In this document: positions 1-64,000 of the stretch, one piece after another | Layout of the letters: each line of letters opens with the position of its first letter | How positions within the stretch are numbered: the first letter of the stretch is position 1 | Assembly (NCBI GenBank): GCA_000405225.1 | Contig: ASMP01000001.1 | Span: forward strand, 892-64,891 | DNA length: 64,000 bases | Source of the DNA: Nanoarchaeota archaeon SCGC AAA011-D5 | GTDB lineage: Archaea; Nanobdellota; Nanobdellia; Pacearchaeales; GW2011-AR1 | Direction: 5' to 3' | Made by a program: the position numbers and the translations under genes | The notes under the pieces: generated by a model | What the model saw: only the letters and a program-made list of their open reading frames with translations | What the model was told of the DNA's origin: nothing | Databases searched by the model: none

Positions 1-114
1 ATTTCAACACTCCTGAATTTATAATAGAAGACTTAAGAGAAGCCAACCCAGATGAAATCATAAGCGAGCTAGAAAAACAATAATATTTTTAAAGTCTTTA
101 TCTATTATTATAAA

Positions 115-304
115 ATGGGTCGCGGTACGGGATTAGTCTTACTGTTGTTGGGTGCATTATTATTTTATTTCGGTGCTCCTATAGGAAATGTTACCACTAT
201 TCCTTTGGGTGATTATCAGGTAATAGGGGGGGGTTATAATTCCCATAGTTTTAGTACTAATTGGTTTATACATGCTATTTAGAAAACACAGAGGATATTT
301 ATAA
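115..304 (+). pseudogene. small two-TM membrane protein with reading frame broken at a G8 homopolymer (226-233)
   Basis: ATG 115 opens MGRGTGLVLLLLGALLFYFGAP...; as written the frame runs into TAG 280-282 (...GGGYNSHSFSTNWFIHAI). Deleting one G gives ...VIGGVIIPIVLVLIGLYMLFRKHRGYL* (stop 302-304), a second TM helix plus basic tail that mirrors the neighbouring ORF 425..658. Confidence 0.4.
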
Positions 305-424
305 TTACAGTCATGTTATACATCTTAAAAAAATATAAATTTAATTCTTCTGCAAGATATATCTGGAAGCCGAATCTTAGGAAAATAGAGAAATATTTTT
401 AAAGGAGTTCTCTCTGATTATGAG

Positions 425-658
425 ATGGGAAAAGTTTTTGGGTTTGTTCTTTTGATTATTGGTTTACTTTTGTTATATACACAATTTGGCCCCGGGGGAC
501 AGGAGTTGCCTGGAAGATTAGGGTTACCTGAGGGACTAGGATTACCTGAAAACTTAAATACGAGCAGTACAAATTATATAGCTATTATTGGAGGTATTTT
601 TTCTGTAGTCGGTTTATTCATGTTAATATTTTCCAGACCAAAACAACCACGCTACTAA
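425..658 (+). CDS. small membrane protein (two predicted TM helices)
   Basis: 77-aa ORF with hydrophobic helices FGFVLLIIGLLLLY and IAIIGGIFSVVGLFMLIF; same layout as the frameshifted ORF at 115. Confidence 0.5.
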   Translation: MGKVFGFVLLIIGLLLLYTQFGPGGQELPGRLGLPEGLGLPENLNTSSTNYIAIIGGIFSVVGLFMLIFSRPKQPRY

Positions 659-751
659 TTGCCTTGCTATTCTCTGCTTACTTACTGTTATTTTTTAAAT
701 ATACATCTGAAGTCAAATAATCTTTATAAACATCTTCCATATTGAAGATTT

Positions 752-1774
752 ATGGCTGCAAAATCCGATGCAAAGGAGATAAAGGAAGCTGTTTCTGATG
801 AAAACGAGCAAGAGAAAAAAGAGCCCAAACTGACTGACCTGCCTGGAGTTGGCCCTGCTGTTGCTGCAAAGCTGGAAAGTGCAGGAATTTATGACTTAAT
901 GTCAATTGCAGTAATTACTCCTTCTGATTTGGCTGAAGTCGCAGGAGTAAGTCCGGCTGTTGCAAGGAAAGTAATTCAGGCAGCGAGAAAAATGCTCGAC
1001 CTTGGGTTTGTCGATGGAACAGAGTATGCAAAGAAGAGGGAGAGCATACATTACATTACTACAGGAAGCAAAAACTTTGATGCGCTTTTGGGCGGAAGAG
1101 GAGTTGAAAGTAGGTCGATAACAGAGGCTTTCGGAGCATATGGTTCTGGAAAAACCCAAGTTGGTTTGACATTGGCTGTGAATGTCCAGCTGCCTATAGA
1201 ACAGGGAGGGGCTAACGGAAAATGTGTGTTCATAGACACAGAAGGAACCTTCAGACCTTCTAGAATAAAACAAATAGCTGAAAAATTAGGAGCAAGTCCA
1301 GAGAAGGTTCTGAAAAACATTTTTGTGGCCCGTGCCTTCAATTCAGACCACCAGATTCTTCTTCTGGATAAAATCTCAGAGATGATAAAAGAAGGAGAGC
1401 CTATAAAATTAATGATTATTGATTCCCTGACAGCCCATTTCAGGGCAGAATTCACAGGACGCGGTCAGTTGGCAGACAGGCAGCAAAAATTAAATCGTTA
1501 TATACATCAGCTGATGAAGCTCGCAGAAACATATAATCTTGCGGTTTATGTCACAAACCAGGTAATGGCAAATCCCGCACAGATGTTTGGAGACCCAACG
1601 ACAGCCATAGGAGGGCATATCGTGGGACACGCCTCAACTTACAGGCTTTATCTAAGAAGGGGAAAAGGGGGAAGCAGGGTCGCAAAACTCATAGACAGCC
1701 CAAATTTGCCCGATAATGAAACAATTTTCTTTGTTTCTGAAGCAGGGGTTGTTGATGGAAAAGAAGAGGAATGA
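752..1774 (+). CDS. radA: DNA repair and recombination protein RadA
   Basis: N-terminal helix-hairpin-helix LTDLPGVGPAVAAKLESAGI, Walker A GAYGSGKTQ, Walker B LMIIDS; 340 aa, collinear with archaeal RadA/Rad51. Confidence 0.95.
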   Translation: MAAKSDAKEIKEAVSDENEQEKKEPKLTDLPGVGPAVAAKLESAGIYDLMSIAVITPSDLAEVAGVSPAVARKVIQAARKMLDLGFVDGTEYAKKRESIHYITTGSKNFDALLGGRGVESRSITEAFGAYGSGKTQVGLTLAVNVQLPIEQGGANGKCVFIDTEGTFRPSRIKQIAEKLGASPEKVLKNIFVARAFNSDHQILLLDKISEMIKEGEPIKLMIIDSLTAHFRAEFTGRGQLADRQQKLNRYIHQLMKLAETYNLAVYVTNQVMANPAQMFGDPTTAIGGHIVGHASTYRLYLRRGKGGSRVAKLIDSPNLPDNETIFFVSEAGVVDGKEEE

Positions 1775-1802
1775 GAATTAGATATCTTGCGAAAGATAAA
1801 TC

Positions 1803-2183
1803 TTAAGTCGAAAGATTCTGGCCGTGTTCATATTCTTCAGGCTTCACACGACTTTCTATCATCCTATATATGTTTACTGCACAATTGATCAATAGAGGAG
1901 ATACTGCAAGCACGTAATCTACAGTAGTATTTGTTCCTCCCATATTTGGCTTTGAATTTGTTGCCATGAGAATTGCACCACCAAGCAGACTAGAAAATGC
2001 CGCAGATATCACTAAATCATCAATGCTAGGAAAGAGTTTTTTATTACTTTTACTTTCTACTTTATCTATGGCATAAGGAGTCGCAAAAAAAAGTTGAACC
2101 AGTGTTTTACAACTTTCATAACTAATCTTGGCAATATCTTTTCTGTTATCAAATATAATTTTTCCTAAACTTTCTTTTTTCAT
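1803..2183 (-). CDS. hypothetical membrane-associated protein
   Basis: 126-aa ORF filling the gap between radA and tRNA-Arg; hydrophobic central segment (AAFSSLLGGAILMA); no recognisable motif. Confidence 0.35.
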   Translation of the reverse strand: MKKESLGKIIFDNRKDIAKISYESCKTLVQLFFATPYAIDKVESKSNKKLFPSIDDLVISAAFSSLLGGAILMATNSKPNMGGTNTTVDYVLAVSPLLINCAVNIYRMIESRVKPEEYEHGQNLST

Positions 2184-2270
2184 AATTATAGATTATAATA
2201 TGTTCCTTTTAAATCTTTATATTTAGTGTAACTTTTAAGTAACATCATGCCCCCACGAGGAATTGAATTA

Positions 2271-2342
2271 TAGGCGAGTAGGGATTCGAACCCTAACTAA
2301 GACCTCCGCAAGGTCTTATGCTATCCATTACATTACTCGCCC
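2271..2342 (-). tRNA. tRNA-Arg (anticodon GCG)
   Basis: Hand-folded cloverleaf: acceptor GGGCGAG/CTCGCCT, D-loop AATGGATA, anticodon stem AGACC/GGTCT with loop TTGCGGA, T-arm TAGGG-TTCGAAT-CCCTA, discriminator A. Confidence 0.85.
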
Positions 2343-2535
2343 ATCGCTTCTTGTAATTTCTTGATATTTTTAGGGTTATTTGAATTTATCTCTTTTATCC
2401 ACTTCTGTCCATTGAACGATAGGGGCTAAGAGTTAATTCTCCTATTAAGAATATAAACTTTATCATCGGTTCTTAATAAAACATTTATAAACCCCAAATT
2501 TCTAATATTAAAAAGAAAATTCGCAACGAGAAAGA

Positions 2536-2543
2536 TTTATAAA
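2536..2543 (+). promoter_or_regulatory. TATA-box-like element TTTATAAA upstream of surface-protein gene 2589
   Basis: Exact TTTATAAA 46 nt upstream of ATG 2589 in an intergenic region; the same octamer recurs upstream of other genes in the window. Confidence 0.3.
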
Positions 2544-2588
2544 CGTTGTGGAATTAAATTATATTATTCAAAAAAGGGTCGAAAAGAG

Positions 2589-4184
2589 ATGAGAAATAAA
2601 TTTTCACGAGTGTTTTTGCTTGGAATTTTCGTTTTAGTTGCATTATTTGCTTCAATGAATTTTGCTAGTGCTGAAACATTGGCTTTTTTTGTTAATACTC
2701 CAGCAACAAATAGCGTAAACATTACGGGCACTTATACAGTTAATGTTAGTGTAACTGCATTTACTACAGTAAATGTTACTATTAGATGGTGGAATGGAAC
2801 ATCCGGGACATTTGTAATATTAGGTGCTAATAGCTCTAACGCTACTTTGAACAGTAATTTGTCATACGCATTTTCAATAGATACTACAGCATTAAATGCA
2901 AACGTTTCTTCTTCTATATTTAATATAACCTCGTCAGAAACAGGAGGAGTTGCAGCTAACTCAACAAACATTACAGGAATTGTAATTGATAACACCGCCC
3001 CAACAATTTTCTTGATAGGTTATGTCAATGGAACAATAAGGAATAATACAAACGTTACAATAAATATCTCGGTTGTTGATATAAACATTACCCGACAAAC
3101 TGTTTGCATAGTTAATGTTAATGGAACCAACCAAACTCTTCCAGTAACTGTCGTAAACGTTACTTATGGTACATGCAATACAACTACTTTATCTTTGGCA
3201 AATCGAATAGATGGTAACCATACACTTAATATATATGCTGGTAGAAACTCAACATATTGGAGTGCAAATCTTACAGGAGTATTGGCTACTTCTACCGTCT
3301 TCGTAGACTCTGTTGCTCCTACAGTTGAATTAAGTGCGACAACAATCCAAAAAAGTGATATAACCCTGGCAATAACTGCTACAGATGGAACAGGAACAGG
3401 AATTTCTTCATGCACGGCCGATAGGTCAGGAGCAACTGTTTCTGGAATAACAAGCGTCTCAGAATCCGGACTGGCCTGTGCAACTAGCTATACTTATGTT
3501 ATTACATGCTCTGACAAAAATGGGCATGCCGGTTCTGCAACAAAAACAGTGGCTACAAATACCTGTGGTGGAGCAGCTGGTGGCGGTGGAGGGGGCGGAG
3601 CATCAAAACCAAACATAAACTCGGTAGATGAAATAAAACCAGGGGCTGCTTCTGTAGTAAGATATACCGATCCTTTATTGGGTGTCAAGCAAATAGGAAT
3701 AGAAGTTAACAACGCTGCGCAAAACGTTAAAATCACTGTTACAAAATATGACGGAAAGCCAGCAGCAGTTTCTGTTGCAAAAACGGGAAAAGTCTACCAA
3801 TACCTTCAGATAGACGCGCAGAACCTTGGAACTAAACTTGACAAAGCAAGCGTATTGTTCAAGGTTGAAAAATCATGGGTATCCGGTAACGGACTTGATA
3901 AGAATAAAGTTTCGGTTTACAAATTCGATGAAAGCTCAGGCAAATGGAACGAACTCCAGACAACGTTTTCATCAGAAGATGATACTTATTACTATTATGA
4001 CGCAGAGGTCAGCTCATTCAGTTATTTTGTAATTTCAGAAAAAACTCTTGCTGGCGGCGAAGGAACTGATTCTACCGGACAAGCACCATCAGCTGCTAAA
4101 GGAACAAGCCTGACATGGCTGTGGGTTTTGATAGCTTTGGTGATTATCCTGGCTATTTGGTTGATGATGAAAAAGAAGCAGTGA
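2589..4184 (+). CDS. secreted, C-terminally anchored surface glycoprotein (Ig-like modules + PGF-pre-PGF-like domain)
   Basis: Sec-type signal (LFASMNFASA/ET), dozens of N-x-S/T sequons, and an IDNTAPT...NGTNQT...IYAG module related to modules in the 1,820-aa protein. Also a Gly run (GGAAGGGGGGGA), a C-terminal beta domain (...VLFKVEKSWV...VSVYKFDESSGKWNEL...FSYFVISEK) resembling archaeal PGF-pre-PGF domains, and a terminal TM helix + KKKQ. Confidence 0.7.
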   Translation: MRNKFSRVFLLGIFVLVALFASMNFASAETLAFFVNTPATNSVNITGTYTVNVSVTAFTTVNVTIRWWNGTSGTFVILGANSSNATLNSNLSYAFSIDTTALNANVSSSIFNITSSETGGVAANSTNITGIVIDNTAPTIFLIGYVNGTIRNNTNVTINISVVDINITRQTVCIVNVNGTNQTLPVTVVNVTYGTCNTTTLSLANRIDGNHTLNIYAGRNSTYWSANLTGVLATSTVFVDSVAPTVELSATTIQKSDITLAITATDGTGTGISSCTADRSGATVSGITSVSESGLACATSYTYVITCSDKNGHAGSATKTVATNTCGGAAGGGGGGGASKPNINSVDEIKPGAASVVRYTDPLLGVKQIGIEVNNAAQNVKITVTKYDGKPAAVSVAKTGKVYQYLQIDAQNLGTKLDKASVLFKVEKSWVSGNGLDKNKVSVYKFDESSGKWNELQTTFSSEDDTYYYYDAEVSSFSYFVISEKTLAGGEGTDSTGQAPSAAKGTSLTWLWVLIALVIILAIWLMMKKKQ

Positions 4185-4350
4185 CAAGGATTCTGGTAAT
4201 ATAACTAGCTGAGATAAAATAAGAATTACTGGTACTGGATGTGGTATATAACAGGGTATACAAACTGGTATCTAATCCATAAGAGTGCAATAATTTCTTC
4301 TTTAAAATTAACCAAATACTTAAAAACTTCTGCATATTTTTCCAGGAATA

Positions 4351-5574
4351 ATGGAAATTATCGCAGATTTACAGATACATTCCAAATATGCAAGGGCAAC
4401 CAGCAAAAACATTTCTATAGAAAATCTTGAGAGATATGCAAGAATCAAAGGGCTTCAGTTGTTGGGTGTAGGAGATTTTCAGCATCCTCTCAGAAGGAAG
4501 GAGATAGACGAAAAACTAACAGAGGATGAACATGGGATTTTGAGAACAGCTTCCAGATTTCCCTTTTTATGGCAGACAGAGGTAAGCCTCATGTACAGCC
4601 AGGAAGGAAAAAGAAGAGCTGTTCATCTCTTAATTTTTGCCCCAAATAAGGAGATTGCAGACCAGATAACTAAATTTTTAGGAAGCAGAGGAAGGCTGGA
4701 TTATGACGGCAGGCCTATTTTTGGAATGAGCTCTCCCGAACTCGTTGAGGCTCTGAAAAAAATCAGCGATAAAATAGAAATAATTCCAGCTCATTGCATG
4801 ACTCCTTTTTTCGGTTTGTTTGGAAGCAAGTCGGGTTTTAATTCACTTAAGGAATGCTTCCAGGAGCAAACCAAGAACATTTATGCTGTTGAATCAGGAA
4901 TGAGTGCAGACCCTTCCATGTTATGGAGATTCAAGGAAGTTTCAGAAGGAGTCAATATAGTAAGCTTTTCAGATGCGCACAGTTTCTGGCCTTGGCGTCT
5001 TGGAAGAGAAGCAACGGTTTTTGAAATCCCAGAGCTTTCTTATGATAATGTAATCAAAGCGATAAGGACAGGCCAAGGATTGAAAGCTACGATAGAAACG
5101 CCCCCTGAATATGGAAAGTATCACTGGGACGGGCATCGTCTTTGCGGATTTTCTTGTGGCCCTGAAGAAACCAAGAAACTTAAAGGCATATGCCCGGTCT
5201 GCAAAAAACCATTGACGATAGGAGTTGATAACAGGGTTGAAGAAATAGCTGTTTTTCCCAAAGGGCACAAACCAAAAAACGCGAAACCGTTTTACAGGAT
5301 ATTGCCCCTGCATGAGGTGGTTGCCCTTGCAGTTAATAGCAACCTGGAAGGGAAACAAACCTGGGAAACATATAACGAACTGATAAAAAATTTTGGCAAC
5401 GAGTTGCAGGTTCTTTTACATTCCTCTAAGGAAATGCTTCTAGGAAAAGGATTTGATGCAAAACTCGTGGAACTAATTCTAAAAAATCGCGAAGAGAAAA
5501 TAAAAATTGCTCCAGGCTATGACGGAGAATATGGAAAAGCCCTGCTTGCAGAAAAACAGAAAACTTTGCCCTGA
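4351..5574 (+). CDS. endQ: endonuclease Q (PHP-domain, deaminated-base DNA repair endonuclease)
   Basis: ADLQIHSKYARATS start motif, VGDF, RAVHLLIFAP, DGRPIFG, PAHCMTPFFG, SDAHSFWPWRLGRE, GKYHWDGH, zinc motif CPVCKKPLTIGV, ILPLHEVVA, PGYDGEYG: collinear with Pyrococcus EndoQ as I recall it. Confidence 0.8.
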   Translation: MEIIADLQIHSKYARATSKNISIENLERYARIKGLQLLGVGDFQHPLRRKEIDEKLTEDEHGILRTASRFPFLWQTEVSLMYSQEGKRRAVHLLIFAPNKEIADQITKFLGSRGRLDYDGRPIFGMSSPELVEALKKISDKIEIIPAHCMTPFFGLFGSKSGFNSLKECFQEQTKNIYAVESGMSADPSMLWRFKEVSEGVNIVSFSDAHSFWPWRLGREATVFEIPELSYDNVIKAIRTGQGLKATIETPPEYGKYHWDGHRLCGFSCGPEETKKLKGICPVCKKPLTIGVDNRVEEIAVFPKGHKPKNAKPFYRILPLHEVVALAVNSNLEGKQTWETYNELIKNFGNELQVLLHSSKEMLLGKGFDAKLVELILKNREEKIKIAPGYDGEYGKALLAEKQKTLP

Positions 5575-5604
5575 GTTTTATGATAAAACTGAATTTTCCA
5601 AAAT

Positions 5605-5730
5605 TTAGTCCACATCACTCTTTCTTCTGATAAATTTGTAATGAGCATCAGAGGCTTTGTTTTCGCATCTGGGACAGACTTCTTTTAATGTATACACTTT
5701 GCAGGATTTGCACTTTTTCAGCTTAGACAT
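5605..5730 (-). CDS. nop10: H/ACA RNP protein Nop10
   Basis: 41-aa ORF below the ORF-track cutoff: MSKLKKCKSCKVYTLKEVCPRCENKASDAHYKFIRRKSDVD; CxxC...CPxC zinc ribbon with YTL motif followed by AH-aromatic-K/R-F, as in archaeal Nop10. Confidence 0.7.
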   Translation of the reverse strand: MSKLKKCKSCKVYTLKEVCPRCENKASDAHYKFIRRKSDVD

Positions 5731-5740
5731 TTTAATATTT

Positions 5741-6169
5741 TTAATCCAAAGTAAGCCCTTCAAGATATTCCTGTAGTTTTGGATGAAACGACGTCGTGAA
5801 ATACTTTTTAAGCTCTTTTGGAGAAACCCATTTTACTTCGGAAAAATCCTCGTTTGCGTTTTCTTTTCCTCCAACAATCCCGCATAAGAAGTAAATAGCC
5901 AATAAATCTCTTTTTTCAGGATAAGTTTTTGCAAAGATAACACCCATACTCTCCACATCAATGTTTGTTTCTTCTTTTACCTCCCTCTTTATTGCCTCTT
6001 CCAACTCTTCTCCGTGCTCTGGCCGTCCGCCGGGAAAAGCCCAACTTAATCCATTTATGTCTTTATTATCTTTTCTCTTTCCGATTAATATTTTTTTCGT
6101 TTTCGTATCAAAAATTATTCCAAGTACTATAGGATAATAAACACCCTTTTGGGGAGTCATACCTTTCAT
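5741..6169 (-). CDS. NUDIX hydrolase
   Basis: Nudix box GGRPEHGEELEEAIKREVKEETNI (GX5EX7REUXEEXGU). Confidence 0.85.
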   Translation of the reverse strand: MKGMTPQKGVYYPIVLGIIFDTKTKKILIGKRKDNKDINGLSWAFPGGRPEHGEELEEAIKREVKEETNIDVESMGVIFAKTYPEKRDLLAIYFLCGIVGGKENANEDFSEVKWVSPKELKKYFTTSFHPKLQEYLEGLTLD

Positions 6170-6246
6170 AATCTTTCATAAAAAACTGTATTTTTAAGTT
6201 TTGTGATTCATTTCTTCATTACTAAGATACTTTAGAATAAACTTTT

Positions 6247-6951
6247 TTACTTCTTTACAATACTAAAATCTAAATTGCTCATCTTTGCCCTTTTTTCAAT
6301 TACCTCAATTATTTCGTTCAGCTTTTGGTCAGCCTCTTTTATATTTTCATCCTCTCTCTTCAAAGAATACTTCCCGGCAGATATGTATCTTATTTCTGCA
6401 CCCTCTATATTTCCCAATATTTCCTTTATTTTCTTAATACCATCAGAATCCATGCTTTTCAGGACCACCTCTTTTTTTATGACAGCTCTTTTTTGTTTTT
6501 GGGCTTTAAGAATTTCAAAAACCTTCTTGGAATCCTGTTTTCCCATCAGTTCTTCAAGCTCTCTTGGATTATTTTTTATTTTTTCCAAAAAACCCTGAAT
6601 TCCTCCTCTTTTAGAAATATCTTCGAGGACATTTTCTGCCTTTTCTTTTAAAATAGTTCTTAGAATATTAATGAGACTTCTCTCCTCCTTATACCTCTCC
6701 TTTAGCTCTTTTTGTTCTTTTAACGTGACCCTTCTGAAGGAAAGGTCTACCCTGTCTGCGGATATTCTGAGGACTTTACACACTATCTTTTTTTTAGGAA
6801 ATACATAGTCTCTTATGTTTCTTATCCTTCCGGGAGCAATTTCAGAAAAAACGATAGACCCCTCTCCATTACCCTCTATATTTACAAATACTGTTGTTCC
6901 GACAATACGATCAACAGTGCAAAGTATTACGTCTCCTGTCTCTAAGTTCAT
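6247..6951 (-). CDS. translation initiation factor aIF2 alpha subunit (short form)
   Basis: N-terminal S1 fold (GDVILCTVDRIVGTTVFVNIEG..GSIVFSEIAPGRIRNIRDYVFPKKKIVCKVLRISADRVDLSFRRVT), helical middle domain, C-terminal alpha-beta domain (AEIRYISAGKYSLK...ADQKL). Confidence 0.7.
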   Translation of the reverse strand: MNLETGDVILCTVDRIVGTTVFVNIEGNGEGSIVFSEIAPGRIRNIRDYVFPKKKIVCKVLRISADRVDLSFRRVTLKEQKELKERYKEERSLINILRTILKEKAENVLEDISKRGGIQGFLEKIKNNPRELEELMGKQDSKKVFEILKAQKQKRAVIKKEVVLKSMDSDGIKKIKEILGNIEGAEIRYISAGKYSLKREDENIKEADQKLNEIIEVIEKRAKMSNLDFSIVKK

Positions 6952-6983
6952 AAAAATAGGAAGAAGAAAAAGGGTTTTAAAGG

Positions 6984-7541
6984 TTACCTTTTAGCTATTC
7001 TAAATAGTATAATCCCTATAATTACCAATCCACCACCTAAAAAAATTTGTCCATTTGAATAAATATTTGTAGAGATAATCGCACCAGTTATCAGTATCTT
7101 TTGAAATATCAAAAACGCCCCCAAAATTATTAATATTGATGCTGCTATTTTTTCTAGCCCCCCTTCTTTTCTTTCATTATCTACATCATCTTGTTTAGAA
7201 TATCTTTCTAGTCCGCCAGATTTTCCCTTTCTTATACCTCTAATGATCTTAAGACCTTTCCCCGTCATAAGATAACCACGAAAATTACCAAAACCCCCTT
7301 TATCTTCCATTAGATAACCTCTTCTCACTAAATCATAAAAATTTTCAGTAAAATAATCTTTGTCTTTTTCACCTTTAATACCTAAGTTTTCAATGAGATC
7401 TGCTTCTCCCCACCTCGTTTGAATTAGGCTCTTACCCCTGAATATACTTTCTGGAAAAGGATATTTATAAGCTGGGAATTTGCTAGTATAAAATCTGTTA
7501 AGAATTCTCTCCTGCATAGGTGTTATTTTTCCCTTACCCAT
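6984..7541 (-). CDS. hypothetical protein with soluble N-terminal domain and two C-terminal TM helices
   Basis: 185-aa ORF; C-terminal AASILIILGAFLIF and GGGLVIIGIILF helices; no recognisable family. Confidence 0.4.
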   Translation of the reverse strand: MGKGKITPMQERILNRFYTSKFPAYKYPFPESIFRGKSLIQTRWGEADLIENLGIKGEKDKDYFTENFYDLVRRGYLMEDKGGFGNFRGYLMTGKGLKIIRGIRKGKSGGLERYSKQDDVDNERKEGGLEKIAASILIILGAFLIFQKILITGAIISTNIYSNGQIFLGGGLVIIGIILFRIAKR

Positions 7542-7581
7542 TCTTTTATTACAAGAATCCCTTTTTTATATTTTTTTAGAG

Positions 7582-8919
7582 TCAAATCTTCACCAGCTCT
7601 ATCTCGCAACTCTTTCTTAAAGCCTCTATAAAGTGGTCTTCTTTATCCTGGCTGATGACACAGCCGGCTGCAAACTCATGACCTCCGACTTCCCCTCCAA
7701 TTTCACTTACTATTGAATCAAGAATTTCACGGACGTTTCTTCCCTTTCTACCAACATTTCTGGAAGAAATTTTTATCTTATCCTCATAGTAAGCCATTGT
7801 TGTTATTATCGTCCCTTCTTCATACAAGGAAGAATTTGAAAGTATGCTTGCAATTGTTCCTACTATGGTGTCTTTTATTCTGTCCCTGGCGTTTATTATC
7901 AAAAATCCCTTTCCATGTATCTTTTCCGAATTTCTTACAAATTCAAGGCCAGATATCAGGTGCTGTTTGTACTTCACATGAATTGCCTCTGCCTTTTTTC
8001 TTGCCCCAGGAACTTCTATGCAAAATTGGAGTGCTATCTCCGGCTCGTCAAGTCTTGAACAGGCATTCACCCTTGCGCTGAGCTCTCTGGCATCCTCCAG
8101 CTTATTAAAAAATTTAAGAAGAAAAATGTTTCCGACTATAGCTTTATTATTTGTATTAGGGGTTCTCAACATTATTGCAGTCACAAGTTTTTCCATTTCC
8201 TCTTTATTTAATTCTATGATGCTTTTGTATTTTCCATTTAAGGGATTCATGCCAGCTTCCCTTAATAGTTCTGTGACTCCGGCAGGGTTTCCGGTAACTC
8301 CCAGGATATAAGGATCGGAGTTGTACTCAAGTACTTTGTTTACAGGCCTTGTTGAAGGGTAAATCAGGAGGCCGCGCTTCCTTTTTATTTCATAATCTTC
8401 GAGAATCGCCTTATCGAGTTGATCTATATTTTCCTCCATTAAATCCCCAATCATTCCAAGAACAGCAAGCTTTGCAAGTTTTTTGTTTTCAGCATTAATT
8501 TCTTTGCAAAACAGGTAAGTAAGACCAGAACTGCTTATTTTTTCCTTATCATGCATCATAGGATTCACAATCATCACATTTTTCGGTATTTGCTGGATAA
8601 TTTCATGGTGGTCTATGATAAAAACTTCTTTAAGACCAGATTCTCCTATATGGCTCAACATTCCTGAGGCAAGGTCCAAAAAAACCACGGGCTTGTTTTT
8701 TTCAAGCTTGTCTATAAAATCTTTGTTCAATACTTTTAATATCTTCACGGAAAATTTTCTGTCCATTCTTTTAAGTGCCTGAATCATTATTGCAGCAGAG
8801 CAAATTCCGTCAGTGTCAAAATGACTGACAACCAAAATTTCCTGCTCCCCTAAAATTTCTAAGAATTTCTTAACTGCATCTTTCATGCTTTCATTAAAAG
8901 AAAACCCCTCTTTTTTCAT
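7582..8919 (-). CDS. DHH/DHHA1 family phosphoesterase (RecJ-like)
   Basis: DHH motifs VVSHFDTDGICS, DLASG, IIDHHE and DHHA1 motif GGHEFAAG. Confidence 0.8.
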   Translation of the reverse strand: MKKEGFSFNESMKDAVKKFLEILGEQEILVVSHFDTDGICSAAIMIQALKRMDRKFSVKILKVLNKDFIDKLEKNKPVVFLDLASGMLSHIGESGLKEVFIIDHHEIIQQIPKNVMIVNPMMHDKEKISSSGLTYLFCKEINAENKKLAKLAVLGMIGDLMEENIDQLDKAILEDYEIKRKRGLLIYPSTRPVNKVLEYNSDPYILGVTGNPAGVTELLREAGMNPLNGKYKSIIELNKEEMEKLVTAIMLRTPNTNNKAIVGNIFLLKFFNKLEDARELSARVNACSRLDEPEIALQFCIEVPGARKKAEAIHVKYKQHLISGLEFVRNSEKIHGKGFLIINARDRIKDTIVGTIASILSNSSLYEEGTIITTMAYYEDKIKISSRNVGRKGRNVREILDSIVSEIGGEVGGHEFAAGCVISQDKEDHFIEALRKSCEIELVKI

Positions 8920-8937
8920 TTCCTAAAACCTTGAATA

Positions 8938-9279
8938 TTAAGTTATATTATGATATTTTTTCTGTCTTTTTAAAAGAGAGAATATTCTCCCATACTCTCT
9001 CATCGCCCTTTTGTCCTGAATATGCTTTTCTTTATGTGCAGTCACCCTGTCCAGCTTTTCCTTTATATTTTTTATTTCAGGAGGATGGTAAAGACCTTTT
9101 TCCTTTAGAATTCTTGATATTTTTCCATGTTCTTTTGGGTGAATGCCTTGCTGCCTTAATGATTCCCCTATCTTTTCAGAAGTCATCCCCTTTTCAGCTA
9201 GTTTTATTACCTGTGCTTCAAATTCATTCACAGATATTTTTTGTGCTTTTGATTTTTTTTCTGTTTTTTCATCCGGCAT
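8938..9279 (-). CDS. rps15: 30S ribosomal protein uS15 (S15P/S13e)
   Basis: LAEKGMTSEKIGESLRQQGI...ILKEKGL...PEIKNIKEKLDRVTAHKEKHIQDKRAMR pattern typical of archaeal S15P; 113 aa. Confidence 0.85.
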   Translation of the reverse strand: MPDEKTEKKSKAQKISVNEFEAQVIKLAEKGMTSEKIGESLRQQGIHPKEHGKISRILKEKGLYHPPEIKNIKEKLDRVTAHKEKHIQDKRAMREYGRIFSLLKRQKKYHNIT

Positions 9280-9367
9280 CTCATTAGATAAGAAAGTTCG
9301 TTTTTAAAGTTTTTCGTGCATTGCAGAGTAAAAAGAATAAAGATAAAAAAATAAAACTTTTTTAAAT

Positions 9368-10207
9368 GTGGCAGAATTAAAGATATTTAAATATAAAAAA
9401 CTTAATTTTTTTATGGGCAGAACCATAGGCATAGTGAGCCTTAAAGGAGGTGTTGGCAAGACAACCATTGTCTCTGCACTTGGCGGAGCTTTTGCAAGGC
9501 TTGGAAAAAAGGTCTTGCTTGTCGACGGCAACCTTTCTTCACCAAATTTAGGGCTTCATCTGAATATAATTGATCCTGAAAAAACTCTCCATGATATCCT
9601 CAATAGAAATGTGAAAGTCAGGCAGGCAATACAACCTTATCGGGGATTTGATGTGCTCCCGGCTTCTGTATTCAGTAAGGTTGAAGTTAATCCGCTAAAA
9701 CTTAAGGATCATTTAAAAAATATAAAAAGAGCCTACGATTTAATTGTTATTGATTCCTCCCCCTCCCTTAATGAAGAGACTCTCGGAGTTATTCTTGCAT
9801 CTGATGAAATTTTAGTTGTCACAACTCCGGATCATCCAACCATGAGCACAAGTCTGAAAGCTGCCAAACTTGCAAAACAGAGAGGAACTCCCATTTCCGG
9901 AATAATAGTGAACAAAGTGCACAAAAAAGATTTTGAGCTCTCTGTGAGTGACATTGAATCTACTATGGATATTCCTGTGCTCGCAGTTATACCTCATGAT
10001 TTGGATGTTTTAAGGGCACTTTCCAATATGGAGCCGTCAACAAATTACAATCCGGACTCAGAGGGAAGCGAAGAAATCATGAAACTTGCCGCATCCCTCA
10101 TAGGTGAGAAATACAGAAAAAATTCATTCAGAAACCTCTTCAATAACCTCTTTCCGACGAGGCAGGACATAAACAGGGAGATATTTTACAAGAAAGTTTT
10201 CAGGTAG
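9368..10207 (+). CDS. MinD/ParA-family P-loop ATPase
   Basis: Deviant Walker A IGIVSLKGGVGKTT, Walker B LIVIDSSP; the ORF-track start is GTG, and ATG at 9413 (MGRTIGIV) is the more likely start. Confidence 0.8.
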   Translation: MAELKIFKYKKLNFFMGRTIGIVSLKGGVGKTTIVSALGGAFARLGKKVLLVDGNLSSPNLGLHLNIIDPEKTLHDILNRNVKVRQAIQPYRGFDVLPASVFSKVEVNPLKLKDHLKNIKRAYDLIVIDSSPSLNEETLGVILASDEILVVTTPDHPTMSTSLKAAKLAKQRGTPISGIIVNKVHKKDFELSVSDIESTMDIPVLAVIPHDLDVLRALSNMEPSTNYNPDSEGSEEIMKLAASLIGEKYRKNSFRNLFNNLFPTRQDINREIFYKKVFR

Positions 10208-10209
10208 AA

Positions 10210-10527
10210 ATGAAACATAAGTTTGGGATTTATTTCTGTGTTCATTTAATTATTGTTTTATTTATGTGGAGTTCTCCTTTCTGGTTAAGTTGGAAAGTGA
10301 TTTTCTTACTCATATTTCTATATTATATCCAATTATTGTTTTATGGTGATTGTATTTTAATTATTGCGCAATATAAAAATAAAAGAAGAGAAATTACAAT
10401 TTATACCCAAATTCTAGAGAATTTTAACTTTAAAGTCAACAGAAAAAGACTGGTTTTTATTTCAGATTATGTTTTTCCTTGTGTAATTCTTGGAATTGCT
10501 TTTCTTTGGCAAGTTGTTTTTAGATAG
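10210..10527 (+). CDS. hypothetical integral membrane protein
   Basis: 105-aa ORF 2 nt after the ATPase gene; three hydrophobic helices; no motif recognised. Confidence 0.35.
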   Translation: MKHKFGIYFCVHLIIVLFMWSSPFWLSWKVIFLLIFLYYIQLLFYGDCILIIAQYKNKRREITIYTQILENFNFKVNRKRLVFISDYVFPCVILGIAFLWQVVFR

Positions 10528-11083
10528 GATGCAGATGGATTCTTTCCCCAAACTGTTTCCTTAAAATTTCATATATTGCCATATAAGGAAGATGCATTGA
10601 GATCTCAAACATTTCTTTGCTTGATCCGCCAACAGAAATATCTACTAATTCATTTCTTATTGGAGAATGATCTAAGAATATTAAATCACTGATTTCTATG
10701 CCCATACTCGAAACTAACGGAAAAGGCGTACATGTTCCCCAAGTCATTCCTTTAGGAACATGGTTTGGATCAATCCAGTATCTTTCAGCTTTTCCATTAG
10801 ACATTTTTAAAGTTCTTGGAAAAATTTCTTTTGGTTTGATATTTTTATTAAATTCAGGGGTTATGATACCAATGAAAGGAGAATTATTTCTACTAAAATA
10901 AAGTGCCTTTACTACTCTATCGAGAGTCCACTCTGAGAAATTGAGGCCTTCTTTTAATAAGTCAAGTTTTTCGGCACAGGAGATAGTTGGTCTTTTATGA
11001 TGTACTAACTTCAGTTCATATCCGAGTGCTTTTCCAATCTCAAAAACATAATTTTGTTCTTCGTGTAACATGTAAAACACCAA
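10520..11083 (-). CDS. hypothetical protein, possibly YbaK/aminoacyl-tRNA-deacylase-like
   Basis: 187-aa ORF; weak resemblance only (K-A-L-Y-F core, G..TPF, VDISVGG); ATG at 11074 is a likely start. Confidence 0.3.
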   Translation of the reverse strand: MVFYMLHEEQNYVFEIGKALGYELKLVHHKRPTISCAEKLDLLKEGLNFSEWTLDRVVKALYFSRNNSPFIGIITPEFNKNIKPKEIFPRTLKMSNGKAERYWIDPNHVPKGMTWGTCTPFPLVSSMGIEISDLIFLDHSPIRNELVDISVGGSSKEMFEISMHLPYMAIYEILRKQFGERIHLHPI

Positions 11084-11116
11084 TGGTTTCCTGACAATCA
11101 GCTTCCTTTATAAAGA

Positions 11117-11189
11117 TAGCCCCTCCAGGATTCGAACCTGGGTCCCAAGCTCCAAAAGCTTGTATACTTGACCGCTGTACTAAGGGGCT
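11117..11189 (-). tRNA. tRNA-Gln (anticodon UUG)
   Basis: Cloverleaf: acceptor AGCCCCT/AGGGGCT (A1-U72 as in archaeal tRNA-Gln), D-stem GTAC/GTAT, anticodon stem CAAGC/GCTTG with loop TTTTGGA, T-arm CCAGG-TTCGAAT-CCTGG. Confidence 0.85.
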
Positions 11190-11282
11190 CTAAACTTTCA
11201 AACAAGAAACAGGGAATTAATTTATAAGGGTTTCTGATTCCTTGGATATCATCACCAAAATTTATTTAAACTAATTTCCTGG

Positions 11283-11864
11283 GTGACTTTTATGTCTGAT
11301 AGCAGATTGTTAGTATATGTTGGCGGAGTCCCAGGCACTGGAAAAACTACCATAGGATTAGAGGTTGCATCAAGAGGGAGTCCTGGATTTAATTATATCA
11401 GCAGCGGCGAGATAAAAGGCCCTGAATCTCTTAGGAGATTTGGAAAGAAGCTATCTTCTTTAGATCAAGAAAAAAGCTTTGAAATAAATAGGTGGTTTTT
11501 TGAGGAAATTCTCAGAAATGCCCCATCAGGAATTTATCTAGTAGATACACATTACACTTATCCGATTCAAAATCACAGCAGTTTTGTAAGGCTTTTTCCA
11601 GAAGAATATGCATCTCTTATTGATCTTTTTGTTTTGTTTGAAACAAATCCAACAAGTATTTTTAGGAGAAGAATTAGAAGGGGTAGAGATAGGGATTCTA
11701 TCAGTCTTCTTCAGATTCAGGAAGAGATCACTGAAGAAAGGGATGAAGCTATTCGGTTAACTAGAAAATATTCCAAGCCACTTATCTTGTTTGATAATGG
11801 ACAAGAGTTTGGGGATTCTGTTAGCCTTTTTGAATCAGCATTAAAGTCTTATCTAATATACTAA
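11283..11864 (+). CDS. P-loop nucleoside/nucleotide kinase-like protein
   Basis: Walker A GGVPGTGKTT near the N-terminus, ~190 aa, size and layout of adenylate-kinase-like P-loop kinases; ATG at 11292 is likely. Confidence 0.55.
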   Translation: MTFMSDSRLLVYVGGVPGTGKTTIGLEVASRGSPGFNYISSGEIKGPESLRRFGKKLSSLDQEKSFEINRWFFEEILRNAPSGIYLVDTHYTYPIQNHSSFVRLFPEEYASLIDLFVLFETNPTSIFRRRIRRGRDRDSISLLQIQEEITEERDEAIRLTRKYSKPLILFDNGQEFGDSVSLFESALKSYLIY

Positions 11865-12532
11865 TAATTCTCCCTGTATCTTCCTCTTTTTTCGACCTTT
11901 TTGAACTGCTCCAAAACAGATTTGTGGTTTTTTGATTCCTCATAACCTCTAACAACTTCCTTGAATAAAGACTCCCAGTTTCTGAAATGCTTGGCTTCAA
12001 GAGCCTGCCTTAAAAGATGAAGGTCAACAGCCTTGTCCTCTATTTTGTGGCTTGAAAAGCCAAGGCCAAAGTCTATGAAAAAAACCCTATTATCTATTAG
12101 AATCATATTTGAAGTTGTGAGATCTCCATGAATTATGTCAGAGTCATGAATCCTTGCTATGTTTTTTCCTATAACTCCGCAAATTTCTTTTTGCTCATTT
12201 AATGGAAAAGAATCCAGATGTTCTGAAAGCTTCTTTCCCTTTAAGAGTTCCATGTAGATTTCCTTACGTTCCTCATTCATATTTTTCATTTCAGGTACGT
12301 CAATAACTTTTGATGCCTTTAAAAGAAGCTTTGCCTCTGAACGCGTTCTTAGTTTTCTTATTTCCATGTCTATGTCATCAAGCCTGTAGGATTTTTTTAT
12401 TCTTCTTTTTATCACTTTGTTTTCATCTAGGATGATCATTGCCTCTGCTCCATGCTGAAGAATTTTCTCTTCCACTTTAATGTCTCCAAAGATAAAAAAG
12501 AAAGATGAGCGAAATAAGCAAACCAAGGTCAA
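11861..12532 (-). CDS. bud32: KEOPS kinase Bud32 (Kae1-associated kinase)
   Basis: GAEA glycine-loop equivalent, RTRSEAKLL, catalytic HGDLTTSNMIL, DFGL. GTG at 12475 (VEEKILQHGAEA) would remove the 56-nt overlap with the upstream gene and is the more plausible start. Confidence 0.8.
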   Translation of the reverse strand: MTLVCLFRSSFFFIFGDIKVEEKILQHGAEAMIILDENKVIKRRIKKSYRLDDIDMEIRKLRTRSEAKLLLKASKVIDVPEMKNMNEERKEIYMELLKGKKLSEHLDSFPLNEQKEICGVIGKNIARIHDSDIIHGDLTTSNMILIDNRVFFIDFGLGFSSHKIEDKAVDLHLLRQALEAKHFRNWESLFKEVVRGYEESKNHKSVLEQFKKVEKRGRYRENY

Positions 12533-12869
12533 TTACTAGGCAGAAATTACAGAAAACCCTTATCACAAAAAACTGGAGATACAGGAAATATAGAGATATT
12601 ATGGAACCCAAAATAACAGCTGTATGGATTATCCTCCTTGTATGATTGCTGGGCTTTTTCATATGAAATAAGGTAATTGCAATCATAAATGAGAATATGA
12701 ATATCCCATAGACTGAATTTTTTATTCCAAGAGTTGAACCATATGCAGAACTATTTACAATGTCGCAGCTCTTTCCAGGATCGCAGATTCCTGTAAGCGA
12801 GTTTGAAAACAAGATTAAAGAACTAATCAGGCTTATGACAAAAACTAAAAGGAGGATTTTGTATTTCAT
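12477..12869 (-). CDS. vitamin K epoxide reductase (VKOR) family membrane protein
   Basis: Four TM helices, loop cysteines CDPGKSCD followed by VNSSAYGSTLGI..SVYG, and CNFC (CxxC) in the last helix: the VKOR signature. Confidence 0.65.
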   Translation of the reverse strand: MKYKILLLVFVISLISSLILFSNSLTGICDPGKSCDIVNSSAYGSTLGIKNSVYGIFIFSFMIAITLFHMKKPSNHTRRIIHTAVILGSIISLYFLYLQFFVIRVFCNFCLVIDLGLLISLIFLFYLWRH

Positions 12870-12870
12870 T

Positions 12871-14262
12871 CTAAAACCTCATCCCCTTTGCTTTCCCGAA
12901 TTTTTTTGCCAGTTTCTGCAACTGTTTCTGGTCGAGTCCATGCGACATGTTTTCAATGCCTCCTAAACCGCCTTTTCCAGATTTTATCATCTCATTAAGA
13001 AGTTTATACTGCTTTAAAAGTGCACGGACATCGCTTCCATGAATCCCTGCACCCTGAGCAATCCTCGCTATCCTTGAAGTCTGTTTCTCAAGAAGCTCTG
13101 GATTTTTTCTCTCCTCCTGTGTCATTGACTTCATAATATGCTCCCATTTTGAAATTTTTGCCTCCTGGCTTTCAAGAAGATTTTCCGGAATTTTTGCGGA
13201 ACCAAGGCCGGGAATCATGGATTTTATTTTTTCAAAACCACCTAGGGAGCTCATTGATTTTACCTGTTCAATAACGTCCTCCAGGGAAAGATTTCCCTCT
13301 GAAATCTGGGCTTCAATCTCTTTCTGTTTTCCTTCATCTGTGACTGACCTTATCTTTTCCATCAGAGTTTCAAGATCACCCATTCCAAGAAGTCTTGACA
13401 AAAATGTTTTTGGATTGAACTCTTCTATATCATTGATTTTTTCCCCCGTTGTTATGAAGTATACGGGAGCTCTTGTTTCTGCACATGCCGTTAATGCACC
13501 ACCGCCTTTTGCAGTGGAGTCCATCCTTGTTATTACGACTCCTGAAATCTTCACTGCCTCAAGAAATTCCCGAGTCTGTTTTTTTGCTGCCTGCCCTATG
13601 TCTGCCGGCATTATAAGAATTATTTCTGTTGGATTTATTGCTTTGTTGAGTACTTTTATTTCTTCAATCAATTCCTTGTCTAACGCGTGCCTTCCAGCAG
13701 TATCAATAAAGACCAGGTTAAATTCATCCAATTCTTTTTCGTATTTTTTCCAGAGTTTCACTGGATTTTTTTCCTGGAAATCAACAAAGGACTGCAGTTT
13801 GTTTTTGTCTGCAATTTGCTTTAGCTGTTCAGGAGCTGCAGGCCTGTGGACATCGAGTCCAACCAAAGCCACTTTGTTTCCGCGTTTTGCATAATAGTTT
13901 CCCAGCTTTGCCACAGTGGTTGTTTTTCCGGCGCCATACAGTCCGAGGAACATTATTCTGTTTTGTTCGTTTTTTCCTTTTCTAAGGCTTAATGGCCTGT
14001 ATTCTCCGAGAATCGCAGTCAACTGGTCATGAAGGAGCTTTATTACATGTTCTTTCTTTTCAATTCCTTTGATTCTTTCATCAACAGCTGCTTTCCTTAT
14101 TTTATCGCTAAGTTCTTTAACAAGGATAATATTCACATCTGCCTCTATCAGCGCCCTCTCCAAGTCTTTTACAACAGAATCCACGAGGCCCTTGTCAAGA
14201 AATATGGCATTTGCTATCTTGTCTGTGGCTTTTCTCAGGATTTCTCCAAGTTTTTCTAACAT
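12871..14262 (-). CDS. srp54: signal recognition particle protein SRP54
   Basis: N/G domain GLYGAGKTTT, DTAGR, TRMD; Met-rich M domain (GMGDLETLMEKI...MIPGLG). Confidence 0.95.
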   Translation of the reverse strand: MLEKLGEILRKATDKIANAIFLDKGLVDSVVKDLERALIEADVNIILVKELSDKIRKAAVDERIKGIEKKEHVIKLLHDQLTAILGEYRPLSLRKGKNEQNRIMFLGLYGAGKTTTVAKLGNYYAKRGNKVALVGLDVHRPAAPEQLKQIADKNKLQSFVDFQEKNPVKLWKKYEKELDEFNLVFIDTAGRHALDKELIEEIKVLNKAINPTEIILIMPADIGQAAKKQTREFLEAVKISGVVITRMDSTAKGGGALTACAETRAPVYFITTGEKINDIEEFNPKTFLSRLLGMGDLETLMEKIRSVTDEGKQKEIEAQISEGNLSLEDVIEQVKSMSSLGGFEKIKSMIPGLGSAKIPENLLESQEAKISKWEHIMKSMTQEERKNPELLEKQTSRIARIAQGAGIHGSDVRALLKQYKLLNEMIKSGKGGLGGIENMSHGLDQKQLQKLAKKFGKAKGMRF

Positions 14263-14308
14263 TTCAGAAGAAGGAAATTTAGAGTTAATAAAGTTGTTGT
14301 TACAATTC

Positions 14309-15316
14309 CTATAAACCCAAATCCTTCACAAATTTTTCTTTGTTGAAGACCTCCATCTTATCATACTCTTGGCCTGTTCCAAGAAAAAGAATCGGTTTTT
14401 TTGTCACATCCCCCAAGGAGATCGCTGTTCCCCCTTTTTCATCGATGTCCGCCTTTGTAAGAATTATGCCGTCTATGCCTATGGCCCAGTCAAAACTCTT
14501 TGCCTGTTCTACAGAGTCGTTTCCGGTTATGCTCTCTCCTATGAAAAGCTTCAAATCGGGCTTGCAAACCTTGGAGATTTTTTCTATTTCCTTCATCAGG
14601 TTTTTTGCAGTATGCATCCTTCCGGCAGTGTCGATTAAAACACAATCTATATGATTTTTTTTTGCATAGCTCACGGCATCAAATCCCACAGCAGCAGGAT
14701 CTGCCCCGTATTGCTGGCTTATGACTTTCACACCAAGGCGTTCTCCATGCTTTTTCAGCTGTTCTATGGAGGCAGCACGGAAGGTGTCTGCGGCAGCAAT
14801 AACGCTGGAAATGTCTTTCTTTGAGAGAAAATATGAAATCTTCGCGATTGTTGTCGTTTTTCCTGTTCCGTTTATTCCTACAAAAAGAATGATATAAGGC
14901 TCTTTTTGATCCTTGGCTTTTTCTTTTATTTTCCCGATTATGTCGTAAGGCTCTATCAGAATTCCCCTGATAATTTCCTTCAAAACCTCTTTTATTTCAT
15001 CTTCAATCTCCTTTTTTAATAGCTCTTTTCCTACAATCCTTTTTTTTAGTTCGGCGATTATTTTTCCCGCAACTTCGTAGGCAACATTATTTTCCAGAAG
15101 AAGAGTTCTCAAATCCTCCTCGTAGACCTCAAAGTCTTTCTCAGATATTCTTATCTTTGACAATCTGGCAGATATTCCCTCAAAAAAACCCTTTTCCTCT
15201 CTTTCTGGTTTTGCAATTATCTTTTTTGTACTCTCTCCTTCCCTTTCAGCATTTTTTTCTGCCCCGGAGAGTTTTTTTGCCCAGTTTGACAATTTTTCCC
15301 TAAAAAACTTGAACAT
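14309..15316 (-). CDS. ftsY: SRP receptor FtsY
   Basis: GINGTGKTTTIAK, DTAGRMH, LTKAD, GTGQ motifs; adjacent to srp54. Confidence 0.9.
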   Translation of the reverse strand: MFKFFREKLSNWAKKLSGAEKNAEREGESTKKIIAKPEREEKGFFEGISARLSKIRISEKDFEVYEEDLRTLLLENNVAYEVAGKIIAELKKRIVGKELLKKEIEDEIKEVLKEIIRGILIEPYDIIGKIKEKAKDQKEPYIILFVGINGTGKTTTIAKISYFLSKKDISSVIAAADTFRAASIEQLKKHGERLGVKVISQQYGADPAAVGFDAVSYAKKNHIDCVLIDTAGRMHTAKNLMKEIEKISKVCKPDLKLFIGESITGNDSVEQAKSFDWAIGIDGIILTKADIDEKGGTAISLGDVTKKPILFLGTGQEYDKMEVFNKEKFVKDLGL

Positions 15317-15544
15317 GTTTTTCTTAGTTCTAGGATATTTATAATATTAACTGCGAGAAGAATCAGGGTTTTTCCTTCTACCTCCCCATAAAAACCTTAA
15401 ACATAAATTTTTATAAATAAAGACATCCTTTTTATTTTATCAAATTAAACAATAAATGTCCGTCCATTAAAATCAGAAATATGGGAAAATTAAAATGAGA
15501 CAAAAATCAAAGATTTTAGCTCATTCGTCTTCAGGAGAAGCCAA

Positions 15545-16855
15545 ATGAAAGGAATACTTGTTATCCTGGATGGTTTGGGGGATCTTCCCTCCAAACAGCT
15601 TGGAGATAAAACTCCGCTTGAAGCTGCAGAGATGCCGAATCTGGATTTCCTGGCAAACCGAGGGGAGATGGGGTATATGTATCCTGTAAGGCCGGGATTT
15701 GTTCCTGAATCAGACGAGGCGGTTGTTTCTATCTTCGGAAATGAACTGACAAGCAGTTCGAGAGGGCAACTGGAGGCTAGGGGCGCTGGATTAAAAATGA
15801 TGCGCGGCGATTTGGCACTGAGAGTTAATTTTTCAACGATAGACTCTTTAAAGTCAGGAAATATTATTGACAGAAGAGCAGGAAGAACTCTTACAACGGA
15901 AGAAGCGGAAATTCTTTCAAAAGCCCTGAACAAGATTAAACTTCCGTGTGAATTTGAGTTCAAATCCACGATACAGCACCGTGCCGTCTTAGTCTTAAGG
16001 GGGGGATTTTCAGACAACATTACCGGCAACGATTATGTATATTCGAAAGGAGAAATGCCAACTGCAGAAAAAATAGGAACATTCAGTCCGCTGGATGAAG
16101 ATGAAAATTCAGTATATGCGGCAAATATCTTGAAAGAGTTTGTTGATAAAGCATATGAGGTTCTGGATACTCATCCTGTTAACGAACAAAGAAGAAAAAA
16201 AGGATTAATGCCTGCAAACTATCTTTTGATGAGGGGAGCAGGAATTGAAATTCCAAAACTCAAATTTTACAAGAGATGGATGGCTGTGACTTACATGCCT
16301 TTAGAAAAAGGCTTTGCAAAAATCTCCGGAATGACAAACTTTTCCTTTGATTATCCAAAACTTAAAAACCTGGATGTTTACTCAAGTTTGTGGGAAGGCC
16401 TGAAAGAGGCATGCAGATCTTCAGAAAAATACCTGCAGAAGAACCATAAGGATTTTGATTACGCTTACATACACATAAAAGAGACAGATCTTCCAGGGCA
16501 TGACAATAAACCATCTGAAAAAAAGCGTATGCTTGAGTATATAGACAAAACTTTTTTTAAGTTCCTGGCAGCATTTACACCACCAAATAAAATCAAGGTC
16601 TTGGTTACAGGAGACCACTCAACTCCGTGCAGGATGAAAGCACACAGTGCTGACCCTGTTCCTGTCCTTTTTTACAACCAGTCTGTCCCAAGGTTTAGTT
16701 TTCTAAAGAGAATCAAAATCCCGAGTTTCTTTAAAAAGGAAGAGCAAAATCCTGAAAAAAAAGGAGTCAAATTCTGTGAAGGAGAGGCAAGAAATGGAAC
16801 GCTTGGAATTATTTTTGGGAAAGATTTGCTGGAGAAAGTCGGGTTTAATAGGTGA
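15545..16855 (+). CDS. apgM: 2,3-bisphosphoglycerate-independent phosphoglycerate mutase, archaeal type (ApgM)
   Basis: MKGILVILDGLGD start, HIKETDLPGHD, VTGDHSTP metal-binding motifs of the archaeal iPGM family. Confidence 0.9.
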   Translation: MKGILVILDGLGDLPSKQLGDKTPLEAAEMPNLDFLANRGEMGYMYPVRPGFVPESDEAVVSIFGNELTSSSRGQLEARGAGLKMMRGDLALRVNFSTIDSLKSGNIIDRRAGRTLTTEEAEILSKALNKIKLPCEFEFKSTIQHRAVLVLRGGFSDNITGNDYVYSKGEMPTAEKIGTFSPLDEDENSVYAANILKEFVDKAYEVLDTHPVNEQRRKKGLMPANYLLMRGAGIEIPKLKFYKRWMAVTYMPLEKGFAKISGMTNFSFDYPKLKNLDVYSSLWEGLKEACRSSEKYLQKNHKDFDYAYIHIKETDLPGHDNKPSEKKRMLEYIDKTFFKFLAAFTPPNKIKVLVTGDHSTPCRMKAHSADPVPVLFYNQSVPRFSFLKRIKIPSFFKKEEQNPEKKGVKFCEGEARNGTLGIIFGKDLLEKVGFNR

Positions 16856-16946
16856 TTCTTTTTTGTCGCTAAAAACTGTATTATACTACAGCAATTGTTA
16901 AAAATGAGTAACATCTCCTAATATAAATAAAAACCTATATCAAAGC

Positions 16947-17501
16947 ATGATAACTTATACCGATATCTATGAGGCGGCAAGAAAAGAGAGGTACTCTGAA
17001 CAGTTGCAGTCCTTAGGAAAAAATTTTGTTGAAGAAGTTGCAGAATATCTAAAAGATAAAAAAGAAGTGGCCTCGAAAGAAGATTACGTTTTTTCAGATG
17101 CCATAGCAAAAACTAAAAAACAGCTGGAAAATGCCGTAACGCTTTTTAACGAGTTAATGCTCAGAAGGAGAAAAAAAATCCTTTCCCTTGTTCTGATAGC
17201 TGCAGAAACAGGGATTTCAAAGCAAGATTTTGAAAACATGCTGAGTTTTGAACGCGAAATGTTCGAGGAAATGATGAAATGCATTGACTATACGGACAAA
17301 AAAGTTAAGGAGATTCTTAACGGCAAAAAACAGACGGATGACAAAAATGAACTCATAATATTCAGAACAGGTGTGGAGGAGTTCATGGATTCGGAGGGAG
17401 AAAAGCTTGGACCATTTGAAAAAGGCCAGATGGCAAATATTTCAAAAGACATAGCAAAGATACTTATTGATGACGGCAAGGCGGATATCGTGGAGAAATG
17501 A
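16947..17501 (+). CDS. GINS-like replication protein (Gins51/Gins15 type), tentative
   Basis: N-terminus IYEAARKERYSEQLQSLGKNFVEEVAEYL and C-terminus GEKLGPFEKGQMANISKDIAKILIDDGKADIV resemble the A and B domains of archaeal GINS51; assignment from memory of motif patterns only. Confidence 0.4.
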   Translation: MITYTDIYEAARKERYSEQLQSLGKNFVEEVAEYLKDKKEVASKEDYVFSDAIAKTKKQLENAVTLFNELMLRRRKKILSLVLIAAETGISKQDFENMLSFEREMFEEMMKCIDYTDKKVKEILNGKKQTDDKNELIIFRTGVEEFMDSEGEKLGPFEKGQMANISKDIAKILIDDGKADIVEK

Positions 17502-17523
17502 TCTGCAAAAAAAGAAAAAGTTA

Positions 17524-17685
17524 TTTCTTCAGGGCCTTGTCAATCTCGGGCCTGTTAAAACCTACGATTATCTTTTCGTTTATCTCTATCTCTGGCACGT
17601 CCATCTGCCCGCTCTTCTCTATCATCTCTTCGGCGTCCTTCGCGTTCTTCTCCACGTTTATCTCCTCGTACTTCACATTGTTTTT
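17524..17685 (-). pseudogene. remnant of a glutaredoxin/NrdH-like gene (C-terminal 54 codons only)
   Basis: Between TAG (17686-17688) and TAA (17521-17523): KNNVKYEEINVEKNAKDAEEMIEKSGQMDVPEIEINEKIIVGFNRPEIDKALKK, which matches the C-terminal two-thirds of small glutaredoxins. The CxxC-bearing N-terminus is missing, and two in-frame stops lie immediately upstream. Confidence 0.6.
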
Positions 17686-17751
17686 CTATTGACATTCCTA
17701 GATACTGCGACGCTTCTTTTGGTATATCAATTGCAGGATCTACTAAAGAAT

Positions 17752-18654
17752 CTACAGGGTATATAATTTATTAAGAAGTCCTGATCTTGAGGGGTGTCTC
17801 AATTTTCTTAGGGCTTTTGCTTCTATCTGTTTAATTCGTTCTCTTGTACATTCGAAGCTAGTACCAACTTCTGCTAGTGTATGCTGACTGCCGTCGTCAA
17901 GACCAAACCTCATTCTAACAACTTTTTCCTCTCTTGGTGCAAGAGTCTCTAAAACTTTTTTAATTTGATCTGAAAATTCTGCGTTGAATCTTTCTTTGCG
18001 CTGCGTTAAATATTCTCGAACTCCATTATCCTCCAATAGTAAGAAACCGTCTGCTAACCTTTTGTAGACGTCTAGTTCAACTCTACGAAAGGCTCTATTA
18101 AATGCTTTTTCCGCAGTTCCTACTGCTCGCCTTGTTCCCATTCTATCGTAAGTTTCTCTCAGACTTTTATACAGCATGGGCAATATAATATCTTCAGTTT
18201 CTGGTAATCTCGTTTTCTCCCCAAATACTGCTCTGAGAAGCCTTTCTGCAGGTGATAGTTCATCTGGTTGACTGTAACTGAATATGCGACCAAGTCCCGT
18301 GTCAGTATAAATGAGCTTGTTTATCCTAGGTTTGAAAATATCTTCATCTACAGCTTCGTAGACTGTTTTTTCCCCTTCTTTGTCAATCAAATTAACATTT
18401 GGAAGACCTTCTGCTTGTCCTAGAGTTGCTAAATATAAATGTATGGCATTTCTATACCTATTACTCAATTTTAATGCTTCTCTGTAAAATTCTACAAGAG
18501 GATCTTTCCATTCTGGAGAACGCTTCCTAACAATTAGTAGTGCCGTCGGCTCTTTAACACCCCACTTCTTCTGAATGTATTTAGAACTAACATGACTCAA
18601 GTAGCTTAGTGCAACATCTCTCTCTTGTACTTCTGTCAGTCTGCGTTTCGACAT
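17752..18654 (-). CDS. protein with C-terminal bacterial sigma-70 region 4 (RpoD-like) domain and unrecognised N-terminal ~230 aa
   Basis: C-terminus [54 protein letters not shown] is nearly collinear with RpoD regions 4.1-4.2. Start chosen at ATG 18654 (MSKRR), preceded by GGAGTGAT 4 nt upstream; the ORF track extends to 18687. Confidence 0.8.
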
Positions 18655-18686
18655 TATTATCACTCCATATTCAAAGAAAAGAAGCA

Positions 18687-18694
18687 TTTATAAA
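18687..18694 (-). promoter_or_regulatory. TATA-box-like TTTATAAA upstream of the sigma-4 domain gene
   Basis: Palindromic TTTATAAA 33-40 nt upstream of ATG 18654, followed by the Shine-Dalgarno-like GGAGTGAT (18659-18666). Confidence 0.35.
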
Positions 18695-18889
18695 GCTTAC
18701 CATTTTAGCTACTATAGAGTTACAATCAGAGTTTAACTATAGTGTAGAAATATCCTTCTTTTATCTTAATTATTTCAGAGAAAACAGCATCCTAGTTCGG
18801 CTCTCTTTTTCCAAGCTCTTCTAAATATATTCCTGCTATACTTCTGCATTTCAGGCAACCTAAGAATTAGCTAAATATAAAAAAGAAAA

Positions 18890-18961
18890 AGCCTGTGAGG
18901 GGAGTTGAACCCCTGACCTACGCATTACAAGTGCGCCGCTCTACCACTGAGCTACACAGGC
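18890..18961 (-). tRNA. tRNA-Thr (anticodon UGU)
   Basis: Cloverleaf: acceptor GCCTGTG/CACAGGC, D-arm GCTC-AGTGGTA-GAGC, anticodon stem GCGCA/TGCGT with loop CTTGTAA, T-arm AGGGG-TTCAACT-CCCCT. Confidence 0.9.
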
Positions 18962-19018
18962 ACATTTAAAATAGGTAAGAATCAGTTTAAAAGATTTCTT
19001 ATTTATGCTAACTGAATC

Positions 19019-20092
19019 TTAAAGACTTTTATAAGCATTCAGGAGAAGATCTTCTGTTTCTTCCCACCCTATGCAGGAGTCGGTTATAGAGGTGCCATAT
19101 CTTAGTTTTTTCGCATCAAAATTTGCAAGATTGTGGGGAATGAGTTGCCCGCCTTCATTTAAATTAGATTCAATCATTATCCCAATTATGTCATTATTGC
19201 CATTTTTTATCTGCTGGATGACATTCTCAAAAACCTTTGTCTGTTTTCTATGGTCTTTATTTGAATTTCCATGGCTGCAGTCAATCATTATTTTCGGAGA
19301 AAGTTGATGGGCCTTAAGCTGAAGCTGGGCTTTTCTGACATTATTTTCATCATAATTTTCTTTGTTTTCACTTCCCCTAAGAACAATGTGAGTATAAGAA
19401 TTTCCAGAAGTGTTCACAATGCAGGGAATTCCCAAATCATTTATTCCCAAGAATGAGTGTTTCTCTCTTGCAGACAATATAGCATTTACGGCAACCTGAA
19501 CGTTTCCTTCTGTGTTATTTTTGAATCCGACAGGCATTGAGAGCCCGGAAGCCAATTGCCTGTGCTGCGGTGATTCAACTGTTCTTGCACCTATTGCTGC
19601 CCAGGAAACGAGATCTGAATTATACTGTGGCGTAAATGTTTCCTGATATTCTGTAGCAGAAGGCAATCCGATTTCTGCATTACTTAGCAAAAACTCACGG
19701 GAAAGATGCAGTCCAAGATTTATGTTACTTGAGCCATTAAGATCTGGATCATAGATTAAACCTTTCCAGCCAATGCTTGTCCTAGGCTTTTCGAAATAAG
19801 TCCTCATCACGATTAAGAATTTGTCTGAAATTTTGCCTGACAACTCCCCAAGCCTTTTAGCATATTCTTTGGCTGATTCAATATTATGGATTGAACATGG
19901 TCCAACAATCACCATAATTCTGGAGTCTTTTCCGTCCAAGATATCTTCTATGCTCTTTCTTCCTTGAAGGACTGTTTTTCTTGCTTTGCTTGTTCTTGGG
20001 AGTCTTTCTCTTAATTCTTTAGGAGAAATCAAAGTTTTATATTCAAGAATACGTTGGTCCACTATTCCATTTGAATCAGTTGTTAAAGCCAT
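19019..20092 (-). CDS. aroG: 3-deoxy-7-phosphoheptulonate (DAHP) synthase, class I (AroG/F/H type)
   Basis: IVGPCSIH, KPRTSIGWKGLIYDP, GLSMPVGFKNNTEGN, IMIDCSHGNS motifs of bacterial class I-alpha DAHP synthase; 357 aa. Confidence 0.9.
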   Translation of the reverse strand: MALTTDSNGIVDQRILEYKTLISPKELRERLPRTSKARKTVLQGRKSIEDILDGKDSRIMVIVGPCSIHNIESAKEYAKRLGELSGKISDKFLIVMRTYFEKPRTSIGWKGLIYDPDLNGSSNINLGLHLSREFLLSNAEIGLPSATEYQETFTPQYNSDLVSWAAIGARTVESPQHRQLASGLSMPVGFKNNTEGNVQVAVNAILSAREKHSFLGINDLGIPCIVNTSGNSYTHIVLRGSENKENYDENNVRKAQLQLKAHQLSPKIMIDCSHGNSNKDHRKQTKVFENVIQQIKNGNNDIIGIMIESNLNEGGQLIPHNLANFDAKKLRYGTSITDSCIGWEETEDLLLNAYKSL

Positions 20093-20235
20093 TTTAAATT
20101 AAAAGAGATTTTAGAATTAATTAGCTTTGCTAATTATAATACCAAAAATAATTTTTTTTCTGAAATATCATGTTTGAGCTACAATATTGATATATTTAAG
20201 TTTTGTTATTATGGAATTTTTGTCTGAAGTATTTC

Positions 20236-20775
20236 TTATTTGAGCTCTTTCTCAACCTTGAAAACGCGGATTTCACAAAGGGATAAAGGATAAATCTTTT
20301 TCAGCTTAAGGCTTAAGGGCTTTTGTATTTTTCCCTGGATTAATTCCTCAAAGACTGTTCTTGTGTCCTTGCTTTTGAGATAGTTTATAATTTCTTCCCT
20401 GGCTTTTTCCCTGAGCGCTTTTCTTACAGCCCTTGAAACCTTTTTCCTTGTTATCAAAAAGAACTTTACCTTTACCCTTGAGTCTTTGGTATCTGCAGAA
20501 AAAGAATCCTCCACATAATTTGTCCCTTTCCTGATCATTCTTCTGAGAAAGTAAGGCAAAATTACAAACTCTTTTGGATAAGCAGAAGCCTTATCTCCCT
20601 CGACTTTTACCTCCATGTCTAGAAGAACGTTTTTTCCTCTGAGAAATCTCGTTAAATCGTATTTTATCGTTCTTCCATTCAGCTCATTGAGATTATATGC
20701 ATACAGTTGTGTTTCTTTTTTCAGAATTGGCATTTCCACGTCAAAAAACCTTTGTTTTCTTTTTGCCTCTGCCAT
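20236..20775 (-). CDS. rps3ae: 30S ribosomal protein eS1 (S3Ae)
   Basis: FFDVEMPILKK...GRTIKYDLTRFLRGKN...VKV pattern and ~180 aa size typical of archaeal S3Ae. Confidence 0.85.
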   Translation of the reverse strand: MAEAKRKQRFFDVEMPILKKETQLYAYNLNELNGRTIKYDLTRFLRGKNVLLDMEVKVEGDKASAYPKEFVILPYFLRRMIRKGTNYVEDSFSADTKDSRVKVKFFLITRKKVSRAVRKALREKAREEIINYLKSKDTRTVFEELIQGKIQKPLSLKLKKIYPLSLCEIRVFKVEKELK

Positions 20776-20785
20776 TTTTTTCTTT

Positions 20786-21103
20786 TTACTCCTGCATCAC
20801 TTTTCCAGCTCTTTTATTTCTGCGGCCCTGCCTGTATTTTGCTTTCCCGCATTTTTCACAGATATACATTATGTTTGTTTTTTTCGTAGTCTTGGATTTT
20901 CTCTTAAATTTTGAAACTGCGGGCTTAGAACCCCATTTGCCTTTATTCCCTATACCTCTTCCCAGTCCGCGGGCTCTTGCTCTTGCGATGCTTCCTCTGG
21001 TAAGAGTCCCCCTTTTCCCGCCTGCCCCGACTATTTTTACTTTCTGTCTGGTTTTTTCATTGCAGTATGGGCAGTACCTGTTAACTGTTTTCGGAATTTT
21101 CAT
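20786..21103 (-). CDS. rpl44e: 50S ribosomal protein eL42 (L44e)
   Basis: MKIPKTVNRYCPYCNEKTRQKV...CEKCGKA zinc-ribbon layout and basic composition of L44e; adjacent to rps3ae. Confidence 0.85.
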   Translation of the reverse strand: MKIPKTVNRYCPYCNEKTRQKVKIVGAGGKRGTLTRGSIARARARGLGRGIGNKGKWGSKPAVSKFKRKSKTTKKTNIMYICEKCGKAKYRQGRRNKRAGKVMQE

Positions 21104-21157
21104 GTTTGATAGAAATCAACAGGTTTTTTGGTTTTTAAAGGTTGTTGAAATTTGAAG

Positions 21158-21499
21158 TTATTTTGATATTAAAAACAGAATTCCAAGAATTGCAGTTCCT
21201 ATAAATGGAGGAATTCCAAGGTCCAATATTCCAACATTTAAAATGCCTATAAATATGCTTAATATCCCTAAAAATACCTTCTTTCCTTTGGCCCCCATTG
21301 AACTAGTTTCTACACTTCTCCCAGGTTCAGATCTAAATGTACTTTGAAAGCTTATTGAAGAAAGTATAATTATAATCCCCCATACAATCAAAAAAATTCC
21401 TAGGATTGAATCTGATATAGAAAAATCAGAATAGTTAAAAAATTTATTTGTAGAGAGAAATAGCAAGCCCAATCCAATTAAAATATTCAATAACCTCAT
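21158..21499 (-). CDS. hypothetical integral membrane protein
   Basis: Four hydrophobic helices. The ORF track extends to 21595, but that extension reads through tRNA-Val, so the internal ATG (MRLLNILIGLG) at 21499 is used. Confidence 0.4.
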   Translation of the reverse strand: MRLLNILIGLGLLFLSTNKFFNYSDFSISDSILGIFLIVWGIIIILSSISFQSTFRSEPGRSVETSSMGAKGKKVFLGILSIFIGILNVGILDLGIPPFIGTAILGILFLISK

Positions 21500-21538
21500 A
21501 ATTCTGCTTAATTCTTTTAACTTCTTAAATTTTATGTA

Positions 21539-21609
21539 TGGCCCTGCCCGGAATCGGACCGGGGCTTTGTCCACGTCAAGGACATGTTCTGCCATTAGAC
21601 TACAAGGCC
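21539..21609 (-). tRNA. tRNA-Val (anticodon GAC), with atypical D-stem and T-loop
   Basis: Acceptor GGCCTTG/CAGGGCC, anticodon stem TGTCC/GGACA with loop TTGACGT, T-arm CCCGG-TCCGATT-CCGGG. The T-loop has C where the near-universal U55 sits, and the D-stem needs a bulged A. Confidence 0.6.
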
Positions 21610-21648
21610 TTTAAAAAAGAAACTTATGAAAATATTTAAATATGATGC

Positions 21649-21903
21649 TTGCCAAATAAAAACATGAACGGCTATAGAAGGGGTGGCGGAATTACTTGGT
21701 TACTTTTAATTCTTTATCTGGTTTTTGGACTTTATTTCATCAATTATGCCCTAAATTATTTTATCGTTCCTCAGGCAATCAAAACAACACTAGACACCTA
21801 CAACAAATGGATAATTTTTGTTGGTGGAGTTTTGATAATAATTGGAGCCATAAACCACTTCAGACTTAGTAGATATATAAAAAGATATAGATCCGGATAT
21901 TAA
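21649..21903 (+). CDS. small membrane protein (two TM helices)
   Basis: 84-aa ORF; helices ITWLLLILYLVFGLYFI and WIIFVGGVLIIIGAI; basic C-terminus. Confidence 0.4.
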   Translation: MPNKNMNGYRRGGGITWLLLILYLVFGLYFINYALNYFIVPQAIKTTLDTYNKWIIFVGGVLIIIGAINHFRLSRYIKRYRSGY

Positions 21904-21957
21904 CAATTTTCTTTTTGCCTTGATAAAATTTATATACGTAATTCCCATCTTTCCTTT

Positions 21958-23823
21958 ATGCTTGAAAAGAGGGGCAAAAGAGGGACTCTGCCCATGGTGA
22001 GACAGATTAGAGGTCAGCTGAGCATTTTTATAATAATCGCGATTGTTGTCGTTGCCCTGATTTTTGGATACTTTTTTTTGAGGGGAACTATTTCTGTGCG
22101 CGGAATACCTGGAAGCATACAACCTGCATATACTGGTTTTTTGTCATGTCTGGAAGAGGACACGAACTCAGGAATATCTGTCTTGGAGAGCCAGGGGGGA
22201 TATATAGATCTCCCTGAGTTTGAGCCAGGCTCTGAATATATGCCTTTTTCATCACAACTGAATTTTGCAGGAAGTCCTGTTCCTTATTGGTATTATGTCT
22301 CGGGAAACAATATCCAGAAGGAGCAAGTTCCCACAAAAGGCGACATGGAAGACCAGCTTGAAAGTTTTATAGAAGAAAGGCTGAGAGACTGTAACCTGAG
22401 AAGTTACCATGATGAAGGGTTTGCAATCAGCATGCCAGATAAACCAAAGGCAGATGTGAACATAAAAGATGGTGAAGTGGAAGTGAATCTGAAACTGGAT
22501 CTTACAATAGAAAAAGAAAATGATACGGCATTGATAAGAAACCACAAAATATCGCAGCCGTCAAAACTCGGAAAGCTTTACGATTCTGCAAAAACAGTCT
22601 ATGACGAAGAACAGAAAAATCTTTTTTTAGAAAGATATGCTATTGACATCTTAAGGCTGTATGCTCCTGTAGATGGAGTAGAGATTACATGCGCTCCCCT
22701 TGTGTGGGATGCCGAAGAGGTTTTTGATGGCTTACAGGAAGCTATAGAAATAAATACTGCCGCACTAAAAAACAAAGGAAGCCGGGAAGATTATTTTGCA
22801 TTGAATTTCCCGGTAGATGAAGAAGTTCGTTTTTTGAATTCTAAAGACTGGCCAAACGGCTTTGAGATTTCTCCCGCAGACGGCAGGATTTTAATTTCCA
22901 GCCCTGTTGGAAATCAGCCAGGAATAGGATCTCTTGGATTTTGCTATGTTCCTTACCATTTCGTTTATAACATGAGATATCCTGTAATGATTCAAGCTTA
23001 TGATGGAGAGGAGATTTTCCAGTTCCCTGTTGCAGTTGTCATACAGGGAAACAATCCGCGGGAGTTCCTTAACGCTAGTGCTTCTGAAGATATTGTTCCA
23101 GAGCTCTGCAAATATAAAAATACAGAAGTCCAGATAAACACCTATGACACTTCTTTAAGGCCAGTGGATGCACAAATTTCCTACGAATGTTTCGGAAATA
23201 AGTGTGATATTGGAACCACAGAATCTGGAAAAATGACAGAGAATTTCCCACAGTGTGTAAATGGGTTTGTTTCTGCAAAAGCCCCTGGCTTCAAGGATAC
23301 CAGGTACTTATTTTCGACAGTGCAGCCGGGTTCTTTAGACATAATTCTTGACAGAGTCTATGAAACAGATATTGAACTGCTGCTTGATGGAAAGCCTTAC
23401 ACAGGAGAGGCTGTGATTACCTTTTCATCGGGTTATGCAACAGAAACCATCATTTATCCTAACCAGAAAACAGTAAAACTCGGAGAAGGGCAACATGAAA
23501 TTCAGGTCCAGATATTTAGAAATTCTTCAATAACAATAGGAGCAACAACGAAAGAACAGTGTATTGAAGTCCCAAGAGGAATTTTAGGAGTTTTCGGTTT
23601 GACAGAGGAAAGGTGTTTTGATATTCAGATACCGGGACAGGTGATTTCAAATGCGCTTTCAGGCGGCGGAAAGCAATCTCTTTATGTTCTCGAGTCTGAA
23701 CTGATAAAGGGAAATGCGCTTGAGATAAATGCGAGAAGCCTTCCTATTCCCAAGACGATAGAACAGGTCCAGGATAACTATCAATTGTTTGAGCAAAATC
23801 CGCTGGAGGCTGAGTTTAAGTAA
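21958..23823 (+). CDS. membrane-anchored extracellular protein with class III (prepilin-like) signal-like N-terminus; function unknown
   Basis: 621-aa ORF; the internal Met at 21994 gives MVRQIRGQ-LSIFIIIAIVVVALIFGYFF; the rest is soluble and Cys-containing with no family recognised; 5 nt upstream of the giant gene. Confidence 0.6.
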   Translation: MLEKRGKRGTLPMVRQIRGQLSIFIIIAIVVVALIFGYFFLRGTISVRGIPGSIQPAYTGFLSCLEEDTNSGISVLESQGGYIDLPEFEPGSEYMPFSSQLNFAGSPVPYWYYVSGNNIQKEQVPTKGDMEDQLESFIEERLRDCNLRSYHDEGFAISMPDKPKADVNIKDGEVEVNLKLDLTIEKENDTALIRNHKISQPSKLGKLYDSAKTVYDEEQKNLFLERYAIDILRLYAPVDGVEITCAPLVWDAEEVFDGLQEAIEINTAALKNKGSREDYFALNFPVDEEVRFLNSKDWPNGFEISPADGRILISSPVGNQPGIGSLGFCYVPYHFVYNMRYPVMIQAYDGEEIFQFPVAVVIQGNNPREFLNASASEDIVPELCKYKNTEVQINTYDTSLRPVDAQISYECFGNKCDIGTTESGKMTENFPQCVNGFVSAKAPGFKDTRYLFSTVQPGSLDIILDRVYETDIELLLDGKPYTGEAVITFSSGYATETIIYPNQKTVKLGEGQHEIQVQIFRNSSITIGATTKEQCIEVPRGILGVFGLTEERCFDIQIPGQVISNALSGGGKQSLYVLESELIKGNALEINARSLPIPKTIEQVQDNYQLFEQNPLEAEFK

Positions 23824-23828
23824 ATAAA

Positions 23829-26800
23829 ATGCCAGAAGAAAAAAATATTTTGACGGGAAAAAAGTATATGTTAGTAAGAAAACGCGGTAAGTATCTTAAA
23901 AGAAATTCAGTTAAAAGCTTAATTAACATAAGATTTATCCTTTTAATATCTATTTTTTTGGCTTTAACATTATTTTTTGTTTCATCTTTACCCATAACAA
24001 CTGCAGCATCTTCTTATGTAAGGAGTTCTCCTGCATATACTTTTGGGCATCAAACAGCCCCTTTCATAGGAGGACAGCAGTTCCCTTTATTTGACAGGAG
24101 CCAATGCCAGGCAGGCCAGGATTTCATTCTTCAGGTTGATCCTTTAGGATGCACACCATCTGTTATCAGAAGCGACTTGCTGGAAGATCAGGAAGTCGTT
24201 GTTTTCTGTCCAATATCTGCAACACAGCTGAACCCTTTGATTAAAATCAAAGACATAGACTATATGATTATAACTCCAAAAGATCTTCCCCGCGAGGTTT
24301 TGACAGTTGGCTATTATCCTGCAAGGGCTGCACTTGGAAAATGGGATCCTGACATTAAAACCCCAATTCTTGGAAATATAGGATATGCAACAATTGTTCT
24401 TAGAAGACAGCCTAACGAGTCTGCTATGCCTGATTTTGTCCAAGGAAATCTGACGGCAAAGCTGGTTTATGACATAGACAATGCATTTGGAACAGGAAGA
24501 GCTGTCTATTACCTAAGGCAAATGAGTGACGAAGAATGGAACAGGGGTTATACTGCTTATGGCTTCTGGGATGGAAGAGGATATTTGCGATTAGAAGGAG
24601 CAGACAACACAGGAGCGACGATAGGAGTTTATTCTGACAGAGACCAGACAGGAAACGCAAGGCTTGGAGAAAAAACAAAAATAGCCAACCTTGATCTGGA
24701 AAAAGGAAAAACATCGAGAGAAGTATTTCTTCCAGGATTCAATTACTGCATGGGTGGAATTGAAGTAAAACTAGAAGATTTTGAAAATCCGGACACAAGG
24801 GCAAGGCTAAGAGTTGATTCTGAGGTTATTGAAATGAAAACAGGAGAGAAATTCCTGGAAAACAAGTGCCTTGTAAAAAGCATATCAAAGCAAGGAATAA
24901 ATCAGAAAGTCGAGGTCTCTTGCCAGGAAGACGAAAGAAGAAACCCTTTCCTCTTAAGAATAAGCCCTAAAGTCAGCCTTTCTATAAATGGGGAAGCTAA
25001 AGAATACGGTGCTGGAGATTTATTGTATGATGACAAAGATAATTCCTATTACTTGGGATTTGTGGGAAGCAGCGGACAAACAAACTCTCTGGGAGAAGTA
25101 TATATAAGAATTATTTCAATACCAAAATCCAGAGGAGGAATAAGAACGAGCTTAAGCGAAAGCGATCTTTCTTTTGTTGCCAGTTATGACAAAAAAGTTT
25201 CTGGAAAAAACACAAAAGGAAGCGTTATTGAGGAAACTAAAGAATTTTTTGAAGGCATTGTGGCACAATTATCGCTTGTAGAAAATAAATTCTTCCGGGG
25301 AGCAGACCTAAAGACATTGACATATTCTGATTCGGAAAAACAGATTTTTGGAAAAACCCTTTCCATAAAAGGATATTCCGGAGCACCAGATACAGACATT
25401 TCCCAGATGCCTAAAGAAGTCAGGGAAAATTATGAAAATGCGATGAAAGATTATCTAGCAATAAAAGAGAGCTTCTCGGGAGACAGGTATCCTCCAAATG
25501 ATATAAGGACTCTTGGGGAGCAGGCTCTTACAGAAACTATAAGGCTTGCAAAAAGTCTTGAGCAGAGAAGTACGATATTACAACTTTGCAGAGAATTTTC
25601 TGAAACTTACGGTTCAGCTCCGCCAGAAATATCAACGATATGCGATAATGGATATCTTTTATCAAACACACAGACTTCTGAAAGAAGCGTAGTTATCAAC
25701 GGAAAAACACATATACTTGCCTTTGAAGGAGTAAGGGAGCCAAGCTTTGATGAATTTGGTCTTGAGATTATTGTGGCTTCTTCTGAAGGGCCAGGGGAAT
25801 ATGACCTTTCAAAAGGCGAGAGGGTTTATATCAACAGCACATCTAATGAGTATATACAACTGATAAATCTGGAGGAAGATTCTGCAATTCTTGTTACAGG
25901 CCTTTTAGGAAGAAATATAAGAACATCACAAAGGCTGAAAATTGGAACCGAAGAAACATTTGAGAGCAGGTACAGCTTTAGAATAAAGGAAATACATCTT
26001 CAAAAAGTTGCAAAGGTTTCCCTAAATCCAAAAATTGATTATGCCAGGACAAATGCGACAATCAACTTCAAAATTGGAATAGAAAAAAGAGCAATACAAT
26101 TAAGCCCTGAAAAAACAAAGGAAAGAATACAAACCCTGAACAAAACCATTGAAAAATGGACAAAAATAAATGATGGTTTGGGAAAAGTCGTCAAGGCCGG
26201 AAAGGCAGCATGTCTTGCGACAGCAGGAGCTTTAACAATAAAGAACTTCTTCTCGAATCTTGGAGGAAAAGGAATTGCAAGGCAAACAGTGATGAAAGCT
26301 CCAGGCACAGGATGGTATGACAAGTGCCAGAAAGATGTAAAGGATGTCAAATACGAATCTGTGGAAGCCTGTCTTTTGGCAAATTCTGATTCAATAGAAT
26401 CCTCTGTCAATTCATATGCCGATGCAATGAAAAAACAGAATGATGAAATAAAAAAACTTGAAGAAGGAATTTCCGATACAAGATTCCTTGGAGAAAAGGT
26501 TGTTAATACAGATGCGCTTGCTCAAAAACTCATGAATGACCCTGCTTTTATATCAGATATAAATTCCTGCAAAAATGATATTCAGATAGTTGTTGGTGGA
26601 AAAACTATAAGCGCTGTTGATGTTTATCCCATTAATCCAAACACAACAACGATCAGCCAGGCAAGAGCTCTGCAGTTAAATTGCAGGCTTCTTTCTTCAA
26701 GTGATACTGATGTACAAGCAATAGCAAAAAGTAATGTTGAAAAAACCTTTGGAGAGATTTATTCAAACTCAAGAACAGAGGCAACAAGGCTGACCTTTAA

Positions 26801-29800
26801 CTCACAATATGGAATCTCCCCAATAGTTGGCTCTACAAAAAAGCTTAAAGAATTTCCTCTTACAGATGTAAAAACCTTTGGCCAGGTAAAAAGCAAATTC
26901 AGTGGTGCAACAATTTCTGATGATACATATGTAACTACTTTTATCGACCAGACAGATGGCAAACAATATCTTATCACATTGACAAATGAATATGTTGTAA
27001 GCCAGACTTATCTCATAGGATCTGGCGGTGTTCTTAGTGTTGCAAATTCAAACAATGTAAACCATCTGGGAATAGGATTTAAAAAATACGATTCAGCAAC
27101 TTACAGCAATACATACATAAGTCCCAAAGTTAGATATTATGAGACAGATCCTTATCAAGGATTCCCTTCTGTGGTTCCTTTTGATACAAAGAATGGATGG
27201 TATGCTGCAGTAAAATCCAATGTGCCTGCGCTTGGAGGACTGAAAGCTTACGATGATTCTGGCAGAGTTTCCAGTTTCTATGTCTGCAATGTCGGACCAA
27301 ATGGCAGAGAGGAAAATATTGGAGGAGATGATATCTGCAGAGGATTCTATCCTGGAGCACAGCAGCCTCCAGATTTTCCCGGCTTAACAGAGCAGGAATC
27401 AAGAACTAAGATGGAGCAGGCTCAGAGGGCAATACAGCAAGCCCAGAACGAATACAAGGATGGAGTTAAAGAAGTAACAATAACTGCCGGTGGTCAAAGT
27501 CAAAGAATTAAAGTTGGAGAGCCTGCGGCAAATATTCCAGGAATACAATGCGAAGACTTTATGTCTCCTTCTGATTGCAATATTATGTTCAATGTTTGCG
27601 ATCCTTTCGTCTGTCCTTCTAGCAGATGTGATCTTGGAGGAGCATATCCTGTCAAAGATGTCATACAATCGGGAATAGCTGGAAGCATTGCACTCTGCCT
27701 TCCAAACTGGCCGGAAATTAAAGTTCCTATCTGTGTTTCAGGAGTGCATGCAGGACTTGAAGGATACAAAAGTGTTCTTAGCTCTTACCAACAGTGTTTG
27801 CAAACCAGCCTAGATACAGGACAGACAGTTGGAATCTGCGATGAACTGAACAGCATTTACATGTGTGACTTTTTCTGGAGACAAGGACTTCCTTTGATAA
27901 AATATGCGATACCTAAGGTAGTGGGAAGCGTTCTCGGACAAAACGTTAGAGGAGGAGGAGAATATCTTGGAGTTGCAGATGCCGCGTCTAATGCACAGAA
28001 GTCAATAGATTATTTCAGCCAGTATTATGCCGCGAATTCTTTTGCAGCTTTCAAGGCAAGATCTTTGGAAAGTGTGGGAACAGATATCTGCAGGAACTGG
28101 GTTTCACTCACAGGGCCAAAGGGAAATCTTTTTGACGCTTTAATATCTCCGGATTCACCGCCGCAGTTTTATGGAAGATTTGAGGAAATTCCTTACACTA
28201 CTGCAACAAATCCACCTGCGTCTCAGTACAAAGTGTTCTATCATATTTATGCCGGAAAAGATCTGCCTGCTTATTATCAAGTATATCTTCGAGGAACAGG
28301 CGGTTCCTTTTACCAGGACACTGCATTCAGGCGCCCAGTCGCATCAGGATTCATAAAAACAGGAGATTTCAAATCAGAAACTATAGATTTCAATGCTCCG
28401 TCGGGATACAAAGAGCTGTGCATAGTCGTAAACAACCAAGAACAGTGCGGCTTTAAACAGGTAACAACTGATTTCGGAGTGAATTATCTCTCTGAAAAAT
28501 ATGTTCAACAGCAGGCTTCCCAGAAAGACATAAAGTCAGAAGCAGAATGCGTTTCCGGAAATCCTAGCGCTTTCAGTTTCCTGAATCCCAATCTGCAGGC
28601 AGGTGCAGAAGAGGCATTGAATCCAGCAATATACAATAGAGGAATAACAAGAGTTTGCTCTACAGAGAATCCCGGAAAAACCAGTGACCCTCTGATGAAT
28701 ACGAAAAATCAGAGATGGAAAGATGTTGGAAACTGCGGGAGTGCAAACTTGAAGTGCTGGCTTGATACGGACAGTGTTAATAAGGTTATCAAAAATGCAA
28801 ATATACTGAACGAGACACTTGGAGTAATTGGAGATAGAGAAAAGCAAATCATAGATGCGTTGACGAAAGAAGGAAAGTACCTTGATAATTTTGATTCTTT
28901 CCAGAAAGAACTGGAAGGTCTTCAAGATTCAGAAATTATTTCGAAGATAAATGAAAACATCGGCAGGGTTTACAGAAACAACCAGAAAGGTTACCTTTAT
29001 TTTAAAAGAGGAAATGCCTATGGAAATCAGGCTCGTTTAACATACAGAATTCTCCTAGACACACAGAACTTACCTATAACACAAAGAGATTCAGAACCTT
29101 TAAATCCTATAGAAGAGCCAACAGAAACTCCTGAACAACCAAAAACAGGAGAAGAACCAACAGAAGCAGCAAGATGTGAAAAAGAATGTGGAGTTGTTTG
29201 TAGTAAGACAGAATGTGAATCTTTAGGATGTACTTTTGTTCCAGATCCAGTATTTAACAAAATATTTCCTCTTATTTTTAATAACTGTATACCAAAAGAA
29301 CAACCAACAGAACCAACGACAGAAGCAATAACACAATTCAAGAAGACCTTGGGAGAAAAGATAATCAAACTTGCGAAAGAGAAAGAACAGGAAAGAACAG
29401 ATCCCGACTACTCTACAGTACAAGCAGACACTGGAGCAAAATCTTTTGAATGCCTGGCTTTGCAGGTTGCTTTGATAGAAAGTAGCATTAGGCAATGTAA
29501 GAAAACACCCGCAAATGGAAACAACCCTCTTTACTGTGAGGGAGATAGCAGTGAAACAATCTCTGGTGATGCCTTTAAAACTGGTGGAGATTCTGGAAGC
29601 AGAGGAATCATGCAGATAAATACAGCATTTAAGAGGAAAGACAATGGTCAAAGTGTAGGACATTGTGGGAGTTACGATCTTTCATCCAACCGTGAAGAAT
29701 GCAGGACACAACTTTCATATTTTGAGACTAATGTGAATACTGGACTTAATCTTTTAATTGAAGGATATGATAAAGATGAAAAAAGCTTTGATTGTAATGG

Positions 29801-30548
29801 AAAGAAATATTCAGGATGGGCTAGAGCCTTAAGAAATTATAATGGTTGGGGATGTACAGGGAATACCAATTATGTAGAGAATGTTATATCTGCAAGAGAT
29901 GATGTTGCAAGACTTTTTCCAGAAGTTTGTGGGGAAACCAAGGAGGTATCTGTATCTGTCTCTCCCGTTACTTATTCAAAGGCAGAACTTATGGGGAGAA
30001 GTTCTACTATAAAAGGATTAACATCTGAAACTATTAAGGCCTTTTTTTCTATGAAAGCCGCAGCTGAAACAGATGGATTTATTCTAAATGCAGTATCTGG
30101 ATATAGAACTTTCAACAGGCAATTAGATATATGGAATGATAAATTTGCATCGTTTAGTGGCACAGATCAAGAAAAGGCAACAAAAACGGCTGAGTTTTCT
30201 GCTGTTCCAGGAATGTCCCGCCACCATTGGGGAACAGAAATAGACATAAATTCAGTTGATCCTTCTTACTGGCAGAATAATGTGGCCTTATATGAATGGC
30301 TTGTTTCAAATGCTCCAACTTATGGATTTTGCCAGTCCTATGATGAAGATAGAGGTGTAGTCAAAACAGAAAAATGGCATTGGAGTTACAAACCAATATC
30401 AAAACAGCTAACACAGCAATATTCCGATACAATAATTGCACAGGACATAACCGGTTTAGGTATTTCTGGAGAAACTACAATAATCTCTAACTTTGACTTC
30501 TACAAAAGAGGTTCTATCAGCGACATAAACCCCGATTGTTTATCTTAA
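23829..30548 (+). CDS. giant (2,239 aa) membrane-anchored surface protein with C-terminal lytic transglycosylase (SLT/GH23) and VanY/M15B peptidase domains
   Basis: Uninterrupted 6.7-kb ORF with N-terminal anchor IRFILLISIFLALTLFFVSS. SLT motifs: ALQVALIESS, RGIMQIN, ALRNYNGWG. M15B motifs: SGYRTFNRQ, SRHHWGTEIDIN, EKWHWSY. Confidence 0.85.
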   Translation: MPEEKNILTGKKYMLVRKRGKYLKRNSVKSLINIRFILLISIFLALTLFFVSSLPITTAASSYVRSSPAYTFGHQTAPFIGGQQFPLFDRSQCQAGQDFILQVDPLGCTPSVIRSDLLEDQEVVVFCPISATQLNPLIKIKDIDYMIITPKDLPREVLTVGYYPARAALGKWDPDIKTPILGNIGYATIVLRRQPNESAMPDFVQGNLTAKLVYDIDNAFGTGRAVYYLRQMSDEEWNRGYTAYGFWDGRGYLRLEGADNTGATIGVYSDRDQTGNARLGEKTKIANLDLEKGKTSREVFLPGFNYCMGGIEVKLEDFENPDTRARLRVDSEVIEMKTGEKFLENKCLVKSISKQGINQKVEVSCQEDERRNPFLLRISPKVSLSINGEAKEYGAGDLLYDDKDNSYYLGFVGSSGQTNSLGEVYIRIISIPKSRGGIRTSLSESDLSFVASYDKKVSGKNTKGSVIEETKEFFEGIVAQLSLVENKFFRGADLKTLTYSDSEKQIFGKTLSIKGYSGAPDTDISQMPKEVRENYENAMKDYLAIKESFSGDRYPPNDIRTLGEQALTETIRLAKSLEQRSTILQLCREFSETYGSAPPEISTICDNGYLLSNTQTSERSVVINGKTHILAFEGVREPSFDEFGLEIIVASSEGPGEYDLSKGERVYINSTSNEYIQLINLEEDSAILVTGLLGRNIRTSQRLKIGTEETFESRYSFRIKEIHLQKVAKVSLNPKIDYARTNATINFKIGIEKRAIQLSPEKTKERIQTLNKTIEKWTKINDGLGKVVKAGKAACLATAGALTIKNFFSNLGGKGIARQTVMKAPGTGWYDKCQKDVKDVKYESVEACLLANSDSIESSVNSYADAMKKQNDEIKKLEEGISDTRFLGEKVVNTDALAQKLMNDPAFISDINSCKNDIQIVVGGKTISAVDVYPINPNTTTISQARALQLNCRLLSSSDTDVQAIAKSNVEKTFGEIYSNSRTEATRLTFNSQYGISPIVGSTKKLKEFPLTDVKTFGQVKSKFSGATISDDTYVTTFIDQTDGKQYLITLTNEYVVSQTYLIGSGGVLSVANSNNVNHLGIGFKKYDSATYSNTYISPKVRYYETDPYQGFPSVVPFDTKNGWYAAVKSNVPALGGLKAYDDSGRVSSFYVCNVGPNGREENIGGDDICRGFYPGAQQPPDFPGLTEQESRTKMEQAQRAIQQAQNEYKDGVKEVTITAGGQSQRIKVGEPAANIPGIQCEDFMSPSDCNIMFNVCDPFVCPSSRCDLGGAYPVKDVIQSGIAGSIALCLPNWPEIKVPICVSGVHAGLEGYKSVLSSYQQCLQTSLDTGQTVGICDELNSIYMCDFFWRQGLPLIKYAIPKVVGSVLGQNVRGGGEYLGVADAASNAQKSIDYFSQYYAANSFAAFKARSLESVGTDICRNWVSLTGPKGNLFDALISPDSPPQFYGRFEEIPYTTATNPPASQYKVFYHIYAGKDLPAYYQVYLRGTGGSFYQDTAFRRPVASGFIKTGDFKSETIDFNAPSGYKELCIVVNNQEQCGFKQVTTDFGVNYLSEKYVQQQASQKDIKSEAECVSGNPSAFSFLNPNLQAGAEEALNPAIYNRGITRVCSTENPGKTSDPLMNTKNQRWKDVGNCGSANLKCWLDTDSVNKVIKNANILNETLGVIGDREKQIIDALTKEGKYLDNFDSFQKELEGLQDSEIISKINENIGRVYRNNQKGYLYFKRGNAYGNQARLTYRILLDTQNLPITQRDSEPLNPIEEPTETPEQPKTGEEPTEAARCEKECGVVCSKTECESLGCTFVPDPVFNKIFPLIFNNCIPKEQPTEPTTEAITQFKKTLGEKIIKLAKEKEQERTDPDYSTVQADTGAKSFECLALQVALIESSIRQCKKTPANGNNPLYCEGDSSETISGDAFKTGGDSGSRGIMQINTAFKRKDNGQSVGHCGSYDLSSNREECRTQLSYFETNVNTGLNLLIEGYDKDEKSFDCNGKKYSGWARALRNYNGWGCTGNTNYVENVISARDDVARLFPEVCGETKEVSVSVSPVTYSKAELMGRSSTIKGLTSETIKAFFSMKAAAETDGFILNAVSGYRTFNRQLDIWNDKFASFSGTDQEKATKTAEFSAVPGMSRHHWGTEIDINSVDPSYWQNNVALYEWLVSNAPTYGFCQSYDEDRGVVKTEKWHWSYKPISKQLTQQYSDTIIAQDITGLGISGETTIISNFDFYKRGSISDINPDCLS

Positions 30549-30559
30549 ATAGAAATGTA

Positions 30560-30643
30560 TGCGGAGACTAGGATTCGAACCTAGGTAAGCACTAAGCTAA
30601 CAGGTCCTAAGCCTGTCCCGTTTGACCACTCCGGCATCTCCGC
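30560..30643 (-). tRNA. tRNA-Leu (anticodon UAG)
   Basis: Class II tRNA: acceptor GCGGAGA/TCTCCGC, anticodon stem ACAGG/CCTGT with loop CTTAGGA, long variable arm, T-arm CTAGG-TTCGAAT-CCTAG. Confidence 0.9.
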
Positions 30644-30741
30644 CTAAAAAAGACTGGAATTGCTGATATAAAAAGGTTTAGAATTCCAATACATTTTTAT
30701 TATCTAAATTATTAAAAAGAGCCATTTAAATTAGTTTAAGA

Positions 30742-31158
30742 ATGCAAGCAACACTTGAAGAAAAAACTAAATTAATGCAAAAACTAGATGAGGATAGTCC
30801 TCCATGGAATTTATCTAGTGATTTATTTGGAAATGTAGGGGTAGACATAAATGATTTTGAAACGCATAATTATACATATTTCCTTGATAATGTTAAATCT
30901 CTTGAAGATTTGTTAGAAGGCCTTAATCAGTTAAGCCCTTTCGCAGACGACGCTTTGAAAGTGGCAGAAAGCATGAACCAACAAGATTTCTGTGAGTTTA
31001 AATTAACTCTGGCATATGAGCGTAGAATGGAAGATAGCAAAATGCCTAAAAGATACATAACTTTGGCTCTTCCCAAGTGGTTTTTATATTCAATTCCTTT
31101 GGCAGATAAAGCAATAGTACCTTTAGGAGCAACCTTAATTCGTTTGATAGAACTGTAA
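30742..31158 (+). CDS. hypothetical protein
   Basis: 138-aa acidic ORF with no recognisable motif; occupies the gap between tRNA-Leu and tfb. Confidence 0.4.
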   Translation: MQATLEEKTKLMQKLDEDSPPWNLSSDLFGNVGVDINDFETHNYTYFLDNVKSLEDLLEGLNQLSPFADDALKVAESMNQQDFCEFKLTLAYERRMEDSKMPKRYITLALPKWFLYSIPLADKAIVPLGATLIRLIEL

Positions 31159-31193
31159 ATTAATCTCTCACCTTGATTCTTTTTCTTTTGCTT

Positions 31194-32123
31194 TTATTTC
31201 TCCTTTGCTCTTGCCTCGCTTTCTTTTTGCTTGATTTTTTCTTCAAGGTCAAGCCTTTCTATAAGTTCTTTATAACGGTTTCTTATCGTTACTTCTGTTA
31301 TTCCTGCTATGTCTGCAACCTCTCTCTGAGTTTTTTTCTCATCGTTTATAAGGGCAGCGACATAAAGAGCAGCTGCGGCTATGCCCGCTGGACCGCGCCC
31401 TGAAGTAAGTTCAACTTCCTCTGCCCTTTTCAGGACTTTGAGGGCGTCATTCTGGGTTTTTGGCGAGAGTTTCAGAACAGAAGAAAATCTGGAGACGTAG
31501 TCTTTTGGCGAGCTTTGAGTGACCTTTATTCCGAGTTTTCTTATTATGAATCTGTAAGTTCTTCCTATTTCTTTTCTTTCAACATCAGAAGCCGTAGCCA
31601 TTTCATCAAGAGTTCTTGGTATATTATAACTTCTGCAGGCAGCATATAAACAGGCAGCTATCACAGATTCCATAGAACGGCCACGAACCAAGCCTCTTTG
31701 GAGAACATAATTGTAAATCCGAGCCGCATCGTCTCTTATGACATTTGGCAGATTGAGATAAGATGCGATAACCCTTAATTCAGCCATTGCAAGCCTGAGA
31801 TTTCTTTCTATACTCGTTGAAACACGCTCCTGCCATTTCTTAAGTCTCAAGAATTTCCTGGTTTGCTTTGGTTCCAACCTGTAGATATCAGATATCTCTC
31901 CTACGTTCGTTGTGAGTCCTTTATCAAACTTCTGAATGCTGGTTGGCGCACCTCCCCTGCCTTTTTTTTCATTTTTGTCAAATTTCCCTTGCATGTCCAC
32001 TCCGGTGTCCACCATTTTTTCCTCAATCACCAAGCCGCAGTCATTACAGATGATTTCCCCTAAATGCGGATCATAAGTGAGATTAATACCCCCGCATTCC
32101 GGACATTTTTTTATGAAAGCCAT
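31194..32123 (-). CDS. tfb: transcription initiation factor TFB (TFIIB homologue)
   Basis: N-terminal zinc ribbon CPECGG...CNDCGLV, B-finger/linker, two cyclin-fold repeats (RVIASYLNLP..., ALKVLKRAEE...GRGPAGIAAAALY), C-terminal HTH ITEVTIRNRYKEL. Confidence 0.95.
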   Translation of the reverse strand: MAFIKKCPECGGINLTYDPHLGEIICNDCGLVIEEKMVDTGVDMQGKFDKNEKKGRGGAPTSIQKFDKGLTTNVGEISDIYRLEPKQTRKFLRLKKWQERVSTSIERNLRLAMAELRVIASYLNLPNVIRDDAARIYNYVLQRGLVRGRSMESVIAACLYAACRSYNIPRTLDEMATASDVERKEIGRTYRFIIRKLGIKVTQSSPKDYVSRFSSVLKLSPKTQNDALKVLKRAEEVELTSGRGPAGIAAAALYVAALINDEKKTQREVADIAGITEVTIRNRYKELIERLDLEEKIKQKESEARAKEK

Positions 32124-32155
32124 TTTAAAAGAATTTAGAGTTTATTTAGACGGTA

Positions 32156-32163
32156 TTTATAAA
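32156..32163 (-). promoter_or_regulatory. TATA-box-like TTTATAAA upstream of tfb
   Basis: Palindromic TTTATAAA 33-40 nt upstream of the tfb ATG (32123). Confidence 0.35.
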
Positions 32164-32209
32164 CTTTATGGTTTTATAAACCTTTCTATACTTTCCGTCG
32201 GAAAATACA

Positions 32210-32569
32210 TCAATCTATCAGAATGCCGTTTACCATACCTTCTTGGGAAGGCCTGTTCGTGATTCTTACTTTTCCCTTTTCTGTCTGAACTATTGTCCCT
32301 TTGCTAAGAATGTTTTGCCTCGCCAGGAATCTGTTAGAAGGAGTCTCAAGCACATTTCTTATTTCAAGTTTTTGAATTTTATTCCCCACTTTTACGTTTA
32401 TCATATTTGCTCTCAATAAAAATGTTTTTTTCCTTCCGCCCATGGTTCTTTTGTCCTTTCTTTTTTCAATACCAAGCCGCACTTGCCTTCTTTGTCCCGG
32501 CAGCTCATACATTTTCTTCTTCCTTCTTTTCCTGTATTTGCCTCCAGAGACTTTTCTTCCTGTCTTCAT
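32210..32569 (-). CDS. rps8e: 30S ribosomal protein eS8 (S8e)
   Basis: GRKVSGGKYRKRRKKKMYELPG...RTMGGRKK...RNVLETPSNRFLARQNILSKGTIV pattern of archaeal S8e. Confidence 0.9.
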   Translation of the reverse strand: MKTGRKVSGGKYRKRRKKKMYELPGQRRQVRLGIEKRKDKRTMGGRKKTFLLRANMINVKVGNKIQKLEIRNVLETPSNRFLARQNILSKGTIVQTEKGKVRITNRPSQEGMVNGILID

Positions 32570-32751
32570 AATACCAAAAGTCAGTTTTTTCTTTAAATAC
32601 CTTTCTATATTTTTGACCTCTTTGCCATGTTTTTGGCCTATTCATCATTAATAATAGAAATGTTTATAAACAAACTTTGCAGAAAATAGGTAATGCTTAA
32701 GCCTGTGTGGGAATCTATCTGACACCCATACGATTGCTTATTAAAATAAAA

Positions 32752-33006
32752 ATGGTTAATGGAATTGAAAGGCCTTTAGATTTGTTAAATAATTCTAAGG
32801 GGAAAGAAGTGCTCGTTCACCTGAAAGGAGACAAGCAATTCGTCGGAACTTTATTGGCTTTTGATATACACATAAACCTTGTTCTTGACAATATAAAGGA
32901 AATGGAAAATGGAGAAGTAAGAAAGAATCTCGGCCTTACTTTCCTCAGAGGAGATACAATAATTTTCATATCCCCTGCTTCTACAGCCCTAAGGAAAACC
33001 GAGTAA
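32752..33006 (+). CDS. Sm-like (LSm) archaeal protein
   Basis: Sm1 motif VLVHLKGDKQFVGTLLAFDIHINLVLDN and Sm2 motif FLRGDTIIFIS. ATG 32752 (MVNGIERPLDLL) is preferred over the GTG ORF-track start at 32707. Confidence 0.85.
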   Translation: MVNGIERPLDLLNNSKGKEVLVHLKGDKQFVGTLLAFDIHINLVLDNIKEMENGEVRKNLGLTFLRGDTIIFISPASTALRKTE

Positions 33007-33048
33007 TTTATCAGTTACCTTTATTAATTAATTTCTCTTCTCCGACTA

Positions 33049-33951
33049 ATGGCTGAAAAGATAAAAATTACCTTCCTTGGAACCAGCGATTCTATTCCAA
33101 GTGCGAAACGGAATCATCCGGCATTTTTAATTACTTATCTTGGAGAAAATATCCTGGTTGACTGTGGCGAAGCCACCCAGAGACAATTCAGGAAAGCAGG
33201 ATTAAACCCTGGAAAGCTTACCAGGATTTTGATAACTCACTGGCATGCAGATCATATCCTTGGAATTCCCGGGCTCCTGAAAACACTTGCTCTCAGCGGA
33301 TACAACAAAACCCTCCACATCTATGGGCCCAGAGGAACAAGATTTCTGATGAAAGAATTACTGAAACTTTTTACTTTTAAGGAAGCATTCCCCATTGAAA
33401 TTAATGAAGTGTCAGGAAGATTTTTTGAGAATAAAGATTTCTATCTGGAAGCTGAAACAATGAGTCATGGAACTCCCTGCAATGCATATTCTTTTGTAAA
33501 AAAGGGACAGATAAAAATAGACAAACACGAACTTAAAAAACACGGCATCATGGAAGGACCTCATCTAAAAGGGCTCAAGAGCGGAAGACCTATCACTTAT
33601 AACGAAAAGAAATATCTCCCTAAAAATTTAACATTTACAGAAAAGGAGAGAAAAATTTCCTTCGTTTTAGATACCTCTTTAAATGAAAAAATAGCCAGAT
33701 TTGTCAAAAATTCAGATGTTTTCGTGTGCGAATCTTCTTATATGGACGAGTTGAGAGATCTTGCAAAGAGGCATTACCACTTAACTGCAAAACAGGCAGC
33801 TCAGGTGGCAAAAAATGCTAAAGTCGGAAAATTGTTCATGGTCCACATAAGCCAGAGATATGAAAAGAGTCTAGAAAAGATTTTAAATGAGGCAAAAAAA
33901 ATCTTTAAGAATTCGGTAATCCCTGAAGATTTTCATGTTGTCGAGGTTTGA
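33049..33951 (+). CDS. rnz: ribonuclease Z (tRNA 3-prime processing)
   Basis: Metallo-beta-lactamase motif ITHWHADHILG, FLGTSDSIPS start, C-terminal HIS; ~300 aa short-form RNase Z. Confidence 0.9.
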   Translation: MAEKIKITFLGTSDSIPSAKRNHPAFLITYLGENILVDCGEATQRQFRKAGLNPGKLTRILITHWHADHILGIPGLLKTLALSGYNKTLHIYGPRGTRFLMKELLKLFTFKEAFPIEINEVSGRFFENKDFYLEAETMSHGTPCNAYSFVKKGQIKIDKHELKKHGIMEGPHLKGLKSGRPITYNEKKYLPKNLTFTEKERKISFVLDTSLNEKIARFVKNSDVFVCESSYMDELRDLAKRHYHLTAKQAAQVAKNAKVGKLFMVHISQRYEKSLEKILNEAKKIFKNSVIPEDFHVVEV

Positions 33952-33996
33952 ATAGAAAGCTTTTAAATAGAATTCTTTCTTATTTTTTTATGAAAA

Positions 33997-34071
33997 GCCC
34001 GGGTAGCTCAGCCTGGATAGAGCACTAGCCTTCTAAGCTAGGGGTCGCAGGTTCAAATCCTGTTCCGGGCA
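33997..34071 (+). tRNA. tRNA-Arg (anticodon UCU)
   Basis: Acceptor GCCCGGG/TCCGGGC, D-arm GCTC-AGCCTGGATA-GAGC, anticodon stem CTAGC/GCTAG with loop CTTCTAA, T-arm GCAGG-TTCAAAT-CCTGT. Confidence 0.9.
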
Positions 34072-34090
34072 TTTCCCTCACAAAAAATTT

Positions 34091-34163
34091 GCGGAGGTGG
34101 CACAGTGGTTACTGCATTCGGCTGCAGCCCGAATTTTCCCGGGTTCGAATCCCGGCCTCCGCT
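34091..34163 (+). tRNA. tRNA-Cys (anticodon GCA)
   Basis: Acceptor GCGGAGG/CCTCCGC, anticodon stem TTCGG/CCGAA with loop CTGCAGC, T-arm CCGGG-TTCGAAT-CCCGG. Confidence 0.9.
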
Positions 34164-34208
34164 TTTCCCGCTTAGATTAAAAAAATTGTTTTACGAGCAG
34201 CAAGAAGA

Positions 34209-35204
34209 CTATATTCCAAAAATCCTTCTCATAAAATTTTTTTTGTTTCTTTTTATTCTGTAATAAATAACTAAAATCGCTAATGCAATAAGGATAATCA
34301 GTGCTGCTGCAAATACTTTTTCTCTTATTGTTGTTTTTGAGGAAATAATCTCAAAATTATCAGAGGAGCTTGCAGTTTTATCATTATAGATAGCTTTGAC
34401 ATAAAGGACATATTTTCCTATTTTGGTATTTTTGGGAATAGGAATTCTTTTTATGAAGCTGATTTGTGTTTCTATTGCCAGCGATTCTGTTTGTTTAAAT
34501 ATTTCATTTCCCTCGTAATCCCTGATTATGTACTCTATAATAACATCTTTTCTTTCATCAGACACTCCGAGATTAAACAATCTCATTTCTGCCAGAATTT
34601 CTCCGCCCGGAAATATGTCTTTATAACCCCTCAATATTTCCGCTCTTACATCAAGCAGAATGCCTTCTGACTCCACCTCTATAGCAATTAAAACTTCTTT
34701 TCTTATGTCTCCGGAACTTAAGATGATCTTCCCAAGATACAAATCAGGAATTGTATCTTCTCCGACTACAAGGTATATTGATATTGTTTTTGATTCTCCC
34801 GGATTCAAAACAATTATATCCTCCACCTTTACGACAAAGTCCTTAAAGAGATTCTCTATCACAATGTTCATACTCCTGGTCCCGTTATTTGTTATGGTGA
34901 TGTTCTCTGTTTTTACCTGGCCAGGCTTTAATGTGACCGAGATTTGGCTTTTGTCTATTGAGAATAAAGAAACTCCACCTCCTCCTCCTCCTCCTCCACC
35001 GCCAGAAGGAGTTTCTTCTGCAGAGCTTGCAATTGTTACTGAAACAGCAACATTTGAACTTGTTGCGTTTCCAGTTATAGCGTCCCCAGTTACCGCATCT
35101 CCAGTTAAAGTATCTCCTGCCACAGTGCCAATATTTGAATACGCAACAAGAATAATTACTATAATCAAGGAAACAGAAAAAAATTCTTTAGCCCTCTTTT
35201 TCAT
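34209..35204 (-). CDS. secreted, C-terminally anchored surface protein (CARDB/S-layer-domain-like beta modules)
   Basis: N-terminal signal/anchor, repeated TGDA(V/I) motif, Gly10 run, two beta-sandwich-like modules (NPGESKTISIYLVV..., ...), C-terminal TM AAALIILIALAILVIYY + basic tail. Confidence 0.55.
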   Translation of the reverse strand: MKKRAKEFFSVSLIIVIILVAYSNIGTVAGDTLTGDAVTGDAITGNATSSNVAVSVTIASSAEETPSGGGGGGGGGGVSLFSIDKSQISVTLKPGQVKTENITITNNGTRSMNIVIENLFKDFVVKVEDIIVLNPGESKTISIYLVVGEDTIPDLYLGKIILSSGDIRKEVLIAIEVESEGILLDVRAEILRGYKDIFPGGEILAEMRLFNLGVSDERKDVIIEYIIRDYEGNEIFKQTESLAIETQISFIKRIPIPKNTKIGKYVLYVKAIYNDKTASSSDNFEIISSKTTIREKVFAAALIILIALAILVIYYRIKRNKKNFMRRIFGI

Positions 35205-35248
35205 TAAATAGTATGGGAAAAGACATATTTAAAATTTGTTGGAATTAA

Positions 35249-35836
35249 CTACCGTCTTCTCTTTTTTATATTTACAGCAACCAGAATTATCCCTAAAATG
35301 ACTAAAGCTAAGACAATGTAAACAGTATAATTCTTACTTGTTTTTTGCCCGTAAACCGCGCTCTCTGTCGGCTCCCCAACAACCTCAACAGGAATTCTCT
35401 GGGTGAAAGCGCTTGCAACAGTGAAAAATCCCTCTCCCCCACCAGCACCCACCTGAAGAAATGAAGCCTCCATATCATAAACCTTTCCAGGCTCCGCGTT
35501 TTCAGGGATTTTTACCTCTAGGTTGACTGTGACATCATCACTTCCCAAAGGAACAAAATAATCTGTGTTTGAATCTATTATTCTTGCTATTTCATAACCT
35601 TTTGTTATGTTTGCTCTCAGCGTAATGTTTTCATCACCAACCATATTTTGAAGCCCTAAGGAAAAAACTACAGACTCCCCTGAACCCAGCTTAAGAGGGT
35701 TTGTGCTCCAATAAGGCGTTGAGACTCCCGCTGCAGAGGCAGCAGAAATTGTTAAAACTGCTAATAGGAAAAAAGCCAAATGGTTTTTAATGCTGAAATA
35801 TCTTTTTCCGTAGTTGTAAATTTGATTAGTTAACAT
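35249..35836 (-). CDS. secreted, C-terminally anchored small surface protein
   Basis: Signal peptide AFFLLAVLTISAASAAG, one beta-sandwich-like domain, C-terminal TM IVLALVILGIILVAV + KKRRR. Confidence 0.5.
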   Translation of the reverse strand: MLTNQIYNYGKRYFSIKNHLAFFLLAVLTISAASAAGVSTPYWSTNPLKLGSGESVVFSLGLQNMVGDENITLRANITKGYEIARIIDSNTDYFVPLGSDDVTVNLEVKIPENAEPGKVYDMEASFLQVGAGGGEGFFTVASAFTQRIPVEVVGEPTESAVYGQKTSKNYTVYIVLALVILGIILVAVNIKKRRR

Positions 35837-35893
35837 TTTTTATCTTTTTTCTTACTCTTTTATTTCATATCAATAGTTTTCTCTTTTTTATAT

Positions 35894-36832
35894 TTATACT
35901 ATTACCTCTACGACCCATGACCCGTAAAACGATGAAGAGTAAGACTGTGCTGTTGCATCCTGGGGAACTCCCCTCAGACAGAAAAATGCTTGCTCCTGTC
36001 CGGAAGTTTGGTTTACGAAATTCAGCGAGTTATTTCCCTTGGTGAAGTTTGTTCCGTTTAGCTGTTTAGATGTTGCATTTACCATTGTTGAAGCATTTAT
36101 TCCGGCGCCGCACCCGTCTGTTACGTTTCCTACGGTGAAATTGTTTGCGAATATGAACTGCGTTGTAGTTGTTTCTCCCCGAAGATTATAAGCTGTTGTA
36201 TTTATTGTTCCATTTGCAGAGTTTCCTGTATTGTTTAAAAGTATAGGGTCGTTGTTGGAACTGAAGTTTGTCGCACTCAGGTTAAGTGTGGGCCATGTCA
36301 ATGCCGAAGGACTAAGAACCATTGCAGTCAGAAGATTATATGTGAAGTTTGTCGTCGAGTTCTCTGTACTTGCCTCGCTGTTGTCTCTTGCAGAAACATT
36401 GATTGTCCATACACCAAGCTCATCAAAATAATACATGCTTACGTTGCATGTGAACATTTGTCCGTTGCCACCCGAACCAATGTTTGCGCAGGAAGAGTTA
36501 TCCCTGTTTGACTCTCCTGTCCTATTGAACCTTGCTCTTGCACTGCTTAAATTTATGTTTCCAGAGCCATCTGTATCATTCACAGAAAAATTCAGCAGAA
36601 CAGACCGGTATCCCGATTCCAGCGGATTCTGGGATGAAACAGCCAGGACAAAAGGAATTGTCGGGGCTGTGTTTCCTACGGTAATGTTTAAGGATGTTGT
36701 GCCTGTTGTTGCCTCTCCTGTGATTCTTGCCCTGAAATCTTTCCAGAAATCAGAAAAGATATTTGCCGAGATTATTGGGATAATTAGCAAAGATATCATC
36801 AAATAAATAACTAAAATCTCTCCTCTTTTCAT
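35894..36832 (-). CDS. secreted sequon-rich protein; stand-alone paralogue of the last extracellular domain of the 1,820-aa protein
   Basis: 312-aa ORF with signal peptide. From NTAPTIPFVLAV to SSSFYGSW it aligns residue-for-residue with the region NAAPTIPFVLAV...SSSFYGSW of ORF 36890..42352. Confidence 0.7.
   Translation of the reverse strand: MKRGEILVIYLMISLLIIPIISANIFSDFWKDFRARITGEATTGTTSLNITVGNTAPTIPFVLAVSSQNPLESGYRSVLLNFSVNDTDGSGNINLSSARARFNRTGESNRDNSSCANIGSGGNGQMFTCNVSMYYFDELGVWTINVSARDNSEASTENSTTNFTYNLLTAMVLSPSALTWPTLNLSATNFSSNNDPILLNNTGNSANGTINTTAYNLRGETTTTQFIFANNFTVGNVTDGCGAGINASTMVNATSKQLNGTNFTKGNNSLNFVNQTSGQEQAFFCLRGVPQDATAQSYSSSFYGSWVVEVIV
35914..36672 (-). repeat. dispersed repeat copy A (paralogous to 37501..38262)
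   Basis: Includes runs identical to copy B: 36068-36132 = 37655-37719 (65 nt) and 36507-36613 = 38107-38213 (107 nt), separated by strongly diverged blocks. Confidence 0.85.
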
Positions 36833-36889
36833 TCTATTTTTTAAAAGGGTTCTTAGTTTTTAAACATTTCTTCCTTTTTTTATTCATAT

Positions 36890-44271: not shown

Positions 44272-45978
44272 ATGGCTTTTATTGTCAAAAAAAACATAGG
44301 TGGCAGAGAATATTACTATCTTAATGAAAATAAGAGGATAGGTGGCAAGGTAAAAACAAAAACATTGGCCTATCTAGGAAAAAACAGGAAAGATGCTGAG
44401 AAAAAAGCAGAGGAAATAATAAACAAAATAAAAAATGAAGCCAGCGCTAAGGAAAACAAAAAAATTGAAGATAGAACCGGCAATGAAGACAATATTTCTG
44501 AATATAAGCTTGAACACAAAAAAACTTCAATAGATGAATTGGCAAATTTTTGCAAGGCGAAGGGATTTATTTTCAGGAGTTCTGATATTTATGGCGGTTT
44601 TTCCGGGTTTTGGGATTTTGGACATTTGGGCGTTGAACTTCTTAAGAACATCAAGGATGACTGGTGGAATTATTTTGTTCGGAGAAAAGATAATGTTGCC
44701 GGAATAGAGGCAAGCATTATTTCTCATCCTAAAACTTGGAAAGCTTCAGGACATATAGCTGGTTTTAATGTTAATGATTATCTAGTTGTCTGCAAAAAAT
44801 GTAAGAGATCTAGCAAGGTTGATAAGCCAGATTTAGGAAAAGTGAAATGTGATAATTGCGGAGGGGAATATGACTGGGACAGTGCAAAAGTCGTCGAACA
44901 GATGTTTAAGACGAGTGTTGGTCCAGACAAACAAGAGGTCTATCTCCGCGGAGAAACAGCTCAAGCAATGTTCATGAATTTCAAATTAATAACCCAAACT
45001 TCAAGAATGCAGCTGCCTTTTGGAATTGCACAGATTGGGAGATGTTTCAGAAACGAAATTGCTCCAAGAGACTTCCTTTTCAGAAGCAGAGAATTTCATA
45101 TAGCAGAGATAGAATTTTTTATTAATCCAGAAGAAACTAGGTGCAGTCTTCTTACAAAAAAACATCTGGACTTAAAGATAAAGTTTCTTGATTCTGAGTC
45201 GCAAAGAGCTGAAAAAAAGGAGCTAAAAGAAACAACTATTGGCAAAATCATCAAAGAAAAGAGACTTGTAGAATGGCATGCGTATTGGCTAGCTGAACAA
45301 ATTCTTTGGCTGGACACCATTGGATTAAAAGACCTTAAAATAAGGGAGCATACAAAAGACGAGCTGTCCCATTACAGCTCTGCGACATTTGATATTGACT
45401 TTGATTACAGTTTTGGCAGCAAGGAAATAGCTGGAAATGCAAATCGCGGAACTTACGATTTGATGCAGCATCAAAAAGAATCTGGAGAAAACATGGAAGT
45501 ATTTGATGATAAAGCAGGAAAAAAGGTTCTTCCAAAAGTCATTGAACCCACTTTTGGCGTTGAAAGGGTTTTTTTGGCTTTACTTTCCGGAAATTATTAT
45601 AAAAACCCAAAGGGTGAAACTGTGCTGACACTTCCTCCGAAACTTGCCCCGATAAAAGCTGCTGTTTTTCCCATTGTCAAAGGGGCAAGGTTTGAGAAAA
45701 CCGCAGGGCAAATTGCCAGGAACCTGAAACAGGAATTTAATGTGCTTTATGACAAATCGGGAAGCATAGGAAGAAGATATGCGAGAAATGACGAGATAGG
45801 AACTCCGTTTTGCATAACTATTGATGGGGATTCTTTGAAAAAAGAAGATGTCACCATAAGGGACAGGGATACAAAGAAACAGATAAGGGTTAAAATCTCA
45901 AACTTAAAGGATACCTTAAAAAAATTAATAGAGGCCGAGATTTCATTCGATGAGGCCGGGAAACCATTTAATTTTTAA
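44272..45978 (+). CDS. glyS: glycine--tRNA ligase (archaeal/eukaryal alpha2 type) with ~85-aa N-terminal extension
   Basis: Class II motif 2 GRCFRNEIAPRDFLFRSREFHIAEIEFF, motif 3 region EPTFGVERVFLALL, anticodon-binding domain (LAPIKAAVFPI...GRRYARNDEIGTPFCITID). Confidence 0.9.
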   Translation: MAFIVKKNIGGREYYYLNENKRIGGKVKTKTLAYLGKNRKDAEKKAEEIINKIKNEASAKENKKIEDRTGNEDNISEYKLEHKKTSIDELANFCKAKGFIFRSSDIYGGFSGFWDFGHLGVELLKNIKDDWWNYFVRRKDNVAGIEASIISHPKTWKASGHIAGFNVNDYLVVCKKCKRSSKVDKPDLGKVKCDNCGGEYDWDSAKVVEQMFKTSVGPDKQEVYLRGETAQAMFMNFKLITQTSRMQLPFGIAQIGRCFRNEIAPRDFLFRSREFHIAEIEFFINPEETRCSLLTKKHLDLKIKFLDSESQRAEKKELKETTIGKIIKEKRLVEWHAYWLAEQILWLDTIGLKDLKIREHTKDELSHYSSATFDIDFDYSFGSKEIAGNANRGTYDLMQHQKESGENMEVFDDKAGKKVLPKVIEPTFGVERVFLALLSGNYYKNPKGETVLTLPPKLAPIKAAVFPIVKGARFEKTAGQIARNLKQEFNVLYDKSGSIGRRYARNDEIGTPFCITIDGDSLKKEDVTIRDRDTKKQIRVKISNLKDTLKKLIEAEISFDEAGKPFNF

Positions 45979-46000
45979 ATAGTGTTTTTTTAATCTTATA

Positions 46001-46354
46001 ATGAAAGATTGTGTGTTTTGCAAAATAGCTGCAGGGCAAATTCCTACACAAAAAGTTTATGAGAATAAGAACTTTATCGCTTTTTTAGACGCTAATCCTA
46101 GAGGAGAAGGGCATACATTAATAGTTCCTAAAAAACACTTTAGCTCATTGATTGATTTGGACAAGGAAACTTCGGAAGACTATATTTCCACAATCAAAGA
46201 AGTCGCAAAAATTTTAATGGATAAACATAAGGCAGATAGTTTTAATCTAGTTATGAATAATGGCAAGGCGGCGGGACAGGTAATGGAACATACCCATTTT
46301 CACCTTCTTCCAAGAAAAGAAGGAGACAACAAAAGAGGAATTGTCCTTGCTTAA
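46001..46354 (+). CDS. HIT-family (histidine triad) hydrolase
   Basis: CVFCKI N-terminal motif and histidine triad HTHFHLLP. Confidence 0.9.
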   Translation: MKDCVFCKIAAGQIPTQKVYENKNFIAFLDANPRGEGHTLIVPKKHFSSLIDLDKETSEDYISTIKEVAKILMDKHKADSFNLVMNNGKAAGQVMEHTHFHLLPRKEGDNKRGIVLA

Positions 46355-46366
46355 TTTATTAAAAAA

Positions 46367-46438
46367 TGGCTACACCAGGAGTTGAACCTGGGACCCCTAG
46401 CTCATGAGACTAGTGTTCTGCCGCTGAACTATGTAGCC
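46367..46438 (-). tRNA. tRNA with CAU anticodon (elongator Met or Ile2)
   Basis: Acceptor GGCTACA/TGTAGCC, D-arm GTTC-AGCGGCA-GAAC, anticodon stem CTAGT/GCTAG with loop CTCATGA, T-arm CCAGG-TTCAACT-CCTGG. G1-C72 and an anticodon stem lacking three G-C pairs argue against an initiator. Confidence 0.85.
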
Positions 46439-46485
46439 AAAACTAAAAAACATAGTTGATTTAAAAGTTTTGAGGTAAGAAAAGA

Positions 46486-46671
46486 TTACTTCTGTTTCCC
46501 TTCTTTGCTTAGCTTGGACAAGTATCCTGCGATTTGGTTCCTTATTTTTTTGCTCGGCATGGTATTTCCAAGAATTTTTTTATTTCTCTCAAAATCCTCG
46601 CTGAATTCTATACCTTTTTTTATGAGCTCTTTAGCAGATCTCTTTATTAGTTTTGATTTTATCTTTCCCAT
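46486..46671 (-). CDS. rps17e: 30S ribosomal protein eS17 (S17e)
   Basis: MGKIKSKLIKRSAKELI...F..DFE.NKK......PSKKIRNQIAGY pattern of archaeal S17e; 61 aa. Confidence 0.85.
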   Translation of the reverse strand: MGKIKSKLIKRSAKELIKKGIEFSEDFERNKKILGNTMPSKKIRNQIAGYLSKLSKEGKQK

Positions 46672-46799
46672 TTGTAAGATACCTACGGTTTCTTAAATTC
46701 GCAACTTCCTTCGTTGTGAATTTCGTAATTTAGTTAGTCTCATGAAATTGCTCACAATCATCTTCCATTTAATACAGAAAAGTTCACTTTTAAAGCTTA

Positions 46800-47669
46800 T
46801 TATTTTAAACCGCGTATAGAAGACAAATTCTTTATGGCCTTGACCAATTCAGAGGTTTTTTTTGCAGGCTCGTTAAGCCCAACGACAATGTATGGAAGTC
46901 CAAGTGCACATACTTTATTGTGCGCCTTTACTATGTCTTTATCGCTTATTTTTTTCTTATTGTATGCAACCAGAATCTTTTCCTCTCCCTTGTCCCTGAC
47001 TTTTAACACTATCTCCTTACTCCCTATATTTTTTGTGTCTAACAACTCTATGGAGTTTGCAGAAAGGAATTCTTTTATGCCCCCGAAGAATTTTTCTTTA
47101 ACATCAGATGCCTTTTTCCTTTTTGTCCTTGCTGTTCTTTTTATCCTTTTTACTGTAACTAATTTTTCTTGTTTTTCAAGTACCAATGGCCTGACTTCTC
47201 CAATTTCTCTTACTTCCTTGGTTTCTATAACCAGGGGTTTTTCCTCTGCAGATTTGAATTTAGATTCAGGAACAAGAAAATATCGCCAGACAATTTCTTC
47301 ACCAGATTTGAAGGGAATTGCAAAATCCCTTATCTCCCGCAAAGCCACCCCGATTGCAGGGCTTTGCTTGGAGTCCATTAGAAACTCTTTTTCCTTCAAA
47401 AGAAGAAAAGCCTCTTTTTCCTTGCTTCTGAGATACTGGGAAAAATTTTCCAAAGAAGATTCCTGTCCTGTCAGAAGATATAACCGTGAGCTGCCGACTT
47501 TCATATAGCTCATTTTGACTTTTTTCTCTGAAACAAGTTCTCCGAGAAAAGCAGAGGCAAAAAGCATGCTGGATTTTATTTCTCCAGCAATATGAACGGG
47601 AAGGCTTGGCCCCTTGGATTCTAAGACAGAAATTATGGTTTTTTTTATTTCTTCAGGATTCTGCATCAT
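46800..47669 (-). CDS. hypothetical protein (winged-helix-like N-terminus, basic linker, small alpha/beta C-terminal domain)
   Basis: 289-aa ORF; the N-terminal IISVLESKGPSLPVHIAGEI...KVGSSRLYLL looks like a winged helix; no family identified. Confidence 0.4.
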   Translation of the reverse strand: MMQNPEEIKKTIISVLESKGPSLPVHIAGEIKSSMLFASAFLGELVSEKKVKMSYMKVGSSRLYLLTGQESSLENFSQYLRSKEKEAFLLLKEKEFLMDSKQSPAIGVALREIRDFAIPFKSGEEIVWRYFLVPESKFKSAEEKPLVIETKEVREIGEVRPLVLEKQEKLVTVKRIKRTARTKRKKASDVKEKFFGGIKEFLSANSIELLDTKNIGSKEIVLKVRDKGEEKILVAYNKKKISDKDIVKAHNKVCALGLPYIVVGLNEPAKKTSELVKAIKNLSSIRGLK

Positions 47670-47720
47670 CTGAGAAAAGATGGAAGGATTATAAATTTTC
47701 TTGTGTTCAGAGAATTATGA

Positions 47721-48278
47721 CTAAGGCTTTTCCCATCTTACCTCATAATAGCTGACATCTCCTTCTTCGTCCACTATTGCCAAAAGGAGGGCTTTCTTTG
47801 TCGAGTGAGCCACCCTGTTTTTCGCAGAAAATTCATGCCATGTGAATCTTCCTGACTCATGATCTACAAAAACAATCCATTTGGCATGTTTTTCTCCCGG
47901 CTGGAAACCACGTTCATAAACCCTAAAATCTGCCCCGAACTTCAGTGCTGTTTTTACCACATATCCCTTTTCCCTGAGATTCTTAAATACAGGATATTTT
48001 ATGTCAATTCTTTTATCATTTGAATAAGCCTTTTTCATCAGCTCTTTGAAAGACAGCCATTCCTTTTTATTTGATACCTCCATCTTCCTTTTTTCTGTTA
48101 AAAACAAAGCTTCTGGCAAAGAATACTGGATTTTTTCCCCAACAGGCTCTCCAAAATGGCTCTTCCTGTAGAGAGAGAAAGCATCCTGGGAATTGCTAGC
48201 TATTGATGTGCCAATGAAATGAGCCTGAATCTTTTCCATGCTTTTATAAAAGGGAAATTGATATTTAAAATCTTCCAA
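47721..48278 (-). CDS. endA: tRNA-splicing endonuclease (EndA)
   Basis: C-terminal catalytic domain GYVVKTALKFGADFRVYERG...HAKWIVFV...VAHSTKK...LLAIVD. The ORF-track start is TTG; ATG at 48239 (MEKIQAHF) is a plausible true start. Confidence 0.8.
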   Translation of the reverse strand: MEDFKYQFPFYKSMEKIQAHFIGTSIASNSQDAFSLYRKSHFGEPVGEKIQYSLPEALFLTEKRKMEVSNKKEWLSFKELMKKAYSNDKRIDIKYPVFKNLREKGYVVKTALKFGADFRVYERGFQPGEKHAKWIVFVDHESGRFTWHEFSAKNRVAHSTKKALLLAIVDEEGDVSYYEVRWEKP

Positions 48279-48336
48279 AAACCATAAAAACAGCGCCAGT
48301 AAACAATATAAACTTAATTTTTATCTTACTAACATT

Positions 48337-50820
48337 ATGGCTGAACATGGGCACAATTTTAAGAGTATAGAGCAAAAATGGCAGAAAAAATGGGAAAACT
48401 CAAAGATTTTCCAGACTAAGGAAAAAAAAGGCGTGAGAAAATTTTATTCCCTTGAGATGTATCCTTATCCTTCTGGGACAGGATTGCACATGGGTCACGC
48501 CTTCAATTACACTGTGGGGGATATTTTCGCGAGAATGAAGAGGATGCAAGGATTCAATGTCCTTTATCCAATGGGCTATGACAGTTTTGGACTTCCTGCA
48601 GAAAATGCCGCAATAAAGAATGGAGTCCATCCAAAAAAATATACCGAAAAAGCGATTGCAAATTTCATAAAACAGCAGAAAAACCTTGGATTGAGCTATG
48701 ACTGGTCACGAGTGATTTTTACCCACAAGCCAGAGTATTACAAATGGAATCAGTACTTTTTCTTAAAATTCCTAGAAAAAGGCCTAGCATACAGAAAAAA
48801 AGCCCCTGTCAACTGGTGTCCGAAATGCCAGACAGTTCTCGCCAACGAGCAGGTTCACCAAGGAAAATGTTGGAGACATCAGGACACAGAAGTTGAAACA
48901 AAAAATCTGGAGCAGTGGTTCATCAGAACGACAAAGTACTCAGACGAACTCCTTGATAAAATTCATAGCCTGCAATGGCCATCCAGGATTAAGATAATGC
49001 AGGAAAATTGGATAGGTCGCAGCGAGGGCACAGAAATTTTTTTTGAAATAAAAGGAGAAAAGTGGCCCATCTTCACGACAAGGCCGGACACTATTTTTGG
49101 AGTCACGTTCATGGTTGTTTCTTCTCAGCATCTTCGTCTGATGGAACTTGTAAAACCAGATCAAAAAGATAAAGTTGAGTCTTTCCTGAAAAAAATCAGA
49201 GCCACAAAACAGGAAGATCTGGAAAATCTTGAAAAGGAAGGAGTCTTCACAGGATCATACGCTGTTAATCCTGCAAACAACGAAAAAATCCCTGTTTATG
49301 TTGGCAATTTTGTCCTTGCTGACTATGGCTCTGGAATGGTGATGTGTGTTCCTGCGCATGACCAAAGGGATTTTGAGTTTGCAAAGAAGTACAACATTTC
49401 GATAAAATTAGTGATAAAACCGAAAGACAAGGTTTTAAATGAAAAAAATCTGGACGAGGCTTATACCGGCCCAGGAATTTTAATTAATTCAGGATCTTTC
49501 AATGGCCTTTTTTCCGAGCAGGCAAAGGAAAAAATCACAAAGGCACTTGAATCAAAAAAACAGGGTCGCAGAAGAACGCAGTACAAATTTAGAGACTGGC
49601 TTGTTTCAAGGCAGAGATACTGGGGAACTCCCATTCCCGTGATTTACTGTAGCTCTTGCGGAATTGTCCCTGTTCCAGAGAAAGAACTGCCTGTAAAGCT
49701 GCCTGAAAAAGTGAAATTCGGAAAAGGAAATCCTTTGGAGACAGAGGAAAAATTCGTCAATGTGAAATGCCCGAAATGCGGAAACAGGGCCAGAAGAGAA
49801 ACAGACACTATGGACACCTTCTTTGATTCCAGCTGGTATTATTTAAGATACTGCGACAGCAAAAATTCAAAAAAACCCTTTGACATAAAGAAGGTAAGTT
49901 ACTGGATGCCTGTTGACCAGTATATAGGAGGCGCAGAACATGCAACGATGCACCTTATTTATGCCAGGTTTTTCACCAAGGCATTAAGAGACCTTGGTTT
50001 TTTCGGAAATTTAAAGATCGATGAGCCTTTTTTAAGATTGTTCAACCAAGGGATGTTACATGGTTCTGATGGCTTCGTGATGTCGAAATCTAGAGGAAAC
50101 GATGTTCTGCCTGAAGAAGTCTCTGAAAAATACGGCATAGACACTGCAAGGCTCTTCCTTGTTTCCATGGCTTCAACAGACAAGGACATACGGTGGAGCG
50201 ATGAAGGCGTTGAGGGGAGCATGCGATTCATCAGCAAGGTAATGGATTTTTTCTCGAGGAAAAAGTTCGGAAAAACAGATGCAAGAACAGAAAACAAACT
50301 GAACAAGACAATAAAAGAAGTTACATCATACATAGAAAATTTTCAGTACAACCTAGCTGTGATTGCAATAAGGGAGCTTTTTAACTACCTGGAAAACGGA
50401 ACTGATAGGAAAACAACAGAGACTTTTCTGAAACTGCTTTCGCCGTTCTGCCCCCATATATCTGAAGAGCTTTGGCACAGGCTTGGAAATAAAACATTCC
50501 TTTCATTACAAAAATGGCCTGTGGTAGATGAGAGAAAGATAAATCCTGAATTTGAGAAAGAGGAAAAAACAGTTGATGGGCTGATTAACGACGTGAACAA
50601 TGTTTTTAATATCGTAAGAAGCAAGGGAAAAGATGTTAGCAAATTATACATTTACACTCTTCCTAATGAGAAAAATACATATACTAATAATTTAAATGAA
50701 ATCAAGAAAAGGACAGGGCTTGGTGTTTTTGTTTATTCTGTTTCGGACAAGGGAAAACATGATCCTGAAAACAAATCCAAAAAGGTAAAACCAGGAAAGC
50801 CCGGCATTTATCTTGAGTAA
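48337..50820 (+). CDS. leuS: leucine--tRNA ligase, bacterial type
   Basis: YPYPSGTGLHMGH (HIGH), MGYDSFGLPAENAAI, zinc motif CPKCQT...C, CP1 editing motif TTRPDTIFGVTFMVVS, VMSKSRGN (KMSKS); 827 aa. Confidence 0.95.
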   Translation: MAEHGHNFKSIEQKWQKKWENSKIFQTKEKKGVRKFYSLEMYPYPSGTGLHMGHAFNYTVGDIFARMKRMQGFNVLYPMGYDSFGLPAENAAIKNGVHPKKYTEKAIANFIKQQKNLGLSYDWSRVIFTHKPEYYKWNQYFFLKFLEKGLAYRKKAPVNWCPKCQTVLANEQVHQGKCWRHQDTEVETKNLEQWFIRTTKYSDELLDKIHSLQWPSRIKIMQENWIGRSEGTEIFFEIKGEKWPIFTTRPDTIFGVTFMVVSSQHLRLMELVKPDQKDKVESFLKKIRATKQEDLENLEKEGVFTGSYAVNPANNEKIPVYVGNFVLADYGSGMVMCVPAHDQRDFEFAKKYNISIKLVIKPKDKVLNEKNLDEAYTGPGILINSGSFNGLFSEQAKEKITKALESKKQGRRRTQYKFRDWLVSRQRYWGTPIPVIYCSSCGIVPVPEKELPVKLPEKVKFGKGNPLETEEKFVNVKCPKCGNRARRETDTMDTFFDSSWYYLRYCDSKNSKKPFDIKKVSYWMPVDQYIGGAEHATMHLIYARFFTKALRDLGFFGNLKIDEPFLRLFNQGMLHGSDGFVMSKSRGNDVLPEEVSEKYGIDTARLFLVSMASTDKDIRWSDEGVEGSMRFISKVMDFFSRKKFGKTDARTENKLNKTIKEVTSYIENFQYNLAVIAIRELFNYLENGTDRKTTETFLKLLSPFCPHISEELWHRLGNKTFLSLQKWPVVDERKINPEFEKEEKTVDGLINDVNNVFNIVRSKGKDVSKLYIYTLPNEKNTYTNNLNEIKKRTGLGVFVYSVSDKGKHDPENKSKKVKPGKPGIYLE

Positions 50821-50860
50821 TAGCCGTTCATTAGATACTTTTTTATAATTATTCGGCCTT

Positions 50861-51931
50861 TTGAATTATATGCGGTATAAATTGGTAAAAAAGAGGTCTT
50901 TTTTCCGATATGATGAAAAACAAGAATTTTTCCTTTCCTTGGCTTTATTTCTTGTTTTCTTGGCTTTAATTATGCTGATTTTTAAAAGCCCTATTGATTT
51001 AACAAAAACTAAGACATGCGGGGATTCCAGTCTTTATGGAACTTGTTCTGTTGTAAAGCCGTATTATTGTGATGATGGTTCTCTTGTTGAAAAAGCCTCT
51101 GTATGCGGCTGCTCTGAATCTTCTGAAAGATTAGGCGATTCCTGTATAACTAATCTACAAACAGAATCTAAAAATCTGGCTCTAAAATATATCCTCGATG
51201 GAGAAGAAAAAACCCTTAATTTCCGGGTTTACAAGGGTTTGGCAGACCATCTTTCGGTTTTACCTCCAGGAATATCTTATGTAAGTGGGGAGAAACCCGT
51301 GAGAGCTGACTTCATATTCAAGAAAATAAATGAAGATGAGCAGAGAAAACTTCTCTTGCCTTTAGTTATAAAAATAAAGAATTTGACAGACGATAAAGAG
51401 GAGCAGGCAAGGATAGCGATAAGCCTTGTTCAGAATATGCAATATGGATTTTCAAACAAGACAGAAGGCTTTTTCGGAAACAAGGTGAATTATTCAAGGT
51501 ATCCTTATGAAGTCTTATACGAAAGCAAGGGAATATGTGGGGAAAAATCAGAGCTTCTCGCATTTTTGCTTCGTGAGATAGGGTATGGCGTTGTATTGTT
51601 TTATAATCAGGAAGAAAACCATGAATCGTTGGGAATCAAGTGCCCACAGGAAGAAAGCTATAAAGGAACAGGATACTGTTTTGTGGAAACAACAGGGCCA
51701 TCAATAATAACAGATAACTCCATAGAATATGTCGGAGGCATAACGCTGGATTCCCAGCCAGAAGTTATTTTCATTTCTGACGGAGAGAGCCTGCCTGAAG
51801 GTCTTCAAGAATATAAGGATGCGGAAACAATGAAGAGAATAAGACAAGGAAAATTCGTTCTATTCAGGGATTTGAAGCTTGAATATCTTAAAGAAAAATA
51901 TGGTTTAGTTGAAGAATATAATTTGGAGTGA
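50861..51931 (+). CDS. membrane-anchored protein with transglutaminase-like cysteine-protease core, tentative
   Basis: N-terminal TM FFLSLALFLVFLALIMLIF, Cys-rich stalk, then YESKGICGEKSELLAFLLREIGYGVVLF...ENHESLG resembling the Cys-His core of transglutaminase-like enzymes; ATG at 50870 is likely. Confidence 0.5.
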   Translation: MNYMRYKLVKKRSFFRYDEKQEFFLSLALFLVFLALIMLIFKSPIDLTKTKTCGDSSLYGTCSVVKPYYCDDGSLVEKASVCGCSESSERLGDSCITNLQTESKNLALKYILDGEEKTLNFRVYKGLADHLSVLPPGISYVSGEKPVRADFIFKKINEDEQRKLLLPLVIKIKNLTDDKEEQARIAISLVQNMQYGFSNKTEGFFGNKVNYSRYPYEVLYESKGICGEKSELLAFLLREIGYGVVLFYNQEENHESLGIKCPQEESYKGTGYCFVETTGPSIITDNSIEYVGGITLDSQPEVIFISDGESLPEGLQEYKDAETMKRIRQGKFVLFRDLKLEYLKEKYGLVEEYNLE

Positions 51932-51967
51932 TTGTTACTTCTTTAAAAGAACAACGAAATAGAAATA

Positions 51968-51975
51968 TTTATAAA
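51968..51975 (+). promoter_or_regulatory. TATA-box-like TTTATAAA upstream of ORF 51997 (possible leaderless transcript)
   Basis: TTTATAAA ends 22 nt before ATG 51997, the spacing expected if transcription starts at or next to the start codon. Confidence 0.35.
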
Positions 51976-51996
51976 CATTATATTCTGATAAAAATC

Positions 51997-52878
51997 ATGG
52001 TTACAGAAACAAAACCAGCATTCAAAGGAAGGCCATTAGTGGAAATATCATCAGTAGTTCCTCAAATAGGACTTTTGGAAGGAGATTTTGGTAAAGCATT
52101 CCTTGAAGAATATCAAGGAAGAATGAATTCTGATTATAATGGAAACTCTACATTGAATGTTCTTAGATATAATGGAAATGTAGTTACTGGATCAAATCCA
52201 TTTTCTGTAGTTCTTGCAAATCAAATTCTTAGACAAGAAGGCTTGAGAACAGCTTCCCAAGCAGACTTAGAAACAGCTATGAGGATTGGAGCTATGAATT
52301 TCAGAGGAACATATGAAGACACAGCTTTAGTTTTGAGAACAGAAGATGATAAAGACTATTCAAGAAATACCCATTTAGCTAAAGACTTAGGAAGACAACT
52401 TAAAGAAAGGGGATTAAAATTCGGAGCTAAAAGCCCTGTAGTTATTCCTTTGACTGGTCTGGATCTTCAAAGAGCAGAAAATGAATATGGTTTGACATTC
52501 AAATTAAGAGAAGACGCAGAATTTTACGAAGCACCTATTTTGACAAAAGAAGGAAACTTCAATTCAGAAGATATTGATGAAAGAACAGGATTGCCAAAAC
52601 AAGTTAAAGGTGGAAATAGAACTCTTTACTCTAGAAATTCTGGGCTTTCCGGGTTGTTCTTGTACGGCGGCCTGGACCTGTACTCGTACTACGGGTACTT
52701 GGACTTCTCCTTTGAGTATGGCAGGGTGGTTCTTGTTAGCGCCGCAGGCGCGCGCGCCGATTTTGACCAAAGGCTGACAGGACTTGAAACTCAAAGACAA
52801 GAAGCACATCAGGCATATCTTGCTAAATTATCCCAATTAAGAGATAACATAGACAGTGAACTTAAGAGATCACAGTAA
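51997..52878 (+). CDS. hypothetical protein containing a local high-GC3 patch
   Basis: ORF-track start 51928 overlaps the upstream gene; ATG 51997 (MVTETKPAFKG) sits behind a TATA-like box; no motif recognised; coiled-coil-like C-terminus. Confidence 0.5.
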   Translation: MVTETKPAFKGRPLVEISSVVPQIGLLEGDFGKAFLEEYQGRMNSDYNGNSTLNVLRYNGNVVTGSNPFSVVLANQILRQEGLRTASQADLETAMRIGAMNFRGTYEDTALVLRTEDDKDYSRNTHLAKDLGRQLKERGLKFGAKSPVVIPLTGLDLQRAENEYGLTFKLREDAEFYEAPILTKEGNFNSEDIDERTGLPKQVKGGNRTLYSRNSGLSGLFLYGGLDLYSYYGYLDFSFEYGRVVLVSAAGARADFDQRLTGLETQRQEAHQAYLAKLSQLRDNIDSELKRSQ

Positions 52879-52945
52879 TCTGTTAAATTTATAAAATATT
52901 TTTTCTTTATATTATTCCTAGCCAATGCTTATTTAATCTACAACC

Positions 52946-54700
52946 CTACTCCACAACAGCTTTTATTCTTCTAATTCCTGCTGCAATGGCTTCTTCCTTG
53001 ATTATCTTTAATCTGCCAATTTCCCTAGTATTTTTTACATGCGGGCCTGTACAAATCTCTCTTGAAAAATCTCCGATTGAATACACAGAAACAATTTCAG
53101 GATATTTTGCACCGAATTCTGCCTGGGCGCCAGATTTTAATGCATCTTTTAATTTCATTTCATTGCTAATGACCGGTAAACCCTGTTTGATTTTATCATT
53201 AACTAAATTTTCCACTTTTGAAATCTCCCCATCCGTCAGTTTTCTCGAGAAACTGAAATCAAACCTTAAGCGCTCAGGCGTTATGTTGGAGCCTCTTTGC
53301 TTCACTTCGGGACCTAGAACAGCACGCAATGCCTGATTTAATAAGTGGGTTGCAGTATGAAGACGTGTTGTTGCGACTGAATGGTCTGCTAGGCCGGATT
53401 TGAAAATACCAGCAGAAGTTTTTCTTGATAGCTCTTGGTGTTTTTTTAGTTCTTCTTCGAAGCCCTTCATATCTAATTTGATTCCTCTTTCTTTTGCGAT
53501 TTCTTCTGTTAACTCTACAGGAAATCCGTAACTCTGATAAAGAAGAAATGCCTGCTTGCCGGATAAAGATTTTCCATTGGCAATTTCATTAAACACATTC
53601 AGCCCTGCTTGAAGAGTCTTGTTGAATTTTTCTTCTTCTTCTGTTAAGTCTTTTAATATTTTTTTTCTGTTGCTTCTTAAATCCATGTAATCATGATAAA
53701 CTTCAAAAACAGGCAATGCCACTTCACCAGTGAAATTTTTCAGGCCTAAATTCCTTCCAAATCTTACAGTTCTTCTTATCAGTCTCCTTAGGACATAACC
53801 CTGGCCAATATTGCTTGGTAAAACACCTTCAGCAGTGATGAAAACAGCAGCTTTGATATGGTCAGCGATTATTCTCATTGTCTTTTCATTGCCTTTGTAT
53901 TTTTTTCCGGAAAGACGTTCAATCCTTTTTATGATAGGAAGAAAAACCTCTGTCATGTAATCATCATTCAAGCCATTCAGGACAGCAAGGGTTCTTTCAA
54001 CACCCATTCCGGTGTCAACGTTTTTCTGTTGCAAAGGGAGGAATTTTCCATCTGATGTTTTGTTGTATTGCATGAAAACATCATTCCAGATTTCCAGCTC
54101 TTTTCCAGAGCTGTCTTTTATAAACATCTCTGTGTCTGGTCCGCAAGGCCCTGTTTTTCCTGCAGGCCCCCACCAGTTATCTTCTTTTCCAAGGAACCTT
54201 ATTTTCTTGATTCCAAGAGATTGCCAGGCATCAGCAGATTCTGTGTCCCGCGGGACACTTAAAGATTTGTCCCCTTTAAAGCAGGCCACTGATATTTTTT
54301 TGGAATCAATGCCAAGGATTTTTGTCAAAAACTCAAAACTCATTTCTATGGCTTCTTTTTTCCAGTAATCTCCAAGGCTCCAGTTGCCAAGCATTTCAAA
54401 AAAAGTATGATGGAAAGCGTCTCCCACAGAATCTATGTCTGTTGTTCTAATACACCTTTGATTGCCCGCCAGTCTTTTTCCAAAAGTATGCCTCTGTCCC
54501 AAGAGATAAGGAACAAGGGGGTGCATGCCCGCTGTCGTGAAAAGAACTGTTGGATCATTCTTGGGTATCAGGCTTTCATTTGGTATGATTTTGTGCCCCT
54601 TAAAACGAAAAAATTCAAGATACTTTTCAATCAACTGTTTCCTGGTTATCATCTGCTTTGAAAGGAATGGTGTTTTTAAAAAGTATTTGATTAGAACCAC
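52946..54700 (-). CDS. alaS: alanine--tRNA ligase, bacterial type, lacking the C-Ala domain
   Basis: FLEFFRFKGH, DPTVLFTTAGM, FFEMLGNWSLGDYWK, editing-domain metal motifs HTATHLL and CTGPH. The protein ends right after the editing domain; likely start ATG 54652 (MITRKQL). Confidence 0.9.
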   Translation of the reverse strand: MVLIKYFLKTPFLSKQMITRKQLIEKYLEFFRFKGHKIIPNESLIPKNDPTVLFTTAGMHPLVPYLLGQRHTFGKRLAGNQRCIRTTDIDSVGDAFHHTFFEMLGNWSLGDYWKKEAIEMSFEFLTKILGIDSKKISVACFKGDKSLSVPRDTESADAWQSLGIKKIRFLGKEDNWWGPAGKTGPCGPDTEMFIKDSSGKELEIWNDVFMQYNKTSDGKFLPLQQKNVDTGMGVERTLAVLNGLNDDYMTEVFLPIIKRIERLSGKKYKGNEKTMRIIADHIKAAVFITAEGVLPSNIGQGYVLRRLIRRTVRFGRNLGLKNFTGEVALPVFEVYHDYMDLRSNRKKILKDLTEEEEKFNKTLQAGLNVFNEIANGKSLSGKQAFLLYQSYGFPVELTEEIAKERGIKLDMKGFEEELKKHQELSRKTSAGIFKSGLADHSVATTRLHTATHLLNQALRAVLGPEVKQRGSNITPERLRFDFSFSRKLTDGEISKVENLVNDKIKQGLPVISNEMKLKDALKSGAQAEFGAKYPEIVSVYSIGDFSREICTGPHVKNTREIGRLKIIKEEAIAAGIRRIKAVVE

Positions 54701-54770
54701 TCCGTTAATAAATGAAACCGTGCTTAACTGAATTATATAATCATGACTTTTAAAATACAGGCTCTTCTAT

Positions 54771-55148
54771 TCAGATGTTCTGTCTTTGCAATTCAGTGAG
54801 CCTTCTCTGTATCTCTCTTAACTGGGATTCTATGTCCCCTTCGCCACCTTTGCCATATGGCATGCTTTTTGTTTCCTGGCTTTTTTCGATTAGCTCTTTC
54901 CTTTTTATTATCTTTGGAATTTTTAGGCTTGGGAGAAGGCTCTGCAGCTTTCTTATTTTTGCCTTCACTTCTTTCATTTTTCCATATAACCTTGCTTTAA
55001 GCCTAAGTTCTTCCATTCTTATTTCCCCGTATTTTGCGATTCTTTTCGCAACCTTCAAAGAACCCAGTTCCGAATAAAGAATACCTCTTTTAGCCTTCAA
55101 AGCTTCCATATAATCCAGCCTTATATGTATGACATTTTCAGAAGACAT
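54771..55148 (-). CDS. hypothetical coiled-coil protein
   Basis: Heptad-rich basic ORF. ATG 55148 lies 1 nt after the stop of the upstream ORF (TAA-A-ATG); the ORF track extends to 55187. Confidence 0.4.
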   Translation of the reverse strand: MSSENVIHIRLDYMEALKAKRGILYSELGSLKVAKRIAKYGEIRMEELRLKARLYGKMKEVKAKIRKLQSLLPSLKIPKIIKRKELIEKSQETKSMPYGKGGEGDIESQLREIQRRLTELQRQNI

Positions 55149-55149
55149 T

Positions 55150-55713
55150 TTATACCTTGGAGAAAATATCTCTTCCCATTCTTTCAATTTCCATTTTCAT
55201 CCTCTTTAATTCATCTTCCCAGGAACGCAGCTCTGCCTCTTCTTTCTCCTTCAATCCCCTGGTTTCTGCTAAAGCTCTCTCTATTTCAGATATCTGGTTT
55301 TTTATCCCCTCAAAAATCCTTAGCCCCTCCTCAAACCTGTCTATCCTTACAAATAAGGGTTCTGCCTCTTGCTTAAAACTCATCTTTTCTTCCCTCTCGG
55401 GAAACTCTCTCATCTCTCTTTCATCTATTTCTTCTGATAAAGGTTTTCTCAAAGGCCCACGCATCATCCTCATCTTATCGTCAGGAGATTCGTCTGCGTA
55501 GAAATCCCCTTCACCTCTTTCCCCAGAAACTGCGTCTTTTATACTATCACGGGAAAATTTCTTTCCGATAGAATTTGAAGGGAAACTCGGAAGCTGATGA
55601 ATTGTTTTATCCGCAGCAAGTCCCATATAAGGAAACTCGGGAAGCCTTGGAAGTTTTGGCAATGAAGGAATCTCAGTTTCACTCTTTTTCTCTTTTTTGC
55701 CAAACAATCCCAT
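55150..55713 (-). CDS. hypothetical protein (Pro-rich N-terminus, coiled-coil C-terminus)
   Basis: 187-aa ORF; MGLFGKKEKK...LPKLPRLPEFP N-terminus, C-terminal PLFVRIDRFEEGLRIFEGIKNQISEIERAL...WEDELKRMKMEIERM. Confidence 0.45.
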   Translation of the reverse strand: MGLFGKKEKKSETEIPSLPKLPRLPEFPYMGLAADKTIHQLPSFPSNSIGKKFSRDSIKDAVSGERGEGDFYADESPDDKMRMMRGPLRKPLSEEIDEREMREFPEREEKMSFKQEAEPLFVRIDRFEEGLRIFEGIKNQISEIERALAETRGLKEKEEAELRSWEDELKRMKMEIERMGRDIFSKV

Positions 55714-55892
55714 TTTTTCTATATATATTTTGAGATATATATAAAATACAATACAGGTTTAAAAACTTATTTACCATAAAGACTAATTAACACACCAGAG
55801 AATTACCATATTTACTGAAACCGAGGCAAACCCCACATCACTTGACAAAAGTTGACCGAAAGGTATTTATTTGAACCTAATTTAATGATAAA

Positions 55893-56603
55893 ATGTTAAA
55901 AAATTTGCTAAAAGAAGTAATCTCCTTAGTCGCCGGAAAACAGGCTGAGGACATAATAAATATTCTTGATACACAAAAATATATCAATGAGTTTGTAATA
56001 GCTAAAAAACTGAACCTTACTATAAACCAGGCAAGAAATATTCTGTATAAAATTTCTGACCATGGCCTGGTTTCTTCTATAAGAAAAAAAGATAAAAGAA
56101 AAGGATGGTACACTTATTTCTGGAAGATAGAAATTCTGAAATCTCTGGAGTTTCTTAGGGAAAATTTGCTCAAGAAAATAGAAAACACAGAACACCAGAT
56201 GAAGAGCAGAGAGACAAAAAGATTCTATGTCTGTCCGAGATGCCATATAGAGCTCAGCGAAGAAAATGCCCTGATTAACAACTTTACCTGTAACGAATGC
56301 GGCTCGATATTGGTTCTTAAAGACAACACTAAATTAATAAAAGATTTAAGAAAAAATAAAGAAAGACTTGAAAAAGATTTAGGGATAGTCAAGGAGGAAA
56401 TACTGAAGGAAAAGGAGAAGGAGGAAAAAAAGAGGATAAAAGAAATAAAAAAGGAAAAAAGAAAAACAAAAAGGAAATCACAGATTTCCAAGCTTTCTAA
56501 ATGGAAAATAAAAAAAGGACAAAGTTCAAATCTAAAAAAATTAAAAAACACAAAACCAAAAAAAACAAAAGGAAGAAAAAAGACCTCCAAAAAAAGAAGA
56601 TAA
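55893..56603 (+). CDS. tfe: transcription factor E (TFE alpha) with Lys-rich C-terminal tail
   Basis: Winged helix (EFVIAKKLNLTINQARNILYKISDHGLVSSIRKKDKRKGWYTYFWKI), zinc ribbon CPRCH...CNECGS, then a K-rich tail. Confidence 0.8.
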   Translation: MLKNLLKEVISLVAGKQAEDIINILDTQKYINEFVIAKKLNLTINQARNILYKISDHGLVSSIRKKDKRKGWYTYFWKIEILKSLEFLRENLLKKIENTEHQMKSRETKRFYVCPRCHIELSEENALINNFTCNECGSILVLKDNTKLIKDLRKNKERLEKDLGIVKEEILKEKEKEEKKRIKEIKKEKRKTKRKSQISKLSKWKIKKGQSSNLKKLKNTKPKKTKGRKKTSKKRR

Positions 56604-57272
56604 ATGACCAGGAACTATAGAATTTACGAAAGAAATGCAGGTTTTTTTAGCTCCCTTAGCGTAACTTCTATTCTTATTTTGATAAATATTATGGCCTTTA
56701 TTTTTTTCCTGGTTTTGCTAAGTTCAGAAACCATCTCTCTGGATTTTGTTGCCATTAAACCGTCGAATATTCTTCAAGGAAACTATTTGTGGACTTTCAT
56801 TACAAGCATGTTCATGCATGCGGGATTTTTTCATCTTCTTGTTAATATGCTTTCTCTCCTTTTTATAGGGTCTTTCATTGAAAGGATTCTCGGAAAGAGG
56901 AGATATTTTTGGTTTTACATAGTCTCCGGTTTATTTGCTGGCCTTTTCTTTGTCCTTTCATCTATGATTTTTGTCGGCGATATAGATACATTTGCGGTAG
57001 GCGCTTCAGGAGCTTTATTTGGCATTGCTGGTTTAATGGTCATATTAACACCAAATATGCCCCTATACCTCATGTTTATTCCAATTCCCATCAAAGCAAA
57101 ATACGCAATACCGGGAATGCTTGCCGTTCTTTGGCTTATTTCTGTTACTGCAGGAGTCCCCATAGGAAACACCGCACACCTTGGAGGGCTTTTGGCAGGA
57201 GTTGTTTATGGAATCTATCTTAAAAATAAATACAGGAGAAAAACAGAATACATAAGCAGGTCCTTTAGATGA
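56604..57272 (+). CDS. rhomboid family intramembrane serine protease
   Basis: FFHLLVNMLSL (HxxxN), catalytic GASGALFG, AHLGG; six TM helices. Confidence 0.85.
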   Translation: MTRNYRIYERNAGFFSSLSVTSILILINIMAFIFFLVLLSSETISLDFVAIKPSNILQGNYLWTFITSMFMHAGFFHLLVNMLSLLFIGSFIERILGKRRYFWFYIVSGLFAGLFFVLSSMIFVGDIDTFAVGASGALFGIAGLMVILTPNMPLYLMFIPIPIKAKYAIPGMLAVLWLISVTAGVPIGNTAHLGGLLAGVVYGIYLKNKYRRKTEYISRSFR

Positions 57273-57862
57273 TAAAAAATAAAAGAAAGGGGTTTTTTAG
57301 AGAAAATTATAGGGAAAGCATAGGTTACATAAAAGATTCCAGAAATTTCATCTATTCAATAATGATTATTTTTTTATCCTTTTCTTTTATAGGCTTCTTT
57401 GTCCCTGCTCCGCCTATGCTTGAGGCAAGGATTCTTGAATTTATTGAGGAGTTGCTTAGAAAAACAGGCGGGCTGTCTCAGTTAGAACTAATTAAATTCA
57501 TATTTTTTAACAATATTCAGAGCAGTTTTATTGGAATGCTTTTCGGAATTATCCTTGGGATCTTTCCGGTAATTGCCGCAGTGGCAAACGGATATCTCCT
57601 CGGTTTTGTTGCAGAAAAAACAGCGGAAGCAGAGGGGATTTCTATCCTCTGGAGGATTTTTCCGCACGGAATATTTGAGCTTCCTGCCCTCTTTATCTCC
57701 TTGGGACTCGGGTTAAAAATAGGAACTTTTATATTAAAAAAAAATAAGCTAAAAACCCTTGCCATCTATCTTTTAAAATCAATAAAAGTTTTCTTTTATA
57801 TAGTTGTTCCTCTTCTTATAATAGCAGCGGTAATAGAGGGGAGTCTGATTTTCTTATTTTAG
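57269..57862 (+). CDS. SpoIIM-family integral membrane protein
   Basis: IFPHGIFELPA motif and TM layout of the stage II sporulation protein M / DUF95 family; 4-nt overlap with the rhomboid gene. Confidence 0.7.
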   Translation: MIKNKRKGFFRENYRESIGYIKDSRNFIYSIMIIFLSFSFIGFFVPAPPMLEARILEFIEELLRKTGGLSQLELIKFIFFNNIQSSFIGMLFGIILGIFPVIAAVANGYLLGFVAEKTAEAEGISILWRIFPHGIFELPALFISLGLGLKIGTFILKKNKLKTLAIYLLKSIKVFFYIVVPLLIIAAVIEGSLIFLF

Positions 57863-57899
57863 GTTAACAATTATTTTCCGGGATTTGGAAATCCAAAGA

Positions 57900-58133
57900 T
57901 TATTCCCTTAGGTCATTTATCCCAAGGAGAATTAGGAGCAGAGCTATTATTATTACTAACCAGAAAATCCCACCCTTCAGAAAAATCCACGCAGCATGCA
58001 AAAGATTAAAGTCCTTTCCAAATAAAAGCCAGGAATAGGCAGAAGATGCCCAGGCTGCCAATATGGCCCCAACGAGAAGAAGTACACCAACAAAAAGCTC
58101 CAGCCACTTATTCATTTTAATAGAAGAAAGCAC
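57900..58133 (-). CDS. small membrane protein (two TM helices)
   Basis: 77-aa ORF; likely ATG at 58115 (MNKWLELFVGVLLLVGAILAAW). Confidence 0.35.
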   Translation of the reverse strand: MLSSIKMNKWLELFVGVLLLVGAILAAWASSAYSWLLFGKDFNLLHAAWIFLKGGIFWLVIIIALLLILLGINDLRE

Positions 58134-58326
58134 TTATTTAAAAAGATTATGCCTAAAAAATACATACTTTAAAAATCAATTTAAGATAGTTTTATAAATC
58201 CGCCATTTTTATGAAAAACATGAATGTTGAGATTTTGGAAAGTTTACCGATTCCCGTTTACTAATATAATTATAATTTTCATTCTATTAGTTTTTCTCTT
58301 AAATTAAAACAAACGTATAGCTTAAA

Positions 58327-59328
58327 ATGAAAAAAATAACAGAAAAGGAAAAAGAAGAAATTGCAAGGAAAAACCTGTTCAGGGAAGGAGAAGAAATTTC
58401 AGGCGTAGCTATTAGGGGGTATGATTTTAGCTCAGGCCCTGATTACGGAAAAATTGTCAGCAGTTTCCACGGAAGCGGTTTTCAGGCGACCAATCTTGCT
58501 AAGGCGATTGAAATTATCAACAGAATGATTGCGGAAAAGGCAAAAATTTACTTCGGATATACTTCAAATATTGTCAGCTCGGGATTGAGGGAAACGGTAA
58601 AGTTTCTTGTTAAAAATAAAAAAGTTGACATATGCGTCACAACCGGGGGAGGGATTGAAGAAGACATAATAAAATGTCTCGGAGATTTTATTCTTGGGGA
58701 TTTCAGGGCAAAAGGCTCCGACTTAAAAGCCCGTTCAGTAAACAGGATTGGAAATATTTTTGTTCCAAATTCAAGATATGTGAAATTTGAAAAATTTGTT
58801 ATGCCAATTCTTGAAGAGCTTTATCACGAACAAAAATCAAGAGGGAAACCGTTTACAACATATGAAATTGTCTGGAAACTTGGCGAGAGAATTGGCAATG
58901 AAAGAAGCATTTGCTACTGGGCATGGAAAAATAAAATAAAGATACATTGCCTGACTATTATGGACGGAAGTCTTGGCGATATGATTTATTTCTTTAAGCA
59001 CAAACATGAGGATTTCGTTATTGACATTTCTGAGGACGTTAAAGAACTCAATAATTCTACAATAGGATTGGATAAATCAGGGGTCATAATTCTTGGTGCA
59101 GGAGTAGTGAAACACAGCATCCTCAATGCAAACATGTACAGGAATGGAGCAGATTATGCTGTTTATATCAACAATGCACATGAGTTTGACGGAAGTGATG
59201 CCGGGGCTCTGCCTGAAGAAGCTGTTTCATGGGGGAAACTGACCCCTGAAAGCAAAAGAATAAAAGTATTTGGGGATGCAACCATATTGTTTCCGATAGT
59301 TGTCGCCGAGACCTTTGCCAAAAAATAA
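58327..59328 (+). CDS. dys: deoxyhypusine synthase
   Basis: TSNIVSSGLRE, TTGGGIEEDIIK, DGSLGD, GAGVVKH, DGSDAGALPEEAVSWGK motifs. Confidence 0.9.
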   Translation: MKKITEKEKEEIARKNLFREGEEISGVAIRGYDFSSGPDYGKIVSSFHGSGFQATNLAKAIEIINRMIAEKAKIYFGYTSNIVSSGLRETVKFLVKNKKVDICVTTGGGIEEDIIKCLGDFILGDFRAKGSDLKARSVNRIGNIFVPNSRYVKFEKFVMPILEELYHEQKSRGKPFTTYEIVWKLGERIGNERSICYWAWKNKIKIHCLTIMDGSLGDMIYFFKHKHEDFVIDISEDVKELNNSTIGLDKSGVIILGAGVVKHSILNANMYRNGADYAVYINNAHEFDGSDAGALPEEAVSWGKLTPESKRIKVFGDATILFPIVVAETFAKK

Positions 59329-59358
59329 TTTCCCTTTCCCATAAAAATTTATATATGT

Positions 59359-60543
59359 GTGATATTTTTAACTTCCATGGCAGATGAGGGGATAAGACAG
59401 ATAAAAGAGGATAAAAATCCCGGAATAGTCTTTCTGGAAGAAGAGCATCCAGATACCTCTATTTTAATTAAAGACAGCATGAAAAAAAATAGTGGAAATA
59501 TTGAAGAAACCGAAAAGGAAATAGGCCATCTTGGTGTTTTAAAGATTTTTTCTCCAGGAACAGCTATAAGGACAGCTCTCGATGATATCTCAAGAGCGCG
59601 AATGGGTGCATTGATAGTTGTTGAAAAAGAAGGCCTTTCGGAAGTAGTTGAGGGCGGGTTCAGAGTGAACTGCAAATTCAGCGCCCAGAAACTTGTGGAA
59701 CTGGCGAAAATGGACGGCGCCATAATTCTTTCCCGGGATCTGAAGAAAATTTTATATGCAAATACCCTCCTAACACCAAGCACTAAAATTCCTACTAAGG
59801 AGACAGGAACAAGGCACAAGGCAGCAGAAAGAACCGCGAAGCAATTTGGAACAATAGTTATTGCCGTCTCTGAAAGAAGAAATAAAATAACTATCTTTTT
59901 CAAAGATGAAGGACACCTTCTGGAAAAAACCTCTGAAATCTTAAGGAGAGCCGCGGAAACTCTGCAGATACTGGAAAAACAAAAGGATATCTTCAATGAC
60001 CTTATCTCCCATTTAAATGTGCTGGAAATTACTAACCTTACAACGACGAGAGATGTTTGCAGCGTTTTACAGACCATGGAGAATGTAAGGAGAATTTCTG
60101 AAAACGTAAAAAGATATCTAATAGAATTAGGTAAAGAAGGGACCATAGTCAGTATGAGGCTAAAAGAACTCACGAAAAATCTCGGAAGTGAAAGGGAGCT
60201 GCTGCTGAAAGATTATTTTGCACAGAGACATTCAAAAGCAAACGAAATATTAAAAAATGTTAATTTTGATTTTTTATTAGAAACCTCTAATATATCCAGG
60301 ATATTGTTCGGAGAAATGAATGATAAACCCGTTTCCCCAAGAGGACTGAGAATCCTGAATAAAACAAATCTCCTTGAAAAGGACATAAAAACATTACTTG
60401 ACACTTTTGGAAGTCTGGAAAAAGCATTCGATTCAGACAGGGAAACGCTTGCAAGCATATTCAAAAATGAGAACCTCATTAATTCAATAACCAGAGACTT
60501 GAAAAATTTAAAGGAGAAAATTTTAGTAGGAAAAAGTCTCTAG
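59359..60543 (+). CDS. disA: DisA-type diadenylate cyclase (DAC domain + helical linker + HhH-like C-terminus)
   Basis: DAC motifs GALIVVEKEG, DGAIILS, GTRHKAAERTAKQFGTIVIAVSERRNKITIF; C-terminal LLDTFGSLEKAFDSDRETLASI resembles the DisA helix-hairpin-helix; likely ATG 59377. Confidence 0.8.
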   Translation: MIFLTSMADEGIRQIKEDKNPGIVFLEEEHPDTSILIKDSMKKNSGNIEETEKEIGHLGVLKIFSPGTAIRTALDDISRARMGALIVVEKEGLSEVVEGGFRVNCKFSAQKLVELAKMDGAIILSRDLKKILYANTLLTPSTKIPTKETGTRHKAAERTAKQFGTIVIAVSERRNKITIFFKDEGHLLEKTSEILRRAAETLQILEKQKDIFNDLISHLNVLEITNLTTTRDVCSVLQTMENVRRISENVKRYLIELGKEGTIVSMRLKELTKNLGSERELLLKDYFAQRHSKANEILKNVNFDFLLETSNISRILFGEMNDKPVSPRGLRILNKTNLLEKDIKTLLDTFGSLEKAFDSDRETLASIFKNENLINSITRDLKNLKEKILVGKSL

Positions 60544-60549
60544 TTAATT

Positions 60550-61650
60550 TTGATGATAAAAACCTTTATTAACAATTTTTATATACCGGTCTTTCGAATT
60601 AAATCAATGCTAACAAGAATACAGGTTAAAGAAATAAAAGAGCATCTGGAAAAATCACAAAACCCTCTTTTTTTCTTTGATAATGATCAGGACGGCCTGT
60701 GCTCATTCCTGCTCCTCCAAAGATGGCTTGGGAGAGGCAAAGGAGTTCCCATAAAATCTTTTCCCGATTTAATTCCTGAATACTTCAGAAAAGTAAAGGA
60801 ATTGGGGGCAGATTATGTGTTTGTACTTGACAAACCGCTGATTTCAAAAGGCTTTTTTGAAGAAATAAGAAAGGTAAATATTCCTGTGGTATGGATAGAT
60901 CACCATACCATTGACTGGACCCTTATTCCTCAATTTGTAAATTATTACAATCCCCTCTTAAACAAAAAAAAGAGCAACGAGCCTATTACAGCTCTTTGTT
61001 ATCAAATAACAAAAAGAAAAGAGGACATATGGATTGCCATGGTAGGATGCATTTCAGACGGATTTGTTCCTTATTTTTACACGGATTTTGAAAAAAAATA
61101 TTCTGATTTATCCACAAACTCTATGGAAGCATTCGATCTCCTTTATAAATCCCAAATAGGAAAGATAGCCAGAATATTAAGCTTTGGCCTTAAAGACAGA
61201 ACAACCAACGTAATAAACATGCTGAAATTTTTGATAAAAGCTAAAAGTCCCTATGAGGTTCTTGAAGAAAATTCTAAGAACAGCTCCTTTCATAAAAGAT
61301 TCAACCAGGTTAATGCAAGATATACAAGACTTTTGAACAAAGCCATAATCCTCGGAAAAAAAGCAGACAGAATTCTCTTTTTTCAGTATGGAGGAGACTT
61401 AAGCATAAGTTCTGAATTGTCGAATAATTTAAGCTATATTTTCAGGGATAAATTAATTGTTGTAGCTTATGTAAAAGGAGCAAAGACAAATATCTCGACA
61501 AGGGGTGAAAAAATACGAGAAGCTTTTTTAAAATCTATAGAGGGTCTTGAAGGCGCGATAGGCGGCGGCCATGAAAACGCTGTTGGTGGCCAGATTAAGA
61601 CAGAAGATATTGAAAAATTCAGGGAAAATCTCAAAAAGATTTTAAATTAG
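60550..61650 (+). CDS. DHH/DHHA1 family phosphoesterase (candidate nanoRNase or c-di-AMP phosphodiesterase)
   Basis: FFFDNDQDGLCS (DxD), VLDKP, WIDHHT (DHH), DHHA1 GGGHENAVGG; 6 nt downstream of disA; likely ATG 60607. Confidence 0.75.
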   Translation: MMIKTFINNFYIPVFRIKSMLTRIQVKEIKEHLEKSQNPLFFFDNDQDGLCSFLLLQRWLGRGKGVPIKSFPDLIPEYFRKVKELGADYVFVLDKPLISKGFFEEIRKVNIPVVWIDHHTIDWTLIPQFVNYYNPLLNKKKSNEPITALCYQITKRKEDIWIAMVGCISDGFVPYFYTDFEKKYSDLSTNSMEAFDLLYKSQIGKIARILSFGLKDRTTNVINMLKFLIKAKSPYEVLEENSKNSSFHKRFNQVNARYTRLLNKAIILGKKADRILFFQYGGDLSISSELSNNLSYIFRDKLIVVAYVKGAKTNISTRGEKIREAFLKSIEGLEGAIGGGHENAVGGQIKTEDIEKFRENLKKILN

Positions 61651-62134
61651 TTCTAGCGATGCTGATTTAACGAGAACTTGGAAAAATCTTGAAAAATACA
61701 TTTCCAAAAAAATAACACTCCAGAACAGAAATATATAAAAAGCATTTTTTCTTAAAAAAGCAATGAGTGCCGAGTTTAGTCGCGGTGATGAAAAGTGTAG
61801 ACCCCAATTTGCTGTTTGGGACGCTGCTATGTTTGCACTCAAAAACATAAAATCAATTAAATACAACAATTCGATTTAATTCAGAGTTCTTTTAGACCTG
61901 GATTGGATTGAATATATTTCTTATTTAATTTACTTCGGGTTTGAGGGAAATTCTGTTTTATCTCTGAATTCACGAATATAAAAAGGAAAATGGAAAATGT
62001 AGTGAAAGTGACCGAAGAAACCCGTGTCCAGAGAGAGCTAAATCTCTTACTGGAAATGACCTTGAAAATGGAACACGAGCTCAGTGTCGCATTACTCTCT
62101 GAAGAATAAGGTTTTGTGATTTTATGGCTTGGGG

Positions 62135-63634
62135 CTAGTAGCTCTTGGCTATATACACAACCACATTTGCACTAGTATTGCAAATTATGCATTTTCCGAA
62201 AGGCTTTTCATTTCTGTCTGCCAAAGTCCCACGCACCTCTGCACCTATTTCTTTCTCAACATATTCTGCGCATTTTTCTCCTTTTTTCTCTGTTGAACAG
62301 AAATTTACTCTCGCGATTTTTCCTTCCTTTAGTATTTTTCTGATGTCTTCCTTTGTCTTGCAGCTGACAGTTTTCCCTTTCATGTTATTGTCTGCCCTTG
62401 TTTTCAGCCTTTTGTCGTAAGCCTCTCCTAATTTTTTTATATAACCAAATTTGCCTAATGGGGCAGTTGTCTTCACTCCCGTGTCTCTTGTGAAAAGAGT
62501 GAATTTTTTTCCTTTGAGTTCTTTTTCCCCGATTTCTATCCTAAAAGGGACTCCCTTCAGCTCCCATTCATGGAATTTCCACCCAGGAGTGGAATTTTCA
62601 TCAGAGTCAAGCTTTGTCCTTACGCCATTCGCTTCTAATTTTTTCATTATCTCTCCCGCATACTTCAAAATCTTGGATTTGTTTTTTACAGTGTAGATAG
62701 GGATTACAACTGCCTGAACAGGAGCAATTTCAAAAGGAAGAACAAGGCCTTTGTCATCTCCGTGCGTTGAGATTACTGAAACAAGAATTCTGGACACTGC
62801 AGGCCCATAGGCTGTTGTGTAAAGGTATTCTTCTTTTCCTTCTTTTGTCGTGAATTTTGCGTCAAATGCCTTAGAGAATCTCTGACCCATGAAATGCGTT
62901 GATGGCTGCTGAATAAGCTTTCCGTCAGGCATTAAGACATCTGATCCTATTGTATATTCTGCACCTGCAAACTTGTCCCAAGAAGGGCGCCTGATTGGAA
63001 GGAATGGAATTCCGAATTTTTCATACAGAATTTTTCTTGTTGTGTCTATATCTTCCTGAACTTGAGCTTCTGCCTCTTTTTTTGTTGCAAATGCATCATG
63101 ACATTCTATCCAATAAAATTCCCTGCCTCTTACCAAAGGCCTTGTTGATTTTGTGTCATATCTGAATACAGAACCTCTCTGGTAAAGTTTCAGGGGCAAG
63201 TCCCTGTGGCTTCTTACCCATAGAGCGAACATCGGGGTGAAGACGGTTTCGCTTGTAGGTCGGAGGGCAAGTCTCTCTTCTTTACCATTTTTGCCTTCTT
63301 TATCAGTTTCAAGCCAGAAAACTTCTGGTGCAAATCCTTGAATGTGGCTTTCCTCTTTTTTTAGATTTGATTCCGGAATCACAGAAGGCATTATCACTGG
63401 AAGATGCCCCTTATTCTGCAACTCTTTTTCAAACATGTCGTAAAGCCTTTCAATTATTAATGTTCCCCATGGTCTTATTATAACAAACCCCTTTATTCCA
63501 AGCCTTAAGTCAACAATTTCTGCTTTTTCTATTATCTGCGAATACCACTCAGAAAAATTCTCTGATTTTTTTACCGTCAGCCCTTCCTTACTTTTGCTAT
63601 TCTTAGATGAATCCTTATCAGACTGCTTGGTCAT
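62135..63634 (-). CDS. proS: proline--tRNA ligase (archaeal/eukaryal type)
   Basis: Class II motifs (LRPTSET, FRYDTKSTRPLVRGREFYWIECH, ...GPAVSR), anticodon-binding domain, C-terminal zinc domain ending ...YIAKSY. Confidence 0.95.
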   Translation of the reverse strand: MTKQSDKDSSKNSKSKEGLTVKKSENFSEWYSQIIEKAEIVDLRLGIKGFVIIRPWGTLIIERLYDMFEKELQNKGHLPVIMPSVIPESNLKKEESHIQGFAPEVFWLETDKEGKNGKEERLALRPTSETVFTPMFALWVRSHRDLPLKLYQRGSVFRYDTKSTRPLVRGREFYWIECHDAFATKKEAEAQVQEDIDTTRKILYEKFGIPFLPIRRPSWDKFAGAEYTIGSDVLMPDGKLIQQPSTHFMGQRFSKAFDAKFTTKEGKEEYLYTTAYGPAVSRILVSVISTHGDDKGLVLPFEIAPVQAVVIPIYTVKNKSKILKYAGEIMKKLEANGVRTKLDSDENSTPGWKFHEWELKGVPFRIEIGEKELKGKKFTLFTRDTGVKTTAPLGKFGYIKKLGEAYDKRLKTRADNNMKGKTVSCKTKEDIRKILKEGKIARVNFCSTEKKGEKCAEYVEKEIGAEVRGTLADRNEKPFGKCIICNTSANVVVYIAKSY

Positions 63635-63674
63635 TAATAAAATTAGAAAGAATATTTAATAAATGTTTTGGGGG

Positions 63675-64000
63675 CTAAATTATGGTTTGATTTAAGGCTT
63701 CAAGAGCGATGTTATTCACAGCAATCTTTATGTGGTTTGATTCAAGAGCAAATCCAAGATTTTCTCCACCCGCTACCTTGAAGTTATTTATGCCTATGGC
63801 CTTTCCTTGTTTATCTATCAAAGGCCCTCCCGAGTTCCCCGGATTAAGAGCAGCATCAATTTGAGTGTATGCCTTAAGACTGCTTGGTCCTTCTCTGTGG
63901 ATTCCTGAAACAATCCCTTCAGAGACAGAGAATACAAGACCATAGGGATTTCCTATGGCAATTACCTTTTCGCCAATTTTTACATTGTTAGAATCCCCCA
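63675..64000 (-). CDS. HtrA/DegP-like trypsin-fold serine protease (C-terminal part; continues beyond the window)
   Basis: Translation of the minus strand gives ...IAIGNPYGLVFSVSEGIVSG...YTQIDAALNPGNSGGPLIDKQGKAIGINNF...NNIALEALNQTII*; catalytic GNSGGP motif; stop at 63675-63677; open at the window edge. Confidence 0.8.
   Translation of the reverse strand, partial: GDSNNVKIGEKVIAIGNPYGLVFSVSEGIVSGIHREGPSSLKAYTQIDAALNPGNSGGPLIDKQGKAIGINNFKVAGGENLGFALESNHIKIAVNNIALEALNQTII

Follow-up and report, generated by a model that had tools for sequence, protein, structure and literature searches.

The gene considered here lies on the minus strand of a 64-kb window (by which we mean the whole stretch of DNA that was analyzed) and encodes a protein that combines a helical N-terminal domain with region 4 of a bacterial sigma-70 factor (sigma-4). 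Its features, with the evidence used to place them, are as follows.

17752 to 18654, minus strand: coding sequence of the family gene, 300 aa plus stop (open reading frame list, homologue alignment)
17980 to 18654, minus strand: family-defining helical N-terminal domain and helical linker, aa 1-225 (HMMER family, AF2)
18508 to 18633, minus strand: possible N-terminal three-helix HTH, aa 8-49 (AF2 helices, hhalign)
17767 to 17973, minus strand: aa 228-296, sigma-70 region 4 (4.1-4.2) of group-1 type with its RHPSRS tail (Pfam, NCBIfam, phmmer, Foldseek)
17797 to 17847, minus strand: aa 270-286, the recognition helix within region 4.2 (alignment with residues 546-608 of E. coli sigma-70)
18687 to 18694, minus strand: archaeal-type TATA box, TTTATAAA, 33-40 nt 5' of ATG 18654 (sequence)
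18659 to 18666, minus strand: Shine-Dalgarno-like GGAGTGAT, 4 nt 5' of ATG 18654 (sequence)

The longest open reading frame that can be read mechanically through the gene runs from ATG 18687 and gives 311 aa, a form for which an exact look-up on contigs returned no record. The homologues all begin at the position of ATG 18654, with the pattern M-S/A-x-R-K/R-L, and this is therefore the supported start; cluster look-ups gave no name for the protein. Both promoter signals of the original prediction, TTTATAAA and the GGAGTGAT just ahead of the ATG, were found in place when re-read from the sequence. Given the position of the TATA box, GGAGTGAT, a candidate ribosome-binding site, may lie at or 5' of the transcript start. 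Its counterpart in the homologous locus L017 is TTGAGTGAT, and a TTTATAAA-type box is situated ~29-36 nt 5' of the start in most of the family loci displayed.

The last ~70 aa had been read as sigma-70 region 4, and this is borne out by Pfam, NCBIfam, and phmmer. PF04545 matches aa 234-287 (E 1.4e-15; 56.9 bits against a cutoff of 24.1), while in NCBIfam aa 222-295 are best matched by RpoD models, at their C-terminal ends. Searched with phmmer against PDB sequences, the segment finds region 4 of S. aureus SigA at E 4e-22, with 45 of 67 residues identical (~67%) when counted by hand, and residues 546-608 of E. coli sigma-70 align with aa 233-295. In Foldseek the model superposes on sigma-4/beta-flap chimeras with an rmsd of 0.7-1.3 Å at 54-56% identity. 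The recognition helix retains the equivalents of E. coli R584, E585, R586, and Q589, with R588 replaced by K. The same contact residues recur across the family defined below (R584 40/86, E585 53/87, R586 68/87, R588 62/87, and Q589 67/87). All of the bacterial proteins that match this domain have regions 2 and 3, to which the full-length ones add region 1.2.

In bacterial sigma factors, region 2 (PF04542) binds the beta-prime clamp helices of the core enzyme and both recognizes and melts the -10 element. It had been claimed that the N-terminal part of the protein shows no region 1.2 or region 2 signatures, and the sensitive profile searches proposed as a check agree: neither Pfam nor NCBIfam matched region 1.2, 2, or 3 (PF00140, PF04542, and PF04539) in the protein at E≤10, an hhalign comparison of aa 1-225 with the RpoD profile had a probability of 0.26%, and neither hhalign of the N-terminus in three pieces against that profile nor a PDB profile search of the N-terminus detected sigma-2 or sigma-3. 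The AF2 model of the N-terminal part on its own found no match among PDB folds in Foldseek (best E 1.0). The full-length model does give Foldseek hits to whole SigA chains at E ~1e-4, with a TM of ~0.25 and an rmsd above 20 Å; here the signal comes from sigma-4 and generic helices, and we rejected these hits as a sign of hidden sigma-2/3. A sigma-2 or sigma-3 concealed in the N-terminus is thus rejected by Pfam, NCBIfam, hhalign, the PDB profile search, and N-only Foldseek. Across the family, the Pfam scan matched Sigma70_r2 or Sigma70_r3 in 0 of 112 members and found no region 1.2 (PF00140) in these members either, and the open reading frames scanned in the 64-kb window include no bacterial RNAP subunit. 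As the original prediction held, a protein whose only sigma region is region 4, and which lacks the domain for core binding and -10 melting, cannot be a canonical sigma factor.

The surroundings of the gene are archaeal. The window encodes TFB, TFE, eS1, eL42, Gins51, SRP54, and RIO, Pfam agreeing with the earlier placement of TFB at 31194-32123 and TFE (TFE-alpha) at 55893-56603, and this TFB falls into one 90% cluster with proteins from Pacearchaeota and Nanoarchaeota MAGs. The strong RpoD similarity of the last 70 aa is the sole point in favor of an artefact, be it a misbinned contig bearing an entire bacterial sigma factor, a chimeric join, or a decaying pseudogene fragment of rpoD, and we regard such an origin as extremely improbable. 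Archaeal flanks lie on both sides; the GC content of the gene (0.385) is close to that of the window (0.374), with a tetranucleotide distance at the 79th percentile; and an independent assembly from a different sample, L017, reproduces both the gene and its upstream tRNA-Thr flank. Flanks, composition, and independent assembly together refute misbinning or a chimera, and the locus is compositionally uniform. The frame is also intact, and comparison with the L017 homologue, which is 84% identical, yields an overall dN/dS of 0.29, the value for the N-domain being 0.25, so that the gene is under purifying selection as measured on this one homologue pair. Finally, conservation of the N-domain extends to at least 110 clusters, and the genome hits are all archaeal: a locus scan with a strict pattern gave 9 genome and 24 metagenome loci, and 9/9 of the GTDB loci belong to DPANN or unclassified archaeal MAGs. 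Absence from all related genomes, also raised with the original prediction, is contradicted by these relatives in other archaeal genomes; conservation is therefore found, while synteny is not, as no conserved neighbor gene emerged across 13 loci or in additional contexts. Elsewhere the family genes sit among archaeal housekeeping genes. The adjoining tRNA-Thr had suggested an integration site, but it is separated from the next gene by a single gene only. A viral or mobile origin was rejected, with no family member found on IMG/VR viral contigs and no PHROG match for the N-domain.

We defined the family by the N-domain alone, in an exhaustive HMMER search with clusters at 50% identity. No fewer than 110 clusters fall within E≤1e-3, 69 of them within E≤1e-10, and the gene is consequently no singleton, a point that the original prediction overlooked, together with the presence of a bacterial RNA polymerase alpha-CTD in half of the family and the earlier appearance in print of DPANN genes annotated as sigma-70 (PMC8204110). 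The N-domain is characterized by the motifs ER-x-VAL-x-YL(C/S), W-x-DPLVEFYR, RNA-x-HLYL, and LL-x-x-(I/V)FG and by the conserved columns D51, Y57, R58, N69, H72, W49, and C20, and the window protein keeps all of the near-invariant residues except C20, which is S here. AF2 models the domain as helical throughout (pLDDT 88.5) within a compact full-length protein (pTM 0.83), and it matches nothing in Pfam, NCBIfam, PHROGs, PADLOC, PDB sequences, or PDB folds. Three AF2 helices at the N-terminus (8-19, 24-31, and 35-49), and an hhalign comparison of family aa 1-62 with the family's own sigma-4 (probability 27.7%, E 6.5e-4, 51 columns), are suggestive of a three-helix HTH at aa 8-49 that would be weakly sigma-4-like. 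The invariant polar residues D51, N69, H72, Y57, and R58 might just as well indicate a site for a ligand or for enzyme activity.

What follows the N-domain is variable. By Pfam, region 4 (Sigma70_r4) occurs in 90/112 family members, the window protein included, and one or more copies of alpha-CTD (RNA_pol_A_CTD, PF03118) in 56/112. In ten long members the alpha-CTD scores 54-98 bits in single- or double-copy proteins against a cutoff of 23.8, and P0224, with four copies, reaches 210.6 bits. The arrangements range from sigma-4 alone, as in the window gene, through sigma-4 plus alpha-CTD, the commonest long form, to proteins with 2-4 alpha-CTDs, with two sigma-4-like domains, or, in some members, without sigma-4. 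The DNA-contact residues of alpha-CTD are well represented in the family copies (R265 51/55, N268 40/55, G296 51/54, and S299 39/54). Because the window protein stops 9 aa past RHPSRS and contains no PF03118, it is a short-form member, like P0003, P0123, P0135, and P0231; a tblastn search with the long form also found no alpha-CTD across the window. The family of N-domain with sigma-4, with or without alpha-CTD, is unnamed and so far restricted to archaea, and the fusion and the N-domain are newly described here; a literature search found no archaeal sigma-4/alpha-CTD fusion.

Based on these data, we now put forward a hypothetical mechanism in which the gene encodes a cytoplasmic, sequence-specific, DNA-binding transcription regulator that is lineage-specific and not a sigma factor, which we consider probable. 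Its essence is that DNA-binding modules drawn from the bacterial RNA polymerase holoenzyme are attached, in arrays that vary, to a constant helical N-domain of ~200 residues. Transcription of the gene is predicted to depend on TBP, TFB, and TFE acting at an ordinary archaeal TATA promoter. Since its HTH keeps the residues that contact the -35 element, region 4 would bind a hexamer-sized DNA element, and in the long forms alpha-CTD would add an adjacent minor-groove contact in A/T-rich DNA. The N-domain, being the constant part of the family, would deliver the output, whether by oligomerization, by contact with the archaeal initiation machinery, or by ligand sensing. DNA binding in vivo and the regulatory role are what we infer, as is the function of the N-domain, whereas the data establish the domain content, the family, the archaeal host, the type of promoter, the conservation of residues, and purifying selection. 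The suggestion that a bacterial DNA-binding module was domesticated as an archaeal regulator is accordingly the one we favor among those first offered, given the TATA boxes, the DNA-contact residues, the purifying selection, and the variable modules on a constant N-domain.

As to the target of such a regulator, the -35 hexamer TTGACA was rejected: its 48 copies in the window, against 44 expected, amount to no enrichment, and a single copy is intergenic. A TTGACA-N4-TTGACC pair is present 5' of TFE, at 55841-55857. The sequence GT[AT]ACTA, which is unlike TTGACA and was first noticed post hoc, occurs 5' of the TATA box in a third of the family promoters (9/27, versus 11/172 controls), and a pre-specified test on held-out loci found it in 5/12 (Fisher p 0.0014). 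It hints at shared regulation or autoregulation. An unbiased k-mer enrichment in the family promoters gave a best uncorrected p of ~1e-3, which is not significant once corrected.

The N-domain might instead dock on the archaeal RNAP or on TFB/TBP while sigma-4 and alpha-CTD read -35 and UP elements or contact activators of bacterial type, which would let the archaeon transcribe or regulate genes that it acquired from bacteria. The appended modules are indeed the two modules of the bacterial holoenzyme that recognize the upstream promoter and contact activators, and the residues through which sigma-4 and alpha-CTD touch each other are mostly kept, with sigma R603 in 50/67 family members and alpha D259 and E261 as D/E in 39/53 and 36/53, respectively. 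Moreover, DPANN genomes hold many bacterial genes, and genes annotated as sigma-70 in Woesearchaeota have been flagged as unexplained, in a passing mention (PMC8204110). However, without sigma-2 there is no recognition or melting of a -10 element, TTGACA shows no excess, the family genes examined have TATA-type boxes and no bacterial-type promoters upstream, and there is no synteny with genes of bacterial derivation, so we judge this adaptor role unlikely. That the family bridges the two prokaryotic transcription systems, a DPANN-specific N-domain plugging into the archaeal pre-initiation complex, with captured sigma-4 and alpha-CTD reading bacterial-style elements or receiving bacterial-type activators, is a rather improbable arrangement in our estimation, and one that would allow genome-reduced archaea to express and regulate bacterial genes with the promoters left unrewritten.

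The regulator reading that we prefer must also be weighed against functions outside of transcription. The number of modules varies, with up to four alpha-CTDs and some members lacking sigma-4, no operon partner is conserved, and sigma-4 finds a match at the C-terminal end of MzaA, part of the MZA anti-phage system, all of which would suit a protein that organizes the nucleoid, silences A/T-rich foreign DNA, takes part in replication or segregation, or serves in defense, and in which sigma-4 and alpha-CTD are generic DNA anchors. We think this doubtful, as base-specific -35 contacts are conserved and not contacts to the backbone alone, and no defense genes were called beside the loci examined. 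The MzaA match, furthermore, is confined to the sigma-4 segment: the NCBIfam model of ~700 positions, covered at positions 636-713 only, scores 101.9 bits where its cutoff is 800, and the PADLOC profile is matched only at positions 596-664 of 683. Membership in a defense system was rejected on this ground.

The sigma-4 of the window protein is 63-74% similar to that of bacterial primary sigma factors, versus ≤61% to most family members, and this resemblance lends itself to another role, that of a decoy or effector titrating anti-sigma factors or activators or engaging the beta-flap of bacterial RNAP. The original prediction tied such an effector to murein hydrolases at 29440-30400. That interval does contain a VanY D-Ala-D-Ala carboxypeptidase domain at nt ~30018-30395 (aa 2064-2189 of the giant 2239-aa protein of open reading frame 23829-30548, by Pfam), a peptidoglycan peptidase, while nothing was detected at 29440-30017. 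Neither the decoy role nor the proposed link is supported: by eye, the first 20 residues of the sigma-4 protein are charged and form no hydrophobic leader, the gene keeps company with housekeeping genes and in none of the 13 loci compared is linked to the VanY gene or to genes for secretion, and the family is missing from IMG/VR viral contigs. Fusion with further DNA-binding modules also suits DNA binding better than mimicry, and we hold a decoy to be highly unlikely.

Within the bacterial holoenzyme, sigma region 4 and alpha-CTD are the two parts responsible for reading upstream promoter DNA and for receiving activators, and neither is expected in archaea. Their fusion to each other and to a conserved archaeal domain in more than 100 clusters, mostly behind TATA-type boxes, shows that bacterial promoter-recognition hardware has been captured and reused by DPANN archaea. 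The protein offers a separable DNA-binding module of predictable specificity and a new domain for which a partner can be sought, and it carries a warning for annotation, namely that a Sigma70_r4 match in a DPANN genome does not denote a sigma factor. "Sigma-70" genes of DPANN archaea and Woesearchaeota have been mentioned in passing as fam00359, with no anti-sigma factors found and the mechanism termed unclear (Castelle et al., 2021; PMC8204110). That family and ours share their lineages, and by their isolate names two of our genome loci come from the groundwater and Rifle MAG series. The text of that paper gives no domain architecture, hence no sigma-4-only architecture, N-domain, or alpha-CTD fusion for fam00359, and the family id does not occur in the supplements searched; for these reasons fam00359 is only likely to be the window family. 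A puzzle of the literature, the sigma-70 of Woesearchaeota, thereby becomes a defined and testable architecture.

Among known systems, the closest to the C-terminal domain is region 4 of the group-1 sigma factors RpoD and SigA, with which it shares the level of identity given above, a four-helix fold, the recognition-helix residues, and the RHPSRS tail. The window protein differs from them in lacking regions 1.1, 1.2, 2, and 3, in place of which it has an unrelated helical domain of 225 aa, and in being encoded behind a predicted TATA promoter in an archaeon with TFB and TFE. The family alpha-CTDs conserve the DNA-binding "265 determinant" of bacterial alpha but are placed after sigma-4, lack the alpha N-terminal domain, and can be repeated 2-4 times. 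Region 4 without region 2 is also found in phage proteins such as BFVD A0A6J5S254 ("Sigma70_r4 domain containing protein"), which aligns with the window model at a target-normalized TM of 0.54, an rmsd of 1.1 Å, and 45% identity over 77 columns; the phage proteins, however, are short (~95-136 aa) and viral, and none has the N-domain. With MzaA the likeness is limited to the C-terminal sigma-4, which aligns with aa 219-297, whereas the remaining ~600 profile positions are dissimilar and no MZA partner genes lie near the window gene. LuxR/GerE proteins, ECF-type Sigma70_r4_2, and archaeal HTH_10 would have in common with the window protein the use of a sigma-4-type HTH as an output outside of a sigma factor. 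Unlike GerE (PF00196, no Pfam match in the window protein; 2/112 family members) or HTH_10 (1/112), the window domain scores as group-1 PF04545, and its partner domain is new.

The gene under study, 17752..18654 on the minus strand, gives a product of 300 amino acids (aa) whose ~70 C-terminal residues are sigma-70 region 4 (sigma-4), as originally predicted. In Pfam, PF04545 covers aa 234-287 with E 1.4e-15 (56.9 bits; gathering score 24.1), NCBIfam ranks the C-terminal ends of RpoD models highest, on aa 222-295, and phmmer against PDB sequences finds S. aureus SigA region 4 at E 4e-22 (45/67 residues identical, counted from the alignment) and aligns aa 233-295 to residues 546-608 of E. coli sigma-70. 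The DNA-contact positions keep R, E, R, and Q, with R588 replaced by K. The sigma-4 of the window protein (aa 232-292) is 63-74% identical to bacterial RpoD and 67% to its nearest distinct relative, P0003, while RpoD is closer to it than the remaining family (≤61%); mean pairwise identity of sigma-4 across the family is ~32% on a gappy alignment. Either a slow-evolving clade or a replaced module accounts for this RpoD-likeness.

The mechanical ORF starts at ATG 18687 and would give 311 aa. In all homologues the N-terminus (M-S/A-x-R-K/R-L-...) corresponds to ATG 18654, and ATG 18687 falls within the TATA box of the gene, so that ATG 18654 is the supported start. On reading, the promoter details first put forward proved correct, and the upstream features are as follows.

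18694-18687, minus strand: TATA box TTTATAAA, read from the sequence
18666-18659, minus strand: GGAGTGAT, four bases before ATG 18654, read from the sequence
18890-18961, minus strand: tRNA-Thr(TGT), 236 nt upstream of the gene, same strand

The TTTATAAA box starts 40 nt upstream of the start codon, and boxes of this type start ~29-36 nt upstream in most family loci shown, as in archaeal promoters whose leaders are short or absent. Directly downstream (17521-17751, minus strand) lies a glutaredoxin-like remnant, probably a pseudogene, whose Pfam Glutaredoxin match is limited to profile positions 25-60 and whose upstream part, read in frame, contains stop codons and lacks a CxxC motif.

We reject misbinning, a chimera, or a pseudogene as the origin of the gene because its neighbors are archaeal, its composition is even, an independent assembly contains it, and its dN/dS is low. 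The neighboring genes encode SRP54, FtsY, an archaeal-type phosphoglycerate mutase, Gins51, eS1 (S3Ae), eL42 (L44e), a RIO-type kinase, and, as had been noted, both TFB and TFE-alpha; the TFB falls in the same 90%-identity cluster as proteins of Pacearchaeota and Nanoarchaeota MAGs, and genes for deoxyhypusine synthase and several aminoacyl-tRNA synthetases are also present in the window. GC content stays level throughout the window (gene 0.385, window 0.374) and the tetranucleotide distance of the gene is at the 79th percentile among equal-sized windows, an ordinary composition with no sign of a chimeric join. Locus L017, from another run (SRR12113383), encodes a protein 84% identical to this one, and its upstream flank is nearly the same, the tRNA-Thr/gene junction being conserved; dN/dS between the two genes is 0.29 overall and 0.25 in the N-domain. 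No integrase or repeat indicating an integrated element was seen beside the tRNA-Thr of the window. Divergence from L017 (214-1116) is patchy, with differences clustered in codons ~10-50 and ~70-170 and dS of 0.08 in the sigma-4 part and 0.44 in the N-domain, a pattern that suggests allelic recombination or a fast-evolving N-domain surface.

Models of regions 1.2, 2, and 3 in Pfam and NCBIfam have no match in the window protein even at E≤10, and Sigma70_r2, r3, and r1_2 match 0/112 family members (Pfam, E≤0.01). In hhalign, the N-terminal alignment of the family scores a probability of 0.26% against a 45-sequence RpoD alignment, and the family's sigma-4 alignment, as the positive control, scores 99.8% against that RpoD alignment. 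Searching PDB sequences with a profile of the N-terminal part gives an annexin as the sole match (E 0.03), and PHROGs and PADLOC give none. AF2 predicts an all-helical protein both at full length (pLDDT 92.5, pTM 0.83) and for the N-terminal part alone (pLDDT 88.5). The full model finds complete SigA chains (E ~1e-4), though at TM ~0.25 and an rmsd above 20 Å, and superposes on isolated sigma-4 structures at 0.7-1.3 Å; the N-only model finds nothing better than E 1.0 among PDB folds. A hidden sigma-2 or sigma-3 in aa 1-225 is thus ruled out by Pfam, NCBIfam, hhalign, the PDB profile search, and the N-only fold search, and the early view that neither region 1.2 nor region 2 precedes sigma-4 is borne out, with region 3 likewise without a match. 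The first ~50 residues form three helices that align weakly with the sigma-4 of the same family (hhalign probability 27.7%, E 6.5e-4), which is suggestive of what may be a second, degenerate sigma-4-like HTH.

In a word-indexed search with the whole protein, bacterial RpoD dominated the result and three proteins shared the N-terminus, namely its own 311-aa form and two relatives. Used alone against 1.84 billion cluster representatives, aa 1-225 retrieved 110 clusters at E≤1e-3, of which 69 reach E≤1e-10 and 8 reach E≤1e-30. Near-invariant in this N-domain are C20 (S in the window protein), W49, D51, L53, Y57, R58, N69, H72, and L75. Pfam Sigma70_r4 matches 90/112 family members and RNA_pol_A_CTD, the bacterial alpha C-terminal domain (alpha-CTD), 56/112. 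Among ten long members scanned singly, the alpha domain scores 54-98 bits in single- and double-copy proteins and 210.6 bits in P0224, which has four copies (cutoff 23.8). The usual long form (~350-410 aa) consists of the N-domain, a helical linker, sigma-4, a ~60-aa linker, and alpha-CTD. Among the variants (P0224, P0228, P0217, P0207, and P0133) are proteins with two to four alpha-CTDs, three of which have no detectable sigma-4, and one protein with two sigma-4-like domains. The window protein is a short form ending nine residues past RHPSRS, and the 64-kb window has no coding sequence for an alpha-CTD. In L012 (5989-7158), as in L040, its twin from a metagenome, two consecutive ORFs make up the family gene, the first with the N-domain and the second with the rest; a frameshift, a sequencing error, or pseudogene decay accounts for the split.

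The predicted DNA-contact residues are conserved family-wide in both modules.

Conservation of DNA-contact residues in the family (E. coli numbering; reference sequences of both modules entered by hand)
sigma-4 R584: 40/86
sigma-4 E585: 53/87
sigma-4 R586: 68/87
sigma-4 R588: 62/87
sigma-4 Q589: 67/87
alpha-CTD R265: 51/55
alpha-CTD N268: 40/55
alpha-CTD G296: 51/54
alpha-CTD S299: 39/54

The constant part of the family is the N-domain and the variable part an array of DNA-binding modules, all of them derived from the portions of the bacterial holoenzyme that read upstream promoter DNA, and we read this combination as a DNA-binding regulator with its output in the constant domain. We propose that the window protein is most likely a cytoplasmic, sequence-specific regulator, in which the region-4 HTH would bind a hexamer-sized site and the N-domain might act by oligomerization, by contact with TBP, TFB, or RNAP, or by ligand sensing via the D51/Y57/R58/N69/H72 cluster. 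That the modules instead anchor DNA in a non-transcriptional role seems improbable to us. The results support the main inference of the original prediction, that the protein is not a sigma factor (region 2 being absent) and is probably a domesticated DNA-binding module, and they confirm its observation as a whole.

Far from being absent from related genomes, the family has nine loci in a pattern scan of GTDB (one genome per species), all in archaeal MAGs labeled Woesearchaeota, Nanoarchaeia, unclassified 'archaeon', and, once, Methanosarcinales. A metagenome scan added 24 loci, and no members were found on IMG/VR viral contigs. A source name was recovered for one member only, and it is 'hypothetical protein'. 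The contexts are housekeeping (L35Ae, RIO1, NucS-type Endo_dU, phosphopantothenate synthetase, STT3, tRNA synthetases, 2-oxoacid dehydrogenase), with no recurrent partner gene in an all-against-all neighbor comparison of 13 loci. Further ORFs of the window are as follows.

21958-23823, plus strand: 621-aa ORF preceding the VanY ORF, no Pfam match
23829-30548, plus strand: 2239-aa ORF, VanY D-Ala-D-Ala carboxypeptidase domain at aa 2064-2189, no further Pfam match
36890-42352, minus strand: 1820-aa ORF, giant protein bearing a Big_3_3 (bacterial Ig-like) domain
36890-37489, minus strand: C-terminal end of the 1820-aa product, where a lysine-rich stretch is followed by two tandem ECF-type sigma-4-like HTH repeats (...REIGKELGRNERTIWTAYKKA... 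and ...SEIAELLERDQRNIWTAYSRA...)

In L009 a homologue of the 621-aa ORF and the family gene are ~0.9 kb apart, which may be coincidence. Pfam Sigma70_r4_2 matches two stretches of the 1820-aa ORF (36.4 bits, cutoff 25.7), giving the window a second, distinct use for a sigma-4-type HTH, possibly in a membrane-tethered regulator. The suggestion that the window protein is a decoy or effector toward a bacterial partner, which would have suited the murein hydrolases, fared poorly: its N-terminus, judged by eye, is charged and without a hydrophobic leader, the gene shows no linkage with the giant VanY protein, and its surroundings contain no secretion genes, all of which makes such a role very unlikely.

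TTGACA occurs in the window at chance level (48 observed, 44 expected) and once in its intergenic DNA, within TTGACA-N4-TTGACC just upstream of the TFE promoter.

55841-55857, plus strand: cTTGACAaaagTTGACC, TTGAC twice at a spacing of one helical turn

This candidate sigma-4 site, a single case and not significant, directly precedes GTATTTATTT, the TATA-like sequence of the TFE-alpha gene (ATG 55893). GT[AT]ACTA is present upstream of the TATA box in 9/27 non-redundant family promoters against 11/172 control promoters, and in 5/12 loci fetched after the motif was defined (Fisher p 0.0014); an unbiased k-mer screen of family promoters gave nothing significant after multiple-test correction. 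As GT[AT]ACTA(C/T) it stands in either orientation ~15-30 nt upstream of the TATA box (e.g., L015, L005/L021, L035, L001, L039, L023, and L037), and the window promoter (18712-18742) has near matches only (GTAACTCTATAGTAGC) and a direct repeat, CTATAGT x2. The element is a lead that hints at shared regulation or autoregulation. The most interesting alternative to a regulator is a bridge between archaeal machinery and bacterial-type promoter elements or activators, which would suit the choice of modules and the retained residues of the contact between sigma-4 and alpha-CTD; however, sigma-2 is absent, TATA-type boxes precede the family genes examined, and TTGACA is not enriched in the window, and we consider it unlikely.

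No description of a sigma-4/alpha-CTD combination in archaea was found in the freely accessible literature searched. The family, broadly distributed within DPANN, combines known modules into a new architecture, in a domain of life where they were unexpected. The one pertinent statement in that literature is in PMC8204110, according to which Woesearchaeota commonly have genes classified as sigma-70 (fam00359), without anti-sigma partners and with an unclear mechanism; the N-domain/sigma-4 architecture is not described there. Since a test for region 2 found it absent, the window protein falls outside the sigma-70 family, and in its inferred way of working it is like the sigma-4-type HTH regulators.

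Follow-up and report, generated by a model that had tools for sequence, protein, structure and literature searches.

The window, which is the whole 64-kb stretch of DNA analyzed here, contains a cluster of three genes on the forward strand. The first encodes a small membrane protein of 79 residues with two helices, as judged from its translation (21664..21903), the second a 621-residue protein (p1, 21958..23823) that is predicted to be exported and tethered at its N-terminus, and the third a protein of 2,239 residues (the giant, 23829..30548). As originally described, the two large open reading frames have the same direction and are separated by 5 nt. The cluster is flanked by tRNA-Val(GAC) (21539..21609) and tRNA-Leu(TAG) (30560..30643), both found with ARAGORN on the reverse strand.

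Two TATA-like boxes can be read directly in the forward strand. The box TTTAAATA (21635..21642) is located about 26 nt 5′ of the ATG at 21664 and is a putative promoter for the small gene. The box TTTATATA (21929..21936) has the same spacing, about 26 nt, from the ATG of p1 at 21958, which suggests a leaderless transcript. The 79-residue protein is similar to that of a 66-aa gene in the matching position of a related locus (L001). In a tblastn search, about 55 of 84 loci have a small gene for a two-helix membrane protein 5′ of the p1 homologue, with a median identity of 43%.

The window is archaeal and of the Pacearchaeota type of the DPANN group, which bears out the DPANN source suggested previously. 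Its genes for TFIIB, S3Ae, L44e, Gins51, TFIIE, RadA and tRNA-intron endonuclease rule out a bacterial contig. The same tRNAs are found around the operon in most of its relatives; of 23 related loci, 17 have tRNA-Val upstream and 15 have tRNA-Leu downstream. The order S3Ae, L44e, tRNA-Val, operon, tRNA-Leu, TFIIB, S8e, LSM, MBL recurs in distant genomes. The sequence-only reading described the gene pair as a module bracketed by tRNA genes. Both tRNAs are indeed present, but they are uninformative as to modularity or mobility, and as part of a conserved housekeeping neighborhood they are not the borders of an island.

It is scarcely credible, then, that the genes are mobile or viral cargo between tRNA genes (for example a prophage tape-measure protein or a tail-lysin remnant) or an assembly chimera. 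Besides the tRNA genes on both sides, such an origin could account for the match between the VanY region of the giant (see below) and a PHROG tape-measure family (PHROG 16823, 7.4e-11). Phage tail proteins, including tape-measure proteins and tail-associated lysins such as T5 Pb2, often join GH23 with M15 or M23 domains, and the giant shares with them a long, largely helical body ending in wall-lytic domains. However, the PHROG match is limited to the VanY-like domain. IMG/VR viral contigs contain no relative of p1 or the giant, a Foldseek search of BFVD gives nothing below an E value of 1e-3, and the GC content of the locus is unremarkable. The conservation of the flanking tRNAs and housekeeping neighbors throughout the lineage already contradicts this origin; the locus is chromosomal and the operon is inherited vertically. 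An assembly artefact or chimera is ruled out, as independent assemblies repeat the full architecture. The giant of one of them (P0002) has 64% identity to that of the window across 100% of its length, VanY included, and another (L005) has both tail domains.

The pairing of the two large genes is conserved and syntenic. In all 80 loci where the DNA continues far enough to be informative, p1 is directly followed by the core of the giant in the same orientation. The gap is 50 nt or less in 66 of these 80 loci, and in 37 it is −4 nt, the stop and start codons overlapping as ATGA. This arrangement supports the assignment of p1 and the giant to one module that would be co-transcribed. There are 2,283 homologues of p1, and relatives are present in 404 species-level genomes; nearly all of the 80 listed are labelled as Pace-, Woese- or Nanoarchaeota. 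The Cys-rich core of the giant is represented by 1,070 clusters at 50% identity. The operon is widespread in Pacearchaeota-type DPANN archaea and apparently restricted to them. Relative to the window, homologues of p1 have a median identity of 57% and those of residues 1101–1740 of the giant 52%, as compared to 53% for FtsY, 62% for MBL and 64% for S3Ae. Parts of the giant core change as slowly as FtsY.

The p1 protein has one N-terminal helix, an α/β region and three C-terminal β-sandwich domains, and no Pfam or NCBIfam family is assigned to it. The pLDDT of its AF2 model is 68, with values of 85–93 for the three β-sandwiches of the C-terminal half and below 50 for the best-conserved segments (residues 222–259 and 299–341). 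Ten Cys residues are invariant. The N-terminus reads ...MVRQIRGQ-LSIFIIIAIVVVALIFGYFF, in which an R-G-Q motif (residues 18–20) is followed by a hydrophobic helix (residues 21–41; 22009..22080, forward strand), the only hydrophobic segment of p1 in a hydropathy scan. This region is a candidate class III signal or signal anchor. The motif [KR][GAS]-Q-[VL]-[TS]-x-F-I-I-I-A is kept across 60 homologues, and its Gln is invariant.

These features bear on the possibility of a type IV pilus-like fibre, in which p1, processed by a prepilin peptidase, would serve as a large subunit of the pilin kind or as an adhesin at the tip, and the assembled filament would carry the giant. The basic n-region, the [KR][GAS] pair, the invariant Gln and the roughly 20 hydrophobic residues that follow are as expected for such a protein, and a FlaFind-type pattern fits 42 of the 60 homologues. 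Pilins and pilus adhesins are also among the best Foldseek matches of the p1 model. On the other hand, the charged residue at −2 is missing in the remaining 18 of the 60, the Pfam Class_IIIsignal model gives E values of 1.7–2.5 (9 bits against a cut-off of 23.7), and the class III signal search in NCBIfam yields nothing significant. No gene for a pilus ATPase, a platform protein or a prepilin peptidase is found in the window or in four related loci, and the pilins matched are sortase pilins of Gram-positive bacteria, whose only common feature with p1 is the β-sandwich fold. The prepilin-like layout noted earlier is thus real as a pattern, but it extends neither to the signal HMMs nor to the gene content of the locus, and we regard a pilus-like fibre as very improbable.

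The giant also has a single hydrophobic segment, at its N-terminus, so the export predicted earlier for both products is borne out. Residues 1–60 (23829..24008, forward strand) comprise a basic n-region, an h-region and a TAA|SS site, and have the appearance of a cleavable Sec signal peptide. A small-x-small site is found directly before a conserved Y-x-R-S mature start in 44 of 50 homologues. The giant is therefore probably secreted by way of a cleavable signal, and not membrane-anchored as had been thought.

All homologues conserve the core of the giant (roughly 1,650 aa, residues about 61–1740; 24009..29048, forward strand). It has no Pfam match even at E values up to 10 and no sequence match in the PDB, and the AF2 model of residues 541–1740 (pLDDT 70.6) has no Foldseek match in the PDB or BFVD. 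An earlier count of about 1,800 residues belonging to no recognizable family holds for these 1,650. The most conserved stretch, which corresponds to the Cys-dense core already noticed in the sequence, is a Cys- and Gly-rich module (residues 1237–1350; 27537..27878, forward strand) with ten invariant cysteines (C1241, C1250, C1257, C1262, C1267, C1290, C1302, C1323, C1337 and C1346). It is predicted to be helical, with pLDDT values of 50–70 for the helices in the AF2 model. Its hydrophobic stretches remain under even a lax hydropathy threshold and are not transmembrane. Across the core, 30 Cys residues are kept in at least 90% of 50 homologues, which together with the ten in p1 fits with extracellular disulfides. 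A 6-Cys mini-module is indeed present in the P/T/E-rich linker (residues 1783–1820; 29175..29288, forward strand), but it is clade-specific, with its Cys residues found in at most 18% of homologues.

S-layer proteins usually diverge fast, and they can be decorated with enzymes, as in the protease carried by the tetrabrachion of Staphylothermus. An S-layer of two components, with p1 as the membrane stalk, the giant as the lattice-forming canopy and the enzymes as accessory decorations, is an unlikely interpretation of the operon, though it explains several of its features. As for SlaB and SlaA of the Sulfolobales (PDB 8qox; PMC10903991), neighboring genes encode a mid-sized anchored protein with a β-sandwich stalk and a large secreted partner, and the genes for p1 and the giant are coupled. 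They form a single operon among ribosomal-protein genes that is widespread in the lineage, both products are acidic (pI 4.5 and 5.3), giants free of a payload occur, and the p1 model matches SlaB (8qox_B) with a Foldseek E value of 8.6e-6. However, all Foldseek matches of p1 are generic (Ig-like, pilin, adhesin, SlaB), with TM-scores below 0.2. The value for SlaB is 0.14–0.18, a likeness of domain type only, and pilins score equally. The anchor of p1 is at the N-terminus, while that of SlaB is at the C-terminus. The giant matches neither SlaA nor any other S-layer structure, has a catalytic payload, is depleted in N-glycosylation sequons (7 observed against 18.2 ± 3.8 expected), and is conserved at the level of FtsY, far more highly than SlaA/SlaB and atypically for an S-layer.

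The last domain of the giant (residues 2064–2189; 30018..30395, forward strand) is a VanY-type D-Ala-D-Ala carboxypeptidase of the VanY/LdcB family (peptidase M15B, LAS zinc peptidases), located here at the end of a 2,239-aa archaeal exoprotein. It spans the whole Pfam model (PF02557, 6.7e-30; 104 bits against a cut-off of 25), contains the zinc-ligand motifs SRHHWGTEID and EKWH, and matches solved D-Ala-D-Ala carboxypeptidases (PDB 5hnm and others) with E values of about 1e-12. Its NCBIfam matches are VanY and LdcB; it scores far under the cut-offs of the VanY-B/G, LdcB and VanXY models, and its D-Ala-D-Ala specificity is a prediction. The preceding domain (residues about 1865–2040; 29421..29948, forward strand) resembles the GH23 lytic transglycosylases and goose-type lysozymes (SLT, PF01464), with E-S, GIMQ and YNGW motifs that correspond to Glu-Ser, G-[ILVM]-M-Q and Y-N-G in the right order. 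A profile of the family's domain aligns to goose-type lysozymes at an E value of only about 0.01, and a canonical SLT domain occupies the matching position in other members. In the window the domain has extra Cys residues and an insertion, the Pfam SLT model gives no match at all, no other Pfam model reaches its threshold, and its pairwise alignment to the canonical SLT domains of two homologues (P0077 and P0103) is not significant. Of the two murein-hydrolase domains proposed earlier, the VanY domain is thus solid; the second is GH23-like but divergent, and its statistical support is weak. As the sequence had already suggested, both enzymes are of types whose sole known substrate is bacterial murein.

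The tails beyond the core vary from 1 to 906 aa among the homologues. The GH23-like domain is present in 24 of 55 complete tails. Other tails carry SLT, Amidase_2, M23, PT-HINT, LRR, DUF1615 or DUF2272 domains, many have no recognizable hydrolase, and the payload is absent altogether in the giants of two species (L072 and L041). What the core is conserved for must therefore be independent of wall hydrolysis.

A conserved body with hypervariable C-terminal effectors is also the organization of polymorphic toxins (Rhs, CDI, PT-HINT). The giant could be such an antibacterial weapon, with an N-terminal delivery or presentation module and a released C-terminal effector that kills competitors, no host being held. 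Pretoxin-HINT domains in some members (P0008 and P0012) and the bacteriolytic enzyme types of the payloads point in this direction, as do archaeal peptidoglycan hydrolases able to kill bacteria (PMC12352652). However, neither HINT nor any other release module is present in the giant of the window, and it also lacks a delivery domain of a known kind (YD, filamentous haemagglutinin). Payload-free members occur, and the locus is single-copy, slowly evolving and part of the core genome, unlike typical toxin loci. The genes directly after the giant are those for tRNA-Leu and TFIIB, with neither an immunity-like gene nor a cassette array; the missing immunity gene is a weak point, since murein-specific effectors need none in an archaeon. 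Overall, a released toxin appears improbable.

Giant surface proteins are said to occur in other host-dependent DPANN archaea, namely the SPEARE proteins of Nanohaloarchaeum antarcticus, reportedly described by Hamm and colleagues in 2019, and CPR organisms reportedly have similar ones. They are likewise said to be very large, exported, multidomain proteins of an obligate symbiont, in which a hydrolase is joined to parts for adhesion or scaffolding, but their enzymes are reportedly a protease and a nuclease instead of murein hydrolases, and their hosts archaeal. None of the searches in this analysis showed a sequence relationship of SPEARE-like proteins to p1 or the giant.

Giant proteins with transglycosylase domains have been reported by Castelle et al. 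2021 (PMC8204110) and Vigneron et al. 2022 (PMC9723730), both proposing attachment to bacterial walls. The giant of the window almost certainly belongs to this family (fam00969), as compared by description. The lineage, the size class (reaching about 3,000 aa), the extracellular location, the GH23/SLT domain and the proposed wall binding or degrading role are alike; PF01464 occurs in homologues of the window's giant, one of which bears the name 'transglycosylase SLT domain-containing protein'. The portions of the two texts available to us describe a transglycosylase domain only, with no mention of a coupled partner of about 610 aa, a small membrane gene, a fixed chromosomal position, a slowly evolving 1,650-aa core, a payload that varies or is lacking, or VanY. 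Relative to those portions, the giant family is already in the literature, and the partner gene, the unrecognizable core and the swappable enzyme tip are new. The earlier impression that no characterized system has this architecture is supported.

Our best reading, with a probability of roughly 0.5, is a membrane anchor (p1) and a secreted scaffold (the giant) that displays wall-lytic payloads. The envelope operon would have three parts, the small two-helix protein, p1 (about 610 aa) and the giant (about 2,000 aa). A single N-terminal helix would hold p1 in the membrane, either as an uncleaved anchor or as a prepilin-like signal cut before the invariant Gln, with the β-sandwich stalk pointing outward. 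The giant, translationally coupled to p1, would lose its cleavable Sec signal on export and so have no anchor of its own; it may be kept on the surface by forming a complex with p1. Its disulfide-rich core would be a rigid scaffold that offers an exchangeable payload on the outside, 'scaffold' being the default term because the core fold matches nothing. The sequence-only reading proposed an apparatus that attaches to and locally breaches a partner cell; breaching is at most implied by the murein-type enzymes, and the payload is not universal. To our knowledge, no bacterial host is established for any Pacearchaeota. In the window, the payload would be a GH23-like cleaver of glycan strands followed by the D-Ala-D-Ala carboxypeptidase. 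As this archaeon shows no sign of murein synthesis, the target of both enzymes would be the wall of a bacterial neighbor or host, where they may serve attachment, local thinning of the wall, or the release of wall fragments.

The two genes are read in the same direction on the forward strand. The first (21958..23823) encodes a protein of 621 residues, referred to here as p1, and the second (23829..30548) a protein of 2,239 residues, the giant. They are separated by 5 nt, and the pair is flanked by tRNA-Val(GAC) (21539..21609) and tRNA-Leu(TAG) (30560..30643), both on the reverse strand. This arrangement, first described in the sequence-only reading, is confirmed by the ORF listing and by ARAGORN. 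A 145-aa ORF that overlaps tRNA-Val on the reverse strand (21158..21595) is probably spurious. The GC content of the pair is 0.39–0.40, compared with 0.34–0.41 in the rest of the window.

Archaeal marker genes are present in the window (TFIIB, S3Ae, L44e, Gins51, TFIIE-alpha, RadA, tRNA-intron endonuclease and deoxyhypusine synthase), and the homologues carry the lineage labels Pacearchaeota, Woesearchaeota or Nanoarchaeota. The window is archaeal DNA, and the contig does not belong with a bacterium. An ORF of 2,239 codons at 39% GC cannot have arisen by chance. Moreover, its architecture is repeated in independent assemblies: one homologue of the giant (P0002) is 64% identical over its full length and has the VanY domain, and a related locus (L005) has both of the tail domains (see below). 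These observations exclude an assembly chimera.

The coupling of the two genes extends across archaeal genomes. Among 84 loci from different species, the core of the giant is encoded directly downstream of p1, in the same orientation, in all 80 where the contig continues. In 37 of these 80 loci the end of p1 and the beginning of the giant share 4 nt, and in 66 the two genes are no more than 50 nt apart, junctions that are typical of translationally coupled subunits. The gene upstream of p1 encodes a two-helix membrane protein of 65–90 aa, and TATA-like boxes are located about 26 nt upstream of this small gene and of p1. The operon is present in at least 404 species-level genomes.

The surroundings of the operon are also fixed. 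The order S3Ae, L44e, tRNA-Val, operon, tRNA-Leu, TFIIB, S8e, LSM, MBL-fold recurs in distant genomes; in the window, tRNA-Leu starts 12 nt past the giant stop codon and TFIIB is next. As the same order, with both tRNAs, is found in distant genomes, the tRNA bracket represents ancestral synteny and not an integration scar, and it does not set the pair apart as a module. A mobile island or prophage at the tRNAs was considered and rejected: the tRNAs and their neighbors are conserved together with the operon, the GC content is ordinary, neither p1 nor the giant has a relative among IMG/VR viral contigs, and no integrase is found among the scanned ORFs (the majority of the ORFs of 120 aa or more in the 64-kb window). 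An origin from a phage tape-measure protein was rejected as well, with a PHROG match limited to the VanY domain, no IMG/VR relatives and no fold match in BFVD. The idea that the genes are mobile or viral cargo is contradicted by the conserved synteny, and we give it almost no credence.

One of the loci (L002, JGI Ga0369713_1000448) is labeled 'Patescibacteria group bacterium'. This label is wrong, as archaeal S3Ae, L44e and TFIIB surround the operon. The same p1–giant pair is found in a sequence labeled 'Bacillota bacterium' (L015, DATKUW010000047.1). In the related locus L004, TFIIB and S8e, just downstream of the operon, are separated by an insertion (15887..20712) with a DDE transposase, a PD-(D/E)XK protein and two DNA methyltransferases, which shows where the otherwise fixed synteny can break. 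In locus L047, ARAGORN reports a 94-nt 'tRNA-Pyl (cta)' beside tRNA-Cys (21520..21613), where related loci have tRNA-Arg(tct). A tRNA with an intron, or a miscall, is more probable here than a pyrrolysine tRNA.

Elsewhere in the window, a 1,820-aa ORF on the reverse strand (36890..42352) has an Ig-like Big_3_3 domain (residues 758–854) and a C-terminal helix-turn-helix resembling sigma-70 region 4 (1787–1815). No signal peptide is present at its N-terminus, and a DNA-binding tail on so large a protein is unusual in an archaeon. A clear Sigma70_r4 domain (E 1.5e-15) is present in a second protein of this archaeal genome, of 311 aa (17752..18687, reverse strand). The leucyl-tRNA synthetase (48337..50820, forward) has a PF13603 editing domain (E 3e-66). 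This domain is typical of bacterial-type enzymes, and its presence suggests a bacterial origin. A DisA-type diadenylate cyclase (DAC and DisA-linker) is followed directly by a DHH/DHHA1 phosphoesterase (59359..61650, forward), possibly a bacterial-type pair for c-di-AMP synthesis and degradation.

An export signal is located at the N-terminus of the giant. A hydropathy scan finds a single hydrophobic segment, residues 36–54. In 44 of 50 homologues, a small-x-small site follows this segment, directly before a conserved Y-x-R-S mature start; the cleavage-type sites are VSA and ISA in homologues and TAA↓SS in the window. The segment thus has the anatomy of a cleavable Sec signal, and the giant is probably secreted, with no anchor of its own, instead of being membrane-anchored as first proposed.

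Residues ~61–1740 of the giant, its core, are conserved in all homologues, and 30 cysteines in it are kept in at least 90% of the sequences. The best-conserved stretch is rich in Cys and Gly (1237–1350) and is predicted to be helical. The hydrophobic stretches that had been pointed out in this Cys-rich region have hydropathy values below 1.2 over 19-residue windows, below what is expected for membrane-spanning segments, and transmembrane or fusion-peptide-like segments are thus not supported. The impression that the body of the giant belongs to no recognizable family is borne out for the core. Four core segments have no match in Pfam at E values up to 10, and there is no match in NCBIfam or PHROGs. 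The core profile finds only coiled-coil noise to sigma factors among all PDB sequences. Foldseek with a model of residues 541–1740 (pLDDT 70.6) finds nothing below E 0.05 in the PDB, and no match among the viral models of BFVD.

An exhaustive phmmer search with residues 1101–1740 finds 1,070 clusters at 50% identity, 923 of them below 1e-30. Among the 150 matches listed, the module is at the same position in full-length proteins of ~1,900–3,800 aa, shorter fragments aside. Judged from these searches, the giant family is large and closed. In one homologue (P0077), a Peptidase_M23 domain is inserted within the conserved core (residues 675–765), which indicates that the core tolerates insertions.

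The tail of the giant contains enzyme families specific to murein. Residues 2064–2189 match VanY/peptidase M15B (PF02557) with 104 bits, against a cut-off of 25, over model positions 4–131 of 132. Solved VanY and LdcB structures match this domain with E values of 7e-13 to 4e-6. The zinc-ligand and catalytic motifs (SxHxxGxAxD and ExxH) are present as SRHHWGTEID and EKWH, and they align with the corresponding residues of 5hnm. The domain assignment is certain from these matches, and the function is predicted to be that of a D-Ala-D-Ala carboxypeptidase.

The second of the two murein-hydrolase domains described earlier is less clear-cut. The region upstream of VanY (residues ~1865–2040) has the GH23 motifs in order (LIESS, GIMQIN and RNYNGW), and their E, M, Q, Y, N and G residues are invariant in 22 family sequences. 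A profile built from these 22 tails gives a weak match to the goose-type lysozymes 3mgw, 4g9s and 153l (E 0.01–0.03). On the other hand, the window giant has no match to the SLT domain (PF01464) in Pfam at E values up to 10, and BLASTP against the canonical SLT domains of two homologues (P0077 and P0103) is not significant. A canonical SLT domain is therefore rejected, and the region is referred to here as GH23-like.

The tail is highly variable in the family: across 55 complete genes it is between 1 and 906 aa long, and in two species it is absent altogether. The GH23-like domain is found in 24 of the 55 complete tails, and VanY in the closest relative only. Other tails have canonical SLT, Amidase_2, PT-HINT, LRR, DUF1615 or DUF2272, and at least eight different Pfam families are represented overall. 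In the homologue P0008, a pretoxin-HINT domain (2186–2318) is followed by ~300 more residues, and a LAS-peptidase-like motif (SHANGYKVDL) is located upstream, suggesting that tails can hold several lytic modules. As in polymorphic toxin systems, a conserved N-terminal body is combined with C-terminal domains that vary across close relatives, and these variable tails, together with the PT-HINT domain of some members, would fit a toxin-like weapon. However, the window locus has no adjacent immunity gene, no cassettes and no release module, the giant itself has no HINT domain, and the genes occupy a core-genome locus. We regard such a weapon as improbable.

The partner, p1, belongs to no family in Pfam, NCBIfam or PHROG. 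A total of 2,283 homologues were found, of which the best 120 are 57–94% identical and 606–648 aa in length, except for two shorter ones that look like truncated calls. Ten cysteines are invariant. The N-terminus, which carries the export signal, has a conserved layout: a few residues of basic character lead into [KR][GAS] and a Gln that never varies, and these are followed by [VL]-T-[IV]-F-I-I-I-A and a helix of 20 residues. In the window protein, RG↓QL is followed by 19 hydrophobic or small residues out of 20, in keeping with the class III (prepilin-like) layout of a short basic n-region, [KR][GA] at -2/-1 and ~20 hydrophobic residues. The published archaeal class III pattern fits 42 of 60 p1 sequences, the remaining 18 having S, N, T, I or L at -2. 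The layout noted earlier is thus present, but the curated models do not recognize it: the match to Class_IIIsignal (PF04021) is not significant (E 1.7–2.5, 9 bits against a cut-off of 23.7), and the NCBIfam archaellin and pilin models give nothing significant, with one archaellin model at E 0.096 as the sole match. In addition, genes for a prepilin peptidase, pilus ATPase or platform protein are found neither among the scanned window ORFs nor in four related loci (L001–L004). A class III signal in p1 is hypothetical, and an uncleaved signal anchor is equally possible. A pilus-borne adhesin, for which the N-terminal pattern of p1 is the sole support, seems very unlikely to us.

No further class-III-like N-terminus was found in the window. 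Three unannotated surface proteins (2589..4184, forward; 34209..36832, reverse; 42510..44189, forward) have a Sec signal and a C-terminal hydrophobic helix with a basic tail, a predicted mode of anchoring that differs from that of p1.

The AlphaFold2 model of p1 (pLDDT 68) has an N-terminal helix, an α/β region and three confident C-terminal β-sandwiches. Two segments of the α/β region (222–259 and 299–341) are highly conserved yet poorly modeled. Foldseek with this model finds generic Ig-like stalk domains only (pilins, adhesins and the S-layer stalk SlaB), with TM scores below 0.2, and the p1 profile has no match in the PDB. The match to SlaB has an E value of 8.6e-6, and its TM score of 0.14–0.18 indicates that it reflects generic β-sandwiches. 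No domain common to p1 and the giant is supported (hhalign probability 0.3%).

p1 and parts of the giant evolve slowly, as measured by the median identity of homologues to the window protein or region. This value is 57% for p1 and 52% for giant residues 1101–1740, compared with 91% for TFIIB, 73% for L44e, 64% for S3Ae, 62% for the MBL-fold protein and 53% for FtsY. The other core regions are at 42% (60–540) and 36% (541–1100). Adhesins and S-layer proteins, exposed as they are, tend to diverge much faster than this. The constraint on p1 and the giant suggests that their function is structurally demanding and involves many contacts.

These values bear on the possibility that p1 and the giant form a two-component S-layer like that of SlaA and SlaB. 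Such a pair would fit the anatomy of the two proteins, their ubiquity and the existence of payload-free members, whereas the conservation, the depletion of sequons in the giant and the absence of any fold match disagree; the giant has no S-layer similarity by sequence or by fold. We consider an S-layer pair possible but doubtful.

The system is real and well conserved, and it is less mysterious than the sequence-only reading supposed: a giant DPANN exoprotein that would display a wall hydrolase at the cell surface. The secreted giant would be retained at the surface by membrane-tethered p1, with the core acting as a scaffold that presents the C-terminal payload. Bacterial murein would be the target, since no murein synthesis genes are found among the scanned window ORFs and, to our knowledge, the substrates of VanY are absent from archaeal walls.

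Neither the giant nor the idea of its role is new. In lineage, length (~1,900–3,800 aa, fragments aside) and SLT/GH23-like domains, the family agrees by description with fam00969, the giant transglycosylase-domain proteins of Castelle et al. 2021 (PMC8204110), who suggest a role in attachment to the walls of bacteria and cite previous observations in three genomes. The observation of such proteins is repeated by Vigneron et al. 2022 (PMC9723730). In the papers available to us there is no mention that the giant has an obligatory, translationally coupled partner, with a small membrane gene in the operon; that the operon keeps a fixed place in the core genome; that the giant is probably secreted and not anchored; that its core evolves slowly and has no fold relatives that could be detected; or that the payload varies, some members having no hydrolase. 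The family is also unmentioned in a Woesearchaeota metatranscriptome paper and in a Nanobdellota complete-genome preprint. Archaeal peptidoglycan hydrolases are able to kill bacteria and are prominent in Nanoarchaeota (Strock et al. 2025, PMC12352652).

We assign a probability of about 0.2 to a more far-reaching reading, in which the small membrane protein, p1 and the core form an undescribed, essential and lineage-defining device that bridges the space between cells. With it, Pacearchaeota-type archaea would dock on bacteria, cut murein with exchangeable tips, and acquire lipids, nucleotides or wall fragments that they cannot make. The Cys-rich helical module would be its functional heart, as a membrane contact or conduit, with the enzymes accessory.

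Few uncultivated archaea are as widespread as Pacearchaeota and Woesearchaeota. The operon is the most concrete candidate for an archaea–bacteria interface in them, as it occurs in at least 404 genomes, has parts as slowly evolving as housekeeping genes, is exported and usually terminates in enzymes able to act on nothing but bacterial walls. A three-gene unit is now defined for joint expression, in which the partner may be needed for function, and the core, 1,650 aa without a known fold, invites structural study. From the domain types of the payload it could be possible to infer what wall chemistry the partner bacteria have, as was done for other archaeal hydrolases (Strock et al. 2025, PMC12352652). 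Should p1 and the giant prove to be no more than an S-layer to which enzymes are attached, a major lineage would still have its envelope proteins identified. If the intercell device is real, it would be the first molecular handle on a symbiosis of archaeon on bacterium.

Follow-up and report, generated by a model that had tools for sequence, protein, structure and literature searches.

Why would an archaeon that makes no murein carry two bacterial-type murein hydrolase domains in tandem at the far end of a giant protein? We addressed this question in a window of 64,000 nucleotides (the whole stretch of DNA analysed) from the Nanoarchaeota archaeon SCGC AAA011-D5, where an earlier note had proposed an SLT lytic transglycosylase followed by a VanY-type peptidase, both directed at the wall of a bacterium.

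Layout and genomic context of the giant gene

The features referred to in the text are as follows.

752-1774: RadA gene (Pfam), upstream of the giant gene
21958..23823, + strand: 621-aa partner gene (ORF), with an N-terminal transmembrane segment at aa ~13-48
23829..30548, + strand: giant gene, one ORF of 2,239 aa plus stop codon
23907..24011, + strand: only hydrophobic segment, aa 27-61 (Kyte-Doolittle scan)
24012..29063, + strand: conserved body, aa 62-1745 (local phmmer)
27429..29063, + strand: Cys-rich core, best conserved part of the body, aa 1201-1745 (E down to 1e-283)
29064..29375, + strand: Pro/Glu/Thr-rich linker with a small Cys cluster, aa 1746-1849 (translation)
29376..29936, + strand: predicted divergent GH23/SLT lytic-transglycosylase-like domain, aa 1850-2036
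29478..29480, + strand: codon of E1884, predicted catalytic Glu of the SLT domain (alignments)
29937..30017, + strand: linker between the SLT and VanY domains, aa 2037-2063
30018..30395, + strand: predicted VanY/LdcB-type M15B (LAS) zinc peptidase domain, aa 2064-2189
30396..30545, + strand: C-terminal 50 residues beyond the peptidase core (translation)
31194-32123: TFIIB/TFB gene (Pfam), 650 nt downstream of the giant gene

A single ORF accounts for the length of 2,239 residues claimed earlier, and the SLT and VanY peptides that the earlier note had quoted are found in its translation where that note placed them. The Kyte-Doolittle scan of the whole protein returned no second hydrophobic segment beyond residues 27-61, which are preceded by a Lys/Arg-rich stretch and would either serve as a signal peptide or anchor the protein in the membrane by its N-terminus. 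The linker at residues 1746-1849 falls outside the conserved core matches of the phmmer search and, within the linker between the two domains, pLDDT drops below 50 at model residues 204-211 (aa 2038-2045) of the AF2 model; the linkers on both sides of the SLT+VanY module are either of low confidence in this model or of low complexity in translation. One N-terminal hydrophobic segment together with such linkers suggests the tether pictured earlier. The C-terminal 50 residues are kept in the relatives L001, L044 and P0008, and neither a sorting signal nor a hydrophobic segment was recognised in them. Pfam found no peptidoglycan-binding domain (LysM, SH3b or PG_binding) in the giant protein.

As the earlier note had taken it to be, the contig is confirmed to be archaeal and not bacterial: besides RadA and TFB, the window encodes SRP54, upstream of the giant gene, and aIF2alpha. 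The giant gene is native in composition, its GC content and base composition being even along its length. The partner gene ends 5 nt before it and directly precedes the giant gene in 67 of the 80 related loci, at 35-80% identity; the partner protein gave no match in Pfam, PHROGs or PDB. The giant gene is followed only by a tRNA-Leu and a 138-aa ORF, and no immunity-like or toxin-cassette arrangement was seen there. The window holds no secretion or tail genes adjoining the giant gene.

The VanY-type peptidase domain

Residues 2064-2189 are unambiguously predicted to be a VanY/LdcB-type M15B zinc peptidase. The match to PF02557 (VanY) in Pfam has E=6.7e-30 and scores 104 bits where 25 is the cutoff, and the PDB sequences of VanY-B and LdcB match at E=6e-13 to 3e-6, which upholds the earlier assignment. 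In Foldseek, the VanY half of the model matched VanY-B/LdcB folds (5hnm, 4ox3 and 4mph) at a probability of 1.0, and M15B endolysins were also among the fold-search matches. The motifs SGYRT, SRHHWG and EKWHW start at residues 2090, 2130 and 2181 (nt 30096, 30216 and 30369) and the key residues are R2093, H2132, D2139, E2181 and H2184. The His/Asp/His ligands that had been proposed are intact: 125 of 125 sequences have H2132, D2139 and H2184, and likewise S2090, R2093, S2130, G2135 and E2181. In NCBIfam, the domain scores 54.7 bits for VanY-B/G, where the cutoff is 400, and 40.5 bits for LdcB, where it is 275; falling so far short of both, it is therefore a generic M15B member, orthologous to neither.

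The closest relatives are free-standing bacterial M15 peptidases of Patescibacteria and Bacteroidota (40-48% identity), which indicates a bacterial ancestry of the module. A phage tape-measure family in PHROGs, phrog_16823, matches the VanY region at E=7e-11. The fusion is rare and patchy, occurring in the window and in 2 of the 80 related loci, and the SLT-fused VanY domains are monophyletic, with a single origin of the fusion. The tandem was found again on an unrelated 994-aa scaffold, and this recurrence together with the monophyly suggests that SLT and VanY behave as a unit. Only the VanY domain, a predicted D-Ala peptidase, and not the SLT domain, is a rare new add-on of the giant protein.

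The divergent lytic transglycosylase domain

When searched alone, the SLT segment gave no match in Pfam or NCBIfam even at E<=10, and a 3-sequence SLT profile gave none in PDB. Both libraries miss the domain because of a Cys-containing insertion of ~20 residues behind the catalytic Glu-Ser, which is specific to the SLT subfamily of the window; extra conserved cysteines were also observed in this subfamily. The SLT claim of the earlier note thus found no backing in a plain Pfam/NCBIfam search but held when intermediates were used. The stretches LIESS, GIMQIN and RNYNGWG start at residues 1882, 1926 and 2002 (nt 29472, 29604 and 29832), with ES at 1884-1885, GIMQ at 1926-1929 and YNGW at 2004-2007.

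A profile search with the SLT domain collected 341 representative relatives and, among 40 of these that were sampled, 21 matched PF01464 over the same residues (best E=4e-19). Comparison by hhalign of the window's subfamily (81 sequences) with a canonical-type group (30 sequences) placed ES on ES, at a probability of 99.93% and E=7.8e-36. Against PDB, a 37-sequence family profile matched MltC (9vi7 at 3.1e-7 and 4c5f at 3.3e-6) as well as EtgA, Slt70 and MltE. E1884 is aligned there with the 'TESS' Glu of MltC, a position occupied by Gln in the MltC variant entry 4cfo, so that the proposed catalytic Glu falls on the catalytic position of MltC. No sequence of the 37-sequence alignment departs from E1884, and its conservation across 176 segments is at least 90%. 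The AF2 model of the domain is all-helical with pLDDT mostly >90, and a fold search with the two-domain model gave only weak lysozyme-fold matches for the SLT half, to GH124 (E=0.2) and to goose-type lysozyme (E ~6). Residues 1850-2036 can clearly be assigned, through intermediates, to a predicted GH23 domain. Profile searches and alignments therefore back both families, with their catalytic residues aligned.

A conserved body with interchangeable C-terminal modules

The giant protein is a member of a family of giant, predicted extracellular proteins of Woese-/Pacearchaeota (DPANN). The body at residues 62-1745 is colinear in ~50 representative giant proteins and gave no match in PDB or PHROGs. 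Its core (aa 1201-1745) is modelled by AF2 with a pLDDT of 71, and Foldseek returned nothing for it but generic Ig-like beta-sandwich matches. About 180 loci are related to the core, all of them in DPANN genomes of Woese-, Pace- and Nanoarchaeota. One locus of the body family, L071, is labelled 'bacterium', and the close fragment P0008, on a contig of 1,665 nt, is labelled Patescibacteria in NCBI.

The conserved scaffold carries variable C-terminal modules, which are SLT, SLT+VanY, trypsin-like, matrixin, glucosaminidase and PT-HINT (pretoxin-HINT), the last being found in a homologue and not in the window's protein. No SLT at all is present in 53 of the 80 body homologues, about two thirds, and therefore murein cleavage as such cannot be the function that the scaffold conserves.

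Comparison with known systems

AR20 is said to be among the giant murein-like lytic transglycosylase cases of Castelle 2015. Between 2015 and 2022, giant "murein-like lytic transglycosylase" proteins of Woese-, Pace- and Nanoarchaeota were described and bacteria were inferred to be the hosts or prey (2021, PMC8204110; Vigneron 2022, PMC9723730). They have in common with the present protein the lineage, a length of 2,000-3,000 aa, an SLT/GH23 domain and a proposed role against bacterial walls. The earlier interpretation is supported and, being already in the literature for this protein family, is not new. Compared with those proteins, the window's protein adds an M15B VanY-type peptidase behind the SLT domain, of which we found no mention in any paper, and its SLT domain belongs to a divergent subfamily missed by the standard models. 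The syntenic 621-aa partner and the interchangeable C-terminal modules on the conserved body are likewise absent from the available parts and, with the rare VanY fusion, go beyond what is published there.

Family 1 lytic transglycosylases (E. coli MltC, Slt70 and MltE/EmtA; T3SS-associated EtgA; CAZy GH23) share with the window's domain Glu-Ser, G-(L/I)-MQ and (A/N)-Y-N-G followed by Y-V, together with the all-helical fold predicted here. They lack the Cys-containing insertion and extra cysteines and are found on a periplasmic lipoprotein, whereas the window's SLT is at the end of a giant archaeal protein. The VanY-B D,D-carboxypeptidase and LdcB L,D-carboxypeptidase (MEROPS M15B, LAS) have SxHxxGxAxD, ExxH, the Arg and the fold in common with the window's domain, which differs in being fused to SLT and encoded by an organism without its own murein. 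Bifunctional muralytic proteins also occur in wall-crossing machines, namely phage tape-measure/virion-associated lysins and Gram-positive conjugation hydrolases (PrgK/TraG-type SLT+peptidase). These likewise combine a glycan-cleaving domain and a peptidase on a long carrier and open the wall locally rather than globally, but the body of the giant protein has no homology to phage or conjugation proteins and its gene is chromosomal and archaeal.

Archaeal peptidoglycan hydrolases were shown experimentally to kill bacteria in 2025, and Nanoarchaeota are rich in them (PMC12352652). Those modular enzymes acquired bacterial-type catalytic domains via transfer and domain shuffling, with Nanoarchaeota prominent; the catalytic pair GH23 + M15B and the giant scaffold of the window's protein differ from them (Strock et al. 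2025, PMC12352652). Only proteins with a recognised cell-wall-binding domain entered that survey, in which M23 enzymes of haloarchaea were tested; the window's protein, having no such recognised domain, would probably have been left out of it.

Proposed function and alternatives

The archaeon has no murein of its own, and the most likely substrate of the module is therefore the peptidoglycan of a bacterium next to it. This substrate, proposed in the earlier note, is strengthened by the tandem, since SLT and VanY would cut one polymer at two kinds of bond, and by its recurrence on the 994-aa scaffold. We consider it probable that the protein is an exported giant archaeal protein with a bifunctional muralytic module aimed at such a wall. 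The N-terminal hydrophobic segment would direct export, and the ~1,750-aa body would bear the module distally, beyond flexible linkers. The GH23-type domain would cleave the MurNAc-GlcNAc glycan with E1884 as acid/base, the M15B peptidase would act on D-Ala-terminated stem peptides, and the wall may be thinned or opened locally at the archaeon's attachment site, with release of muropeptides and D-Ala. VanY/LdcB-type enzymes are carboxypeptidases that characteristically trim terminal D-Ala and do not break cross-links. The wall opening suggested earlier would therefore depend chiefly on the glycan-cleaving domain, unless the specificity of the peptidase is endolysin-like.

The protein, or a released C-terminal fragment, could instead digest free peptidoglycan debris or necromass with no specific host or contact, supplying an auxotrophic archaeon with amino sugars and D/L-amino acids. 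Similarity of the M15B domain to enzymes releasing terminal D-Ala points to such a nutrient-releasing rather than lytic activity, the N-terminal segment may be a signal peptide that is cleaved off (Ala-Ala-Ser lies behind the hydrophobic core), and peptidoglycan-derived alanine has been proposed as a Pacearchaeota resource (PMC11537232). We nevertheless regard this as unlikely, as the conserved body and syntenic membrane partner would be costly for a secreted digestive enzyme in a minimal genome and the interchangeable modules, including the pretoxin-HINT cassette, resemble effector display more than digestion. The same variable modules on a conserved scaffold, with the patchy VanY fusion, recall bacterial polymorphic toxins or weaponised peptidoglycan hydrolases, and the archaeal hydrolases that kill bacteria are a precedent (PMC12352652). 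A contact-dependent or secreted bacteriolytic effector against competitors, not hosts, is however quite improbable given the downstream tRNA-Leu and 138-aa ORF in place of an immunity-like cassette, the confinement of PT-HINT to a homologue, and the little obvious need of ultra-small symbiont-like archaea to kill competitors.

Some GH23 enzymes are active on chitin, and pseudomurein has neither MurNAc nor D-amino acids. The first point, together with the missing peptidoglycan-binding domain, would favour an archaeal host envelope such as pseudomurein, a chitin-like glycan or the cell's own surface glycoproteins as the substrate, or modules that only bind; the second speaks against pseudomurein. 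Woesearchaeota have also been proposed as methanogen partners, as PMC9723730 mentions. These readings are very improbable: the intact and strongly conserved catalytic residues of both enzymes argue against pure binding, murein is the one substrate for which GH23 beside a D-Ala-specific LAS peptidase makes sense, and the VanY domain has its closest relatives among bacterial cell-wall enzymes. A bacterial or phage fragment mis-assembled into the contig, to which the labels of P0008 and L071 might point, is effectively refuted by the archaeal genes on both sides, the even GC content and a DPANN-restricted body family that ~180 genomes carry with its syntenic partner and that matches no phage family in PHROGs.

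For the favoured reading, in which a neighbouring bacterium's wall is the target, contact would probably be required, and attachment, feeding or killing may each be the purpose. We know of no demonstrated bacterial host for Woese- or Pacearchaeota. The tandem enzymes fit the published idea that DPANN archaea attach to or feed on bacteria.

The giant gene and its archaeal setting

The giant protein is encoded by a single uninterrupted reading frame that is preceded by the gene for a 621-residue protein, referred to here as the partner. The features needed for the analysis are the following.

21958-23823 (+), partner, 621 aa with an N-terminal transmembrane segment, just upstream of the giant gene
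23829..30548 (+), giant gene, uninterrupted ORF of 2,239 aa
31194-32123 (-), TFIIB/TFB gene (PF00382, E=1e-47), 650 nt downstream of the giant gene
Giant protein, SLT peptides: LIESS (aa 1882), GIMQIN (aa 1926) and RNYNGWG (aa 2002)
Giant protein, VanY peptides: SGYRT (aa 2090), SRHHWG (aa 2130), EIDIN (aa 2137) and EKWHW (aa 2181)

All the peptide strings quoted in the earlier note were found in the window translation at the positions claimed for them. The giant protein has one hydrophobic segment (aa 27-61) with a Lys/Arg-rich stretch before it, and a hydrophobicity scan of the whole protein revealed no other transmembrane-like segment.

Archaeal marker genes are distributed through the window, where RadA/Rad51, SRP54, aIF2-alpha and several aminoacyl-tRNA synthetases were observed in addition to TFB. 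One genome per species was scanned with aa 1201-1750 of the giant protein, and 180 related loci were identified, of which 80 were retained; these are labelled Nanoarchaeota, Woesearchaeota, Pacearchaeota or just 'archaeon', with one 'bacterium', and the identity of the closest is 82-86%. The marker genes and the DPANN-labelled relatives therefore place the source among the DPANN archaea, in the Woese-/Pacearchaeota group, which agrees with the archaeal origin that the earlier note had taken for granted. Bacterial contamination was considered as an alternative source and is ruled out by the archaeal genes in the window, the DPANN labels of the related loci and the even GC content (~39% in the giant gene, 34-41% in the rest of the window).

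Several other features of the window were noticed. A tRNA-Leu(UAG) gene (30560-30643, -) lies on the opposite strand, 12 nt beyond the giant gene's stop codon, and is one of eight scattered tRNA genes. A 311-aa ORF (17752-18687, -) carries a clear bacterial-type Sigma-70 region 4 (PF04545, E=1.5e-15) on this archaeal chromosome. A second giant ORF (36890-42352, -) of 1,820 aa matches the bacterial Ig-like family Big_3_3 and shows a short Sigma70_r4_2-like match (E=1e-6) right at its C-terminal end (aa 1787-1815); its product is possibly a further large surface protein. The product of 33049-33951 (+) has a metallo-beta-lactamase fold with a sub-threshold likeness to anti-Pycsar Apyc1 (25.7 bits against a cutoff of 50) and probably belongs to the ordinary MBL-fold or RNase Z-like enzymes.

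The VanY domain

Residues 2064-2189 of the giant protein match PF02557 with E=6.7e-30 (104 bits against a cutoff of 25) over profile positions 4-131 of 132, and the PDB sequences of VanY-B and LdcB align with the protein at E-values of 6e-13 to 3e-6. In these alignments, SGYRT falls on SGYRT, SRHHWGTEIDIN on SEHQLGLAVDIN and EKWHW on EPWHY. The zinc ligands are H2132, D2139 and H2184, the catalytic Glu is E2181 of the ExxH motif and the Arg of S-x-x-R is R2093. These five residues align with VanY-B and, together with S2090, S2130 and G2135, were found to be invariant in 125 of 125 sequences (the window and 124 homologues). An AlphaFold2 model of aa 1835-2239 has a mean pLDDT of 81, with the VanY half reaching only 55-89. 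Foldseek nevertheless retrieved 5hnm, 5zhf, 4ox3, 4mph and 4oxd with this model at a probability of 1.0 (E=4e-5 to 1e-3) and a target TM of 0.47-0.56; for the VanY-B, LdcB and VanXY structures the target TM was 0.5-0.56. The Pfam score, the zinc-ligand and catalytic residues and the LAS fold predicted by the model are those of an M15B peptidase; the earlier assignment of this domain to VanY from its His/Asp/His ligands is thus confirmed by the family HMM and by the invariance of the ligands. The scores against NCBIfam models are far under the cutoffs (54.7 bits against 400 for vanY_BG and 40.5 against 275 for LdcB). The domain is therefore best described, as far as its sequence tells, as a generic M15B enzyme and not as an orthologue of either the VanY-B/G resistance carboxypeptidase or LdcB. 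It may have the bond specificity of a D,D- or L,D-carboxypeptidase or of an L-Ala-D-Glu endopeptidase.

The SLT domain

The isolated SLT segment was observed to have no match in Pfam (PF01464) or NCBIfam even at E<=10, and a profile built from the query and two close relatives returned noise only from the PDB. A word-index homologue search with this segment gave 2 matches only. An exhaustive HMMER search with the query and two-relative profile recovered 341 representatives, 50 of them at E<=1e-30; many of the 341 are proteins of 2,000-2,400 aa with the domain at the C-terminus.

The connection to the lytic transglycosylases runs through these relatives. PF01464 is matched by 21 of 40 short relatives (best E=4e-19), and distant relatives of the canonical type match it with E-values of 1e-8 to 1e-15, the residues involved being those that the window-derived profile had matched. 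The close relatives reach E=0.01-0.07 only, yet in the correct register. When the window subfamily (81 sequences) was compared with the canonical-type group (30 sequences) by hhalign, the two were aligned qES on qES with a probability of 99.93% and E=7.8e-36. A profile of the SLT family (37 sequences) identified MltC in the PDB (9vi7 at 3.1e-7 and 4c5f at 3.3e-6), followed by EtgA (1e-3), Slt70 (0.02), MltE (0.03) and then goose- and hen-type lysozymes. The Glu of this profile aligns with the position occupied by Gln in 4cfo, a variant entry of MltC. In MltC this position is the catalytic Glu217.

The motifs of the domain are E1884-S1885, G1926-I-M-Q and Y2004-N-G-W. Across the 37 aligned sequences the motif positions E, G, N, W and Y-N-G do not vary, and in 176 segments they are conserved to at least 90%; the best-conserved columns are the Glu of 'ES' (E1884, invariant), G-x-MQIN and Y-x-GW-x-x-ALR-x-YNGW. 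The SLT half of the AlphaFold2 model is helical with pLDDT mostly >90, and in the Foldseek search with the two-domain model it gave marginal lysozyme-fold matches only, to GH124 6g1i (E=0.2, probability 0.92), PRD1 transglycosylase (E=0.16) and goose- and hen-type lysozymes (E=2-7).

The earlier note had assigned this segment to the family-1 soluble lytic transglycosylases from its motifs. The curated Pfam and NCBIfam models do not support that assignment, whereas the profile-profile homology, the MltC matches and the aligned catalytic Glu do, and by these sequence comparisons the domain is a real but divergent member of GH23 family 1. A Cys-containing insertion of ~20 residues directly after ES is specific to the window's SLT subfamily and accounts for the Pfam and NCBIfam miss. 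Standard annotation misses this whole subfamily, so that such genes are under-counted in Pfam- or CAZy-based surveys.

A conserved scaffold with exchangeable C-terminal modules

About 50 representative giants share the body of the giant protein (aa ~60-1745) in colinear and conserved form, with conservation strongest at aa 1201-1745. No match to the body was found in Pfam, PHROGs or the PDB (phmmer), and the VanY region alone was matched by PHROGs in the whole protein. The core (aa 1201-1745) was modelled by AlphaFold2 with moderate confidence, and Foldseek returned generic Ig-like beta-sandwich matches only. A Pro/Glu/Thr-rich linker joins the body to the SLT domain, and the linker between the SLT and VanY domains has a pLDDT below 50. 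The partner likewise has no match in Pfam, PHROGs or the PDB. Its gene is strictly syntenic with the giant gene: in 67 of the 80 related DPANN loci it is the next gene upstream, with 35-80% identity. The two genes therefore form a conserved cassette.

The C-terminal module is variable in comparison with the scaffold. Only 27 of the 80 body homologues carry an SLT domain as judged by a broad SLT profile. The tails, defined as the parts after the conserved core in the 80 loci (for example L005:11654-14191, L036:11615-16024 and L045:11744-13897), were searched with Pfam in 76 cases; SLT was found in 21, VanY in 3 and trypsin-like and glucosaminidase domains in 2 each, while PT-HINT, matrixin and ankyrin each occurred in a single tail. 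In locus L005, PT-HINT is followed by ~300 more residues, locus L036 has two SLT domains and the SLT domain of locus L024 is internal. Among the 80 loci, the SLT+VanY tandem of the window is shared by only L001 and L044, its closest relatives. Since most scaffold homologues are without SLT, wall cleavage would be a function of the exchangeable tip and not of the scaffold.

The tandem also occurs outside the giant family, at the C-terminus of the 994-aa protein P0096 (L082:4733-7717), which has 38% identity over aa 1843-2239 and a body unrelated to the giants. The fused VanY domains group in a single clade, whose sisters are P0096 and then the 330-aa protein P0152. P0152 (L081:6001-6993), the closest VanY relative, is encoded by a separate gene after ORFs of 1,112 aa (fn3 repeats) and 828 aa, and the genes around both loci encode mostly hypothetical proteins and fn3 repeats. 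The next-nearest relatives, with ~40% identity, are bacterial M15 peptidases from Patescibacteria and Bacteroidota that are free-standing; phage M15B endolysins lie further away. A single acquisition from bacteria, followed by joint movement with SLT, is the probable history of the peptidase. The earlier note had expected a domain phylogeny to reveal a bacterial or phage donor. For VanY the single fused clade with bacterial M15 relatives beyond it was recovered, but no specific donor can be named, as the named relatives are spread over Patescibacteria and Bacteroidota at that identity.

Two related records bear bacterial labels. P0008 (MEK9207188.1, on a 1,665-nt contig), labelled 'Patescibacteria group bacterium', has a VanY core 83% identical to that of the window and 66% identity over the aligned SLT+VanY region, and locus L071 (DAIQOR010000003.1) presents the whole DPANN cassette on a contig labelled 'bacterium'. 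Both labels are probably binning or labelling errors in the public records.

Proposed function

The giant archaeal protein, which is predicted to be exported, ends in a tandem of two murein-type enzymes, both with intact catalytic residues and both under purifying selection, in a genome of a kind not known to make murein. The module would most likely act on the peptidoglycan of a neighbouring bacterium, with the GH23 domain cutting the glycan strands and the M15B domain processing the D-Ala-terminated stem peptides. The wall would be locally weakened at the contact site, with release of muropeptides and D-Ala. Murein is much the most likely substrate because the paired enzymes attack different bonds of the same polymer, and this pairing supports, as far as computation goes, the bacterial-wall substrate proposed in the earlier note. 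A reading in which the domains serve for binding only was rejected because every catalytic residue is intact. Wall cleavage might serve attachment to and feeding on a host, scavenging or the killing of competitors.

The giant family also has the conserved N-terminal scaffold and variable C-terminal effector modules of polymorphic toxin systems. Pfam detected no pre-toxin domain in the window protein, PT-HINT being present in the homologue at L005 only, and no cognate immunity gene was recognised downstream of the giant gene, where the tRNA-Leu gene and an ORF of 138 aa without informative matches are located. The protein is therefore not classified as a polymorphic toxin. Another reading, which we put forward tentatively and consider rather less than even in likelihood, is that the partner and the giant protein form a DPANN-specific effector-display apparatus, with a novel-fold scaffold of ~1,750 aa bearing interchangeable C-terminal 'warheads'. 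These would be SLT, SLT+VanY, serine or metallo-proteases, glucosaminidase and the pretoxin-HINT cassette. Such an apparatus would be analogous in function to the bacterial polymorphic-toxin and contact-dependent systems but evolutionarily unrelated to them. If so, the envelope type of the host or prey of each archaeon would be reflected in its warhead, and the SLT+VanY version would mark lineages exploiting murein-walled bacteria.

Relation to known giant proteins and biological meaning

In size, lineage and SLT domain the protein matches the giant lytic-transglycosylase proteins of DPANN archaea (fam00969, PMC8204110) as described in that source, where they are extracellular and reach ~3,000 aa; the corresponding features here are its 2,239 aa, a predicted N-terminal export segment, the ~50 colinear giants and the SLT domain. 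Castelle et al. suggest there that bacterial walls are bound and degraded, with reference to earlier notes of 2013 and 2015. Predatory Woesearchaeota with large GH23 enzymes were proposed by Vigneron et al. 2022 (PMC9723730), similar remarks occur in PMC10936187 and PMC11537232, and Strock et al. 2025 (PMC12352652) demonstrated by experiment the killing of bacteria by archaeal peptidoglycan hydrolases and reported Nanoarchaeota to be rich in peptidoglycan hydrolase genes. The protein family and its bacterial-wall interpretation are thus already published, and SLT plus VanY is a modest architectural variant of it. Our literature search found no paper linking Woesearchaeota with a D-Ala-D-Ala carboxypeptidase, and neither the partner gene nor the modular tails were found to be described in the accessible portions of the literature on the giant family. 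The more novel lead is the scaffold-plus-partner cassette with its swappable C-terminal modules.

Woese- and Pacearchaeota account for a large part of the diversity of archaea, and we know of no host identified for them. Few concrete clues point to a life on bacteria for some of these archaea, and enzymes that cut bacterial walls, displayed on their largest surface protein, are one such clue. The window locus adds little to the published idea of a bacterial host; its two enzymes, predicted to be intact within ~400 aa, offer a clean and testable construct, and the bond and chemotype specificity of the SLT+VanY module could narrow down the partner bacteria.
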